A stretch of 62,899 nucleotides of DNA, filler included, from Diploschistes diacapsis (GCA_023645945.1; 8 parts of 8 records of this genome joined end to end with filler, not necessarily neighbours in it), one strand, 5' to 3'. Counted from the whole stretch's first letter, positions 1 through 62,899 are shown. Notes: a model not told the origin generated them from the sequence alone. Numbers and translations: made by a program.

Positions 1-199
1 TAAATAAATAGATGGATAGAATTATCGTTTTCCCGTTCTATTTATAGTAGAGGAAAATAACCTTTAAGATTTTTTATTCATCATGTACCCGGTGTTACCA
101 TGATTGGACTATATACAAAGAGCGGTTGGGAAGTGCCCGACTAACTATGGAGTGCCAAATGAGCTACCACATAGTTACTTGGATCGTAACACCGCTGTA

Positions 200-529
200 T
201 AACGTCGAAAATCCTTTTTTTATTGAAGTCTACGCATGAAACCGCTTATAATGATATATTTAAAAACATATTTTTTGCTGCGTTATAACCGAATTTAAAA
301 AATAAAATAATACGTGTTTTCGAGTCGTTATTTTTAATTCGTTTTAAAAAAATAACTGCTGATATAATTAATATATACTTTTCGTATGTTAGATGATTGA
401 GATAATAGTAATGTTTCGAAAAAAAAATCAAGAATAACGATTAAATTCGAAGAGTTATTAAAGATTTAAAATATTTCTTGGCAAAAGTGGCCGAGCTTTG
501 GGGGTGGCCGAGCTGACCGTCAAACACGT
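200..529 (-). mobile_element. Fot1/pogo-like DNA transposon end, RIP-degraded
   Basis: Minus strand reads TA|ACGTGTTTGACGGTCAGCTCGGCCACCCCCAAAGCTCGGCCAC (TA at 530-531): ACGT start plus internal direct repeat GCTCGGCCAC x2, followed by very AT/TpA-rich sequence. Left boundary approximate. Confidence 0.65.
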
Positions 530-1200
530 TACTCTTCTTGTCATGCAGCCCAAGCTTTGTATCGAACTCCTTTGTAAGCTCCTCTACAATTTCGTCTTCA
601 CCTCCTTCATGCAATATCCCTTCTATGCTCAACTTCATGTCCCGAGGCCTGAGTCCCCGATCCAATGCTCTCCTACCCTCTCGACGCCACACGTCTGCAA
701 AGGATTCTTTCCAATCTTCAATGAATGCTTCTGCTTGGGCTCTCGTCTTGAACCGCTTGTAACAAGCACCAGTGATCTCGTGGATATCTTCCAACGCCCC
801 GGTTTTTCCACTGTATGACATGAGTAATCTCTTAAACAGCTTGCCTTTGGGAAGCCGTACTACCAGACCTCGCGGATGCCAAGATTTGCTCCGTGGGCGA
901 CTGCATAATACGCCATACTGCTCCTTTTCGGTGTGGTGTCTAATACCGCAGCCTTTATGACTTCCTTACATTCAGGGACTTTCTTTTCCTTCATATATTG
1001 GCGGGCTTCCTCAATTGTGAAAAAGCTTCGTGTACAGCAGGGCAGTTCGTTACTCGTGGATGCGCATCTCCCCTATCAGAGTAATTAGCACGATGTGTTC
1101 ATTACCAGTCTCGGGTGGAATACCATGATGAAAAGATTGTGGGCTCATCAACGCGCCCAATGAAGACGGCATAGTACTCTTTGTTCCTTTTCTTGACCAT
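441..1200 (-). pseudogene. Protein with two tandem RNase H1 N-terminal (Cauli_VI/hybrid-binding) domains, no catalytic domain; frameshifted and TE-truncated
   Basis: ATG at 1200. Spliced translation gives MVKKRNKEYYAVFIGRVDEPTIFSSW/GDAHPRVT..TIEEARQY and AYYAVAHGANLGIREVWY/GKTG..ITGACYKRFKTRAQAEAF. Two GT-AG introns; 1-nt frameshift near 1020; the last ~29 codons come from the transposon. Confidence 0.65.
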
Positions 1201-1310
1201 ACTGAAAGGATTCGAGCAGTCCCATAGAGAAGTGAATGATTCACAGCGGGAGTCTGCCTTATGAAGCCGCGCGCTTCACTGTACGCTGACCGTGTAAAAT
1301 ACAGCCTTTT

Positions 1311-1729
1311 ATGGACAAGATGCTTGACTCTTTGCCTGGAGAGCTCTTGCGAGCGGTCTTCAGCCACGTATGTATGTCAAAGCGGTTGGGACGGGGCTGA
1401 TTTTCCCACATATACAAAAGAAGGGTCATCTGTTGGCACTGTCTAGAGTCTCTAGAAAGCTCCGCTCCATTATTTTCCCACATCTGTTTGAAATCTTAAA
1501 AATTAAACCGTATAATAAAATGTTTCTCTGGGACTTTGACTGGTACCGTTATTTCGACCAGGAGATGATTGCAAGGGTGCCGGATGTGCGTACAGCGGTC
1601 AAGGATCTCCGTTTTAGTGCGCCGTTCGAGTATACGGGGTTGGAAGACGTAAGGAGATGCCCGCATTCCTTCACTCCAGAATCGAGTCCATTACACCATT
1701 TACAAGAGGACGATGGTGCAGTCATTTAG
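1311..1729 (+). pseudogene. F-box-like protein, probably truncated
   Basis: ATG 1311: MDKMLDSLPGELLRAVFSH, intron (gtatgt..), then KKGHLLALSRVSRKLRSIIFPHLF, matching the F-box pattern LPxELLxxIF...LxxxSxVSrxxr. Early stop at 1729. Confidence 0.45.
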
Positions 1730-1940
1730 CCATTCTTTCAGGTTAAATACACAGAAGCAGCTGGCTCTTGACAAGTGGAACAAGGTTATCATAAACAGGC
1801 TCTCCGTTTGGCCTCTACCATGTAGCCCAGCGCAACCTTGAAAAGAGCTCTTGGAAACCCCTGCTTCCCGGCAGCTGGCAAGCGTCACCTGTTCACGCCT
1901 ATTCTCTACCCTTTTGTGTCCCGCAGTGTGTGCCCATGAA

Positions 1941-2813
1941 TTAAGACAGGGAACACAGCTCAGACATACGTCTGTGCTTCGCAGACGTTATTGGACGGTA
2001 CTCGTCGTCAAGATATTCCGGTGGTGGAATTGGCATCAGGCCAGCATAGTCCGGATCATCAGCCCACTCCGGAACAAACTGCGTCATTGTGACCCGCCAA
2101 TTGCCCGGAAATCTCTTCCTATCCTCGTAATTGAATCCAGTAAGCATCAGATGCCGCGTCCTCCCACCTTGGTTTTGTTGAAAAAGGTATTTGATTGCAC
2201 GTTCCATGGCAGGATCCATAGAGGGGTAATACAATGAATAGTCCGATGCGCCGATATACTCAGTTGAGATTTTTATCGTCTTGAGTTTCATCAGCCCACT
2301 TCCCAACAAGGCCTTCGCCCAGTCAGAAGAGGTTCCTAAGGTTGATATTCTATCACGCCGACATTGCTCGATTGTACGGTAGTCGAACCATATCGATATA
2401 GATCGGATATAAGCCTTATTGATGGTTCCAATTGCCTCAAGGTAATTATGTATATCCTCCGGTTCTTCAAAATGCATCGTATTCATCGAGTAAAGAATCT
2501 CGTTTGCTTCGGCGCTGAGCTGCCTATTCACTAGGCATAATGCAGGTGTAGGGGGTTTGAAAAAATCCATGTACTGAGGGGATAACTTGGCGTAGGCGGG
2601 GCACATGAGTGCGTAAAGATAAATTTGATTTCGGACCTCTCGCGGAAGTCGAAGGAAAGGGAATGTTAGCTTGTTGCCCTTGTGGCCCACAAGCTCAAGC
2701 TCAAGCTCAAGATGCTCCACTCGGCATTGCAAACGAGACACCTCTTTCTGAAGTTGCAGAACTAGGGATAGAACATCCATATCATCAGGACTTTGTCTAA
2801 AACAAATTGACAT
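1941..2813 (-). CDS. Fungal hypothetical protein with N-terminal coiled coil and F-box-like FPFLRLPREVRNQIY motif
   Basis: Intact 290-aa ORF. Motifs FLRLPREVRNQIY and ALCLVNRQLSAEANEILYSMNTMHF are typical of this widespread ascomycete family. Confidence 0.6.
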   Translation of the reverse strand: MSICFRQSPDDMDVLSLVLQLQKEVSRLQCRVEHLELELELVGHKGNKLTFPFLRLPREVRNQIYLYALMCPAYAKLSPQYMDFFKPPTPALCLVNRQLSAEANEILYSMNTMHFEEPEDIHNYLEAIGTINKAYIRSISIWFDYRTIEQCRRDRISTLGTSSDWAKALLGSGLMKLKTIKISTEYIGASDYSLYYPSMDPAMERAIKYLFQQNQGGRTRHLMLTGFNYEDRKRFPGNWRVTMTQFVPEWADDPDYAGLMPIPPPEYLDDEYRPITSAKHRRMSELCSLS

Positions 2814-3219
2814 GACAAGGTCTTATCTGTTCTTTAGAATCACACGGTGCATAGCAATGGTGAATTTGGAGGATCGAGTAGTTGATTGTCTAAGCGACGG
2901 AGCTCTGCTATTCTAAATTTTCTATAGAGGGAACCGGGAAAATACTAACCATATCCGGTTAGTAGCTGTAGCCCTAACTGCGGGTCGGGGGGGAAGCCTG
3001 CTTTGCAAGCCAGGAGTTCTATTTTCCAACGCTATTCCTTCGATATCACACACCCTAGCCTGTGCAATGATGATCAAGCCTCGTCAATGTACCTCACCTT
3101 AAAAAATGACTAATCCCTTACCTAAGTTATTAGCCAACCTTACTTCACGTAATTCGTCACACACCCTCTCTTATCGACATTAACGACTTCTAGTGCACGA
3201 AAAAGAGTTGATTTGGGAT

Positions 3220-3790
3220 GGCTGGCTGCGCCACGACGTGTTGGCGAGCATATTATGATAAAGACTGTTGAAGAAGCCCTTTCTTATTAAAGACTCATGG
3301 CAGTATGAATGAATACAAGAGGGAGAGCTGATCAAAGAGGCAATGGATAGAGGCGTGAGGAATATCGCACGATACTATCATCATGAAATGGTTCAGATTG
3401 ACGGAAAGAACGATGATACTATCGACAATGTGCGAAGAGGGTCCATGAGAACATTCATTCGAACGAGATTTAGGCAGAGACCTCTTCTAGATCTGCATTA
3501 ACTGGAAAAGGCTGAGTTAGGAGAAAAGAAAAGTTAAGGAGTTTTGAGGACTGGAATACTATATCAATCAAGGAGCTTGTGAAGTTAAAGATGGGGCTGA
3601 TGTCTGAGGAAGACGGGTCTAACAAAAAAATAAATAAATATTTCTCAGAATACTAAAGCCGCTGATTCCTTGTGCGCAAGCGCTACGAAAATTCGTCTTT
3701 CTGGAGGGAAAACGGAGGCTGAGTGAAGGTATGAAGCCCTATGCCCAGATGAATGCGCTACTCCGGAAGGCAAGACTGGATGTGAGATAA
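3220..3790 (+). pseudogene. Fungal-type (FunK1, Pkinase_fungal) protein kinase relic with catalytic core deleted
   Basis: Not in the ORF track. Fragments AGCATTCWRAY..KPFLIKDSWQYE*IQEGELIKEAMDRGVRNIARYYHHEMVQIDGKNDDTIDNVRRG jump directly to C-terminal LF*ICI..KVKEFEDWN..ELVKLKMG..PLIPCAQALRKFVF. Stops and frameshifts throughout. Confidence 0.7.
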
Positions 3791-3880
3791 TAGCTATAAT
3801 ATTATACTAAGAGAAAAAGGAACTTGATGGCCGGAGACAAGTATTGAACACTCTTCCCTTGGTTATGTGATACCGGCATA

Positions 3881-4759
3881 CTATGGCTTAATGAAATTGC
3901 CTCGAAAGAGAATGAAAGGTGTCAATTCCTCGCCATTAAGAGCTTCTAAAGCGTATTGACAGTCCTTCTCCTTTGCCCAATCCGTCGCAGTGCGTCCCGG
4001 CATATCCCTGATTGTGGTATTTGCGCCCCCGTCTAGTAAGAGCTTTGTTAACCTCCCGTAGTTCCGTCGGGTAGTATAGTGTAGCGGCGTGCATCCCTGC
4101 TTGTCTATCAAGTTCATTCCTGCTCCTCTGTTAATTAGTAAGCTGGCTATCTGTTTATCACGCCGTTCTACCGCTATGTGTAATGCGGATTTCCCTTCGC
4201 GATCCCGAGCTGATAACTCAGATCCATTGTCTAAAAGTAACGCTACCGTATCCGTCGACCTGTTCTCCACGGCCAAATGAAGCAACGTTTGGCCCCATTC
4301 AGGTATGCTGGACAGGGCCGCCCCGCATGAAAGAAGCTCCGCTATGGTCTTGGGATGGCCCCCTTTCGATGCCCAATATAACGCTGTCCGCTGATATCGA
4401 TCCTGCTCCGACACGGAAGTTCCATGTACCAAAAGCGAGCTTACTATCTCTTGATGGCCTGCCTTCGCTGCTGCCAGCAGCGGGGTCCAGTCAGCAAAGC
4501 CGCGGGGGGAGGGCTGGATGCCTTATTGAAGTAAGCTCATGATTTTGTTTAGATCGCCATCGGGCGCAGCACATTCAAGAATAATTTCGTCGTCTATATT
4601 TAATATAGACTCTCGGCAGATCGGGCAGCTATTAGTCTCGAATACAGCTTTTGTCAGACAGGCTTTATATGTCCAATGTGGATATTCGCACCGTAATCTT
4701 ACGGCGTTTTATTTAATCTCCCAGCTCTCTATATTAAGGTAACATGGTTCCGTAGCCAT
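3881..4759 (-). pseudogene. RING-finger plus ankyrin-repeat protein with in-frame stops
   Basis: One frame from ATG 4759: MATEPCYLN..K*NAVRLRCEYPHWTYKACLTKAVFETNSCPICRE..LLQ*GIQ..DWTPLLAAAKAGHQEIV, then about five ankyrin repeats (ORF 3881..4432). TAA stops at 4709-4711 and 4523-4525. Confidence 0.75.
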
Positions 4760-5050
4760 GTCTTTATCGACGGTTTTCTAATATAGGGTAGTGTGAAGTA
4801 ATGTAGTGATAGTATCCCTATATACTCCTCGCAATGTACGAGGGTTAAAGATCATCGCTGCCATTTTAATAAAAGATTCGAAGTTAACCTGCAAGTGATC
4901 GATAGCTGGGCAAAGACCCGGGGCACCTGAGGCCTATTACTTGTAGAGTAGGTAGGTATGATGGCTCGATCAAAGTATGTTTGTTGTGGCTACGTTAGTC
5001 ATCCAATCGTCCCATCGTCCAATCAAGTGGGGTGCTCGTAGACTCACTTA

Positions 5051-5244
5051 ACGTCTTTCCCCAGGAAACGGAACACCCCACGAAGCGGAACACAATCCCT
5101 GCACCTTCGTAAAATGTATTTCTTAACATTTTCACCTTTCGTACAAATAATTCCACGTGTGGTTGTGGGGCTCAAAAAACTCGCTTAAAACTATCTAGCG
5201 TAATTACATTATAATGTAGTGTTCCGCTTCGTGGGGAAAGACGG
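5051..5244. mobile_element. 194-bp MITE-like non-autonomous Tc1/mariner (pogo/Fot1-type) element
   Basis: TA flanks at 5049-5050 and 5245-5246. ~26-bp imperfect TIRs: ACGTCTTTCCCCAGGAAACGGAACAC and GTGTTCCGCTTCGTGGGGAAAGACGG. Motif CCCCA(G/C)GAA(A/G)CGGAACAC duplicated at the left end. Confidence 0.7.
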
Positions 5245-5373
5245 TACCTCCTACAATAATAACACATTATTATTGTATGCAAGCCATTCATTTCACTAGT
5301 TATTATTGCCTACTTAGTCACCTTACTTCCACTTTCAACAACAATAAATACGAAAACAAAAGATACGAAAAAT

Positions 5374-5455
5374 AGTAGATTTAAAAGCAGTAGGTTTAGA
5401 ACCAGTAGATTCGAAAGTAGTAGGTTTTAAAGCAGTAGGTTTAAAAGCAGTAGAT
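5374..5455. repeat. Degenerate 15-bp tandem repeat (AGTAGRTTTAAAAGC-like, ~5.5 copies)
   Basis: Units start at 5374, 5389, 5404, 5419, 5434 and 5449. Confidence 0.75.
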
Positions 5456-5751
5456 GCAAAAAAGATGCTACGTAATAATTCAGTTCAGTTCAACCAACCA
5501 ATATCCTTGACCGCGACTTTTCGGAGTTAATTTCTTATCTAGGGATTTTTCTGCGCCCATAAAGACACTAATCTGCAACTACAAGTCCTGCGCTTCGCTT
5601 AGGAATAAAAATCGGGTTGTATCTTCCTATTTAATGCTTACGGTAAACTCGAAAGCTGACCCCCCTTAACCAACCCTTACTCTGAGGCCTAGTTTCCGCG
5701 ATTGGAAGCGTCTACCGGCCTCTATTGGCGACAAGATGGAAAATCTGTGGC

Positions 5752-7748
5752 CTACGGAACTATGATTCTGATCCCCTTGGTTGTTAACTTGGGCAGCGGG
5801 ATCAAGAAGTCATGGGCCTGCTGAACGTCGCTCTCGTCTGTTTCAAACAGCTCAAACTTCGGTCCACCGGGCCGATATAGGACCGCAAGAGCGAGACTCA
5901 TTTCGGCTTGTGCTAGGCTGCCGCAACTAATGTCAGCACTATTGCATACCGGCCGCAGAAAGCTCGCTCTTTGACTTACTTCATTCCGAGGCAGTTGCGG
6001 GAGCCACGGCAGAAAGGTACCCAGTTGCGAATCACCTCAGGCGTGACGTTTCGCAGCCAGCGCTCTGGAAGGAACTTTCTAGGTTCAGAGTAGATGTTGC
6101 CATCCGAGTGTTAGAAGTATGCTGACATACCCACCGGTACCTACGCGCTGTGAGTAGAAGTCGGAGCTCGAGCCGCTGGGTCCTTACACCTGGAGGAATG
6201 GTCCACTCTTTATATTGAAGCGGAACGTCTGGTAGGACGCGTGACAGACGGTGCATGACCCCGTAGCTCAGTCTGGATGCAAGCATGGCGAATCAGTCTT
6301 CTGCGGTTTCGTGATAATAAACTGACATTCTTACCTAAACGCTTCCTTGATCAAAGCCTGCAAATAAGGAAGCCTCTCAAGCTCGACCCAAGTCGGTACT
6401 GCCTCCGGATATTGAGACATGAGCTCGGCGAGCTCTTCTCTTAGTTGTCCTCGGATGTCTGGATTTGCAAGAATGTAGTAGGAAACGAAACCAAGGGTTC
6501 GAGCAGTGCTGGCAGTTTCGCCGCCCATTAAAACCTGGGCTTCTTTCGCTAGTCGTTCATCCGACGATTCTGATTCCGGCATCTCACTATTCACGATATG
6601 ATCAAACAACGACAAACAATTCCCTTTAATTAGGCCCTGTTTCTCGTTATCTAGCTTTGTACGTTTTGCCTTGGCCACTTGTTCCAATGCAATCTGCTAT
6701 GCTTAGTGCTAGTCGAATTGCTGCTGGAGTAACCTACTTCTTTGGACCTGTTGGAAACCTGCCCGCTCGGAAATGCCCAAAGAATCAAGGACTCTGGTAT
6801 ACAGCTCGCAATTCTGCTTTTAGTCAGACAAGAACCTTTATCAACGACCTAGCATGGAACATGCTTACTGGACAAGCTGCGGGAAGCCTGTGAAAAGAGG
6901 CATTGATCGGACGATTGTGTGAATCAAATCGTACCTATCGACATGGTTAGATGCATAACATGTGGTTATTCACTTGCCAACATACCATTCTGGTGCAAGA
7001 TTAGGATCGTCTAAGAACTCCTTTTGATTCTCCCAGCATATACGTCCAATGATGTCGCCCGAAAATTCTGAAAAGGCATGATCTAGGCGCACCACACTCC
7101 CTGTCCCTTTCAAAGCCTCTGGACGACTAGCAAGTTCTCTGCCACTTCAGCGAGAACAGGCTGAAGACTGATGATTCCTTTGCGTGAGAAAAAGGGCTCA
7201 AGAGGCTTTCTCCTGAGCCTATGAAGATCATGGCCCGTTGTCAGTAGGTGAGATCCTTGAGAGTCGGCAATTTCCCAAGCCAATTAATGATGATCCACCA
7301 TGGAAATCGATGCCTTTGCAGAAGATATCGTAATTATCGTGCGCCGCTTGCTTTCTGCAACATAAACTTCGCTATATGCTTCGGGATCATTTATCGAAAG
7401 CTCTTCCGGAGTCACTCGGACAATGGGTCCTAGAAACCTCATGTAAGATTCTCAGGGTTTTCTTCAAGCTCAGACATATGCTACAAAAAGGGCCACAGTT
7501 GGAAGGGTAATTTACGAACCATATCTCTTATGCAGCTCTTCAATCTTGAATATGTATTTTCCATTGAGCCACCAGTCATAATAATACTCATACCACCCGG
7601 TAACAACCGCCAGCTTTGGACCAAGAAAATTCGACAATGGAGAGAAATACAGGCAATAAAATGACCAGAAAACTACTACAGCCAACGCAGACTGCAAATG
7701 CTCCAACCAGCGCAAAAGCCGAGAGACTTCCGTCTATGAGAAAGACAT
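5752..7748 (-). pseudogene. Cytochrome P450 (trichodiene oxygenase/TRI4-like group) pseudogene
   Basis: GPKLAVVTGWYEYYYD, GPIVRVTPEELSIND, GGETASTA, IKEAFR, PERWL and heme motif FCRGSRNCLG are present. TAG at codon 5 (7734-7736), frameshifts near 7340 and 7135, and TAA near 6112. Confidence 0.85.
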
Positions 7749-8263
7749 CAAAAGCTGATTTAAGTTGTACTATGTCGATAGAGAGAAGTGCTTGAGAAAA
7801 GACATGATCAAGGAAACCTGGTACTACGCTCCATTCCGAATGCTTACCGAACAGCTTCCCTTTGCGAGCTTCACATGAGTGGCTCGTAGGAGTCAGCGCT
7901 AGATGTCGCTAGACCCGCCTTCTGAAAAGATCTCCAGCCGGGTCGGATCGGCGCCCCTCTGATCTATGCCTGATACGGACTACCTCCGAGAGGGATTTGA
8001 ACACGCCAAGTACAATCACTCTGCAGCTCGTTATAGGCTGCTTTAAAAGATAGGTCCATACTAGAGCAGGCGTAAGATAGATAATTATCAACTTACCAAA
8101 CCCCCGCGTCTGGTCAGGAAGGGAAGCATGCAACTCATCGGCTCTAGCAACTAGTATATTATATAATGGTCCTCTTTAATGGGCCTGTAAAGCAGGCGGT
8201 GCATATTTCGCTTACACAGCGTAAAAAAGCGAGTGAGCCCTACCCACTTCCTATTAGGCTATT

Positions 8264-9498
8264 ATGGACTTTATCTACCCGGATGTGGTTGACCCGAGAG
8301 CCTACGACTCCGACGGTCTCTGCAGAGGCATTGCCTTGAGGAGACATCGCGATGTCAAAAGCGAAGAGCGGGGAGCTCTTCATGCTCAGGAGGACTGGAG
8401 CAGGCTGGTCGAGCCGGTACACTTCTACAATGGTGGTCTGGGTCATCGTTATAGTTTTATGTGTCTGACCCTACCCGAATGTCTTCCCGAGAGGCTTGAG
8501 ATTATGTCTTATGCCAATGAGTACTCCTTTCTGTATGACGGTACGTGGTAATGCTCCGTTTGAAAGGGAACGGGAAGCACTAACGTATTAGATGTAACGG
8601 AGCGAATTGATTCCGCCAAGGTATGCAGTCCTCTGCCAGCGGACCAAGTTCCCAGCTTTACTAGAAGAACAGCATGAAGGAGCAACGACTCGACTTCTCG
8701 AGGTGTTCAACGCAAAATCCCAAGCTCCAGTTTTCAGTGCTGCGGAAGCTGGGGCGAAGCAAATCCAGGAACAAATTTTCGCCCGTATGAAGGTAATTGA
8801 TAAGGAACGAGCTGCAATCTCCATGAAGGCCTGGTCAATCTTCATCCAACAATCCTCGAGCCGGCAAAGGACTGAACCATTTGCAAGCTTGGAAGAATAT
8901 CTGCCCTATAGAATCATGGATGGCGGAGAGATGTAGCCATCCCGCGGTCTAAAAGACAATTTGACCTGCTTGTTCTGACAGGATCTGGTTTGGCATAGTT
9001 ACTTTCGGCATGGCCCTTACGATTCATGAGAATGAAATGGACTTGATGAAAAAGCTAACCAGACCCGCGTTCGCTGCCATCAGTCCAACGAATGACCTCT
9101 ACTCCTGGAAGAAGGAGTATGCGGAAGCTCAGAGGGATGGTATGCCTCGTGTCGTGAATGCAATCTGGGTCCTGATGGGAGAACTCTCGATCTCGGAGGC
9201 CGAGGCCATGGAAGTATGCGGAAAGAAAATAAAAGATAGTTTGGTCGAGTTTCAAGGCATTCTGAAGACTGTAAGCGACGACAGTGGAATTTCTCTGGAT
9301 CTGAGGAAATACGTAGAAGCCCTCCAATACAGCCATAGTGGAAACGTCATCTGGAGTATCTATTGCCCAAGATACGGCTACCGGGACGATGCCGTCTGGA
9401 GTGGGCAGCCTCAGCTTTCTCGGAGTTTTGAAGACATTGGTCAGAACGCTACCACGCTCGCAGGGAAAACAGTGGCAGTGGATGAACCGAAAGTTTAG
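8264..9498 (+). CDS. Class I terpene cyclase, fusicoccadiene/ophiobolin-synthase N-terminal (cyclase) type, without prenyltransferase domain; ~360 aa
   Basis: Exons 8264-8540, 8592-8620, 8673-8932 and 8982-9498 splice in frame (1083 nt). Motifs PECLPERLEIMSYANE, DDVTE (DDxxE), YRIMD, NDLYSWKKE (NSE) and WSIYCPRY. Confidence 0.88.
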
Positions 9499-9616
9499 TG
9501 ATAGACTGACAGCATTGGAATCAATAGAATTTGGAAAAGTCCTGATGGCTAGCAATCGATTGTACAACTAGACTCTTCATAACACTACCGAGAATGCCTG
9601 GTTCATGTAATGCAGT

Positions 9617-10410
9617 TCAGCGAAAGTCGGCTACTTGCTGCATGCACCAAACCTGAAAATCTTGAGCATGTCCTGTCCCGTCCTCCTGCTTAGGCCTCAT
9701 TGCCTGCAAAAGATCTTTCCGCGGAGAAGGATGCAGTCGGCCCCAAGGAATAATATAACTACCATTTTCCTTTTCTGTCAGCTCGGGGGAAAGACCAGCC
9801 CAAAGCCCCGTGTAAGCTCCCAGCTTGGCATCGTGCAACAGAGGCGATGATGCGATCCTCATGAAGCTGCTGGCGTGCCTCAGTAGGTTCGTTTTGAGCT
9901 GGCCTGGATTCTGCGTAACGCTGATGATACCCGAGGCGCCGCTGTTCCTTGCGAGCTCGCTTGCTAAGAACCAGTTGCCCGTCTTCGATGCGACATAGTT
10001 CCTGGTTTGGTCTGTCGAAGGCGAGATGACGTCCTCGAGTTTGATGCCTCCCTTGGGCGCTGACATGTCCACCATCAGCGAGCTCGTCCAGACGAGGCGG
10101 GGAGGATCGTGCTCGCCACCCTGAGCTGCGGCATGCAAACAAGGTAGCAACAGTTGGGTCAGCAGAAATGGCCCGAGACAGTTTGTTGCGAGCTGAAGCT
10201 CATGCCCCTGCTTGGATACGCTGCCAGGTGGAGGCAAAGAGACGCCGGCGTTGTTCCACAAAACATCGAGCTTGGGTTCCCTGCTCTTGAAAAACTCGAC
10301 CGCTGGTTTGATGGTCGCAAGATCTTGCAGGTCCAAGGCGAGGTACTCGAGCTGACCCGCTTATGAGCACTCGAGGTAGAAGATTTGATGGATTTGATAG
10401 CTTGCTCAGC
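9617..10410 (-). pseudogene. Short-chain dehydrogenase/reductase (retinol-DH/WWOX-like), N-terminally truncated
   Basis: LDVLWNNAG, GHELQLATNCLGPF, YVASK and YIIPWGR are present. Frameshift near 10360; no upstream TGxxxGIG NAD(P)-binding motif found. Confidence 0.75.
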
Positions 10411-10657
10411 TTCATATCTTGCAGCTCAGCCAGCACCTCATAAGGAAGATAGGTAACGTCATTATTCAACCATGTCCGACGACATGGTGAGAGTTAATTA
10501 GCGAAGCCTGGCGAGAAGCGGTCTAAGCATCTTCCGCGGCAAGAACGGTGTGGGCCATCTTCGAGCTTAAGTGTTCTGACGCTCAGGCGATTGTTTGCAA
10601 AGATGGCAGACTTGCTTTCTTATCCCCAGCGTAAGACATCTGAAGTCACTGCCCAAT

Positions 10658-11778
10658 ATGAGCCAGATGGCTAATTCGAAGCACACCCAGGCCCGATGCT
10701 GCCATTTGGTTCGGCTCGACATGGAAAGAGGCCACAATGCATTGCTCATCGAGGGTATAGCAGAGTCTCCCCGGAAAACAGCATGGAGGCTTTCAAACTT
10801 GCCATCGAAGCTGGAGCTGATGCTATCGAGACAGATGTTCACTTGACTAAAGACCAGCAAGTTGTGCTCTCTCATGTAAGTGAACAGCATCGAGCACTTT
10901 CGGCCAATTGATCGTTGCCTGAAATTGCTCTAGGATGGTTCCTTGAAGCGTTGTTACGGAGTGAATGCCCGTATTTCGGACTGTAAATGGAGTGAAATCA
11001 GCACCATGAGAACTATTCGATCGCCACATCTGCCAATGCCTCGTCTGCGGGAGCTGCTACTTTATCTGTCCCAACCTGTGCTCGAGCACGTCTGAATACT
11101 TCTGGATCTGAAGGCATGAGCTTCAGAGCTCGGGATCCAGCCATGTAACCCATTCGTGTGAGCTGATTACGTCTAGTTAGATGACGACCCAGAAACCTTG
11201 CTGGCTTTGGTTTCGAAGAGGATAAACAGCAGCAGTGATCTGTCGGTTCCGTGGAAAAAACGCATACTACTAGGTTGCTGGGCGGTAGCAGACGCCTCGA
11301 TCATTGTCAAGTAAGATAGAATAACCAAGTATAGGAGAAGTATATACGACTGTGTGCTCTCTTCTTGCCTGGCCTCCCAGTCACTTTATCTGGCATACTC
11401 GACAACCCACACCTCTTCGGTCTTTCGATATCCCAACGTCTCTTGCACCGCAGTCCAAAAGACTCTCTATTTCTGGCCGCCAGGCCCCATGTTTGTAGGT
11501 AGGATGCGGAATGCGGGCCAACCGCTCATGTCTTGGATGGCGAGCAGCAAGAACGCAATGCAGTGGTGCATTGAAGAGGGCCTCGATGAGTTGTCACAGA
11601 CGATATAGAAGGGTTTCTCGAGTTATGTAAAAGCCCGATCAGAGCTAGAGCGGTGGCAGCAGACTGGATGTCCTGGTTTATCGCCGCAGGAGTCTACCTG
11701 CTAGCACTAGTCTTTGGGCTATACTTTGAACGTCGTCATGGTAGTCGCTCGGGTAGTAGAGCCAGAGAACGTCTTTAA
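10658..11778 (+). pseudogene. Glycerophosphodiester phosphodiesterase (PGC1/phosphatidylglycerol phospholipase C-like) pseudogene
   Basis: PQCIAHRGY..PENSMEAFKLAIEAGADAIETDVHLTKDQQVVLSH/DGSLKRCYG..MPRLRELL, with a hydrophobic C-terminal tail. TGA in place of the expected Trp at 11093-11095. Start approximate. Confidence 0.8.
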
Positions 11779-12087
11779 GATCTGGCGTCCAGCAATCTTG
11801 CAAGAGATCTCAACCAATAGTGCGTCCGTTCTCTCAGTGGAAGCAAGACTTGCAGAACGTTGTGGCATTTGGAGCATGATCTTTGACCCTACTCTTTGCG
11901 GCATGGAGGCGACAAAGCCATGCCACAGTAGAATCCTGCCGTCTTCATCTATCAGTGCAAGGCTGCTTCTTGTTTCCAAACTCCCATCAAAAACTCCACA
12001 CGACTCCGCGTAGTTGGCTCTGCTGATCTGGACCAGACACTACGATTTCTCTGGCACCGTCAGTGCCAAATAACTCTACTGGCTGCC

Positions 12088-13564
12088 ATGGAGCTGGAAG
12101 AGAGCTGGAGCTGGAAGAGAGCTGGAGCTGGCTCAAGCGAGCGAGCGTGGCATTCTCGCTGCTTATAGCGGTAGCTTCGAGCGAGCCTCTGAATCTTTAT
12201 TGCACTGGTTTTATACAGTATCCGCTCTGTGAAGCCTTATACCACGCTTCCTTCGACAATCTCTCCCATGTACCTGGTCCCCGCATATGGGCGTCTTCCT
12301 GTCTGCCATACATCTCTTCATTACTCCGTGGGAGGATTGTGCAGGACGTTGAGAAACTTCGCCACAGATACGGCCCTGCAGTGCGCATATCACCTAACGA
12401 GGTGTCTTTCGCTTCTCTCGAATCCTGGGTGGACATTCTGACCTTTCGGTCGGGCCATGCTCAGTTCATCAAGGATCCGATGTGGTGGGGCCAACAGCCA
12501 GGTCGGCCGGAGTCGCTCCTCAGTACGCCCAGCATTGAAAGCCACGCTCGAATGCGGAAGACGCTCAGCCCTGGTTTTACAGAATCGGCACTTAGATCCC
12601 AAGAACCCATTCTGCAAAGCAAGTCGCACTGCTGATCTCCAAACTCCACGACCAGATTGGAGGATTTGGAGCCACTAGGAAGGCTTTGGTCTTGGATATT
12701 GTGCCTTGGTTCAACTATACAACCTTCGATATTTTCGGCGACCTCGCCTTTGGGGAGTCTTTCGAGTGTCTACAGAATTCAAAGCTTCATCCATGGATCG
12801 AAACTCTCTTCTTCAGTGTCAAAGCCGCGACATTCGTCATATCGGCACGCTTTTACCCCCTCGTTGAGTTTCTGCTAATGAAATGTATCCCGGAGTCCAT
12901 CATGGAGAAACAGAAAGATCAATATCGGTATATCTCTGATAGAGTCCAGTCTCGTTTTAACTGGGAAGTCGAGCGGCCAGATCTGATGGAACATGTAATC
13001 AAGAACAACGACAAGGGTGGTATGACGATACCAGAGATCCAGAGCACTTTCGCCTTCCTCGCGAATGCCGGTAGCGAGACTACAGCCACTACGCTTAGCG
13101 GAACTATCAAGTACCTCATTTCATGTCCAAACAAGCTCAAGGTGCTGGAGCAAGAGCTGCGACAGGCATTTTCCACTGAAGATGCCATTACATTGATCGA
13201 GGTGGAGAAACTGCCTCATGTGAATGCCGTTATAAATGTAGCTCTCCGACTTTGTCCACCGGTCCCAACTATCCTTCCCAGACTCGTACCCCAGGGCGGG
13301 GACCAAGTGTCAGCCATCTGGCTTCCTGGCAGCGTACGTGTGCTTCATATTTTGTCCAATTTCCGTAGAAAGCCTTGCTACTAGATTGACTTCCAAAAGA
13401 GTTGCGTCTTAAGAGTATTAGCCCGCCTGATCTGGACTTTCGATATCAGTCGCGGAGTAGAGAGCGAGCATGACCTTCTCCGTTGGGACAAGCTGAAGTG
13501 TTTCCTGCTCTGGGAGAAGGAGCCAGTATTGATCAAGCTGGCGCCAAAGGGCTCTGTCAATTAG
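12088..13564 (+). pseudogene. Cytochrome P450 (TRI11/CYP65-like) pseudogene
   Basis: VPGPRIWA, YGPAVRISPNEVSF, TTFDIFGDLAFGESFECL and AGSETTAT are present. 17-bp tandem duplication after the ATG, frameshift near 12618, and the PERF/heme-Cys segment is absent after ~13335. Confidence 0.85.
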
Positions 13565-13939
13565 AACCATACGTGTTGCATGGGTTCTGGTATGCAGATG
13601 TTGAGACCATTATATTCTTAGGGCGATCAGGCCTCTGGGTAGATTAAGGACAGGCAAGTTTGGATAATGGATACTAGAACGCGGCGCGGATCTATAAACT
13701 AACGGGGGCTTCCCCGTTCTATCTATTGTTAGCACGGACGAGGGGTTGACGCCAAATGCGAGCGCATGTGCTAAGATATAAGATCCAGTGCTCCAGGATG
13801 ATGCATATCACATCTGAATACAATGGCTGGGATACTGGGGCTGTGATCCCGATGACTAAGGCTATGAACAATGTAACCAGGTAAAAGCTCTTTGTTTAGA
13901 TACTGCGATATATCACGAGAGCAACAAAAATCTTTTGAT

Positions 13940-14400
13940 AGTAGCTTGCACATCCTAACCACCTAACCCTTAACAAGATAGGAAAACCCATCATGTTTAT
14001 AGAAATTCGGCAAAGCGCATACCGAAAATTCGCTGATATGGCAGAAACGGAGCTTCCGCAAAAAGAGCATTTATTCCTGACGAGCCACGGCCCGTAAAGG
14101 CCCTCCTCCTTCGTCCGGAACTCCTCTTTTGCAGCCCCTAGCTGGCCTTCCAATACGGCTGCTACTTCATTTATATCTCTCAATGGCGCCGGGAATAGGT
14201 TCTTTGTGGTACTTTCTTAAAATACGCGGCTTGGGCGTAGTAGGGCCCAGTAGCCGGGAGATCTGATAGAAAAGCCGCTGCTTCGCCTGATCGGCCTCCT
14301 TTGTTCCCGGCGGCGAGGCTCCGCTTGTGGTCTGTGTCGTAGCGCTCGATCAGATAACTCGATGATGGCGCCGGTCTCCGTCGGCGTGATGTCTGTTCCT
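13940..14400 (-). pseudogene. Glutathione S-transferase (Ure2-like) remnant
   Basis: Frameshifted fragments ETGAII/YLIERYDTDHK../AKQRLFYQIS/GPYYAQAAYFKK/PIPGAIERY/EVAAVLEGQL/PWLVRNKCSF. Confidence 0.65.
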
Positions 14401-15537
14401 TTATAAAAAAAGTTGATTTTACCGAAACAGAAACAGGGAAGGATGAACGAGATAATACAATATTATATAGAATCCAGAGGTCGTTGCGAGCCAGACTTGC
14501 TCTCTTTGCCTTCCTCTCACATACTGCCCTTTTTAATTGGAAGACAAAGTCTGTGGCGTTTTGTTATTTGCTGTAGAGTGAGAGAATAAATCCCTCGCAG
14601 GAGTTTCCGCCCGTGAAATGTTTAGTGGCACCAGGACGACACTCTACTCGTGACCAAGATTCACGAAAGAGCTCCTCCCAGCACTCAAGGTACCCATTGC
14701 CCACCAAGCTCTCACTGCCTAGAATTTCAAAACACCGCCATATCTGCACCAACCTCGATTGCAAACCAATTCCGAATTTCGACCGCCACCAGACTATCAA
14801 TGCCATATCGATGCATCGGCTTGGACCAGTCTATGTCCTCCAATGGAACAAGACACTGCGCGAGCCAATTTCGATGCCAATCGAGTGGTCACCCACTGTG
14901 GCCGCCTCGGAGAAGTGAAGTATCTTAATACAATAGCACAGAATTCGGATTTTCAACATCTTGTTACAGTAGGCCGAACAGGGAAGAATGAAAAAGAGAT
15001 GGCCTGAGTCTGGTATATCTGCAGGGGCAAGCGTGATGAAGTTTGCCCTTGGCCAAACGCTGCAGTCCTTCCACGTCGGCATGCGAACTTGAAACAGGAA
15101 TCGGGAATACCGCCGGGAAGAGGAAGAGCGTTGTTTGCACAGGGCGGGGTACGGACACAGGCAAATTGCCTGCAAGCAACGCAAAATGATGATAATCCTT
15201 TCGAAAATGATGAAAACTAGCTTAAAGCAACATGGTACCAAGATGGTCATCCTGTTTTGTAAAACTACCTACCGTTGTGTGATGCCTATTATTGACACGT
15301 CCAAAAACCTAATGCTACGACAGAGGTGTGCCGAAAATTCCCAACCGGCCACTACAATTAAGTGAAGTATTCGAGAAAGATATCACGCTGGTCGAGATAG
15401 GGTAAAAGATCATGATATAGCTATAGAGTTTTGAAAACAAGCTTAAAGTTTTATAGTCAGGCAACTGGTCTATATATATGTTCTAAAAGCGATGCAACTA
15501 CCTGCGTAAATTGAAACGTTCACTCGGACTCGGAAAA

Positions 15538-18500
15538 TCAGTCGTCCCACTCATCCATCTTGTACTGGCTGCGGCCTACAGCTGTCTCGCTGACAGCGAC
15601 GATACTCTTTGCGTTCATGATGTCGAAAATGGCCAGATCGGCTTTCATTTCCTTAGCGAACCAGTTGCGCAGCTCGATGGCCAAGAGCGAGTCGACACCA
15701 TAAACGGGCAGGGTCTTGCTAGTATCGATATCTGTTACGGGCATCGAGAGCGCACGGCCCAGTTTCGACGCTAGGGCGTCCGACACAAGAGCTGCGGCCT
15801 CGGCTAGTGAAGTGATGGCGGCAAACTGGGCTGCATAGTTGACCGTGCTTGAGTCTGCCGACGTCGTCGAAGCGTCTTTCTGGTCGCCACTGTGGTGCAA
15901 GGCGCGGTAGAACGGCAAGTGCATAAAATCCGGCACTTCAGCACCACAACTTCTCGTGATTTTTGGAGTGGCAAGACCAACGACCACTTGACAGCTTTGG
16001 TCTGTCAAAAAAGGCTTGGAGCTGCAGTATCTGTCCAGTGAGGCGAGTATCTGGGCTTCGCTGACTGGCGTCAAGTAACCCAAGTTGAATAACCCATCCT
16101 GGAAGTGCCCGGTCTTCTGCCATCACGCCAACGTTCGAAACAGCGCCCAAGTCTATTGACGTGGCTTTCTCACCAAGCGACACGCGATAATGAGCCAGAG
16201 CATCTTCGAATGTATTACCGGCGGCGTAGTTCGACTGGCCTATGTTTCCTATGATCCCTGAAATCGAGGAGAGCATAATGAAAAAGTCCATTGCTGGAGG
16301 AAGAGTGGCATGCAGGTTCCAGGAGCCTTGTATCTTAGGTTGAACGCATACTTTCCACTGTCTGAACGTCATGTTGTCAAAGAGCGAATCCTATCCAGAA
16401 GCATTAGCAAATCCTAATCTTATCTGAAACGTTTTTAGCGCTATATAATAGGGAAAGGGCAAGCATATGAGTTCGTCATGACTCTGATGCTTCTCTGACC
16501 ATTCCAATCGGGCCAAAATTCAAATGAAGAATCGAAGTGACACTAACCTGGAGCTGCATAGCCGCCTGAATGCAACCCTTGACAGCTGGCATACCACTTT
16601 TCGGGCATATCTCAAGCGCAGCACGCAATACTTCCGGATCCGTAATATCGCATTGTGGTGTCTCTACCCGAACGCCTTGTGAGGCTAAGCTTTCAACAAG
16701 TGCCTTAGCAGCACTGGTCTTTTGGCCTGACCGGGATAACAGGATAAGGCACTTCGCTCCCCGATCAGCCATTTATTGGGCAATATTTCGACCGATGCCG
16801 CCTAGTCCGCCTGCAATCATGTATGAGGCTTCTGTACAAAGATTACATTCTGGTCTGACGTCGAGAATCGTCTGTAGAAAGCCGGTCAGTAATATTAACA
16901 AATATGTTTCCTTTGGGTCCTCACCTGAACTTCTGCTCCTTGCTCTATGCCTATGACTATCTTGCATACATGTTTCCCAGCTTGCATCAACCTCAAGGCT
17001 TCTTCAACCTAAGAGATTGGATAAACTGAAAGAGGAAAGGGGATATTCATTCGCTTCAAGCAAGCAACAAGGTCCACGACAGCTAACAGAGAGTCATGCC
17101 AGGCTTGTGGGCCTTCGTCATACATATGGTTCAGATCAACGCCGATGAAGCTGAACGGAAACATCGGTAGCTTAGCATGAGCATGGATATCGCTTTTCCC
17201 GATCTCGACAAATCGGCCAAAAGAAGCAATACAGTCCCAGGTCGCCTCCAGAAGCTCGCCTGCCAGTGGATTAAGAACGACGTGTACTCCATGATTGCAC
17301 GTCGTACGCATGACTCCCTGGGGCGAAGCTTGGGTCTCTACCATAGAACACGTGGTCCTACGGGATTCCGTACTCGTCTATGGGTAAGTCCCTTTTCTGA
17401 TCAGAACCCACAGTTGCATACACTTCCGCACCAATGTATTGAGCAAGCTGAATAGCAAATTGCCCTGTTCCACCAGCGGCAGCGTGTATTAAAACCGATT
17501 CTTCCTTTCGCAAACGTGCTGCCTCGATTAACGAATAATATGCTGTGACCCGAGCGACAGGGATGGAAGCGGCGTCTCCGAAAGATAGGTCGTCAGGCAT
17601 CTTGTCATAAACGTGCTTGGGCTGCGAGCGAAAGTCCGATAGCAGTCATGAATGGCAGCACAAACACGATCTCCAGGCTTGAAACCGGATTCAACCCCAG
17701 TTTTGCTAACAATTCCCGAGCATTCGCCACCAATCGTCTTTTTGTTAACACGACCTAGCGAGATTAGGCCGTCCATGAAGTTCACCCCAATCGCCTTTAC
17801 TTCGATCTCGACTTCTGATGGCCCTATTGTCATATCAGGTAGGGTGTCCTCGATGAATCTGATAGAGTCCAGTAATCCTGGGCTCACCACAGCCATCTTT
17901 AGAGGTGGACATAGCCCAAAAGCTTGAGTCCAGTTGGGCAACCATCTTTGCATGCATATCTCTATCAATCGTAAGCGCCTGAATCAGCCTGTTAATATGC
18001 AGAAGGCCGGCCTTTTCCACATAATCTACCTCCGCATCTGTCGAACTTCCATTGATAGACATCTGCAAAGCGTTTGCAATCGGTTTGAGATACTCCCACA
18101 TCGATCGTCGAGACTCAACTGCTAGGGTGGTAATCTTAAGGTTGCTGTTCTCTCTTTGGATGACGCGAGCGAGTCCAGTGATAACTCCAAATCCGGGCGA
18201 AGCTGTTAGTCCACCTCCACCGGTTACCCAAAGTAGTTTCTGGACAGACGAGACCAAGGAGTGAATGCTTGTGAAGAGAGCAGCGTCTAATTCCGTTAGA
18301 ATGGGCCTTCAAGTTCGATGAGCGACACGACAGTGTGGTCAAAACGCTGCTTGTCAGACCTGATAAGGCTCTGTAGATGAATGATTTGGCAGCTCGTATC
18401 TGACTCCACGAGGTTGTTTTGAAATTGCTCAGCAATCTCTGCTTGAAGCCGTGACGACTCATCAATAACAAAGCACAAAGGATGAGGCGAACTATCCTTA

Positions 18501-20500
18501 GTGATTGATGAAGACTTGGAAGAGACGATCAGCCCCATATAATGAAGAGCATCGTCTTGGTAGTCTCTAATCCGAAGCTCTCTTCCTGAAACTCATTCTG
18601 CAAAAGAAGCGTCCCGCCATTGGTCACTTGGAAGATAAGAGCTTGGGTGACAGGGCCAATGCATGGTTTTCATTCCACCAACTTGGCAGCAAACCGAACA
18701 TAAAGGCCGCTTTCTAGTCATTAGGACAAAAAGCCTCGAACAAGATGAGCTTTCTTTTATGCAGGAGTAATCCGCCCATTTCCTTCAAGGGTTTATTTCA
18801 CTCACTTGCGATTGGTAGGGGTGAGCTGGATATGATGGATGGGAAAGCAGCTGCAATCTCGCCGGAAGACTGGCCGATAACTGCGCGGCAGGCGCCAAAC
18901 CCCCCAAGACTTTGCATAAATCTACTAGAGCTAGCTGCATAGCCGTGCATAGAGGCTGACTAAGGGCTGGATCATCTATGCGGGAGTCTTCAAATGATTC
19001 GAATAGTTGGGCTTGAAGGGACCAGCCAGAGCGAAGCTCCCGTAGATAGATTTCTGCTCTGTAGAGACACTGCTTGAAGACGTCGTAAAGGTGGAGATCT
19101 TGCCCCATTTCTGCGTATTGAAGCCGCTTGACCACAGAACACAAAGGCTAGCGCATATCTTTTGGATGTTCGCACTGGCTTGGAAAAAGAAATGCCATCT
19201 CTCGATTGCGCGACAGAGTTCGCAACGGGATATGATTTCTAACGGAGCAGGGTCGAAGGAATGCCAAAGTATTGGCGAGGTGTATCAAGTAGCTTTCTTC
19301 ATATTGCCAGCTCTCGAAGCTACCCACGCCCTCGGCAAAAGGATCTTTGTGCATATATTCATGCATTATAAAGTCTTTCTCATCCGCTGTAGACCAAAGG
19401 AGAAGCTTAGGTCGGGTTGTATTCTCGTTACTTTATCGACGAAATCCATTTCGGCTTGGTTTCGATGATCGTTCAAGGCCCCGAAGCCAAAAGAATTTAC
19501 GGAAGCTCGACGCAGGCCGGGTTGAGGTCAAGGAACATGTTTCTCTGGGAATCGAAGAGCTCATGGGTCGGCATCAATCTCAGGGTTCAATTGCTCCAAG
19601 TTTGTGTTTGGTGAGATGATGCCTTTCTCCCACATGAATAATGTTTGGTAACTGCAGCTATACAGCTACATCCATCAAGATGACCAACATTAGCTTTGAC
19701 TGCTCCCACGTAAAGAGAATCATCAACAGTTAAGTCCCTAACAGCTGCACCAGTTTCATGAGATTGTCCTTCGGTATCCCAGGGTAAATAAATTAACATC
19801 CTCGTTCCACAAATGAGCTTGGATCCTCACCTTCGAAAACCTCATATCGAGACCGGATTTTTCGTACGTTGCTTTAATCAGCTCAGTTTGTGCTGGAGTA
19901 CTCGGCTGAGTAGTGCCTGGTGTACGGCCGTCTTGATTATAGCCCATTGAACGAATAACTCCCCAATAACGTCTGCATCAGCAATTCCATCCCCCGGCCT
20001 TTTCAGAACGACTATACCAAAACCCTCTCTCTTCGAGCGTAGCCATTTGCACGATGGTCGAAGCTATAGCACTTACGATCGGGCGAAAAGAAATTCATGT
20101 TTGATATTGATAACATTTTCTCAAGCCCGTAAACAATGTTAGAGCCAGCGACTAAGGCTTATCATTTTCTTAGCCATACTCGTGGGTAGTTTACAAAGGT
20201 TTCATTTACCATACTGGATTCTCTGTTGCGTGACCCTTGTACAGCAATAACTAGGGCAACCAAACTGCTAGAACAAGCAGTGTCGATATGTAGACTAGAA
20301 CATTTGGGGTTGAAAACCCAACTTGGACGAATTCATTGATACCGCAGGCCATCCACTCACCATGCATCGCCGCACTAGCAACATCTTCCAAAAGAAGCTG
20401 CGTAAGTTGCTTCCCTGGGGAACCTGAAGGAAAAACCAATGATAGCAACGGCCTCTTGTCAGCTCAAACTCTGGTGCATGACTAACAGATTTTAGCATGA
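15538..20500 (-). pseudogene. Highly reducing iterative type I PKS relic (KS-AT-[DH/MT mostly deleted]-ER-KR-ACP)
   Basis: KS: AVAIIGFSFRFP (~20450), IDTACSSS (~20266-20289), DHRANGYARREG, VKANVGHLDG, VNSFGFG. AT: SQPLCTAMQLAL, AVIGQSSGEIAAA (~18850-18885). ER: LIHAAAGGTGQFAIQLA. KR: IAGGLGGIG, GQSNYAAGN. ACP: GVDSL. Many stops and frameshifts. Confidence 0.9.
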
Positions 20501-20579
20501 AGCCTTTGTTTGAGTCTCGCACGTTATCAGGAGCTGTGGACGGATTTTAGATAAAACAGGATTAAGACGAGCTGCACCG

Positions 20580-21420
20580 CAAGCTAGCGTCTGATAGATT
20601 TCGTTACAAGAAGTCTTAATTACTCAGAAATATACTAGTGTGGTAGATGATAGATTCAATGGTACTATTATGTCCGTCTCTCTTGGAAATTCGAAGTACC
20701 ATCCTGTTTCTTAAGTAGTGAAGGCGGAAGGGCGTATTTTAACAATTACGGGTTCGTATCTCCTGTTACTTATCAAGAAGACATTGTTCGCGTCTGTAAA
20801 AAGCCGTTTCATACAATTACAAGATTCAATAGATCTTTCACTGTTTATTTATGTATGACTCAACCCATTAAATGTTAAGGATATTGTAAACGAACAAAAC
20901 AAAATATCGTCGGCGACTCGATTTTTATTTAGAACCTAATGAGGCCCTAAGGAAGCTTCGTAGGGGGGTCGAAAAGGTGCTAGGGAATGCGCATCCTGGG
21001 GTTGTCGTAGATCGAGGTGGCGGCGGCGGTAGCGGCGTGGGGAGTGCTGAAGGTGTGAAGGTGCTGGAGGTGCTGGCGTTGGTGGCGTTGGCGCTGGGTA
21101 GTAGGTGCGACGGCGGCGGGCGTGCTGGAGATGCTGGCGTAGCTGGTTTAGGCCTGGGTTACAATCGAAAGGTCTAAATGCGTGCTTTAAAGGCGCTCCA
21201 AGTGTTTGAAACCATGCTGCAGCGATGATACTTCCGGAGTGCTAAAATAAGTTACGCTAACTAGCGTAAATGATGTAAATGGTACTATATAAGCGAAGGT
21301 CACCTTCAACCGGCAGATAAGTAAAAAGCGCTAACCTAAAAGGGTTTAATACAAAGCCCTGGCGTAGCCGAGACGCGCTAGTTGGAGTTAAATAACTACT
21401 TAGTGGGTTTTTCCGTGCCC
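20580..21420. mobile_element. Possible degenerate transposon remnant
   Basis: TpA-rich, stop-riddled sequence around a Pro/Ala-rich low-complexity tract (20977-21180). No family-diagnostic termini recognised. Confidence 0.25.
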
Positions 21421-21998
21421 CTTTAAGGCAAGACCGTTCTCACATGCCTTCAGAAAATGCGCTGTGCTTGCCCCCCCCCCCCACCTTCTACGCGCCGCAA
21501 AATAAATGGGGAGTTACGGCAGACAGTCAGTCCCAAACTGCATTCCGCCAATAAAATGCCACCGAAGTTTTTGCTGCCTTTGGAGTCACTCGAGCAAGCA
21601 CACGGAGTCTGCGAATAAAAATTTTGGATTTTGGACTAGTGTATTTTATGACGGAAAGGATCCGATGCCGGTGAGTAAACTCAGCCCTGGCTTGTAATAG
21701 GAGGAAACCGTCCAGTCATCCGCACCTCTGGGAAGAAATTGGCAAACGAGCTTAGGGACTCGGTCCCAATTTGTGTCTCTAGCGCTACATCCATGAATCT
21801 CAAATTCTAAGTCCCAGTATCATTCCCTGGATAACATACAACACAAGCGGAATTCAGATAGCTAAGCAGCCCAAGGGTTGCTGATACACAGAACATCCGA
21901 CCCTCATCATCGCACACTACCTGGACTTGGGGATAAGGACCTTACATTTGTACGGATATAGCCCCTTCCCAATATAATATGGCTGCAAGATATGCATT

Positions 21999-23249
21999 CT
22001 ATGTCGATAACATAATCGGTCCACCGCTTGTCTTGCTTGCTATCTGAGCTCCCATAAGCGTATTGTACTGTTTGGCTTTATGCTGACGAAGATCAAAGCT
22101 CTCTTTCCACTGGCTTGCGCCTATTCTCGCCTGATCATGACTGTTTCGGGCGGACCAACTTGGGAAGAAGGGGCGTATGGAGAAGTTCGGCCTTGAAAAG
22201 GTTGAAAGTTTCTGCGAGACAGTGCGAAAAAATCGGGGCGATGAGGGCAAACAGCTGCACGTTATTGGAACAGAGAGCTCTGCATAAGTCCAGAAACCCA
22301 TGGTAGCTTCGTTGTACGTCACATCTCCTGCCTCCATAAGTATAATAGAGTAATAAAGGCGAAGAACCGATGTGACACAAACGCTTCAAGGTAATTAGTT
22401 ATATAACGGAACCTTATAGAGTACTCACAACAAGCCTGTTAGAAAGATCAGAGAGACTTGTAGTCGTCGTTTGAAGGGCATTTGCAGGTTCCAGATGACT
22501 CTTTGTGGGAGCAGAAGGATAATGAAATCAGAAGCCACATTGAATGCTGATGATGTAATATTTCCTGTAAATGTGTTCAAGCAGGTGCCCGATGTCATGA
22601 GTACATTCCAAAACTTTTCACGCGGGTTGCATAGGAATATTTCAACCAAAGTGATGCCCACATAGAAGAGGAAGTTCAAGCTAATCAGTGTCCAGACCGA
22701 CCAAAAGAATAATCCTCGCTTTGAGCGTGTTGACAATATATGTAGATACTGCAGCAGAATTGAGATCTTGATGACCAGAAATGCAAGCCCGTAAATTATG
22801 GACGCTATGTTTGTGTACTATACTCAATGTTAGCCTGAGTAAGAAGATAGAGTCTGGATTATAGCTACATAAAGAAAGTTCATAAAGCTTTTCAATTGGA
22901 CATTCCACTGATGGATACCGCCACCGTTATACATTAGCAAGCTCGTAGGAACTGTGTAGCCAATCCACATCCCAAAGCCTAAGACAGCAAGATCTAAAGT
23001 AAGCGTTAACGGTATACAAGGAAAGGATTCTTTATGTTCACAGTCGTCGCTTGCCAATTTACGGATCAAGAACGCCTTTGTGTAGATACGCATGGCAATG
23101 GCTAGTGTAGATATCGGAACACACAGCGTAATCGTCACTATATACCAGTCGAACAAGGTGGGCGGGTCAACCAGGTTTGAGTTTTGATCGGGCGGAGGAG
23201 CTGCCGCTGGTCCATCAAGCAGCTGCTGAATTTCCACGGGAGTTTGCAT
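21999..23249 (-). CDS. PTH11-like/fungal rhodopsin-domain integral membrane protein (SAT4-type), intact, 4 exons
   Basis: GPAAAPPP..SNLVDPP, MRIYTK, DDY, GIHQWNV, IKISILLQY, SDFIILLLPQRVIWNLQM, WTYAELSVPITCSCLP. Three GT-AG introns splice in frame. Confidence 0.85.
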
Positions 23250-24099
23250 GCTCTATTGGTGGAATGGTCAGACGCTGCAGAGTAATTGCTCAACCGACAG
23301 CAAGGGGTTAAGGAAATAAACTTGAAGAGGAGCTGGGAGAGCATTAGAAATGAAGAAAGGATTGAAGCATTTCAGCGGTTAGGATTTGACGCCTCATGAG
23401 GGCCTTTATCTAAGTTGCTTTCCTGTACCACGTTGCATCAGGTACAGCCCCAACTTTGCCGTTACTGCACCGTAAACAGTCAACCGCACCAATACAAGGG
23501 AACGACTGCGATTGTTTAACTCAGTACTTTTAAAGGTGATATTCAAGACCGCGAGAGTGGTCGCGTTTGTCTATCAGGTGGGCAGGTAATGCACACAAGT
23601 CAGGACTTCAGTGACTGGTGCCGTCCCATTAATTGATGATCCGTTGATCCGATCATTGATGGCCAGTGATAACTGGACACCCGGTTATCTTGTTTTATCT
23701 AAAGCATACCCACTAACCAGCTTGTTGAAACGTGTTTCAACAGCAGTTTGATCCTTCTTAAGCTAATGTTCCAAACGTTCCAAGCCAGATGTCTGCGGGG
23801 TATGCAGCTTGAAGACGATCTTGGCACAAAGTGTGCGGCCCATTTGTATGGTCGGAACGGAGTCTGTGGTTGGGGCGCCAAGGGCTCTTGATGGGCTGTT
23901 GGTCAATTCCTAGCACAGGAAGGTTACCGACCTACCGAAAGCACTGATCGCGTATGCGTTTAGAAAGGGAACATAATACGGAGGATTGTGCGAGCGGCAT
24001 TGCTTCGAAGGAAACATAATCAGGCCAGGAATTTGCTCTGGAGCAAAACGAACCAGAGCTCTCAATGAACGCCAGACTCCGCTCATCCTACTCGCGCTA

Positions 24100-25401
24100 C
24101 TATTCTAATTGTACGCTAATATCCCGTCGGATATTGATACCTTTCAACGGCATGGACCGCCGTTCCTTTACGCTGGACTCTAAGGCATTCGATGCGCCCG
24201 CGGACACGCTGACATACGTGCCGAAAAATGGGGCTTCATAGATGTTATTCCACTGCGGCTGCCACAGGCGCTGTTGATCCTGTTCCGGCCTGCATCTATC
24301 TCGAATAACTGGCGCTTGCACACCGACCTTGTTTCTGGGACGGAGCAGTGACCGATAGCCGAACTGCGTCCCTCTCTGGGTGAGCTGGAAGATTGCTGGC
24401 AGGCAGACAGCGAAAATAGACAGTCCTGCCTCCGCAACGGCCCAATAAAGATAGGATATCAGGGCGTCTATGGTAGTTTTGTTACTAGATTAACCAAATG
24501 AGTACGGCGGACCTCACGTACAACTAAAGTCGTTATCAATTTCTTGATATCCAACTTGCACAGACATAATCAGCCGGCCAAGCGATAAGAAGGCGACGCT
24601 GCATAATAGTGAGTTAAAGTATTTCATGTCTAGCTGGGCACTCACCCGTATCCAAGTATGAAGGAGATGGAGATAGCCACTTTCCTGGGCCAGCGTAAAC
24701 TTAGTTTGATCACTTGTGGTATAGGGAGAACCAGGATCAGAATATCATTAGCAAGATTACCGATGTTCGCTACCAGATAGGTCGTAAAGGCATCGATGCA
24801 TTGTTCTCTTGTTTCTGCGAGCGTCCAATAGGCCGAAATGGGTCTGCAAACAAAAAAAGCATCGAAAACAAATAATGCTGCTAGCCAAACAAGAGAAGTA
24901 CAACAAAGGAGGTAATAGACAACCTTCCAAGTGCAGTTAGGACTGCGCCGAACGTTGAAGATACGACCGTAGAATGCAAGGACGGATAACCGCACCAGCG
25001 AGGTGGTGACATCCCAAATGAGTTGGGCGCCATAGAGAATTTGAAGGTCGTGGGAGAATACCGCCGGGTCTATTTGCTTTGAATGTTGCCCAATTCCATG
25101 ATTGAGTAGGTACGAGACTATTATGGTATCCGCCAGTGCCAGAGGCTGGTCGGTAATATTAGTGTTCCCTTCGAATCAAGGATGGCTTCATCTTAAGGAC
25201 TGACAAGTGCGCCGAGTACTAGCCAGTCATCCAAGCTGTCAGTCAATCAATATGAGAAGTTAACAACGGGTCATGAGGGAATCCTAACTGAAATCTTAAT
25301 CCATTGGAGATAAAATTAGCCCAGCATCGAAGGCTAAGGGATATAACTGCAATTATCATGTTGACGATGGTGAAGGGCAAAAGCCCAGAAAGTGGATACA
25401 T
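24100..25401 (-). CDS. Second PTH11-like/fungal rhodopsin-domain integral membrane protein, intact, 5 exons
   Basis: SLRCWA, LDDWL, GIGQH, VRLSVLAFYGRIF, CRPISAYW, NDILILVLPIPQV, YWAVAEAGLSIFAVCLP. Four introns splice in frame; ATG at 25401. Confidence 0.82.
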
Positions 25402-25869
25402 GATAATAAAAATCGAAGTATCCAAGAAAAAGAGGGAGAAATGTCGAGATCTAGTATTGCTCACCTTGAAATAACAAAATGAGGGGAGGAAAAGCTGAGG
25501 CGTATCCGCGTAACATAACATGCATTCTGTGTGGCCGCCATGCAGGTGCCCTCAGAACAGAATGTGAGCGCTGATCAGTGCGGCGCTACATAAAAAAAGC
25601 TCAATGTGTTTGATCAGCGCAAGCCTTTGTTCTAGGGTCACTTCGTAGTGGAACAAGTATCCTCAAAGTAACGTTAGGATTTGCCTTAACTTTACCCATC
25701 TGCACCCTAGTGGCGCCGTGAGCCCACTGAAAAAGGACATTTAAGCATGTTCTTGTTGTCTGTGGCTAAGCCATCCATCCTGAGATTGAGTCAGGTTTGT
25801 CGCAAATAAAAAAAAGGCTAGCGGCTGCTCGCTGGCGTTGGCCATTTTAATATCTATTCATCATGAATT

Positions 25870-26151
25870 TTGATCTGCCAAAATCGTAGGTTTCGCGGGT
25901 TTTGCCATGTTTCGCCAAATTTTTAACGAAAATGAAACCTGTTGAAAGTGGTTAATACTGAATGAAACAAATAGATGCTTATATCGACGCGCAAGAGTAA
26001 TAAACTAAATATTAAGTTAAATAAACAAATACGATTTTATAAGCCAATTTGCGCACTTAATGAAGCATTGATGAATACGCAAAATAAATCATTTAAAAAC
26101 TCTTGAATAACAAATTATATTAATATTTAAAATACTTTTGGCACGTGACTG
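25870..26151. mobile_element. Tc1/impala-like transposon end, AT-rich relic
   Basis: Minus strand TA|CAGTCACGTGCCAAAAGTATT (TA at 26152-26153) resembles Tc1-family TIR starts. AT-rich interior; partner TIR not found. Confidence 0.4.
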
Positions 26152-26278
26152 TATCAACTGCCCCCAGCCATGGCCCCCCGGATCACGCTAATAAACCACG
26201 ATAAACGGAAGGTCCACATAACCTAGAGGCTTGGTAATATCAGAAACCTAAATGAATGAACCTCGTTAAATCACTCCT

Positions 26279-26614
26279 TTGTTGCTGCCAAGCCGTTTGA
26301 TCGAGTATGCACTCGACCCACGAGCTCTTAGCAACGCTCCGTACGAAGCATGCCCGCTCGGAGCTTTGGTACACTACACATTGATCACTCGCTCTGTCAC
26401 AATATCCTCGACACAACTGAACTCCCTTATTTATAAGCTAGTACTTTCAACTGGGTCCAGCAAAAGCAAGGCAGCGGCGACAACTCTCGTAGTTTGGCTT
26501 TGCCTTGTGGGCAGTCTCGCTGCCAAAGCTAGCAATCCTCAGAAACGATGGCTCGTCAATCACGTAGCCGCTGCGGTCAAGCTCGACAGTAGCTGGCCGA
26601 TGGGCTGTAATTAG
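26279..26614 (+). pseudogene. Possible C-terminal fragment of a fungal-specific transcription factor
   Basis: EACPLGALVH..LVVWLCLVGSLAA..KRWLVNHV loosely resembles the C-terminal region of Zn2Cys6-type proteins. No DNA-binding domain seen. Confidence 0.25.
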
Positions 26615-27045
26615 ATTTAGTGATTATAAGAACAAGCTTCTGGCCTGCTCGGATGGAAGGACATGGTTAAAAATAGGATGCTGTTCTAATCTGATGAAGG
26701 AAGCCGTGCTGTCGTCTAGACGCAGGATATGGTGCACAATTGGTGGGAATGCAGTCGGGTTGAAATATGGTAGACGGAAAAGGGCGTAGCCAGATTTCGG
26801 TAGATCATCGGATTCGAAGATATGCATTCATGACGGAAGCTCCTCGAGGGGTGGGTCTGTTATTCTGCAAATCCCTCAGCGACCCAGAGGTATAGCTGCA
26901 GATAGGCGTCAAGGCGACGCGGTCCGGTAGTCACTGGAAACATAGTCCGTATGAATCCATTTGCTACAGCTTGCACACGCTGGGAGTAACCACAGCCTCA
27001 ACCCCTCAGCCCTCTGCTGAATCAACGGTTCCGGCGCTCCCGGCC

Positions 27046-27412
27046 TCAAGCCTCCTCCCCCAGCGCGAAGCGGCGCCAATTCCTCCCCAGCCTCCTCACT
27101 CCATCCTCCAGGCCCCATCCCCTCAACTCGCAAACCCCCCTCACCATCTCCTCCAGCAAGCCATCCATCCGCTCCCCCGCACAGTGCAGATCGCTCTCCA
27201 CCAGTATCCTGTCCTCGGGCAGCCGCCTGATGACCTCCCTCGCCTTCTCCGCCGCGGAAGTCGAGAAATTGATCAGCCTCGAGAACGAGAAGAAGACGTC
27301 GGCCGGCACGGAGGGGTCGAGATACTGCTTCAGAGCCTCCGGCGGGCCGGAGTACGAGTGCAGGCAGATCCGGGGCGGGAAGGGCTTGGACCACTTCTCC
27401 TCCCCCTCCATC
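27046..27412 (-). CDS. scn1: TatD-family DNase / Cut9-interacting protein Scn1, C-terminal part (cut by contig end)
   Basis: [43 protein letters not shown]. Confidence 0.8.
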
Positions 27413-27512
27413 NNNNNNNNNNNNNNNNNNNNNNNNNNNNNNNNNNNNNNNNNNNNTTAATTAATTAANNNNNNNNNNNNNNNNNNNNNNNNNNNNNNNN
27501 NNNNNNNNNNNN
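27413..27512. other. Artificial contig linker
   Basis: 44N-TTAATTAATTAA-44N, with stops in all six frames. Confidence 0.98.
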
Positions 27513-28242
27513 TGGGGTATGAAGGGGGTGGGTTGGAGATGGAGCGGGCGCAGGAGGTTAAGGGTTCGGTAGGGTCGAGGTTGAGGTCGAGGTTGAGGTC
27601 AGAGGCTAATAGGTCGTCTTCGGAGTCGTGGTCAATGGATTGGTCTAGGTTTAATTCATCTTCTGGATCGGGCGAGGCGATTTTCTGTTCCTCTGTGGAT
27701 CCTTTCGGTTTTTGTGCGGTTTTTTTAGCTCGTGGGCGGCCTTTGATGATCTGGCGTACTGCTGTAGGTGTATATTCGAATTCGCCATCCTTGACTACAG
27801 GGACTTTGACGGCTGAAACAGGCTCTTCTTCCTTTGCGGACTCTGTTGCCTTCTTTGGAGGGCGGCCTTTGCGCTTTGGTGGGGCTTTTTCGGTGATCTT
27901 TTGTGCTGTAGCAGGCGCTTCGCTGGAGTTGGGCTTTGGTGTAGCTTCGACATTGTCGGTTTCTTCCTCTGTGACGTTCTCTTCACTAGCTTGTGTTTTT
28001 GAAGCAGCCCTCCTAGATGTCTTTCGTGCTGCTACCGTCTTCGGCTTCCCAGCGCTCAGCCGCTTTGCCGCAGGCTTGGTTTTTCTAGCTCCTTTTGCCT
28101 TGCCTTTACCTTTTGTTATTGCCACCGTCTCTTCATTCTCCTGGTTAGAAGCTTCTGCAGTTGGTACGTCGGCATTGGGCTGCTCTTCGTCGGAATCGAT
28201 CATGCCCGCTAGAGACGCGGCAGCCTTAGCCCAGGGCGGCAT
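27513..28242 (-). CDS. Lys-rich protein N-terminus, possibly monopolin subunit Csm1/Pcs1 (cut by contig end)
   Basis: MPPWAKAAASLAGMIDSDEE, KRKGRPPKK and DGEFEYTP recall filamentous-fungal Pcs1 N-termini. The diagnostic C-terminal domain is not in the window. Confidence 0.45.
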
Positions 28243-28667
28243 TGTAGCTTGTGTTTGTGAAGACAAGCCACAAGTTCAGAACCTGCCGGAATTTTGACGC
28301 TGATGGTGTCAATAGGCGGTTGGCATAAGAGACGACAAGTGGTTGCCCGGCATGCATTGAAAACGTGTGAAATTGGAGAATAGTAAACAGATCGCGTAAA
28401 CGAACTCGCTAAAGAAGCGTGTTCTGGAATCTGGAGACAATATTGAGTTCAGCCCTATCAGGGACACTTTCTCTTTTGAGGGTTAATGGGATCTAAGTTA
28501 ATCTTGGCTTCCTACGTCATGCATCTCGTCAGCAACAATCCTACAATGTAGATAAGATATCTACCTTCCTTTTGCCGAGATCAAAATGACTCTTTATTCG
28601 CTGCACGGACCTCTCCGCGTTCTTGAATCTATTACTTCTGAAGCGCGAGTTCACTTCGACGCTGACC

Positions 28668-31600
28668 ATGCCGCCCTTTGTTTCGCGCAAACGGCATGCC
28701 TCTGCAACACCGCCAGAGGGACCTTCTCCTAAAAGAACCAGAGCAGCGCCACCTTCCAAATCTGCAGATAGACCTGCGGCATCTGTGCACGATAAAAAGT
28801 TGTTCTTAGATTCCATAGTAGGCTCCGATGAATCTTCCCTCAGCAATGCAGACAGCGACGAGTTTGAGGATGTCATGCCAGCGGTCAACAGAAAGAAGGG
28901 CAAGGACGAGAGCGAGGACGACGAGGAGGTTGACTGGGAGGATGCCCTCAAATCAGACACCAAAGCTGTCTCGGCTGCGCCTAAGCCAACCTTAGGAGGG
29001 AATCTACAGCTTACGCTTGATGACCGTGACCAGGTCATATCCTACAATGACGGGAGGAAAAAGGGCCCAAGCAAGCTCGACAGGCAGAAGCGTTTAGATG
29101 CACATCGCATGCATGTACAGTTTCTCATGTTCCATAATACGATCCGCAACGGCTGGGCTTGCGACAAGAAAACGCAAGAGATACTGGTTTCTCAACTGCC
29201 ATCGCAGATACAGGAGGTAGTAGAGAAGTGGAGACGAGATTGCGGTGGTGCTCTCGAGTCGCAGTCACAACCACCACAAGTGACACACAAAGGCAACGGC
29301 AAGAACAATGCTAGCAAGAAGAGCAAACAATCACAACGCGATTGGGGAGGCACTGCAGAGCGGCTCGAGAAAGGGGCAATCAACTTGAGCCGTGGCGATC
29401 CAACGATCAGACTCCTTCAGTATCTGGCTAAGTACTGGTATAGACGTTTCCATGTGACTGCGCCTGGATTGCGAAAAATAGGCCACAGATCTGTCAGAGA
29501 GTTGCAAAGGGAGGTGGCGTCCTTTCGAAACGAGAAGCATGATCCCGAGGAGCATGGCGAGAGAATAATATCCATCAAGGAATTCCGGCAATGCGCAACT
29601 CGCTGTGAAGGGAGCCGAGATATAGGCGCACAGCTTTTTACTGCATTAGTTCGAGGTCTGGGAGTTGACGCTAGATTTGTTGCTAGTTTGCAACCAACAG
29701 GTTTTGGTTGGAACAAGAACGAGGAGGCCCTGCCCAAGAAGAAACAAAAGCAGGCTTTGGAAAACCTTGAAAGAGAAACCAGTGATACAGATGGGGAAGG
29801 CGGAGTCAATTCTCTAGGCAACGCTCAGCCGGCTCGAAGAGCTTCGAAAAATGACGCGAAGAGGTCGACTCGGAAAGCAAGGATGGAAGCCCAAGATGGT
29901 TCCAAGGAGACCCCTTTCGACCTTTATAGTGATAGTGAGCTCAGTGATCTTGGACCAAACTCTGATGATTCTGTGGAGGAAATAACTGCACCATCGAAGC
30001 GGAAGACAACGAGGAAATTGGACCGTGACCTGAAGTTCCCCATATACTGGACGGAAGTCATATCACCGGTTACGTACAAAGTTTATCCAGTGGATTCGAT
30101 GATACTAGCCGCACCAGCCACGAATGAAGAACAACTAGTGGCTTTTGAGCCGAGAGGTTCCAAAGCAGAAAAGGCAAAACAAGTGATGGCATACGTGATT
30201 GCTCATTCTGCTGATGGTACGGCAAAGGAAGTCACTACGCGATATCTGAAAGGGCACATGTGGCCAGGCAAGACGAAGGGCGTACGAGTACCGCCGGAAA
30301 AAGTGCCTATTTACAACAAGCGGGGTAAAGTCAAGCGGTATGAGGAGTATGATTGGTTCAAGACTGTTATGAGTGGCTACCGGAGAAGAGACCATCAAAG
30401 AAAGCAGGTCGATGATATCGAAGATGCCACGGACCTGAAACCTGCTACCGTGGAAAAGAAAGTGCCCAAGGAAGGCGAAGAAAGCCTGCAGTGGTACAGG
30501 CAGTCTGCAGAATTCTGCCTGGAAAGGCTCCTTCGGCGGGAAGAAGCTCTTATCCCGGGTTCCAAGCCCGTGAAGGCCTTCAAGTCTGGGAAAGCTGACA
30601 ACGCAAAAGAAGAGCCTGTGTTTAGACGAGCAGACGTCGTGCCAGTCAAAACTGAAGAGTCTTGGCACAAAGAAGGTCGACATCCAAAGCCTGATGCCCA
30701 GCCAATCAAGTACGCACCTTACAGAGCAGTAACTACTGCGCGAAAGCGCGAGATTGAAGACCTGACTCGACGGAACAATGGAGTCAAGCCGATGCAAGGT
30801 CTATACTCGAAGGACCAGACAGAGTATATCATCCCACCTCCGATCGAGAACGGCGTGATCCCCAAGAACCAGTATGGCAACATTGACTGCTTTGTGCCGA
30901 GGATGGTACCGAAGGGAGCTGTGCACGTACCATGTCGTGGGCTAGTCAAAGTTTGTAAGAAAATGGAGATTGACTACGCTGAAGCTGTGACTGGATTCGA
31001 GTTTGGGAACCGAATGGCTGTCCCGGTTGTTCAGGGCGTTGTCGTTGCGGCCGAATACGAAGAAGCGCTTCTTGCTGCCTGGGAAGAGGAGGAGGAGAAA
31101 AGGCAGATCAGAGAAGACGAAAAGAGGCAAGCATTAATTCTAGGCACTTGGCGCAAATATCTCATGGGCCTACGTATACTTGAGAAGATGAGAACCGAAT
31201 ACGGGGTCGACGATGCCGCTCAGTCCAGAGATTCTGTCAATCCATTTACCAATCCAAACAAGGTTGCAGCACCCCAGAATCTAAATAATCAAGATGATGA
31301 TGCCGCATACGAAGATACCCAGGGGGGGTTCGTTCGCGAAGACGAAAGTGAAAACGAGGCACAAGAAGACGACTTCGTTGGTGAGCTGGAAATAATCGAT
31401 GACCGAAAGAAGCAGCGAAATGCGTCGTTTGCTGAAGGATTCATGACAGCCACCTCCGAGGAGTTTTCCGACAAGATCTTTGACAATCAGCATGAAAATA
31501 CCATGAGCTCTGAGCTAAGTAGTCACGGCGATGAGCTAATCAAAGAAGCTACTTCTGAGTCTGAAGCTGCTCTCCCCAAAGCAAGCCGGAAGCGAAAGAA

Positions 31601-31898
31601 GACACCACAGGCTCTGCCAAAAGAGTTGTCGCGCCGACGCTCTGCTAGGACCAGGAGACAAAAGAGCAAATACTTTGAAGCCAGCTCAGACAACGATATA
31701 GCTGAAGACGAAGAGGTCCCGTCACATGGAGACGCTGAGGATGAAGCTAGGCAATATATAGAGCTCGATACATCTCAGGAAACCAAGTCTGCGAGGTCAA
31801 GGGTGTCGAAGGCCAAAGAACCATGCACCTTAAAACAATCGGAAAAACCAAGTCCCAAGAAGACTCGAGGACGAGGTAGGCCTCGAAAGACAATATAG
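28668..31898 (+). CDS. RAD4: Rad4/XPC nucleotide-excision repair protein (Rhp42/Rad34-like paralogue)
   Basis: Single ~1076-aa ORF with GSRDIGAQLFTALVRGLG, FPIYWTEV, LERLLRREEAL, IPKNQYGNID and EAVTGFEF (BHD domains). Confidence 0.93.
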   Translation: MPPFVSRKRHASATPPEGPSPKRTRAAPPSKSADRPAASVHDKKLFLDSIVGSDESSLSNADSDEFEDVMPAVNRKKGKDESEDDEEVDWEDALKSDTKAVSAAPKPTLGGNLQLTLDDRDQVISYNDGRKKGPSKLDRQKRLDAHRMHVQFLMFHNTIRNGWACDKKTQEILVSQLPSQIQEVVEKWRRDCGGALESQSQPPQVTHKGNGKNNASKKSKQSQRDWGGTAERLEKGAINLSRGDPTIRLLQYLAKYWYRRFHVTAPGLRKIGHRSVRELQREVASFRNEKHDPEEHGERIISIKEFRQCATRCEGSRDIGAQLFTALVRGLGVDARFVASLQPTGFGWNKNEEALPKKKQKQALENLERETSDTDGEGGVNSLGNAQPARRASKNDAKRSTRKARMEAQDGSKETPFDLYSDSELSDLGPNSDDSVEEITAPSKRKTTRKLDRDLKFPIYWTEVISPVTYKVYPVDSMILAAPATNEEQLVAFEPRGSKAEKAKQVMAYVIAHSADGTAKEVTTRYLKGHMWPGKTKGVRVPPEKVPIYNKRGKVKRYEEYDWFKTVMSGYRRRDHQRKQVDDIEDATDLKPATVEKKVPKEGEESLQWYRQSAEFCLERLLRREEALIPGSKPVKAFKSGKADNAKEEPVFRRADVVPVKTEESWHKEGRHPKPDAQPIKYAPYRAVTTARKREIEDLTRRNNGVKPMQGLYSKDQTEYIIPPPIENGVIPKNQYGNIDCFVPRMVPKGAVHVPCRGLVKVCKKMEIDYAEAVTGFEFGNRMAVPVVQGVVVAAEYEEALLAAWEEEEEKRQIREDEKRQALILGTWRKYLMGLRILEKMRTEYGVDDAAQSRDSVNPFTNPNKVAAPQNLNNQDDDAAYEDTQGGFVREDESENEAQEDDFVGELEIIDDRKKQRNASFAEGFMTATSEEFSDKIFDNQHENTMSSELSSHGDELIKEATSESEAALPKASRKRKKTPQALPKELSRRRSARTRRQKSKYFEASSDNDIAEDEEVPSHGDAEDEARQYIELDTSQETKSARSRVSKAKEPCTLKQSEKPSPKKTRGRGRPRKTI

Positions 31899-32443
31899 AA
31901 AAGGAATTCATTGCTTCTTTACCCTACCCAAGACTTCCATAGCCACAGCACTATGCAGCACGATCCCATGGGATTCTTATAGATTGTTAAACATTACGTC
32001 TAGAATGTTGAAAATATGAGTGAACAGCTTGTGCTAATGGAAATGACACAACAGACCGAATGTTCAATCCGATTCTTGCTTGCCCCTACAGCAATCCCTG
32101 ACTCATCCAGACACTTTAACACGATGTATGTGTAGGAGCAAGGCATCATTTGAGCCTCATTCACTTTCGATTGACTCTTTTTGACTGAAATATGGGCCCA
32201 CGCCTTCTTAGACTAAAGATATTCTTTGATTGGTGAGAAACTTTTCTAACAAAGAGTTCAATCCTGTTGAGGCTCGTGGTTCAAGTCTTGTGCAACACCA
32301 TTGTCCTTTTGTTTTAATTCTCCAACAGAGTCTAGGCCAGCTAAGCTTCAGCAACTTCTCAAACTTTCACACATCTCAGCCAAAGCTACCACACCCTCAT
32401 CGTCACGATGAACTCGACGACTCCAACCAACCGTCTTTCCAAA

Positions 32444-32509
32444 ATGCTCTTCTCACTCACCGTCTTCCTCTCCCTCCTCACCAGCCCCTCCATCGCCCTC
32501 ACCCTCCCC
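32444..32509 (+). CDS. Possible secreted-protein N-terminus (cut by contig end)
   Basis: MLFSLTVFLSLLTSPSIALTLP is signal-peptide-like and open to the gap. Confidence 0.3.
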
Positions 32510-32609
32510 NNNNNNNNNNNNNNNNNNNNNNNNNNNNNNNNNNNNNNNNNNNNTTAATTAATTAANNNNNNNNNNNNNNNNNNNNNNNNNNNNNNNNNNN
32601 NNNNNNNNN
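32510..32609. other. Artificial contig linker
   Basis: 44N-TTAATTAATTAA-44N. Confidence 0.98.
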
Positions 32610-34013
32610 GTGTAGGATGGTGGGTTTTTGATGTGAGGGTTTTCTCTTTCTTGATCGAAAAACCAGAAGGGTAAAATTTTGACGGGTCCTCGGTACTAGG
32701 TAGTAGGTAGGTAGGTAGGGCAAAAAGGGTTCGATTGTTGGTTAGAAGACTAGTGTCTGGACTGAGGACCAGAGTCCGGCAGCAAGTCGAGTATTGTATT
32801 GTCCTTCCAGAGGCATTCCTTGCGGGAAAGTCAGGCTTCGAAGCGACGCGCGATGGAAAGGAGTAAAGCAGCAATTGCGATGATAATCGGATGTGAAGAT
32901 TCAAGCGACGACAGAGGGCAGTACTAATAGATAGCTTTTACGAGCCAGCATTGCTGTCTGAGCAGGCAGGTAGGTAGTCAGGCAGGGCCCCCCCCCCCCA
33001 GTTGACTCGGGCAATATTAAAAGTGTGTGCACAGGGACCCAAAGAATTAGATACATAGTTTTAACATGGCCTTGTTCAGTCAGCAGCAGCAGCAGCAGTG
33101 GTATGTTGGCCGGCATTTCCCCTGCTCGTGGCTAGGGATACTTACTGTATGTATGTTGTATTTTGTAGAATAGTCTAACTACATTCAAAGCCACTAATTA
33201 GTGTGGACAACTTCTGCTGCTCTAGCCCAGTTGCAAATATAAATTGAGCTTGCTTGTGTTCCCAATTTCCCACCACAGCTATTCACATGTACGACAGGCA
33301 GGTAGATAGAAATTCGATACTGTTGGGATTGATCATTATGCTGTTAAGGTTCCAGATGATGCAAGCAAGCTGCGAGCCTGCTCCTGTGTATTATTATAAT
33401 GTAATGTAATGTAATGTAATATACTGTAAAAGATAAAGGACGACCTCCTTCTGTAATTTATTTTAGTTTACTTTAATTTCTGTCGCTACTGGACCTTTTA
33501 TTCCACCGATGCATACCTCCTCGGGGTACCTACCTACCTACACATTCGTCTCTGCCATCAATCTACTACGCATGTATGAATCCAACTTTACCTTCTGTCC
33601 TTGATATGGCTGTCTTGGCTGCTACGATGCATCCATCGTCGTGGATACGGGAGTACTTCCGCTCTCGTCAAAATAGTCTCCGGGTTTGGAAAGTGGGAGT
33701 GGTACGAAATACTGGACTCTAGCCTTGAGACGTACTTGTTAGAGAGGGGGACAGCCTTTGCAATTTAGCCCCAGTCCAGTAACTGGTCTTCCAATTTGCT
33801 TGTTCACGATGGGAAAGGGGGGATGGAGCGGAACAGGGTGAGACTTTCGATCTGCGAGGTTCAGGGTCGGGCATATTACTAGAATGCGGACCGTTTTATA
33901 ACACAACAACAATAACAACAACAACGCAACAACTCAACGACTCCGAGGGAGCGGAAAGTGGAGGATGTGGAGGATGAGCTGCATGCACGGTGAGTGGTGG
34001 TAAGTGGTAGGGG

Positions 34014-34036
34014 GTGTGTGTGTGTGTGTGTGTGTG
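34014..34036. repeat. (GT)n microsatellite
   Basis: Direct reading. Confidence 0.9.
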
Positions 34037-35498
34037 TTGTGAAAGAAAAGAGCACGATCGGTAATGTTCAAAATGACGATACAAGAGGGGCGCCAAGACT
34101 ACTACTGCAAGATTGGGGGCTGGCTGTACAGACCGAGTATTAAATTATTTAGTAAATAATGAGTTAAGAGTTGCAGCCACGATGTCCACGAGGTGCACGG
34201 GAGGGGCGTCACCCCCAAACAACCAAGCCAATAGCCAATTTGGGTCAAGGCGCATAAGAAACCCATGTGTGAGCTATCACGGGGGAGCACCAATTACTCC
34301 AATAGGCTCTTCTTATACATGGCACAGCAGAATATTATTGTATCTCCTCGGCCTCAACTATCGAGACAGAGGTTTCCTGCGGAATGGCTGCTAGTAGACC
34401 TTCATCCAACTTACCGGGCGTTTCCGCACTCAAGATGAATTGTTTCATACCCGTAAAGCATGTTGGCGCGACAGTCGCCAGTATCGGATTGGAAGCGCAT
34501 GGATGTCGAGCAAACAAACGCTTGGTGACCAACAGCCTCTGTTACTGGCGCAAAAAAAGCGAAAAAAGCGAATATCCTGCCACGTGGCTTTTGCGTAGGT
34601 TTCCGATGTCCCAGCCTCATGTTGCTAGAACTAGATACGATAAGGGTGCCAACCCAATGTAGAGGGATAGCTGAGAGCCTTTTAATTTCGGGGTCTAAGA
34701 AAAAACGCCGCAATGCTCTTGGCGCAACAAATGTATCGGTATAACATAGTTAGGCTTTGCAAACAACCGCGGCGTACATCCCGCGGGCATAATTAGCCTC
34801 CTCTCCTGCTATGGCTTGCCCAACGAGTATCGATATCGGACGTCGGCTCAAAACCGATGGATCTTCCAATTCAATGTGTCCACTCGTACGCCGATCGCTG
34901 ATCCTCTCCTCGACATATCATATCGATTTCTGGACGTAGTGCCTGCAAATAGGAATCAATTTCGAGTTTTATCACAAGACCAGGTTTGGGCACGAGACAA
35001 GGCTGTTTGATTTCGCAACGGCCCGAAACCGCCCAGCCCACGTGGCAGAGGACTGCTATGAATTCATAAGATTTTTGGTGAGTGCCGAGCTCCGTACAAC
35101 TTAGTGCGGCTTTGTCTCCTCGTCCATCGTTCCATCGTATCAAGAGCGGCAAGGCAAGCCATATGCCTACCTATGCTTGCTGGCTTGCATTCTTTGGCTT
35201 ATTTTGTACTTTATAGCTAGCTAAAGGCCTGAAACAGAAGTCCAAAAATCCCGACATCTTGGGTCGTGCGGCGTAACTGCAGAGACTGCTTTTATGTGTT
35301 CTTCTTGACGGTTTAAAAGGGGATCAGAAGCGTTGAAAGAGCGGATGATAGCTGAGAAATAAAGCAGCGTCAAAAGTGCCCCGCGGAACAGCGCCCTGAA
35401 CTCTCTGAACTCTCTGTTGTGTCCGTAACCTTGATGGGATATGGATCATGTTGTACCGCAAAAGTCAGATGGTCCCACTTGTCCCACCGTTCCACCGT

Positions 35499-35500
<2 letters not shown>

Positions 35501-35531
<31 letters not shown>
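35501..35531. repeat. (CA)n microsatellite
   Basis: Direct reading. Confidence 0.9.
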
Positions 35532-35534
<3 letters not shown>

Positions 35535-37604
35535 GGGGCGCACGGAGGACAAAGGGGAAAGAAGATCATCTTCACCGCAACTCGCCAAGGATGGGAAAGA
35601 TCGGTTTCTGGCCTGCATTGAGGCAAAAGATCCGTTGAGGTGGAGTCTCAAGTTCTCAACCAAGTTGCAAGAGAGATTGCTTGAACCATTTCCATTTCCG
35701 TTTCCGTTTCCGTGGATAGGATATCCCAGTTGTATGATGATACGAATGACGCCCAACGCCTAATGCGGTCCAAACATTAGCACGTCCCACTTCCCGCTTC
35801 CGTGTATTGGGGCAAAGGGGTGTGCAGTATGCTAACCGTTGGACCGTAAGACAAGATACACATAATGGGAGCGAGTTTGTGTGTGTGGGTCGAGGCACGT
35901 TGTGACCTGCCCACACGACACAACACAACACAACACAACAAAACACATAACACATAACACACAGACGAGCAGACAAGGTTGCCTCGTGCTTCGTTCGGTA
36001 TGCCACGTTGTCGTCGTCGTTTGCTTGTTCGCCTGAAGCTTGGCCTCCTTACTTGTGCCAAATTCGGCAACCCTCGTCTACTGGGAACGTACGAGGAGGA
36101 TCAATCAATATTTACGACTTGTGTATGTGTGTATGTATGTATGTACAGAGAGCATGTCAACAGGTAGTGAAACGGTTAATTGACTTCCCGTCACCCAGAG
36201 CAGAGCCTCGACAGACTTCGTGCCCATGCCGTACCTCGTCAGAATAAGTAGAGGTCTAACAACGATTTGTGCATACATTAATTATACTACATTATCCACC
36301 ACCCCGCCCCCACGAAAATATATGCATGCAGCATAATAAGCTTCTGCAGCAATCAATGTTTGAACGTACATGAGCTCTTAATCTGTGCGCGCCATCGAGG
36401 CAAAGGCCAATCAATGACAATGGCATGTGAGTTTGAGAACTGCAGTTGCTGCTGCCTCTTGGGTAGGTCGATTGCGCTCAACACTAAACCTATTATGCTG
36501 CTTCAAAGGAGCCCCTCACTTCTGCACTTCTTGCACTGACAATCCTGCAGATCATCGCTTACTTCGTGAATCACGCACATCGGACCCTTGTCAACGACAA
36601 AAGTGTTCAGTGCTCAAGTGCTCGGTGCTCGGTGTTCGGTGCTCAGTGCCCAGTGCCTGCCCCATCCGATCTTTACCTGATGCTGCCTTTTTACGAAGCC
36701 GAGGGGGGGAGGGGGGTGCACTTCGCAGATGAGATCTGCCCGCGGAAATAAAGTTTTCCACGTGCAGCCATCATCATGCTGTCGTCAACAGGCTGCCTGG
36801 CCTCCGGCTGGTCTGAGCGTCGTGGTGGTGGTGGTCGTGGCGATCACCAAACTGTCGCCATCGATGGTCGGTGGTCAATGCGAGTCAGAGTCCGTACTAG
36901 AGCTGCACGGTGTATAGAGTGCAGACGACACGATGCCCGACCATAATATTATTTGTGTTGAGCACACCCTTCGTTCGAACTCGAGTCATATCGTAGTCCG
37001 AGCTTTGTCCCAATTCGTATATCTCGTTCTCATCGCAATGCAGCTTCATTCGCTGTTATGAACGTATAGTGGTATAGTACGACTGCTAGTATACAGTAGT
37101 GTACGTGTACAACGAACGAGACTAAAGTAGGTTTTGCTGTCGAGGTACCCTTCTTTAGTTTGTTGGACCATGAATGGCAATCACCTTGAAGCATCCCATT
37201 GTAGAAAGTCCAGGTACGGTTTTTGGTCTCAAAAATACCCACATGGTTTCCAATATCCGCAGGCTTATCTAACCGCAAAGCCGAAATGGCCTTCTATTGG
37301 CTTGGTGCCAAAACCCCTTGCAGAGGATTGAAGGCTTCCTAGACCAGATGTCTATTTTTTTTGAAAGCCCTTGACCGGGCTTGCGAGGAGCAGCAAGCCC
37401 CCATCTCAAAGATGTCTGGGTTCACCAGCACTGGGTCGGCCCTGTCTGGGATCTTGTTCTCCTACGCCCTGTATCGTCTAGAGAGAAGCTTGAATCCACG
37501 GCTGGGACAGCAAGCCAGACCGGTCTGGCTTGCTCTCTGCTGCATATCTTCTGCCCACTGGTCTCGGGAGCTCAACCGCGCCGTCCCCGCACCCTACCTC
37601 GTAA

Positions 37605-37704
37605 NNNNNNNNNNNNNNNNNNNNNNNNNNNNNNNNNNNNNNNNNNNNTTAATTAATTAANNNNNNNNNNNNNNNNNNNNNNNNNNNNNNNNNNNNNNNN
37701 NNNN
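37605..37704. other. Artificial contig linker
   Basis: 44N-TTAATTAATTAA-44N. Confidence 0.98.
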
Positions 37705-38046
37705 CGTTTTATATACCTCGCGAGGATATTCTCTTATTTAATAATTAAAAACTACTACGATTAATGATTAATAGATTTTTTAGAACGGTTACCAAGCTTA
37801 TCGAGAAAAAAGAAGAAAGAGACGCCGTTACGTCGAACGATTTCACGGAACGATAGCGAGAAGGATTAAGTTTTCGTTTTAATAAAAACATTTTCTATTA
37901 TCGAGAGTATCTAGGTTTAAATTAGCAAAAAATAAAAAAATATATGGAGTTTATAATGGATGAAAAAGGGGAGGGCATTTTAGGTATAAAAAGCGCTTAT
38001 GGATGATCGGTTACTAGGGTCCGCTCGGTTACTAGGGGCAACACTC
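37705..38046 (-). mobile_element. RIP-degraded Fot1/pogo-like transposon 5' end
   Basis: TA|GAGTGTTGCCCCTAGTAACCGAGCGGACCCTAGTAACCGA terminus with internal direct repeat. Interior translates to LSFREIVRRNGV and LIIK*ENILARYIK, resembling pogo transposase HTH segments. Very AT-rich. Confidence 0.6.
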
Positions 38047-38211
38047 TAGCTGAGCTACTTAACACGTACCAGCCGCGTGCTCTTGCAGCTCGCGTCCCCC
38101 GCATCTTCAAGTCCTAGGCCTTTGGCTGATCGAATTGCACACAGAGCGACAACATACCTATGACTTAACAAAGAAATCAAATTCTTTTCCAAGCAAAATC
38201 GCTACACCACC

Positions 38212-40382
38212 ATGGCAGTCTCCCCGGATGCCACCCGGATATATTCTGCAACCTACAGCAATGTGCGTTTTCAGGAAAATTTTCGTGGTCGTATCTGACA
38301 ATGGCCAGGTTCCGGTATATGAACTCAATGTGAACGGTAACCATGTCATGCGACGGAGGTCTGACAACTGGATCAACGCCACACATATCCTTAAAGTTGC
38401 GGACTTGGACAAGCCGGCAAGAACCAGGGTGCTGGAAAAGGAAGTGCAACTCGACACACACGAGAAGATTCAGGGCGGCTATGGCAAATACCAGGGTCAG
38501 TGCTCCAAATTCGTCACAAAGACAATACTGACTCAAATTCAGGAACCTGGGTGCCTCTGCCTCAGGGCGTCGTTGTTGCGCAAAAGTACAACGTTTACAA
38601 CCTCCTAAAACCAATGTTCGACTTCGAACCAGGCCCACACAGCCCTCCGCCCGCACCTAAACATACCACAGCCGCGTCGAACAGACCGAAAGCACCGCGA
38701 GTCCCTGGCGGTCGTAAAGCTGCTCGTGAGTTATGTTCTTGAAGAAATGCCCGCAGGCTGATTGTTTAGAACCAAAACAGGCGCGTGCGTCAGCAGCCGC
38801 TCGTCGAGAACCGACTCCTCGGGAGCCACCTCGAGAACCGGTCCGCGAACAGAACTACGAGAATATAAGCGATCAGCTGCATGATGAAGATACGCCGGAC
38901 GAAGTTACTGTTGGCACACGATCCGTGATCGACGATGAGGAATACAGAGATACTGGGCACCGGAGGCGGACGCAAACTGAATACGCCCGCCTAGACCAAG
39001 CGCATCGAGTATGGGCAGACCAGCTGCTTGACTATTTTATGCTGCTCGATAGTGATCCCGATTATGCTGCGGAACACCGGCCTCAGATGCCAGATAGCTC
39101 ACAGATTGACAGACCGGTGGATACTGACGGGCATACGGCGCTTCATTGGGCGTGCGCGATGGGAGACATTGACGTGGCGAAAGATCTTTTGCTGAGGAAA
39201 GCCAACGTTCATGCTCGCAATGTTCGAGGCGAGACTCCTCTGATAAGAGCAGGTCTGTTCGCCAATTGCTACGACAAGGGAACGTGGGAGAAGATGGTGC
39301 ACATGTTGCAGCATACCATCATGACTCCAGACTATCACGGGGGCACCATATTTCACCACATTGCTTTGACAGCCATCGGTGGTTCAAAAGCGACACGAGC
39401 GAAAAATTATCTAGACGTACTGCTGAACAAGATATCCGAGATGGTGTCTCCTGCCGATTTCTTCACTTTCCTGAACATGCAGGACAAGAACGGTGACACA
39501 GCTTTTCATATGGCTGCGAGGCTGTCGAGACGCTGCTCCAAGCTCTTCCAATCATATGCCCTTCCCAGCGACATTCCAAACAACGAAGGTGAGACGGTTG
39601 AACGGATATTGTCTCAAAAAGCTAGAGATCGGTCAAAGACGAGCAATGGGGCTCTCGTCCCTTCGTCATCCCCGGTACAAGGTGGCGACCACAGTACCTT
39701 CATGAACAACCACTCTCCATCCAAATTCAATACTTCGTTAGGACTTAACTCTACAAACCTGAGGAGTGCGCCTTCCCAGTCCTTTTCACGTTCCCTAAAC
39801 ACGCTGGTCGCCAGCCAGCTGACCTCGTTCCTCGAAGCCGGAGAAGCTGACATGGAAGAAAAGGAGGCTTTGCTGAACGACATAACGCGGGCCACAGAGC
39901 GCACAGAGAAAGAAGCCTCGGCCGTGCGGGCCAAGACATATGCGCTAAAGGCGGTTCTCGATAACGGCGAGGGCAGTGAGGTTCTTCGTGCTGAGTTTGA
40001 GAAGCTCCGTCGCGAAGCTGAGCGACTGGAAGAGCAGGTGCAGCACAGGCAGATCCATAAGCTCGTGCGGCAGGAAGAGAACTCACCCATCACACTAAAA
40101 GGCTCGGAGAAGCTCGACATTAAGCGCGAGCTGTCCCAGCGGGAGAGCCTGGGCTACGGCCTGCATAGTCAGCAGGATGTGCGGCTGCAGTCCGTCAGGG
40201 AGCTAGTTCTCGCAGAGGCCAACGCTGGTATGACGGGTGGAGGCCAGCATCTTATGACGATAGTGAGCAAGATACTAGGGATCAGCGCGGATGAGGTGGA
40301 GGGGTTTATCGACGAGATATTGGAGGATCTCGAAGCATCCAAGGGTGACGGCACCGAAGTGATGGACATATGCCACGGTTAA
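38212..40382 (+). CDS. MBP1: MBF complex APSES/KilA-N plus ankyrin transcription factor Mbp1/Res2
   Basis: Spliced [59 protein letters not shown], ankyrin repeats ([12 protein letters not shown]) and a C-terminal coiled coil. Three introns. Confidence 0.92.
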
Positions 40383-40605
40383 TTGATAGTCTATGGTCTG
40401 CATGCTGGTCTGGAACTATGGGAAATCCCGCTGAGACTTGCTGTAGAGCTTCCCTTCCAAGCTTTTCCCGTGTTGATACTGCTCTTTTCGGTCCACATCA
40501 AGCCCTTCTAAACGAGCCAATCAGCTTGCGTAAATACTCCAGATCTTCAGATAAGGGCAACTCGGGTACTGATAAGGCCCGCAAGCTCCACGACGGGCTC
40601 ATTTG

Positions 40606-40700
40606 ACTACTACTTTAGTACTACTACTACCTACTACTACTACTACTTAGTACTTACTCTTACTACTACCACTACTTACTACTACTACTTACTAACTAGC
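40606..40700. repeat. Imperfect (CTA)n microsatellite
   Basis: Direct reading. Confidence 0.85.
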
Positions 40701-40848
40701 CCGCTTGAAGCTCTGGCCAAGAGAGATTCCAGCCGCCCTCAACGAGCCTACATCATGTGTGCCTCGCTCACTTGGTTTTATATCTCTACTGTCCTCTTCC
40801 CTAGCATGCCATGCTTGAACCAACAGCCTCCCAGACCCACTGACGATA

Positions 40849-42699
40849 ATGGCTAAATTGTATCCATCACGCTTTGCTCGGATCCAGGACAAGCTAGCTA
40901 CCCACAGTGAGCCGGGACTCACCAACGCTCAACTGCTACTTGTCAACCATGACTTGCAGCCGGTCGAACCTGAGCGGCGCCAATGGGGCTTTTGGAACTT
41001 TGTTGGCTTCTGGATTGCGGACTGCTTCAATATCGTCCGTTTGTGATTCCTACAATAGTTGTTCAAATGCTGACCATGCTATAGAACACATGGATGATAG
41101 CCAGCTCAATGATCAGCGGCACAGGCACGGCGGGGCTCTCCTGGTGGCAAGCCTGGATCTGCGTCTGGATTGGCTACACGGTCGCTGGTACTTTCATCTG
41201 CATGACGGGGCGCATCGGCGCCACATACCATATCCCTTTCCCGGTTGTCGCGCGAGCTTCTTTCGGGATATGGGGTTCTCTCTGGCCAGTTTTCAACCGC
41301 GCTGCCATGGCCTGTATCTGGTACGGCGTGCAGAGTTGGATTGGCGGGGAGTGCGTCACGCTCATGATCCGCGCCATCTGGCCTCAGTACGGAACTCTGC
41401 CGAACAGCATGCCTGCCAGCTCCGGCACGGACACTATGAACTGTAGGTTCGATCCGACCTGATGGCCGTTTAAAAAACTTACCAAATTGAAAGACCTTTC
41501 ATTCTTCCTCTTTTGGGCATGTTCCCTACCCGCAATCTGGTTTCCCGTACATAAAATCCGTCATCTCTTTACAGTCAAAGCCTACTTGGTCCCTACTGCA
41601 GGCATTGCGTACTTCATCTGGACAATTGTCAAAGCGCACGGCATTGGCCCAATCGTCAAGCAACCGGGAAATGCTACTGGTTCTGACCTGGGGTGGGGCA
41701 TGGTCCTAGGCATCATGAGCTCGATAGCCAACTTCGCAACGCTCATCGTTAACGGTATACTTTCATGTCTCTATGCTACGCCCTACCTTCACTAGTGTCC
41801 ACCGTCCCCATCCGTCATTTTCCAATTCCTTGGACTGCCTCATCCCGTGCCATCCAGCTAACATCCCATGACCCCCAGATCCCGACTTCTCCCGCTTCGC
41901 CCGCCGGCCCTCGGACGCTTTCCTCTCGCAATTCATCACCATCCCCGTCGGCTTCGCCATAACCTCCTTCATCGGCATCATCGTCTCTTCTAGCTCCACC
42001 GTGCTCTACGGCGCCCCGATCTGGAACCCGCTGCAGCTCCTCGGCAACCTCCTCGAGGGCGCCAACAGCGCCGAGCGCTTCGGCGTCTTCGTCATCGCCG
42101 CCGCCTTCGCCCTCGCCCAGCTCGGCACCAACATCGCCGCCAACAGCGTCTCCGCCGGCACCGACATGACGGCCTTGCTGCCGCGCTACGTCAACATCCG
42201 CCGCGGCGGCTACGTGTGCGCGATCGTGGGCTTGGTCATGTGTCCCTGGAATTTGTTGAGCACGTCAAACAAGTTCACGACCTACCTCTCCGCCTACAGC
42301 GTCTTCCTCTCCTCCATCGCCGGCGTCATCATCGCGGACTACTACCTCGTGCGCCGGGGCTACCTGCGGCTGCGCGACCTGTACTCGGCGCAGGCCACCG
42401 GGCCGTACTACTACACGCTCGGCTTCCACTGGCGCGGCTACGCGGCCTACCTGGGCGGCATACTCGTGAACATTGTCGGTTTCGTGGGCGCCATCGGCGT
42501 GCCCGTGCCCAAGGGCGCGAGCTATGTGTACAATCTGAATTTCTTTGTCGGCTTCATCGTGTCGAGCGGGCTTTACTGGGGATTGTGCGTGGTCTTTCCG
42601 GTGCAGGCGACGAGCAAGGTGTGGATGGAGGTGCGGGAGGAGACTGGCGAGGTCAGTGTCGCGTACGGCGCCCGAGGGCAGGAGGGTGGGGATTTGGAG
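40849..42699 (+). CDS. NCS1-family uracil/allantoin permease (Fur4/Dal4-like), 3' end cut by contig end
   Basis: [52 protein letters not shown] and [12 protein letters not shown]. Three introns. Confidence 0.92.
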
Positions 42700-42799
42700 N
42701 NNNNNNNNNNNNNNNNNNNNNNNNNNNNNNNNNNNNNNNNNNNTTAATTAATTAANNNNNNNNNNNNNNNNNNNNNNNNNNNNNNNNNNNNNNNNNNNN
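42700..42799. other. Artificial contig linker
   Basis: 44N-TTAATTAATTAA-44N. Confidence 0.98.
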
Positions 42800-43170
42800 G
42801 GTTGCGGGGATTTTTTCTGGTGTTTTGTGTGGCGAGCGCTTTGGAAGGCTTTGGGTTTTGCTGTGGCATGGTCGGATTTGCTTAGAGGTTGACTTTGGAG
42901 AGTACGCGGGAATTATCTTAGTCACATGTGGATGTGCATCCGATATCACGGGCATGTAAATGAGTGAGGGTGGTGTTGCTAAATAGTGAAGAGAATATGC
43001 TCAATCAAGCACTCAATGTCATGTCATTAGTAAATTGTCTAGTGTGGTATCATTCCTTAGTTTTAAAACTCCGACCTTGAACAGCGCAACCGCCAAGGGA
43101 ATCCGAAATGCAGTCTCGTGCTCCCCAACACAACGCCTGGTCCCATTATCCTAGCACCGCTTGTCTTCCA

Positions 43171-44795
43171 TCACGTGTTCATCACTCCGTCTGCTCGTTC
43201 CGGTTTGAAGTCTGGCGCAGCGGCACGGTTCTTCAAAATCTTGGACAAAACAAGCTCAACTTCGTCCCAGTCATCTGTAGGGACACGTTGCATGGTAACG
43301 CCAAAGTACTGGGCTATCAGCGACAACATCTCCCAGCTAGCTCGGTCGTGTACGAAGGTGATTGCAGCACCTATACGTCCGTAGCGACCGGTCCTTCCAA
43401 TACGATGCAGGTAGGTTTGGGGATCCGGCTTTGGAGGTCGCATTCCATCGTCAGGGACATCCTGATTGCACGTGTCAGCTACCCACAATCCTCTCAAAAA
43501 GCGGATCGCTCACATAGTTGATGACAAGATTGACTGATTGTACATCGATACCACGCGCCAAGACGTTTGTGGTGATCAAAACTTTGGCCTTGCCCTGTGT
43601 GAAAGCATCCATAATGGCATCACGCTGGGCGCCTTCATACGCGCCCGTGAGTGAGACCACCTTGTGCCCCTCCGCGGTCATTCTCCTCTCAATCTCAGTG
43701 GCTGTGTCTCGGCGCTTGGTAAAGTTAGCTGAGAAACGGGTAAACACTAGACCAGATCTACCTTGACGAATATAATCGAAGACCCTATTGTCATCATCCC
43801 ATATAACTTTACCAAAACCTCGTATTTGTGCTGCTCGCCGGAGCAGTCCATGTAAAGCTGCTTGATGCCTTCAACCGTAAGCTCTTCGTGCTTGAGTGTG
43901 AGCTGGTTCGATTTGGGCGCAAATTTGTCGGCGAAGCCGACGACTTTCTCGGGGAAGGTGGCAGAGAAAAGCACGACTTGAAGGTCCTTTGGTAGCATCC
44001 TAGAAGAGCTTTAGAAAAGCAATGGACTGAGCAACAATCGCAACGTACATTTTCACGCGCATACATTGCTCGCCCATCCCTTGTTGGTCCAGCATGGTAT
44101 CGGCCTCATCTAGGACTAATGTCTTGATCCCTGTAGCCTGAAGGTTTCTTTTTTTGATCATATCCATTGTAGTTCCTGGCGTGCCAACGATAACCTGTCC
44201 TCTGAGCGGCTGACCTCGAGCGCTCGGATCCACTGGTATGGCGGCCGCAACCTGGAGACCTTCCACAAACTCCCCGATTTTAGATATGACTCCTATAATT
44301 TGACGGGCAAGCTCTCGGGTTGGCGCGAGAACCATTGCCTGTGCTGTATTCCGCGCCTCTTCCGTCGAAAGGTCGAGACGAGATAGCAGATTGAGCGAAA
44401 ACGCCGCTGTCTTTCCCGTCCCCGATTGTGACTGACCGATCATGTTGACAGGTGGGTTGGCCATGAGTAACGGTAACGCCTTTTCTTGAATCTTTGATGG
44501 GGTTCGGAAATTGAGGTTGTAGAGGCCCTTAAGAAGTTCCTCGGAGCTAGTTACGTTAGCCCTGTTGCCGGTTTCCTTTAGGCACGGCTCACATTCCAAG
44601 CTGATCGAAGCTTTTCACTGAGTAGAGAGGAGAATTTGCATCTATAAGCTTCACTTCGACCTCGTAGCTTGGTTGAAGTAGATCGGTGCCTCCTCCACCT
44701 TGAGGCTCTGTAGCTCCATCCATTTGGCTGGCTTCTGCCCAGTCTTCTGTCTTGCCGTCCTCAGGCGCGGAAATGCGGTCCTCGAGGGACGCCAT
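43171..44795 (-). CDS. DBP5: DEAD-box RNA helicase Dbp5 (mRNA export)
   Basis: [43 protein letters not shown] and [10 protein letters not shown]. Multi-exon. Confidence 0.95.
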
Positions 44796-45160
44796 CTTAT
44801 GTTGGGGCAGATGCCTGAAACTATTCCGAGATATTGAAAAGAAGATGTTCGACCTATTAGGTAGATGGTGGTGTAAGTAGACTTGGGGATACTTTCAGAG
44901 CTCCAAATAAACGAGTGAGCGTGCACAATAAGAAGAGTTGATAGAATCTTCCACACCGTTGAAGCGTTTAGCGGGGATCAAATTCCCCGCTGTGTCTGCT
45001 GTCAGTTGTTGCCGCATCCACGCAAAAGCAGCCCGGAAAGGTACCCTGACAGCTCAGCCCTACAGCTCTCATGCTCAGTCTTCTGCTTCATTCACAACAA
45101 AGCTCCATCTGGGATAGCTGCACCTCTCTGTAGCCGCTATTACAGGAGCAATTCACCCAA

Positions 45161-46447
45161 ATGCCTTCAGCGACGCAAAACCAACTATATACTTCAGGTC
45201 TGAAAGTAGCACCTGGCTCAGCCGCAAAACTCAAGCTTCCTTCTCTTACTCCTCGGAAACCACAGCCGGCACCTGAGAATCCTCTGCCACTACCAGAGAC
45301 GCCCGAATTACCAGCACCTCCTGATATCTCGTTGCTCAATCCCATCCAACCCTCCAGACGAATCCTTTCCAAGGTCGATCTTGACCGTTTCCTTGCGTCT
45401 CCATCGTATTTGCTTATTACTTCCTTTATCTTCTCGATATCAGAGTCATGTGCCAATAAAAAGATATCCTCGTGCTCGCTATCGAGCACGCGACCCATCA
45501 TTCGGACTTTGATAGGTATTCTAACTTCGGTAGAGGCACTCATAGAGCAGAACCCGCCCGAGGACCAGAGTGCTTCCAGATTCGGAAACCCTGCCTTCCG
45601 GAGTTTTATCGATTCGCTAACTTCACGGATGCCTGAGTATCACAAGAAGCTCGCATTCCCAGATGAGAAGTGGACTCCAGAAGTAGCGACATATCTTGAG
45701 CATTCATTTGGCTCTCGACCGCGTATTGACTATGGATCAGGCCATGAGCTAAATTTTGCCATGTGGCTTTTGTGCCTCAACAGGCTAGCCTTGATCGAAC
45801 CCACTGACTTCCCTGCAACTGGTTTGATCGTATTTCCGTGTTACATTAGACTGCTCCGCAAGCTGCAATTGACTTATTACCTGGAGCCCGCTGGCTCTCA
45901 TGGCGTATGGGGTCTGGATGATTATCATTTTCTGCCTTTCCTTTTTGGAGCCTCGCAACTCCTGCAACACCCCTATATTCGGCCACGTGCCGTCCACAAC
46001 GACATTGTCCTCGAGGAAGAAGGTGACGAGTACATGTACCTCGATATGGTGAGGTGGACCACGGAAACCAAAACCGTGAAAGGGTTGAAATGGACTCAGC
46101 CTATGCTTGATGATATTTCTAGCGCAAAGAACTGGGTAAAAGTCGAGCAAGGTATGCGGAGAATGTTCGTCAAAGAGGTCCTTGGGAAACTTCCAATTAT
46201 GCAACATTTCTTGTTTGGCACGCTGATACCCGCTACTGAAGAAATGAGTCAAGAGCACTATGTCATGGGGCAGTCCAGTGAGGCCAGCCCCAATGGGAAT
46301 GGTGTATCTAAGCCTCATAACCATGTCCACGAGGAGAATACATGGGGCGATTGCTGTGGTATCAAAATTCCCAGCATAGTCGCTGCATCCGAAGAGGCTA
46401 AGAAACAGGGAACGGCTGAAGGCTTACGCAGGATACCTTTTGATTAG
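45161..46447 (+). CDS. RRD2: PP2A activator (PTPA) Rrd2
   Basis: SRFGNPAFR, RIDYGSGHELNF, EPAGSHGVWGLDDY and C-terminal WGDCCGIKIPS. Confidence 0.9.
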   Translation: MPSATQNQLYTSGLKVAPGSAAKLKLPSLTPRKPQPAPENPLPLPETPELPAPPDISLLNPIQPSRRILSKVDLDRFLASPSYLLITSFIFSISESCANKKISSCSLSSTRPIIRTLIGILTSVEALIEQNPPEDQSASRFGNPAFRSFIDSLTSRMPEYHKKLAFPDEKWTPEVATYLEHSFGSRPRIDYGSGHELNFAMWLLCLNRLALIEPTDFPATGLIVFPCYIRLLRKLQLTYYLEPAGSHGVWGLDDYHFLPFLFGASQLLQHPYIRPRAVHNDIVLEEEGDEYMYLDMVRWTTETKTVKGLKWTQPMLDDISSAKNWVKVEQGMRRMFVKEVLGKLPIMQHFLFGTLIPATEEMSQEHYVMGQSSEASPNGNGVSKPHNHVHEENTWGDCCGIKIPSIVAASEEAKKQGTAEGLRRIPFD

Positions 46448-47763
46448 ACAGCACGTTTTCATCAATATCTGCAGTGGTCAAATTGTCTAGCCGGTCGACC
46501 ACACCCTGCACAACGGTACTTCTGCTGTAGCATTCATACTATCAGCATCCCGCCAAGGCTTGATAACCTTCGAGGTTGCGATCCCCCGAACTAGAGCAAT
46601 TCTCACCTAACCAAGCTCAGCAACTCCATATACCACGCATCTCTACTCATGACAATATTGGTCTTGCCGGAAACGTCAGCATTCACAGTGCCGGTGCCTG
46701 CACGCTGTTTAACGTCCCTGCTATGCCACCCGCCTACAGCTCCGACATAACACACACAGCCCAGTTGTTCCCCAACGTCATCTACGGCAGCCTTCCCCTC
46801 AGTTCAGGCCAGCGAGTCTGACGGTCATAACATAAACATCAAACGGCCAGCATGCCGCTGGCTTCGGCCAATGCGTTCGTACCCTCCTTTGTTGCGTATG
46901 CGAGCAACGCCATCTAGGCGGACTGTGTCTCTGCAGGCCATCCGGGAATGGGTTCGATCAGCAGCCGTATACGCTGTGGGGGTCAAAGGAAGTTGCTTGT
47001 AATATACCGGCTCGAGCGTGTTGAGGAACTTTTTGCAGCCAAGCGCTACAGTACGAGTCGGATTCAATATATAGAAGGCTTGGCACGACCTATGAGATCT
47101 GTTATATACCCTGTACCAGAGGAGCTGTAGATAAGATGTTGGGGTTGTATAGTCAGCTGGGTCCAGTTTTTTGGGGGCCAACCCTGGCGAGGTAAAACTG
47201 CAATCACCATCACGATATGCGTTTCTCCCCTGCGTCCCTCGTGCTGTAAACAGTGCCCAGGTTTCGAGGAACCCCCCAACCCTCTGCAGATCCAATCTAG
47301 TCCAATTCCAAAGTGCCGTCCCCTACAACGCTCTTCGATCTAGCCAACGTTTGTTTCAGATAAGTAACGACGAGATGCACGAATGCTGAGCCCCTCCCGA
47401 ATTCCTCGCTCCCTAGGTACAGCACATTACCCAAGGTACAAAAGTCCAAACCGCCAAACACATGGCATGAATAATCCAAGAAACCCAGCGCCACTCCCGC
47501 ATCACCTCGAAACAATTCTCAAGCTGGCCACCCACCTCAACCCTCCATCTCCATCTCCAGGAGGACGATGAAGCAGATGAAGCCGATGCTCAGGCCGGTG
47601 GTGAGGTTCGTAGAGGAGGATGAGTTCGGCGGAGTCGGAGGAGTCGTCGCGGGAATGGAGGGTTGGAGGCATGGGGAGGCTGATGTGGAGAGGAGGGGAG
47701 GGTGGTCTCTGGTTGTGGGAAGCCTGGGGGATGAGGCGATGGTTGTGGAGTGGGTGACGAGAG

Positions 47764-47863
47764 NNNNNNNNNNNNNNNNNNNNNNNNNNNNNNNNNNNNN
47801 NNNNNNNTTAATTAATTAANNNNNNNNNNNNNNNNNNNNNNNNNNNNNNNNNNNNNNNNNNNN
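47764..47863. other. Artificial contig linker
   Basis: 44N-TTAATTAATTAA-44N. Confidence 0.98.
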
Positions 47864-48932
47864 GAGGAGGGAGGAGTGAGGGGGGGAGGGTGGTTCGGCA
47901 TTTTTTTTCGTGCAAGGGCTTGATTGGACTGGACTTGTGAGATATACCTCCGGCACTGCGCAACGACCGACCGACGGACGACGGATAGTTGCAGCAGCCT
48001 CCTCCTCCTGCCGCCCCTGATGAAAATGCTAATGCTTGAAAAAAGTACTTCTCCAAGTGTTTGAAAATGTATTGTGCGTGCTGCCCCCACGGACGATGAG
48101 ATGCGTAATGCTTTCGGGGAGTAACTCTGCGCGCGTACTGGGAGATTAAGGAGAATAGCAGAAACGGGGTGCATGCTACTGGACCACCACCCATCACCCA
48201 TGGGACCTGGGGGGGGGAGGGGGATTGCCCTCCCAAACTATATATATTGTGTAGGTGGCCGGCCTAGTGGTTGGGGCACAACTTTTATTTTTTTTTGGTT
48301 TATGTACACCAAACTAGTTCTCTCTGGGCTTGGGGAGGTCTCGACATCCCACGGCCCTCTGAAGAAAGAGTTTTGACCGAGCACTCTTGTGGCTTGTTAG
48401 GCTCCGGACTCTGCACATGGGATGCCCTTGCGCACAAAGTCCCGATAGCGCTTCCTGTGCTGCCTTGAACAGCACGCATGCAAGCGAGCCCCGTCATACC
48501 CGCCCGCCCAGAGAACTTGTCGGTTCGACGGGAGCGACTCTGGTGTGTTTTGGGACTTCCAACGTCTGGTGCAGTCTGTCCGGGGAGGCTCTTCCCCTGG
48601 CTTGGTGAGCTTGCCAGCATGCCGACGAGACATGGCGTATTGATGACCGTAAGCTCAAGCGAGGAGGGCTTTTGTGACAAATGCTGTCTGAACACGCTGC
48701 AAGTTATGGTTCCTGTGTTTAGAGGATAAGCTCTGATGTTTAGGGGGAAAATAGTATAGCCTTTTGCTTGGTACAAATATGAATGATAATTCTTGGGACT
48801 GAGGATAAGAGGAGCGGGGGATATCAGACGGCAGCCACTAAATATCATAGCAACGGGTTTGGACACGGAAGCTGCGTCCTGCGGAGTAACGCCTAGTGTC
48901 TCCTACGTGTCGGCAGCAATGCTGTCGCACAG

Positions 48933-49871
48933 CTACCGATATTTCATCCAGTTCTTCTCAGTCTGTGCAATCGCCGGCTTCATCACTGGCACCGTCAACC
49001 ACTCGGGAACCCCCTCGATAAAGAACTTGAGTACGGAATGGGGTCGGTAAGGCGTCATGGCCACCGGACCACCGACTCGGCGCAAGGCTGCCGCTGCCAG
49101 GCCTCTCGAGGTTGGTATGAACAAGCTCAGGTCGAGGCGGTTTTCGTCGCTCTGGGTGTTTGCGACAAAAGTGTAATGGACGGTCACATCCTTGCCTTGG
49201 AGGGCCAGGTCGGTCTGCAGAGTCCGAGAGAAGGCGAGGAGATAGGCCTTGCAGCCAGAATAGACGGTCATTTTGGGAACACCGAGGGCAGCCAGGGATC
49301 CGATGTTCATGATCAGGCTCGGTTGGTTCTTCGTGAGTGCTGGGAGCAGAGCACGGGTGATTTTGGTGGTAAAGTTGATGTTCAGGTGGATTTGCTCATC
49401 GATGTCGGCGTCTGTCCGATCTTCATGGTAGATGAATGGGATTGCGAGGTTTTGGGAGCCGCCGACGTTGTTGACAAGGACAGTCAGGCGAATATCCTTG
49501 ACCAGCTCCAGCAGATGATCAAACGGCAGCTGCTTGGTGGCATCTGAAACGTATATTCGTGTTCCTGTTCCGGGAAAGCCTTTGATCAGTTTTGCAGACT
49601 GGCTCTCGAGCTTCGCCCTGTTGCGACCGTGTAGTATTACGTTGAAGCCTTTGCCGGCCAATTCCTGGCAGAAACCAAAGCCTATCCCATCGCTCGCTCC
49701 CGTCACGAGCGCCCAAGCTTTGTGCTCTCCACGGAGGAAGCGAGGGAGCTTTGAAGGGCGTATAAGACTGTAAACGAAGATAGCGGCGTGCAGCAGCAGG
49801 TACGAGGCACTTGCGGCGCCCAGGTACAGTAGAGCGCTCTGGGCAGACTTGGAATCTAGAAACGAGTTCAT
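48933..49871 (-). CDS. SDR, 17beta-HSD/very-long-chain 3-oxoacyl-CoA reductase-like
   Basis: WALVTGASDGIG, LVNNVGG, YSGCK and an N-terminal membrane anchor. Start could alternatively be 49883. Confidence 0.88.
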   Translation of the reverse strand: MNSFLDSKSAQSALLYLGAASASYLLLHAAIFVYSLIRPSKLPRFLRGEHKAWALVTGASDGIGFGFCQELAGKGFNVILHGRNRAKLESQSAKLIKGFPGTGTRIYVSDATKQLPFDHLLELVKDIRLTVLVNNVGGSQNLAIPFIYHEDRTDADIDEQIHLNINFTTKITRALLPALTKNQPSLIMNIGSLAALGVPKMTVYSGCKAYLLAFSRTLQTDLALQGKDVTVHYTFVANTQSDENRLDLSLFIPTSRGLAAAALRRVGGPVAMTPYRPHSVLKFFIEGVPEWLTVPVMKPAIAQTEKNWMKYR

Positions 49872-51103
49872 TCCGATGAGCATTTGGTAGATGCGTCTCA
49901 AAGGTCAGAGCTGGTGGCCGGGGTGGGGTTGTCTAACGAAAACGGTGCAAGTCGGAATAGTCTACTCCAGAGAGTCTGTAAGGGACAAGTATCGCAACGT
50001 CTACTATTCTGAATCCGATGGAGAGGTATCAACCTCGATCCAATTCTTCTTACATTTCGGGTCATAGAAGCTGCATTTCTTGCCAACTTACACATTGTTA
50101 AATCATCGATGCCGAAACCTAATCACGAAAAAGAAAACCGTATTCATAGAAACAACAGCAAAAAGCCAGCTGGATCTTCTATTTTTGCATTTGTACAATC
50201 CCGTGACTATAGCCCTCAAGGTATTGTCGGGGGGCGCGTTGTAAAGATCGTGAAACCTAACCTCAGCGCTGATCGAAGCACAAGAAGAAGCTTCGACGAT
50301 CCCAATCTCGAAAGAGATGTGCACGGGACAAGACCCCGTTTACGAGCGCGCCCGCAAAAAAAGGGAAACGAAAAAACAACACGTTGCAGAAAAGGGGGGG
50401 CGGGTGGTTGGTCCATGTAAACGGTAGCAACGGTAGCAACGGCAGATTGTCAGACGGGGTGGATATGTAGCAGAGAATAAATAAAAGTGCGGGAGGTACT
50501 CAGCACATCTGCCGGGGGGTGAGATCTGGGTGCGGGTTGCTATTGGTAGAAGAAGATGGTTCACGTCAAAGGGGGCTCTGGGCAAACGTATATTGAAGGA
50601 AAAGATCGAGGCAAGAAGATTTGAGCAAGATTTTATTTGGCTCTTTGTTTCGTGGTAGCGAAACGAACCATGCGCAAGCAAAGCGCTGCCGAGCTTTCGA
50701 GCTCAGTAGCTCAGAGGTGAGTGAAGAGTGTAGTAGATAGTAGATATATGTACAGCCAAAGTTGCTCCAAAATCGTCCTCCACATGCTTCTTCTTCCATT
50801 CTTGTGCTAGTTAAATCATGTAGCGCATGCCCAAGCTCTCCAGCAGGTTGTGATCGGCGTTCCTGGACGCCATCAGATTTTGGCCCTGAGCTCCTTGTTC
50901 GGCGCAGATATGACCCAGTCCTTGCTCAGGGTGTGAACTGCAGCAGAACAAGATCATGCTAGGAAAGCAACCGGTAATGGCAGCGTCCGTGAGAAAACCC
51001 TGGTTGCTTTTCGCATCGGTCAAGAGCCGTTCCCGCTCGCATAGGCCGCAGTATGAATTGCACCGCGTGCGCCTAAACCCCTTGCAGGGCCTGTGCTTGT
51101 AGT

Positions 51104-52550
51104 TCAATATCTATCGAACAGGACGTCGAGCTCGTCCAGGCCAACATCCTGAGGCCGACTGATCTCCCAGCCCAGGCCAAAGCCGCCGTCTCCGAGGACG
51201 CTGACCTCGAGCATGTCAATATCAACTTCTTTCGGCGATTTGTGACCCGCCGACCGCGGGCTCTGGTGAAAATGGACGGAAGCGCCGAGTGGCCTGACAA
51301 GGGGCGAACTCATGAGCATGGCTTCTTGCTTCTGCGCCTGCGCATGGGCCAGTGACAATGTAGTCAAATCCTCCGCATGATGGGCCTTTGCATCATCGGC
51401 CTCTATGGATTCGACAGGCTTCTCTGTTTTGACGAAATCGGATTCTTCGGCCACCGTTGCGGGTTCTTCGTTGTTGATGCCCCTCATTCGCATCCCGCGC
51501 GCAGTAGCCGTAAACTCTTGTTCGTCGCCTTCCATTTCCGGTTGACTTCGATGATTCAATCCAAGCTCACGGTCGGAATCGGTACTTTCTCGACCCGTAT
51601 TCGACCCCGACATCGGGTAGGAAGTTGGAGCAGGCGTGGGCGGCGTTGGGAAGTCCGGCGCGGCCTCGGAGGTCGCGCTGTATACGATCTCCTCGAGGTC
51701 GAGGGAAAGATCGACTTCGGGCGAAGGCGAAAGAGCGTCACGCTTCCGCTCTTCAAAGTTCGACGCGCCGTCTTCATCCTGAGACGCGTTGCTGAGCGAC
51801 GGAGAAATTATCCGCTTGTGTCCTTCTTTACCTCGGCCACCTATGATGATGGGAGGCGGCATTTCCATGGCCGAAGCGGGCAGCTCCTGCCTCGGCGTGG
51901 TTGTGAGATAGTAGAACACCTTTCGAGGATGCACGGGAATGAGTTCCTTCGCTATCGGACACGGTGCTTCGGTGGGCCAGGGGCGTCGCATGTAAGTGGC
52001 TAGGCGAGAAGACAAAAGAGCGGCCGGATTGGCGGAGCTGTGTCGGGGAGGTCAGTTCATCAGGACTAAAATCTCTTGATACGAGAGCAGCGTACCTATT
52101 TACCGCGCCGTTCGTTGTTGCGAGAACCGATGCCAGCTCTTTGACCAGGTGGGGTCGGTTGCCAGTCTTCTCGAGCTGTTCGATAACGCCGGCAACGATG
52201 TCGTCGTTGATGCTGTCCATGTCAACTCTGGCATTGGCCGAAGCGCGTGGAGACGGTGGAGGCGTGTCCTCGTATGCATTTCGGCCGCTGCTCTTTGGAC
52301 GGTCTGCAAAGGTGACTGTTTTGGGACCTACCGAGGCGGCCGATGGAGGAGTACTGATCGGCAACTCGGATGGTGGCGACCCAGACGTGTGCGACCGCTT
52401 TACTCGCTTGTTTGGATGCTGTTGCTGTGCTTCTCCATCGTTTGACGACTTGGATAGCGAAGGGCGGTGAGCTCGGGAAGGCTGTGAATTGGGTAGCTGG
52501 ATGCCCAGAGCGGGCAAACAGATGGACTTTCGACGGGTATTGTATGGCAT
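51104..52550 (-). CDS. Gds1-like winged-helix protein
   Basis: MPYNTRRKSICLPALGI..INDDIVAGVIEQLEKTGNRPHLVKELA, one intron (~52040-52095), then SANPAALLSSRLATYMRRPW..HPRKVFYYLTT. Family name recalled, not searched. Confidence 0.6.
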
Positions 52551-52820
52551 GTTGATAGGTGAAGTAAAGTAAAGGCGCAAACAAGCATAAATGGCAGAGA
52601 TAATGGAGAAGATGGCCAAGGGAATAGTGGTTGAGTTGAAGTGGTGACGATGTTTGGAGGAAAGAGGCAAGAATGCGGCAGGATGGGGAAGCGAAATTCT
52701 ATTGGCGACAGGTATTATTTGGGGGGGAAAAAGAGTAAGGAGGTGTAGTAGTGCAGTGTTTGGAATGCGAGAAGCTGCAGATAGGATGACATGGATCTGG
52801 GGGGGGCCATGATGGGGAAG

Positions 52821-52920
52821 NNNNNNNNNNNNNNNNNNNNNNNNNNNNNNNNNNNNNNNNNNNNTTAATTAATTAANNNNNNNNNNNNNNNNNNNNNNNN
52901 NNNNNNNNNNNNNNNNNNNN
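52821..52920. other. Artificial contig linker
   Basis: 44N-TTAATTAATTAA-44N. Confidence 0.98.
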
Positions 52921-53484
52921 ATACGATAGATTATACGTCTTATATAAACTGGCTTTCCTATATCGTCTGCGTTGATGATAGATGTAACAGCGGGGGTAGT
53001 GCCTAATAGGTAGCGCTATCCCACTGAGCCACAAAAGACTGAACACAATGCTTTCAGGAACCCCGAAGCACTGTTTCCCTATTAAACTATATGTAGGTGC
53101 GTGGCTGTGGCAGCAGGGGGACCTGAACCCCGGTGCGCACACTGCGGGTGTTACATTTAAGGTATTTATAGCCTTAAATACATCTATAAATGAATCTATA
53201 GATCAATAAATAGCATTTTTATAGAGATATTATGAATAATAAGACTGCTATTTTTCTATTTCCTAATCTGGCTAGCTCGTCGGCGGTGCAGGGTGCGTCG
53301 CCACCCCAGTGCTGACGTTATATCACAGACTAGGCGGGATTCAACCGGGTTCTCTCAGCCTGCTAGATAATCATTCTCAGTTGAAGTTGACGTGGTGCAG
53401 CTGTGAAAATGCAATTCAGTTGCCAAGGCTTCTGAGGTTGACATCCTTGATCTTACCTATCTAGGAGAATCCTATCTTCCCGCA

Positions 53485-56400
53485 ATGTACCCGACGTCTT
53501 CCTCATTCAGCGGCAGTGAAAACAGTAGCCGTCTTGGCGAACCTCAATATGCGCAGCTATATCAGCAGCCCGGACTACAACTGGCTTCCGGATTAGCCTC
53601 TCAACCCACCGGCTTCCCAAGAAGCTCTCTACGGCATCAGCCTGCCGACGTTGCGAACATGCCACAGTCTCAGAACCTTCTATATCCTCAGCGAAACCAA
53701 TCTTTTCAGCAGCCTCAGATCACGGGATACCCTGTTCAAATTCAGTCGCCTCAGCAAACTTCTGCACCCGCTCGAGCCGGACAAACATCAGCTCAGGTAG
53801 CGCAGTCATTCCAAGACACTGGCCATGCTCAGGCGTCACTCAACAAGCCTGTTATAAATGGCGCCAAGATCCCCAAGATTCGCTTGTCTTTTCTTACAGC
53901 ACAGGACCAAGCGAAGTTCGAACAATTATTCAAGTCAGCCGTTGGCGACGGGCAAGCACTAAGCGGTAAGTCAATCAAGAAGGAGCACACGTGTAAGTAC
54001 TAAAACAATCTAGGCGATAAAGTTCGTGATCTACTCGTTCGGTCAAAGCTGCCTGGAGATGATTTGTCACAGATCTGGTATTGATTCTATTTTTTCATCC
54101 AGCATAGAGTAGTACTAATTGTACTTAAGGACCCTCTCCGATACTACAAAATCTGGGAAGTTACTCTTTCCGGAATTCGCGCTGGCCATGTACCTTTGCA
54201 ATCTCAAGATTATGGGAAAAAGCCTTCCACAAAGGTTGCCAGAGCGAATTACGAACGAGGTGTCAAGCATGGTTGATATCATTTCTTTCGGTGTTCCAGA
54301 TGAAAACCCTGCCGTGTCTATACGAAGCAACGCGCCTGCTTTTGATATGCAAAATTCAACAAATTCACCAGGGCTCCAACAACCTCAGCCGCAAGCCTCA
54401 AATAGCCAGCTTCTATCAAAGCTAGCTTCACAACCCACGGGTTTCGCGTCGCAGTATGTCCCACCGCAGCTGACTGCTGCTCTGGGGGAACATCTCCTGG
54501 CCCAGCAGGGTAGCCTTGGATCCCAACATCAAGGGTCTTTTGTTCCAAGTCCCCAAATCGGAGGCTACGCCTTTCAGCATCCTTCACTACCACCATTGAA
54601 CTCTTCTCAGAGAAGTAAATTTCCCGTAGCGCAAAATCCTGGCCCTGCCCTGCCTCTGAATGCCCAATCCACCGGAAAACCAGGTCAATGGGGTTTTGTC
54701 AATGCTCCTGCTTCTGGCTTGCCCAATATTGAAGCCTTGCAACAACGGATGATGCCCCAGCCAGGTAGGGAAGGTACTTTCACAACCTCTGGGCTTGCAG
54801 GCAACGCCACAGTACCGTGGGCAATCACAAAAGAAGAAAAGAAGCTTTACGACCATGTCTTCAGAGCATGGGATGGATTTGGTAGGGCTTACATTGGCGG
54901 CGATACCGCTATCGAGGTCATGGGTCAGAGTGGCCTGGATAGACCCGACTTGGAAAAGGTTTGGACACTCTCGGATCCCTCAAATAAAGGTAAATTGGAC
55001 ATGGATGAGTTTGCTGTTGCGATGCACCTGATCTATCGAAAGCTCAACGGCTATCCAATACCTAATCGGCTTCCCCCTGAGCTCGTGCCTCCTTCAACGA
55101 GAAATTTTAAGGATTCTATTGGAACTGTTAAGTCTCTTCTGTCACAAGATGCGGAGATGCGAAAGACTACTGGTGCCTTTTTGCAGCCCCAAAGGACTGG
55201 TGTTAGTTATCTGAAGACTCACTCCTTTAGGAACGAACAAAATGGCACAAGTGAAAGTCGAAAGGACGCAACTGTGTTTAGGAACAATGATGACGACGTT
55301 GGCTACAAGTCGAGCGCTCGTCGACGTCTTGCGGGTGGCGGTCGTACCCCTTCACCTGCACAGATAGCTGCCTCGTCAGATGCGAAAGGCGTGATGTCAC
55401 TTGATCAGCTAAGCAAAATAGTACGAGAGAAACAGGTTCTTCTTGACGCGATCGACTTTAGAGACGAAAACAACATGGAGGAAGAGGATACACTCGATAG
55501 GAAAGACCGTCGTGATGCTGAGGATCTTTACCGACGCATTCGACAAGTTCAGGCTGATATTGATCATCATCCTACTGCGGTGCTCCAAAGTGTTGATTCT
55601 GGTGCTGAGCGAAGGACACTGAGCCGACAATTGCAAAGCTTGACCGACAGACTTCCTGAACTAGCCTCCCATGTACGCAAAACGGAACGTAGTATTGCCG
55701 AAACAAAATTGGAGCTTTTCCGCTTGAGAGATGCCAAAGCCTTCCCAAGTTCTGCGTCAACTATCAGAGGCACTGGCCCGGGAGGCGCTGTAACTGAGGC
55801 AGATAGGTTAAAAGCACGTGCAAAAACTATGATGCAGCAGCGCTCAGCTGCTTTGACTGGAAAGCCGAGTCCCAGTGGAGAGTATGATCAATCATCTGCT
55901 TCAGTGAGACTCGACGACGAGAATCTCAAAATCAGGACTGAGAAGGAGAACAATGAGCGAATGATCAAGGATATCGAAGACAGTGTACAAGCATTTTCTC
56001 GGAGCCTGGAAGACAGCCTACGATTACGAAGCCAATCCACATCCACAGAGCATGAGAAGCGTAGGTGGGAAGACGGGTTGGGCGTGGAAGATGAAATCAA
56101 AGACTTCATTTTTGAACTTCAAAGAAGCAGCAGAGCAGCAAAAATCCGTAAAGAAGGGCAAGTGGTCCTTCAGGATACTGCAGTGTTGATTGCTAATGTT
56201 CGACAGCAGTGACGATTCGGCAGGTGAAAGATCCCTCTCAAGGCCTGAGGGAAGTCATGATGTGCTTAATCGACAAGATGATAAGGTTCAATCTTCGATC
56301 CCTTCAGCTGGCTCCATCGATGCTGGTTCCTCTAAGTCTACCTACCAAACAGCTGAGGAAAGGGCTGCTTTCATTAAACAGCAAGCCGAACAGAGAATGC

Positions 56401-57862
56401 TTGAACGCTTGGCCGCCCTAGGCCTCAAGCCACCGTCGAAAGCTGAGACATCAGTCACTCAAAAGCACGACAGCAATAATCTTGAGCGAAGTCAGCGAAT
56501 AAAGCAGGCCGAAGAGCAAGAGGCTAAAAGGGACCAAGAGCGCCAGCGCCGGTTAGCCGATGAGAAGTACTCTCCTCCAGCTGTAGCAAAATCGGCCGCA
56601 GGAAAGAAACCCCCTCCACCACCCTCGCGTGGCGCAAGAGCTAGCAGCTTGACTCAGCAAGCAGAAACGAAGCGTAAGGCGGAGGAAGAAGCATTTGCCC
56701 TAAGCGCAGAGCAGGAGAGAAAAGCGAAAGCAATTAAAGAGCAGCAAGAGATACAGGAACCTCAGACGAAACAACTTGAGTTGGTCCCACATTGCTTCCT
56801 CTTATACTTCCTCTTATACGATGTAGCTAACGCTTCCACAGAGACGAGACTAAGAGGCAAGAGGAGGCGCTAGCTCGGGAGCGCAAAGCCTCCGAGCTTA
56901 GACTTCAGGAATTGACACAGCAGTATGAGACCGGAAAATTGAAGAAACAGGAAGAGAAGCAGCGACGGCAGGCTGCTGAGAACGCAGCCAAAGAAAAGGA
57001 GCGCAGACTGGCTTCTCAACGCGCCGAGTTAGAAGCAGCAAAAGAGCGTGAGCTTCAGCTTCAAAAACAACTCGAAGATTTGAGCAATGAGGACTCGTCG
57101 GACGAAGACAGTCTAGAAAATGGGACGCCCAATGCAGTGACGCCTGTGGCGAGCCAGATCATCCTCAAAGAGCCAGTAGCAGCAGGCCTGGCCGACGCCG
57201 CCCAAGCACCCTTGACTTTGAATGACATTGATACTATACTCTCTCCAGCCAACACCTCCAGCACATTACCTAGTTACTCCCTCGAAACAAAAAATCCGTT
57301 TTTTAAGCAGCTGAGCCAGGCGAGCGAGTCTCCTACGCCAGCACCGTCGCAGGTGCCGACCACAAACTTCGTTTCCAATTTCACAGAGGTCTCCACAAAC
57401 CCCTTCCATCGCCTTGCCCAGCAGCAGGAAGCCAACAAAGGTGTTGCACCGCTCACATCCACTTCCACCGGTCGTAAGCCGTCTCGAGCTAGACCTGAGG
57501 AAGACGACTGGTCTGTAGTTGACTCCACCGAGGATTCCTCAGATGATCAAGATGATGCAGCTAAACCTACTGGGGGAAGTGCGAAACAGTTAGCGTCTAT
57601 GTTGTTCGGCACTATGGGACCACCCCGTCCTCTTTCGGCCGCAGAAGGCAGGAAAACACCTGTTTCTGGAAAGACGGATGCAGACCTCAATTCGCTGGCG
57701 GTTCAGCACAATGATGAGAGAACACCTTATTCACGTGAAGCTCTCACTATTTCAGAGGTATCGACTCCAATATCTGCACCACCTGGGCCTCCACCACCGC
57801 CCGTACCGCCTCCCGGTTCTAGTTCAAGCCAATGGACTGCGACCGATGCGACACCTTCTTTT
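53485..57862 (+). CDS. PAN1: Actin cytoskeleton-regulatory/endocytic protein Pan1 (3' end cut by contig end)
   Basis: QPTG repeats, two EH domains ([40 protein letters not shown]), coiled coils, NPF motifs and a proline-rich tail. Confidence 0.95.
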
Positions 57863-57962
57863 NNNNNNNNNNNNNNNNNNNNNNNNNNNNNNNNNNNNNN
57901 NNNNNNTTAATTAATTAANNNNNNNNNNNNNNNNNNNNNNNNNNNNNNNNNNNNNNNNNNNN
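57863..57962. other. Artificial contig linker
   Basis: 44N-TTAATTAATTAA-44N. Confidence 0.98.
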
Positions 57963-59307
57963 GAGAAAGGGTGGTGAAGCAAGGTAAAAAAAGGTCGAGA
58001 GAATTGCGGCATGATGGAGAAGGAAAGAGGTTGGGATAGGAGACACGTGGGAAGTAACTGACGGCAGGGCATGGTCCATTGCATATGTAAAAGGCCACCT
58101 CGAATCGATTAGTATCTCGGCGCTTCCTAGGGCTGAAAGCAGGGCGCCAGCTGAAGGGGGGGAAAGTTGTGGAATGAGGATGGAAGCGCACGCGGGACGA
58201 CAACCGGGCGTGGAACGAGAATGGGGGGGCCGTAGGACAAGAACGGGGGCGTAGCGACGAGAACGGGGCTGTGAAATAGTAGAGACAAGTGAGGCCTGCT
58301 TTGTAAAAGATCACCAGCATCAGCTAGTATCTCGGCGACCGTAACGAGGATAGTGCGCACATGCCGAGCAACAGCCCAGCCGCGCTATGAAAAGAAAAGA
58401 GATCACAAGCGCCAGCTGCTATCTCGGCGACCATAACGAGTATTAGTATGCACGCCGGGAGACCATGCAACCTTGTAAAAAGAATCTCAAATTCAGCAAA
58501 TTATTTACAGGTGTGGGGTATCCATCCATCCATCCAACCTGTCTGTCATTCCCATCTCTCCCCGAAACACCACGCTTTGCATCGCCCAGCGAGAAGAAGG
58601 AAAACCGCCACAAAAGCAGGAGGAAACAGATGGGCTGGAAGAAACCATTGGGACTCAACGAGGTAAGAAAGAGAGCGACGACAGATGTGCTGCACTGCTG
58701 ATGAGTCGCGTCAAGCAGTGTTCAGAGCTTCAGCTCGCATGTCAGGCCCGATGAGGAAAATAGCTGTGGCTAAGCGGTACTCGGATGTCATGGCACTGCT
58801 TGAGCCGTTTGCTGACAAGCATGGCAGGTTGCGAGCAGGCCAAACAACGCCCCAGCATAACAAGAGACCATTTCCCCCAGATCTCTTCACACCGGGTCGT
58901 TGGCATCTGCTCATTTTCACCTTTGCCAGTAGCAGTGTGGTTTCTTGGTTTGGTGATGAATCGCATCACTGTTGAGCCGTGGAAGCGGTGAGACCGACAA
59001 AGTCGCAGACTATGGTAAATTGAGACTGACATCGATGGGAATCTCCTGTGAGCAACCGGCAACCCGATGAGCTGTGACAATAAATTATATTAACTGGAAA
59101 AAAGTGCGTTCGAATCTTCAGACATGTACAGAGAATGGGAACTGTCATGTTTTTGTCAGACCGGTTAAGAGTCCACCGTTCCATAGCCACACATGTGCGT
59201 TGCAAAGACTGATCAAAGATGATGGCAGCTGCGCGCGATTATTCCAATTATCAAACAAATATGGAATTCATAAATAGAGGGCGTGGCTCATGAAATAGGT
59301 GAACAGC

Positions 59308-60816
59308 TTAAGAGCCGAAGGTGTAGGTTGCCGTGCCCGAAAAGAGTTCAACCTGGACGAGGTTAGTTGTGACAGATGCAGGCTTCGCTGGCAAAAGACT
59401 TACGGTGCACCCAGGCACGGGACCCTTGCCGGCCACATATTGGCCTTGCGTCTGGCACCCATCTTGCGAGCAGAACTGGCCAACTCCGTTCGACATGTTG
59501 TAGCTGCAGGACGAGCCACCGAAGTCACCGGAAAGCTCGATGTTGAATCCTAGCGGTACTACCTTGGTGGGGTAATTCTGTTCGGTCGAGAGCAGCGAGA
59601 CGAAGGTTGATCCATCCTCGTTCTGCCCAGCTCCGATGACTACAGAAGCCCAGTTACCAGATGCAATACCTTGACTGGTCTCGTCGGAGCCCCAGTGGCA
59701 AGCGTTCTCGACTTCCACGCCCTTCTGGTTGACATAGTACTGGGCAGAGGTGCTTGCATCCTGGTGCTTGTAGTAGGTCGAGCCGTCAGTAATGGCCAGA
59801 GCGCTGCTGCCCCCAGGTTGTGCGCAGATGGGAACGGTCTCGGCTTCGGTACCTACAATTATCAGTACTCAAAGCCCCGAAAGAAATTTTTCTCACGCCC
59901 ACTTACCAGGGTAATCGGTTCCGCAAACGCAAACCACGCCGTCAAGGTTGTTGGTAACGGAGGCGCTACCAGCTCCCTTGATGCAGAGGGTATTGAAGCC
60001 GCTGTTGGTCTTATGAAGCTTGCCGTCGCTGCCGCATTGGAGGCCACCGACCGAGGTACCGGAGTTTTGTGCGGGAAACTGGCTCTTCATGTACCCGGCA
60101 GGGCATGCATAGGAACAGTAGGTGTTCCCAGAGCCTTCGCTCGAGCATCCGCCTGAGGTAGCAGTTGTGATTTCGCCAGGAATTCCGTTGGTGATGACCG
60201 TGTTCTGGATCCCGGTCCAACCATTGAGGTTCAGGTATGAGACAGGGACGGCGCCATAGTTGCTGGGAAACTCGGAGCAGTCGACCTCACCATCCGGAAA
60301 CTCGACGTCGACGTTATTGTTGGTCGCGATCTGAGCATAGTAGCCGGAGAGGCCCGAAATCGAAGTGCCGGAAGTACCAGAAATGCCGGAAGAACTACCG
60401 CTGGACGAGCTTCCGCTGCTTGGTGAACTTGCCGGTGTGGGTGCAGAAGTAACCGACGAAGCTGGGTGACCACCTTGGACAAACTCGTCACCGGCTACGG
60501 AGCTAGACAACGGGGAGGGGCTGCTCGCTGCTGACGAAGCAGGGCTAGGAGACGGAGCTGATGCGTCGCAATTTGGCTGGTCAGTACTGTCCTGGGCCCA
60601 CTCGAAGGTGCCGTTCTTCAGGCCCTCGCATACGGCACTGACCGGGATGATCTCGCCTTCAAAGACATAGGCTACTTCAACAGGGCCGTCGACGGTGACA
60701 GTCGTGATGTCGCGTTTCTTGTTGTGGAGATGGGCGTGACGGTGATTGTGCTGGGAGGCTGCGGCCAATGTGGAGAGGGTCACCAAAGCGACGCTGATAG
60801 CGGCAGCTGTCTTCAT
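59308..60816 (-). CDS. sun1: SUN-family (GH132) secreted beta-glucosidase/glucanase
   Basis: Signal peptide, His-rich HNHRHAHLH, Ser-rich linker, FPDGEVDCSEFP, CSYACPAGY, CGTDYPG/TEAET, ACHWG..GNWA. One intron (~59853-59907). Confidence 0.92.
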
Positions 60817-61380
60817 CTTTTCGGGCGCGTGATATTAATAGCGATGAACGAGAACTATGCGCGCGGAGAAAAAGTTTCTTTGAGTGGTTAAATTGACTAG
60901 TGACTGGATACTGATGATGGACTCTAATTCGATTCACTCATTAGCCACCTGTCATGCTTTTCAAAGATTGCCAGCAGCCCACCCCGATGGTACCCATGGG
61001 GGTCATCCTAGCGGAACGACTCTATACGGGGGGGATTGCACACTTACTGAGGCTTTGCTGTCCCTGTCCGGCTCCAGGAGTGCTTGATGGATGGGTGCAA
61101 ACAAAGGGATCGCGTAAATGAGCTGGTAACAGGTATTTCGTATTTGTGAATGAGTGTCTTGTTCGAGGAAAAGAAGGTGGGTCCCTAATCGACGGGCAGT
61201 AAGATCAATGAATGAGTGTTAGGAAAGAATGAGAAGTGGTGAATGAACGCATGCGAACGAACGAACGGAGAAGAGGGTTGAAAGAGAAGGATGTTGGAGA
61301 AGGAGAAGAAAGGTGATGAATGACCCAAAAGGAGGTAGGTAGTAGGTAAGGCACTAGAGCAGAGCAGAGCAGGGGGAAAG

Positions 61381-61465
61381 TACTAGTACTACTAGTACTA
61401 CTAACTACTACTGACTACTACTAACTACTAACTACTACTAACTACTACTAACTAACTACTACTCT
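61381..61465. repeat. Imperfect (CTA)n/(CTAACTACTA)n repeat
   Basis: Direct reading. Confidence 0.85.
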
Positions 61466-62899
61466 CTACCGCCGGACTATGAAGGAGCTACTACTAGTAC
61501 CTAATAAAATTACAGTCGTCTACTAAACCCACTAGTCGCTTCTCTAGTCGCTCTGTTCCTCCAGCAGCAAAAAACCAAACGTTCAAATAAGAATAAGGGG
61601 AGATTAAGCCAAGCATCCCAAAACAAGAACTGCCAAATTCCAACATTGTGCCGATTCGCCAGAATTCTTTCTGTTGTAACCCTGCATTCCAAGACTCTTG
61701 ATTGTTGATGTTGGCTAGCAATGCGTTCCCGGAGAGAATCGAAATAGGCTGCACATGGTGGTGCCTCCTTTCTTCAAGCGTTTGAGATCCGGACGCGCTA
61801 GATAGAGTGAACCATGGCAGCTTGGGCTGATCACTGATCACTAATCACCGATCACTCTCATATTGTTGATGGTTAAAAGCCTTTCTTTACGACCTACTAG
61901 TAGAGATCCCTGAAGGGTCTTTCTTCGACAAAGCCCGGGCTGACTGACCTCTTTTTAATGAGTGCAAAGCCGGTTCTGGAAGAAGAGAGCGTTAAGTTTA
62001 AATAAAAAACCCGGGGAAGCACCAGCCAACCCACCAGCCCCGCCAATCCAATCGCTCCCCAGTTGACCTTCCTTCACCGCTCAGGGAGACAGGCCTTTGG
62101 AGCAAACGGTATTTACAGTCTACTTTTATCATTCCGTGCAGGAAGCAAAAGATTGCTTCTCTCGCTTACACAGCCAATCGAACCTTCTGCGGCCATCTCC
62201 GCGAAACTCTATCTTGTTTGCTATGCTGATAGGGGGTTCTCCATAGACACAGGCACAGGCACGGCATTGGGCGTTACGAGAACTAGTCAGCCAGCTCCCA
62301 TCTACACGTAGCAAATCCGATGTACGGTGTCTCATGGCGGACAAAAAAACGATGCAAGTGGAAAAGCGTTGTACCTCCATTCCCCCCCGCTACAACCCTT
62401 GAAAAGGTTGCTTATGGTGTTGCATCTTCTGGGCGAGTCCTACAAGGCATGTGCTTCCGTGTGAAACGGTTGCTCGATATCCCCTCAACGAAAGAATGGT
62501 ACGTACGCCTTTGCTACTTGAAGCGGGAGCCCGTTGAGGTGATCGCGTTGATTTGCCGCTTGTGATGTTCGGCAGTCGGCAGCGGCAGCAGCAGCAGTCG
62601 TAGTCAGGGTTTAATCAGATGGAGTGGGGTTTTCTTGATGCTTCGCTCCATTCAAGCCCACAGTGAATGATTTCTTTTTTTTTTAACGTTCACAGGTAAT
62701 GCCTGGGGGTGCCAGGGGTTTTTTCCAACGGCTTCCCACGCTAGGGGGATGGATGATGGTACAAGGTGATCTTCTCGTGAATATCCCAATTCATATACAA
62801 CGCAACTCAACATCCTTCTCGAGCATCTCTCTCACCTCGATTCTCCACCTCGCCACCTACCTAACCCCCCCCTTGCCCTCCAAACTCGCTTCATACACC

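Follow-up and report, generated by a model that had tools for sequence, protein, structure and literature searches.

The window analysed here is the whole stretch of 62,899 nucleotides, and the locus of interest occupies positions 5752-20500 of it, on a 27.4 kb contig of a lichen-forming ascomycete. In order, this interval contains a P450 (P450-1), a terpene cyclase (TC), an SDR, a GDPD, a second P450 (P450-2), a Ure2p-type GST and the remains of an HR-PKS. We based gene identities on Pfam and PDB searches and on homologue mapping, which bore out the seven enzyme gene types, their order and the ~15 kb extent proposed in an earlier, sequence-only reading of this DNA, with weak evidence in the case of the GST. 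An orphan second ACP remnant, absent from that reading's list, also lies within the interval. Seven secondary-metabolism-type genes within 15 kb are far beyond chance. Only TC is intact (one of the seven); the earlier claim that the other six are damaged stands, on the strength of stops at conserved residues, frameshifts without room for an intron, and deletions. Some frame changes that would pass for frameshifts on a reading by eye are introns: all three in TC are, and that at 16548-16390 in the HR-PKS probably is as well.

The terpene cyclase

TC (8264-9498, plus strand) has four exons (8264-8540, 8592-8620, 8673-8932 and 8982-9498) separated by three GT..AG introns, which are 51, 52 and 49 nt long and have the ends GTACGT..TAG, GTATGC..CAG and GTAGCC..CAG. 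The spliced frame encodes 360 aa, has no internal stops and closes with a stop codon at 9496-9498, 120 nt from the 3' end of the SDR remnant. The motifs DDVTE, NDLYSWKKE and RY are found at residues 92, 226 and 319. Exon 4 matches Terpene_syn_C_2 (PF19086, E 9.8e-11), and its top PDB match is fusicoccadiene synthase (PaFS; 5er8, E 1.4e-33), with 59 of 131 residues identical when counted from the alignment. Identity to the stand-alone ascomycete cyclases P0001, P0002 and P0003 is 48.9, 51.6 and 48.4%; for P0004, a chimeric protein, it is 43.3% over the cyclase half. P0001 itself matches PaFS over 338 residues (E 2.5e-104), and the stellatatriene, astellifadiene and variediene synthases also give matches. 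The best relatives come from Ikaeria, Melanomma, Anthostomella and Gnomoniopsis; the closest of them are also stand-alone, and the closest named relatives are, like TC, uncharacterised.

Judged by its sequence, TC belongs to the class I PaFS cyclase-domain clade and appears functional on paper. The proposal of a stand-alone diterpene cyclase is supported in the sense that TC is a relative of di- and sesterterpene cyclase domains, the best solved match being the cyclase domain of PaFS. Its predicted reaction is the ionisation of a prenyl diphosphate (GGPP being the likeliest) by means of Mg2+ bound at DDVTE and NDLYSWKKE, followed by cyclisation that would probably give a 5-8-5-type hydrocarbon; this product class is extrapolated from ~45% identity to PaFS in one exon, within a clade whose members make different di- and sesterterpenes. 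Since the contig carries no prenyltransferase, TC would depend on the housekeeping pool for its substrate.

We also considered whether TC might be a truncated chimeric synthase, and rejected this candidate. The tail of TC fits the P0004 linker only loosely and its closest relatives are stand-alone. No prenyltransferase remnant was detected in the window by tblastn with the prenyltransferase half of P0004, which returned chance matches only (E of at least 1.8), every one of them outside the piece that carries TC.

The neighbouring genes carry ~2-4 lesions per kb, as tallied from homologue alignments, and by a crude estimate the chance of a lesion-free 1083-nt coding sequence at this density is ~0.01-0.1. 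The undamaged coding sequence of TC hints that it may have been retained by selection. An intact ORF alone is no proof of expression or activity.

Remains of the neighbouring genes

Neither P450 copy retains an intact frame with the FxxGxRxCxG haem loop. P450-1 (5755-7748, minus strand) matches Pfam p450 in two different frames, with profile positions 220-333 on 6334-6696 (E 2e-13) and 371-414 on 5979-6110 (E 5e-9). Its ATG at 7748 soon runs into a stop at 7736-7734, its middle is, by reading, split over three frames, and a TAA stop at 6111-6113 falls inside a conserved block aligned by Pfam. The haem motif survives as FCRGSRNCLG at 6014-5985, and the ESM Atlas groups the gene with ascomycete P450 clusters. 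P450-2 (12088-13564, plus strand; Pfam p450 E 1.5e-22) belongs to a CYP family annotated as 'isotrichodermin C-15 hydroxylase-like' and shares 59% identity with its best relatives. A perfect tandem repeat of 17 nt x 2.5 at 12089-12131, directly after the ATG at 12088, puts that ATG out of frame. Further lesions are a frameshift at 12617, where two HSPs abut, a stop at 13382-13384, and deletion of the haem loop, seen as a 43-residue gap relative to P0008.

The SDR remnant (9620-10360, minus strand) matches adh_short (E 4e-12) only at profile positions ~48/50-129, and aligns without a stop to residues 931-1185 of P0052 at 49% identity. The YxxxK active site is present in the ORF as YVASK. A stop lies immediately upstream, and the first Met is ORF residue 96. 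A classical SDR would combine a Gly-rich NAD(P)-binding motif with YxxxK; here the N-terminal part that would hold the former is absent, upstream matches to the 70 residues 860-930 of P0052 being at chance level. What looks by eye, going by family patterns, like a remnant of the Rossmann motif serves as a lead only.

The GDPD remnant (10603-11700, plus strand), whose earlier label 'PGC1-like' we treat as putative, is verified over ~10717-10938, with its 3' limit set by eye. PF03009 matches at E 1.4e-16 over only profile positions 1-43 of 244, and 29 PDB GDPD chains align with the N-terminal stretch only (query residues 40-113, chain residues ~5-88); a full TIM-barrel GDPD domain was not recovered. 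An in-frame stop at 10672-10674 separates the first ATG from the domain. The second frame gave no PDB matches at E<=10. The body of the gene (10934-11605), read through its stops, shared words with 135 candidates in a set of 5.8 billion proteins, none of which reached E<=0.001. In the ESM Atlas, the only family labels obtained were GDPD and P450. By eye, parts of this body resemble GDPD family patterns, and this too is no more than a lead.

The GST remnant (13900-14600, minus strand) is verified over its core, 14152-14362, while its outer limits were set by eye; it has no Pfam match at E<=1. One frame aligns with residues 79-127 of PcUre2p4/PcUre2p6 (4zb6/4zb7; E 0.007-0.045), and a second frame of the same DNA aligns colinearly with residues 94-147 (E 0.055-0.079); this interleaving implies several frameshifts within ~200 nt. 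The matches, at best E 0.007, are weak yet consistent with a Ure2p-class GST. A PDB search with the C-terminal ORF (13899-14216) gave only a chance match to guanylate kinase (E 0.47), and the resemblance of this part to a GST, seen by eye from family patterns, is useful as a lead only. Three-frame read-throughs of the GDPD, GST, P450-1 and SDR remains revealed no further Pfam domains.

In the HR-PKS pseudogene (15541-20470, minus strand), read from 20470 to 15541, Pfam recovers pieces of KS, AT, an sdrA-like NAD-binding domain, ER, KR and ACP. The KS is partial, the AT is represented by its N-terminal part and a psiKR piece is present; DH and CMeT are deleted, and no complete one-frame domain set exists. 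The domain order of its relatives, KS-AT-DH-CMeT-psiKR-ER-KR-ACP, supports the earlier identification and indicates that this was once a full HR-PKS. Against P0136 (2458 aa) the locus yields 11 colinear HSPs with nine frame changes, at least five of which leave no room for an intron, and nine in-frame stops, seven of which stand in place of aligned residues (W, W, L, S, T, Q and W). Residues 621-1594 of P0136 have shrunk to 543 nt, a loss of ~790 aa covering AT, DH and CMeT, and KS residues 20-158 of P0170 have shrunk to 75 nt. The best relatives are from Xylographa, Pleomassaria, Apiospora and Thozetella. The public annotation spans these remnants with a 295-aa 'hypothetical protein'.

The orphan ACP remnant (14730-14876, minus strand) matches PP-binding (E 1.8e-5) and ACP_SdgA_C. 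It shares 53-70% identity with the ACPs of HR-PKS relatives, and 57.5% over 40 aa with the ACP of the neighbouring pseudogene (ACP1), to which it has no similarity at the DNA level. Going by these matches, we class it as a relic of another HR-PKS.

Ancestry and decay of the locus

The interval 5752-20500 is a relic biosynthetic gene cluster, an ordinary kind of genomic relic in which adjacent pathway-type genes bear independent lesions that neither RIP nor sequencing error explains. TC is intact, and its six neighbours are disabled by stops, small indels, the 17-nt duplication and deletions of up to ~2.4 kb. In the account that we consider likely, the neighbours died by ordinary mutational decay and the locus joined a terpene module to a polyketide one. 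We infer that the ancestral locus was most likely made up of a small terpene module, formed by the divergently transcribed P450-1 and TC, and a reducing-polyketide module, which would have held the SDR, P450-2, the GST, the PKS and the second PKS now reduced to its ACP. Because the GST call is weak and most of the GDPD is unrecognisable, the module membership of either cannot be judged.

The sequence-only reading had instead described a decayed copy of a hybrid terpene-polyketide pathway. Its recognition of a fossil secondary-metabolism cluster holds, whereas nothing shows that the genes formed one hybrid pathway; the locus is not supported as either a recognised or a demonstrably new pathway, and to speak of a new hybrid pathway here is speculation. 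Under such a scheme, a diterpene core would be oxidised by the P450s and the SDR and acylated with the HR-PKS product, as in hypoxysordarin, and intact copies would exist elsewhere. The tight packing of the genes, the short intergenic gaps and the divergent P450-1/TC pair are all compatible with this, and the death of all six neighbours together is what would be expected of an abandoned pathway. Sordarin-type clusters, as presented in excerpts of PMC12006653 and PMC9095873, likewise place P450s and a PKS beside a PaFS-like cyclase that is stand-alone. We nonetheless regard a single pathway as unlikely. No acyltransferase, GGPPS, glycosyltransferase or SdnG-like gene was found at the locus; Pfam scans of 1-27412, with tblastn for the prenyltransferase, likewise revealed no acyltransferase, prenyltransferase/GGPPS, transcription factor or transporter. 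The best relatives of TC and of the PKS come from disjoint sets of species, and Xylographa, Pleomassaria, Apiospora, Thozetella and Ikaeria are all absent among the best 120 of 287 P450-2 matches. Literature searches found no such gene set, and no paper describing a cluster with a GDPD, a terpene cyclase and a PKS; among papers on lichen fusicoccadiene or terpene synthases, none concerned a lichen cluster, to judge by titles and the opening lines of abstracts.

Co-localisation of homologues, which had been suggested as the means of checking for a real cluster, could be followed in three species that have relatives of both TC and P450-2, and in all three these relatives lie apart. In Melanomma they are not neighbours, their GenBank accessions being 3446 apart, a figure that stands in only indirectly for distance on the map; in Anthostomella and Gnomoniopsis they fall on different contigs and locus numbers and are not adjacent. 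The P450-2 relatives in all three species may be paralogues, which makes their non-adjacency weak evidence. A single gene model of Hypoxylon texense, P0052, joins a P450-2-like part to an SDR-like part. P450-2 and SDR are the only recurring pair in this small body of evidence, which suggests modules over one unit. A more elaborate proposal holds that the neighbours record an undescribed fusicoccane-type diterpene/reduced-polyketide hybrid with a GST and phosphodiesterase step, intact in some other Lecanoromycetes or Dothideomycetes, and that TC was kept by selection as a stand-alone hydrocarbon producer once this lichen fungus had dropped the tailoring steps; we hold this to be more doubtful still.

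Two further explanations concern the lesions themselves rather than the ancestry of the genes. The damage might be an artefact of metagenome-assembled or low-quality sequence, through indel errors and chimeric joins, with the genes functional in the organism. The source record does name itself a metagenome-assembled genome, a mis-join may exist, and the annotated 295-aa protein is built across PKS remnants. Such errors would have to account, however, for seven stops on conserved aligned PKS residues, a stop within a conserved P450 block, and deletions of 43 aa, ~112 aa and ~790 aa, while leaving TC, in the middle of the region, clean and with three correct introns. Other parts of the window also hold long intact ORFs (1102, 697, 550 and 437 aa), which together with the clean TC argues against a generally error-ridden assembly, and we consider the artefact explanation highly improbable. 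Least probable of all is inactivation by repeat-induced point mutation (RIP) after duplication, which we rejected on dinucleotide indices: of the seven stops that fall on aligned PKS residues, three stand in place of W and one in place of Q, codon changes that arise from C-to-T or G-to-A transitions, but TpA/ApT is 0.72 and (CpA+TpG)/(ApC+GpT) is 1.36 for 5752-20500, negative against RIP thresholds, the GC content of 0.49 is no lower than in the flanks, with no AT-rich shift, and RIP does not make the indels and deletions that constitute most of the lesions.

Comparison with known clusters

The locus opens no long-standing question. It does supply a lead, TC being a PaFS-type cyclase of a lichen fungus that is intact, stand-alone and uncharacterised, and a caution for genome mining: a 295-aa 'hypothetical protein' has been annotated from PKS debris, and the locus would be labelled a terpene-PKS hybrid by cluster finders.

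Clusters that combine a stand-alone diterpene cyclase, P450s and a PKS do exist, as the sequence-only reading had noted for sordarin; excerpts of PMC12006653 and PMC9095873 describe the sordarin and hypoxysordarin clusters (sdn, tdn) as single loci in which P450s and a PKS accompany a PaFS-like diterpene cyclase that is stand-alone. The sordarin core set comprises the cyclase SdnA, the GGPPS SdnC, four P450s (B/E/F/H) and SdnG (Table 1 of PMC12006653), of which Pfam scans of 1-27412 recovered only one cyclase and two P450 remnants, with neither a polyprenyl synthase nor other additional domains. Compared with sordarin as those excerpts present it, the window lacks a GGPPS, the Diels-Alderase SdnG, a glycosyltransferase, a GDP-mannose dehydratase, methyltransferases, an FAD oxygenase and two of the four P450s, and its GDPD and GST are not listed there. 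We rejected identity with the sordarin cluster on this gene content.

The brassicicene C/fusicoccane clusters of Alternaria brassicicola and Pseudocercospora fijiensis pair a PaFS-type cyclase with several P450s, and that of A. brassicicola also carries a short-chain dehydrogenase, according to the portion of PMC5006380 consulted. Unlike the locus, these clusters have a chimeric synthase, an alpha-KG dioxygenase, an nmrA-like gene, an O-methyltransferase and an acetyltransferase; the same portion of PMC5006380 gives them no PKS, GST or GDPD. Brassicicene cluster identity was also rejected on gene content. As far as these sources extend, the gene set, which had been described as unfamiliar, matches neither the sordarin nor the brassicicene set.

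At the level of the enzyme, TC and PaFS (5er8) are alike in their Terpene_syn_C_2 domain and in their DDxxE and NDxxSxxxE motifs, and they differ in that TC is stand-alone, at 360 aa, and has no counterpart to the C-terminal prenyltransferase domain of the PaFS-type chimeric synthases. At the level of the locus, relic fungal clusters in general show what is seen here, namely neighbouring pathway genes, independent disabling mutations and conserved synteny. Decayed bikaverin and aflatoxin-type clusters are published examples of such relics. If our account is correct, the locus adds one more case of cluster death, in which the tailoring genes and the PKS were lost first and were outlasted by the core cyclase, the only gene that, in distinction to relic clusters generally, is still intact.

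Gene inventory and genomic setting

The seven-gene locus (5752-20500) belongs to a lichen-forming ascomycete genome that was assembled from a metagenome (MAG), and it lies entirely within one contiguous piece, positions 1-27412 of the window. We scanned all stop-to-stop ORFs of at least 22 aa in the region against Pfam. This returned P450 pieces at 6334-6696 and 5979-6110 (minus strand; P450-1), Terpene_syn_C_2 at 8965-9495 (plus), adh_short at 9620-10360 (minus; the SDR), GDPD at 10675-10908 (plus), a second P450 at 12596-13381 (plus; P450-2) and, colinear on the minus strand from 20332 to 15541, the KS_N, KS_C, AT, sdrA-like NAD-binding (pseudo-KR, psiKR), ER, KR and ACP domains of an HR-PKS. 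The gene kinds and order proposed in the sequence-only reading are thus borne out, except for the GST, for which Pfam gave no domain. P450-1 and the terpene cyclase (TC) are divergent, with start codons about 515 nt apart, an arrangement often seen where cluster genes are co-regulated. Positions 1-27412 showed no acyltransferase, prenyltransferase, transporter or transcription factor.

To the left of the locus, 444-965, 1105-1275, 3313-3498 and 3884-4522 hold weak RNase H1 N-terminal-like matches, a kinase fragment and an ankyrin-repeat ORF. The fungal-type protein kinase is a 48-residue fragment (profile positions 185-232 of 387), and this flank suggests that decay or fragmentation reaches past the locus. 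AT-rich tandem repeats with periods of 15 and 45 (5340-5463), just past the 3' end of P450-1, may mark a cluster boundary; they sit in the sole 1.5-kb bin with indices resembling those of repeat-induced point mutation (RIP; TpA/ApT 1.12, (CpA+TpG)/(ApC+GpT) 0.95). On the right are two minus-strand genes with Fung_rhodopsin domains. The first (22002-23252) matches the profile over positions 60-233, with a gap of intron size in between; the second (24103-25175), detected over positions 32-181 alone, may be damaged too.

Seven linkers of the form N44-TTAATTAATTAA-N44, with a stop in six frames (27413-27512, 32510-32609, 37605-37704, 42700-42799, 47764-47863, 52821-52920 and 57863-57962), connect the first piece, of 27412 bases, to the others, each about 5 kb long. 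Because the window is a concatenation of separate contigs, gene adjacency across the linkers is meaningless. Housekeeping genes of ordinary fungal kind, in long reading frames, are found on the other pieces (Rad4, 1102 aa; EH-domain, 697 aa; PTPA, 437 aa), as is an intact 323-aa SDR ORF (48936-49904, minus) that matches the N-terminal Rossmann part of P0052, a fused Hypoxylon texense model (44% over 42 aa), and is unrelated to the locus.

The terpene cyclase

The locus's one noteworthy survivor is its TC, an uncharacterised stand-alone cyclase of the fusicoccadiene synthase (PaFS) type. A word-limited search with 1417 candidates found four relatives: three stand-alone proteins of 320-369 aa, from Ikaeria aurantiellina (also a lichen MAG), Melanomma pulvis-pyrius and Anthostomella pinea, and a 716-aa cyclase-prenyltransferase chimera from Gnomoniopsis. 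In tblastn these map onto three frames whose joins lack no residues. Reading the DNA at the joins placed three introns, all with canonical ends, at 8541-8591 (GTACGT...TAG, with a CTAAC branch site), 8621-8672 (GTATGC...CAG) and 8933-8981 (GTAGCC...CAG). Splicing by these coordinates yields 1083 nt encoding 360 aa, and the sole stop is terminal. The product is 48-52% identical to the three stand-alone relatives and 43% identical to the cyclase half of the chimera, and carries DDVTE at residue 92, NDLYSWKKE at 226 and a C-terminal RY pair at 319.

The closest solved structure is the PaFS cyclase domain (PDB 5er8), which exon 4 matches with an E value of 1.4e-33 and 59 of 131 residues identical, as counted on the printed alignment; the Ikaeria relative matches PaFS over 338 residues (E 2.5e-104). 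The next-ranking matches are the stellatatriene, astellifadiene, TvTS and variediene synthases. There is no prenyltransferase domain 3' of TC and no remnant of one in the window. Neighbouring genes carry about 2-4 lesions per kb by our tally, a density at which a clean 1083-nt frame would arise by chance with a probability of roughly 0.01-0.1; the clean frame thus slightly favours retention by selection.

Decay of the neighbouring genes

The description of the locus as a fossil cluster holds: six of the seven genes bear stops, frameshifts or deletions. P450-1 keeps its haem loop and has a TAA (6111-6113) within the Pfam-aligned block, beside the PERW region; by reading, its likely ATG (7748) is followed four codons on by a stop and its middle part is spread across three frames. 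P450-2 belongs to a large family (287 matches among 1982 candidates, with 59% as the best identity). Its ATG at 12088 is thrown out of frame by a perfect tandem repeat of 17 nt directly 3' of it (TGGAGCTGGAAGAGAGC, 2.5 copies, 100% match, 12089-12131), and the ATG frame ends after 26 codons. This repeat looks like a young duplication within a gene already dead. Further on, two aligned segments (HSPs) in different frames meet at 12617, a change that we read as a frameshift because no intron fits; the haem-binding loop is gone through a 43-residue gap, and a stop lies at 13382-13384.

The SDR retains a clean 247-aa frame that shares 49% identity with the last 255 residues of the P0052 SDR part. 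Roughly the first 47 profile positions, which carry the glycine motif for NAD(P) binding, are missing; the frame is immediately preceded by a stop, and its first Met comes at ORF residue 96. The GDPD is recognisable over profile positions 1-43 of 244 only, some 60-70 residues that include the catalytic HR...E.D.H stretch, and all 29 matching PDB chains align on this N-terminal stretch alone. For the GST, two frames at 14152-14362 (minus) each match the Ure2p-class proteins PcUre2p4 and PcUre2p6, at colinear, interleaved positions (chain 79-127 in one frame, 94-147 in the other) and with E values of 0.007-0.08 that are each marginal singly. Such a pattern would be expected of a GST broken by several frameshifts, and support for this gene is weak.

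Intact relatives of the HR-PKS are 2405-2476 aa long and ordered KS-AT-DH-CMeT-psiKR-ER-KR-ACP. Against one of these, P0136 from Xylographa soralifera, the window's copy aligns in 11 colinear HSPs with nine frame changes. The change from 16548 to 16390, with no residues lost, is probably a genuine intron, since many library matches are ORFs of about 280 aa starting right there, and the same may hold for one further change. At least five leave no space for an intron (~19647/19644, 19465/19441, 18917/18881, 17934/17920 and 16115/16080). Of nine in-frame stops within HSPs, seven coincide with aligned residues. P0136 residues 621-1594, comprising the remainder of AT, DH and CMeT in full and the beginning of psiKR, have shrunk to 543 nt with the loss of about 2.4 kb, and KS residues 20-158 of P0170 to 75 nt.

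A representative-library search with the C-terminal PKS ORF recovered P0128 (KAI4154118.1, 295 aa, 'MAG: hypothetical protein LQ340_001881 [Diploschistes diacapsis]'), with blocks identical to 16772-15541. This public model is pieced together from what is left of the KR-ACP part of the PKS pseudogene (15541-16772, minus); of its introns, that from ~16539 to 16390 is probably real, and that from ~16037 to 15918 is invented, bridging a frameshift near 16104. Between the GST and the 3' end of the PKS sits an orphan second ACP remnant (14730-14876, minus), which shares 53-70% identity with HR-PKS ACPs. Since it is only 57.5% identical to the neighbouring first ACP, without DNA similarity, another HR-PKS was once present here.

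We regard the lesions as real decay. A local mis-join in the MAG is possible; a systematic error of sequencing or assembly is unlikely, given that the lesions are mostly indels and deletions, RIP indices are negative, the TC, which sits amid the damaged genes, is clean across three introns and the window's other pieces hold ORFs of up to 1102 aa. RIP as the cause was rejected on the type of lesion and on indices negative by the usual thresholds (TpA/ApT 0.72, (CpA+TpG)/(ApC+GpT) 1.36; GC 0.49, flanks not higher).

Relatives elsewhere and known clusters

The single hybrid terpene-polyketide pathway proposed in the sequence-only reading is not supported, and the distribution of relatives speaks weakly against it. 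TC and P450-2 relatives lie apart in three species: in Melanomma (KAF2786945 and KAF2790391), 3446 accession numbers stand between them, accession order being a proxy for distance; in Anthostomella (Uu.00g116090 and Uu.00g009710) and Gnomoniopsis (N0V93_007816 and N0V93_006568) they are on contigs of different length. In all three species the P450-2 relatives may be paralogues. Among the PKS relatives, the named full-length ones are from Xylographa soralifera (two proteins), Pleomassaria siparia, Apiospora phragmitis and Thozetella, species absent from the TC and P450-2 relatives among the matches listed. Only P0052 (XXH00551.1, 1189 aa) hints that any two genes of the locus stay linked elsewhere; it combines a P450-2-like part (51% identity; 392-839) with an SDR-like part (49%; 886-1010 and beyond) after 380 N-terminal aa without assignment. 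It is probably a merger of neighbouring genes, and the fusion therefore places both genes side by side in Hypoxylon texense. Overall, these comparisons lean weakly towards a locus put together from modules, not a conserved seven-gene unit, and the locus is an ordinary relic.

A full-text literature search combining GDPD, terpene cyclase, PKS, gene cluster and fungi returned no paper, and further searches, taken as listings apart from PMC5006380, gave no account of the window's gene set. Brassicicene-type fusicoccane clusters, as described in PMC5006380, comprise four or five P450s along with a chimeric synthase, a dioxygenase, a methyltransferase and an nmrA-like gene, with an SDR and an acetyltransferase in A. 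brassicicola only; unlike the window's locus, they are presented there without a PKS. The sordarin clusters (sdn/tdn) combine a stand-alone cycloaraneosene synthase with a GGPPS, four P450s, SdnG, sugar genes, a PKS and a PKS methyltransferase (PMC12006653 Table 1; PMC9095873). The rest of this set is missing from the window, and the window's GDPD and GST go unmentioned in the accessible portions of both papers. The analogy with sordarin is not supported beyond a likeness of kind: a stand-alone cyclase, P450 and PKS are common to both.
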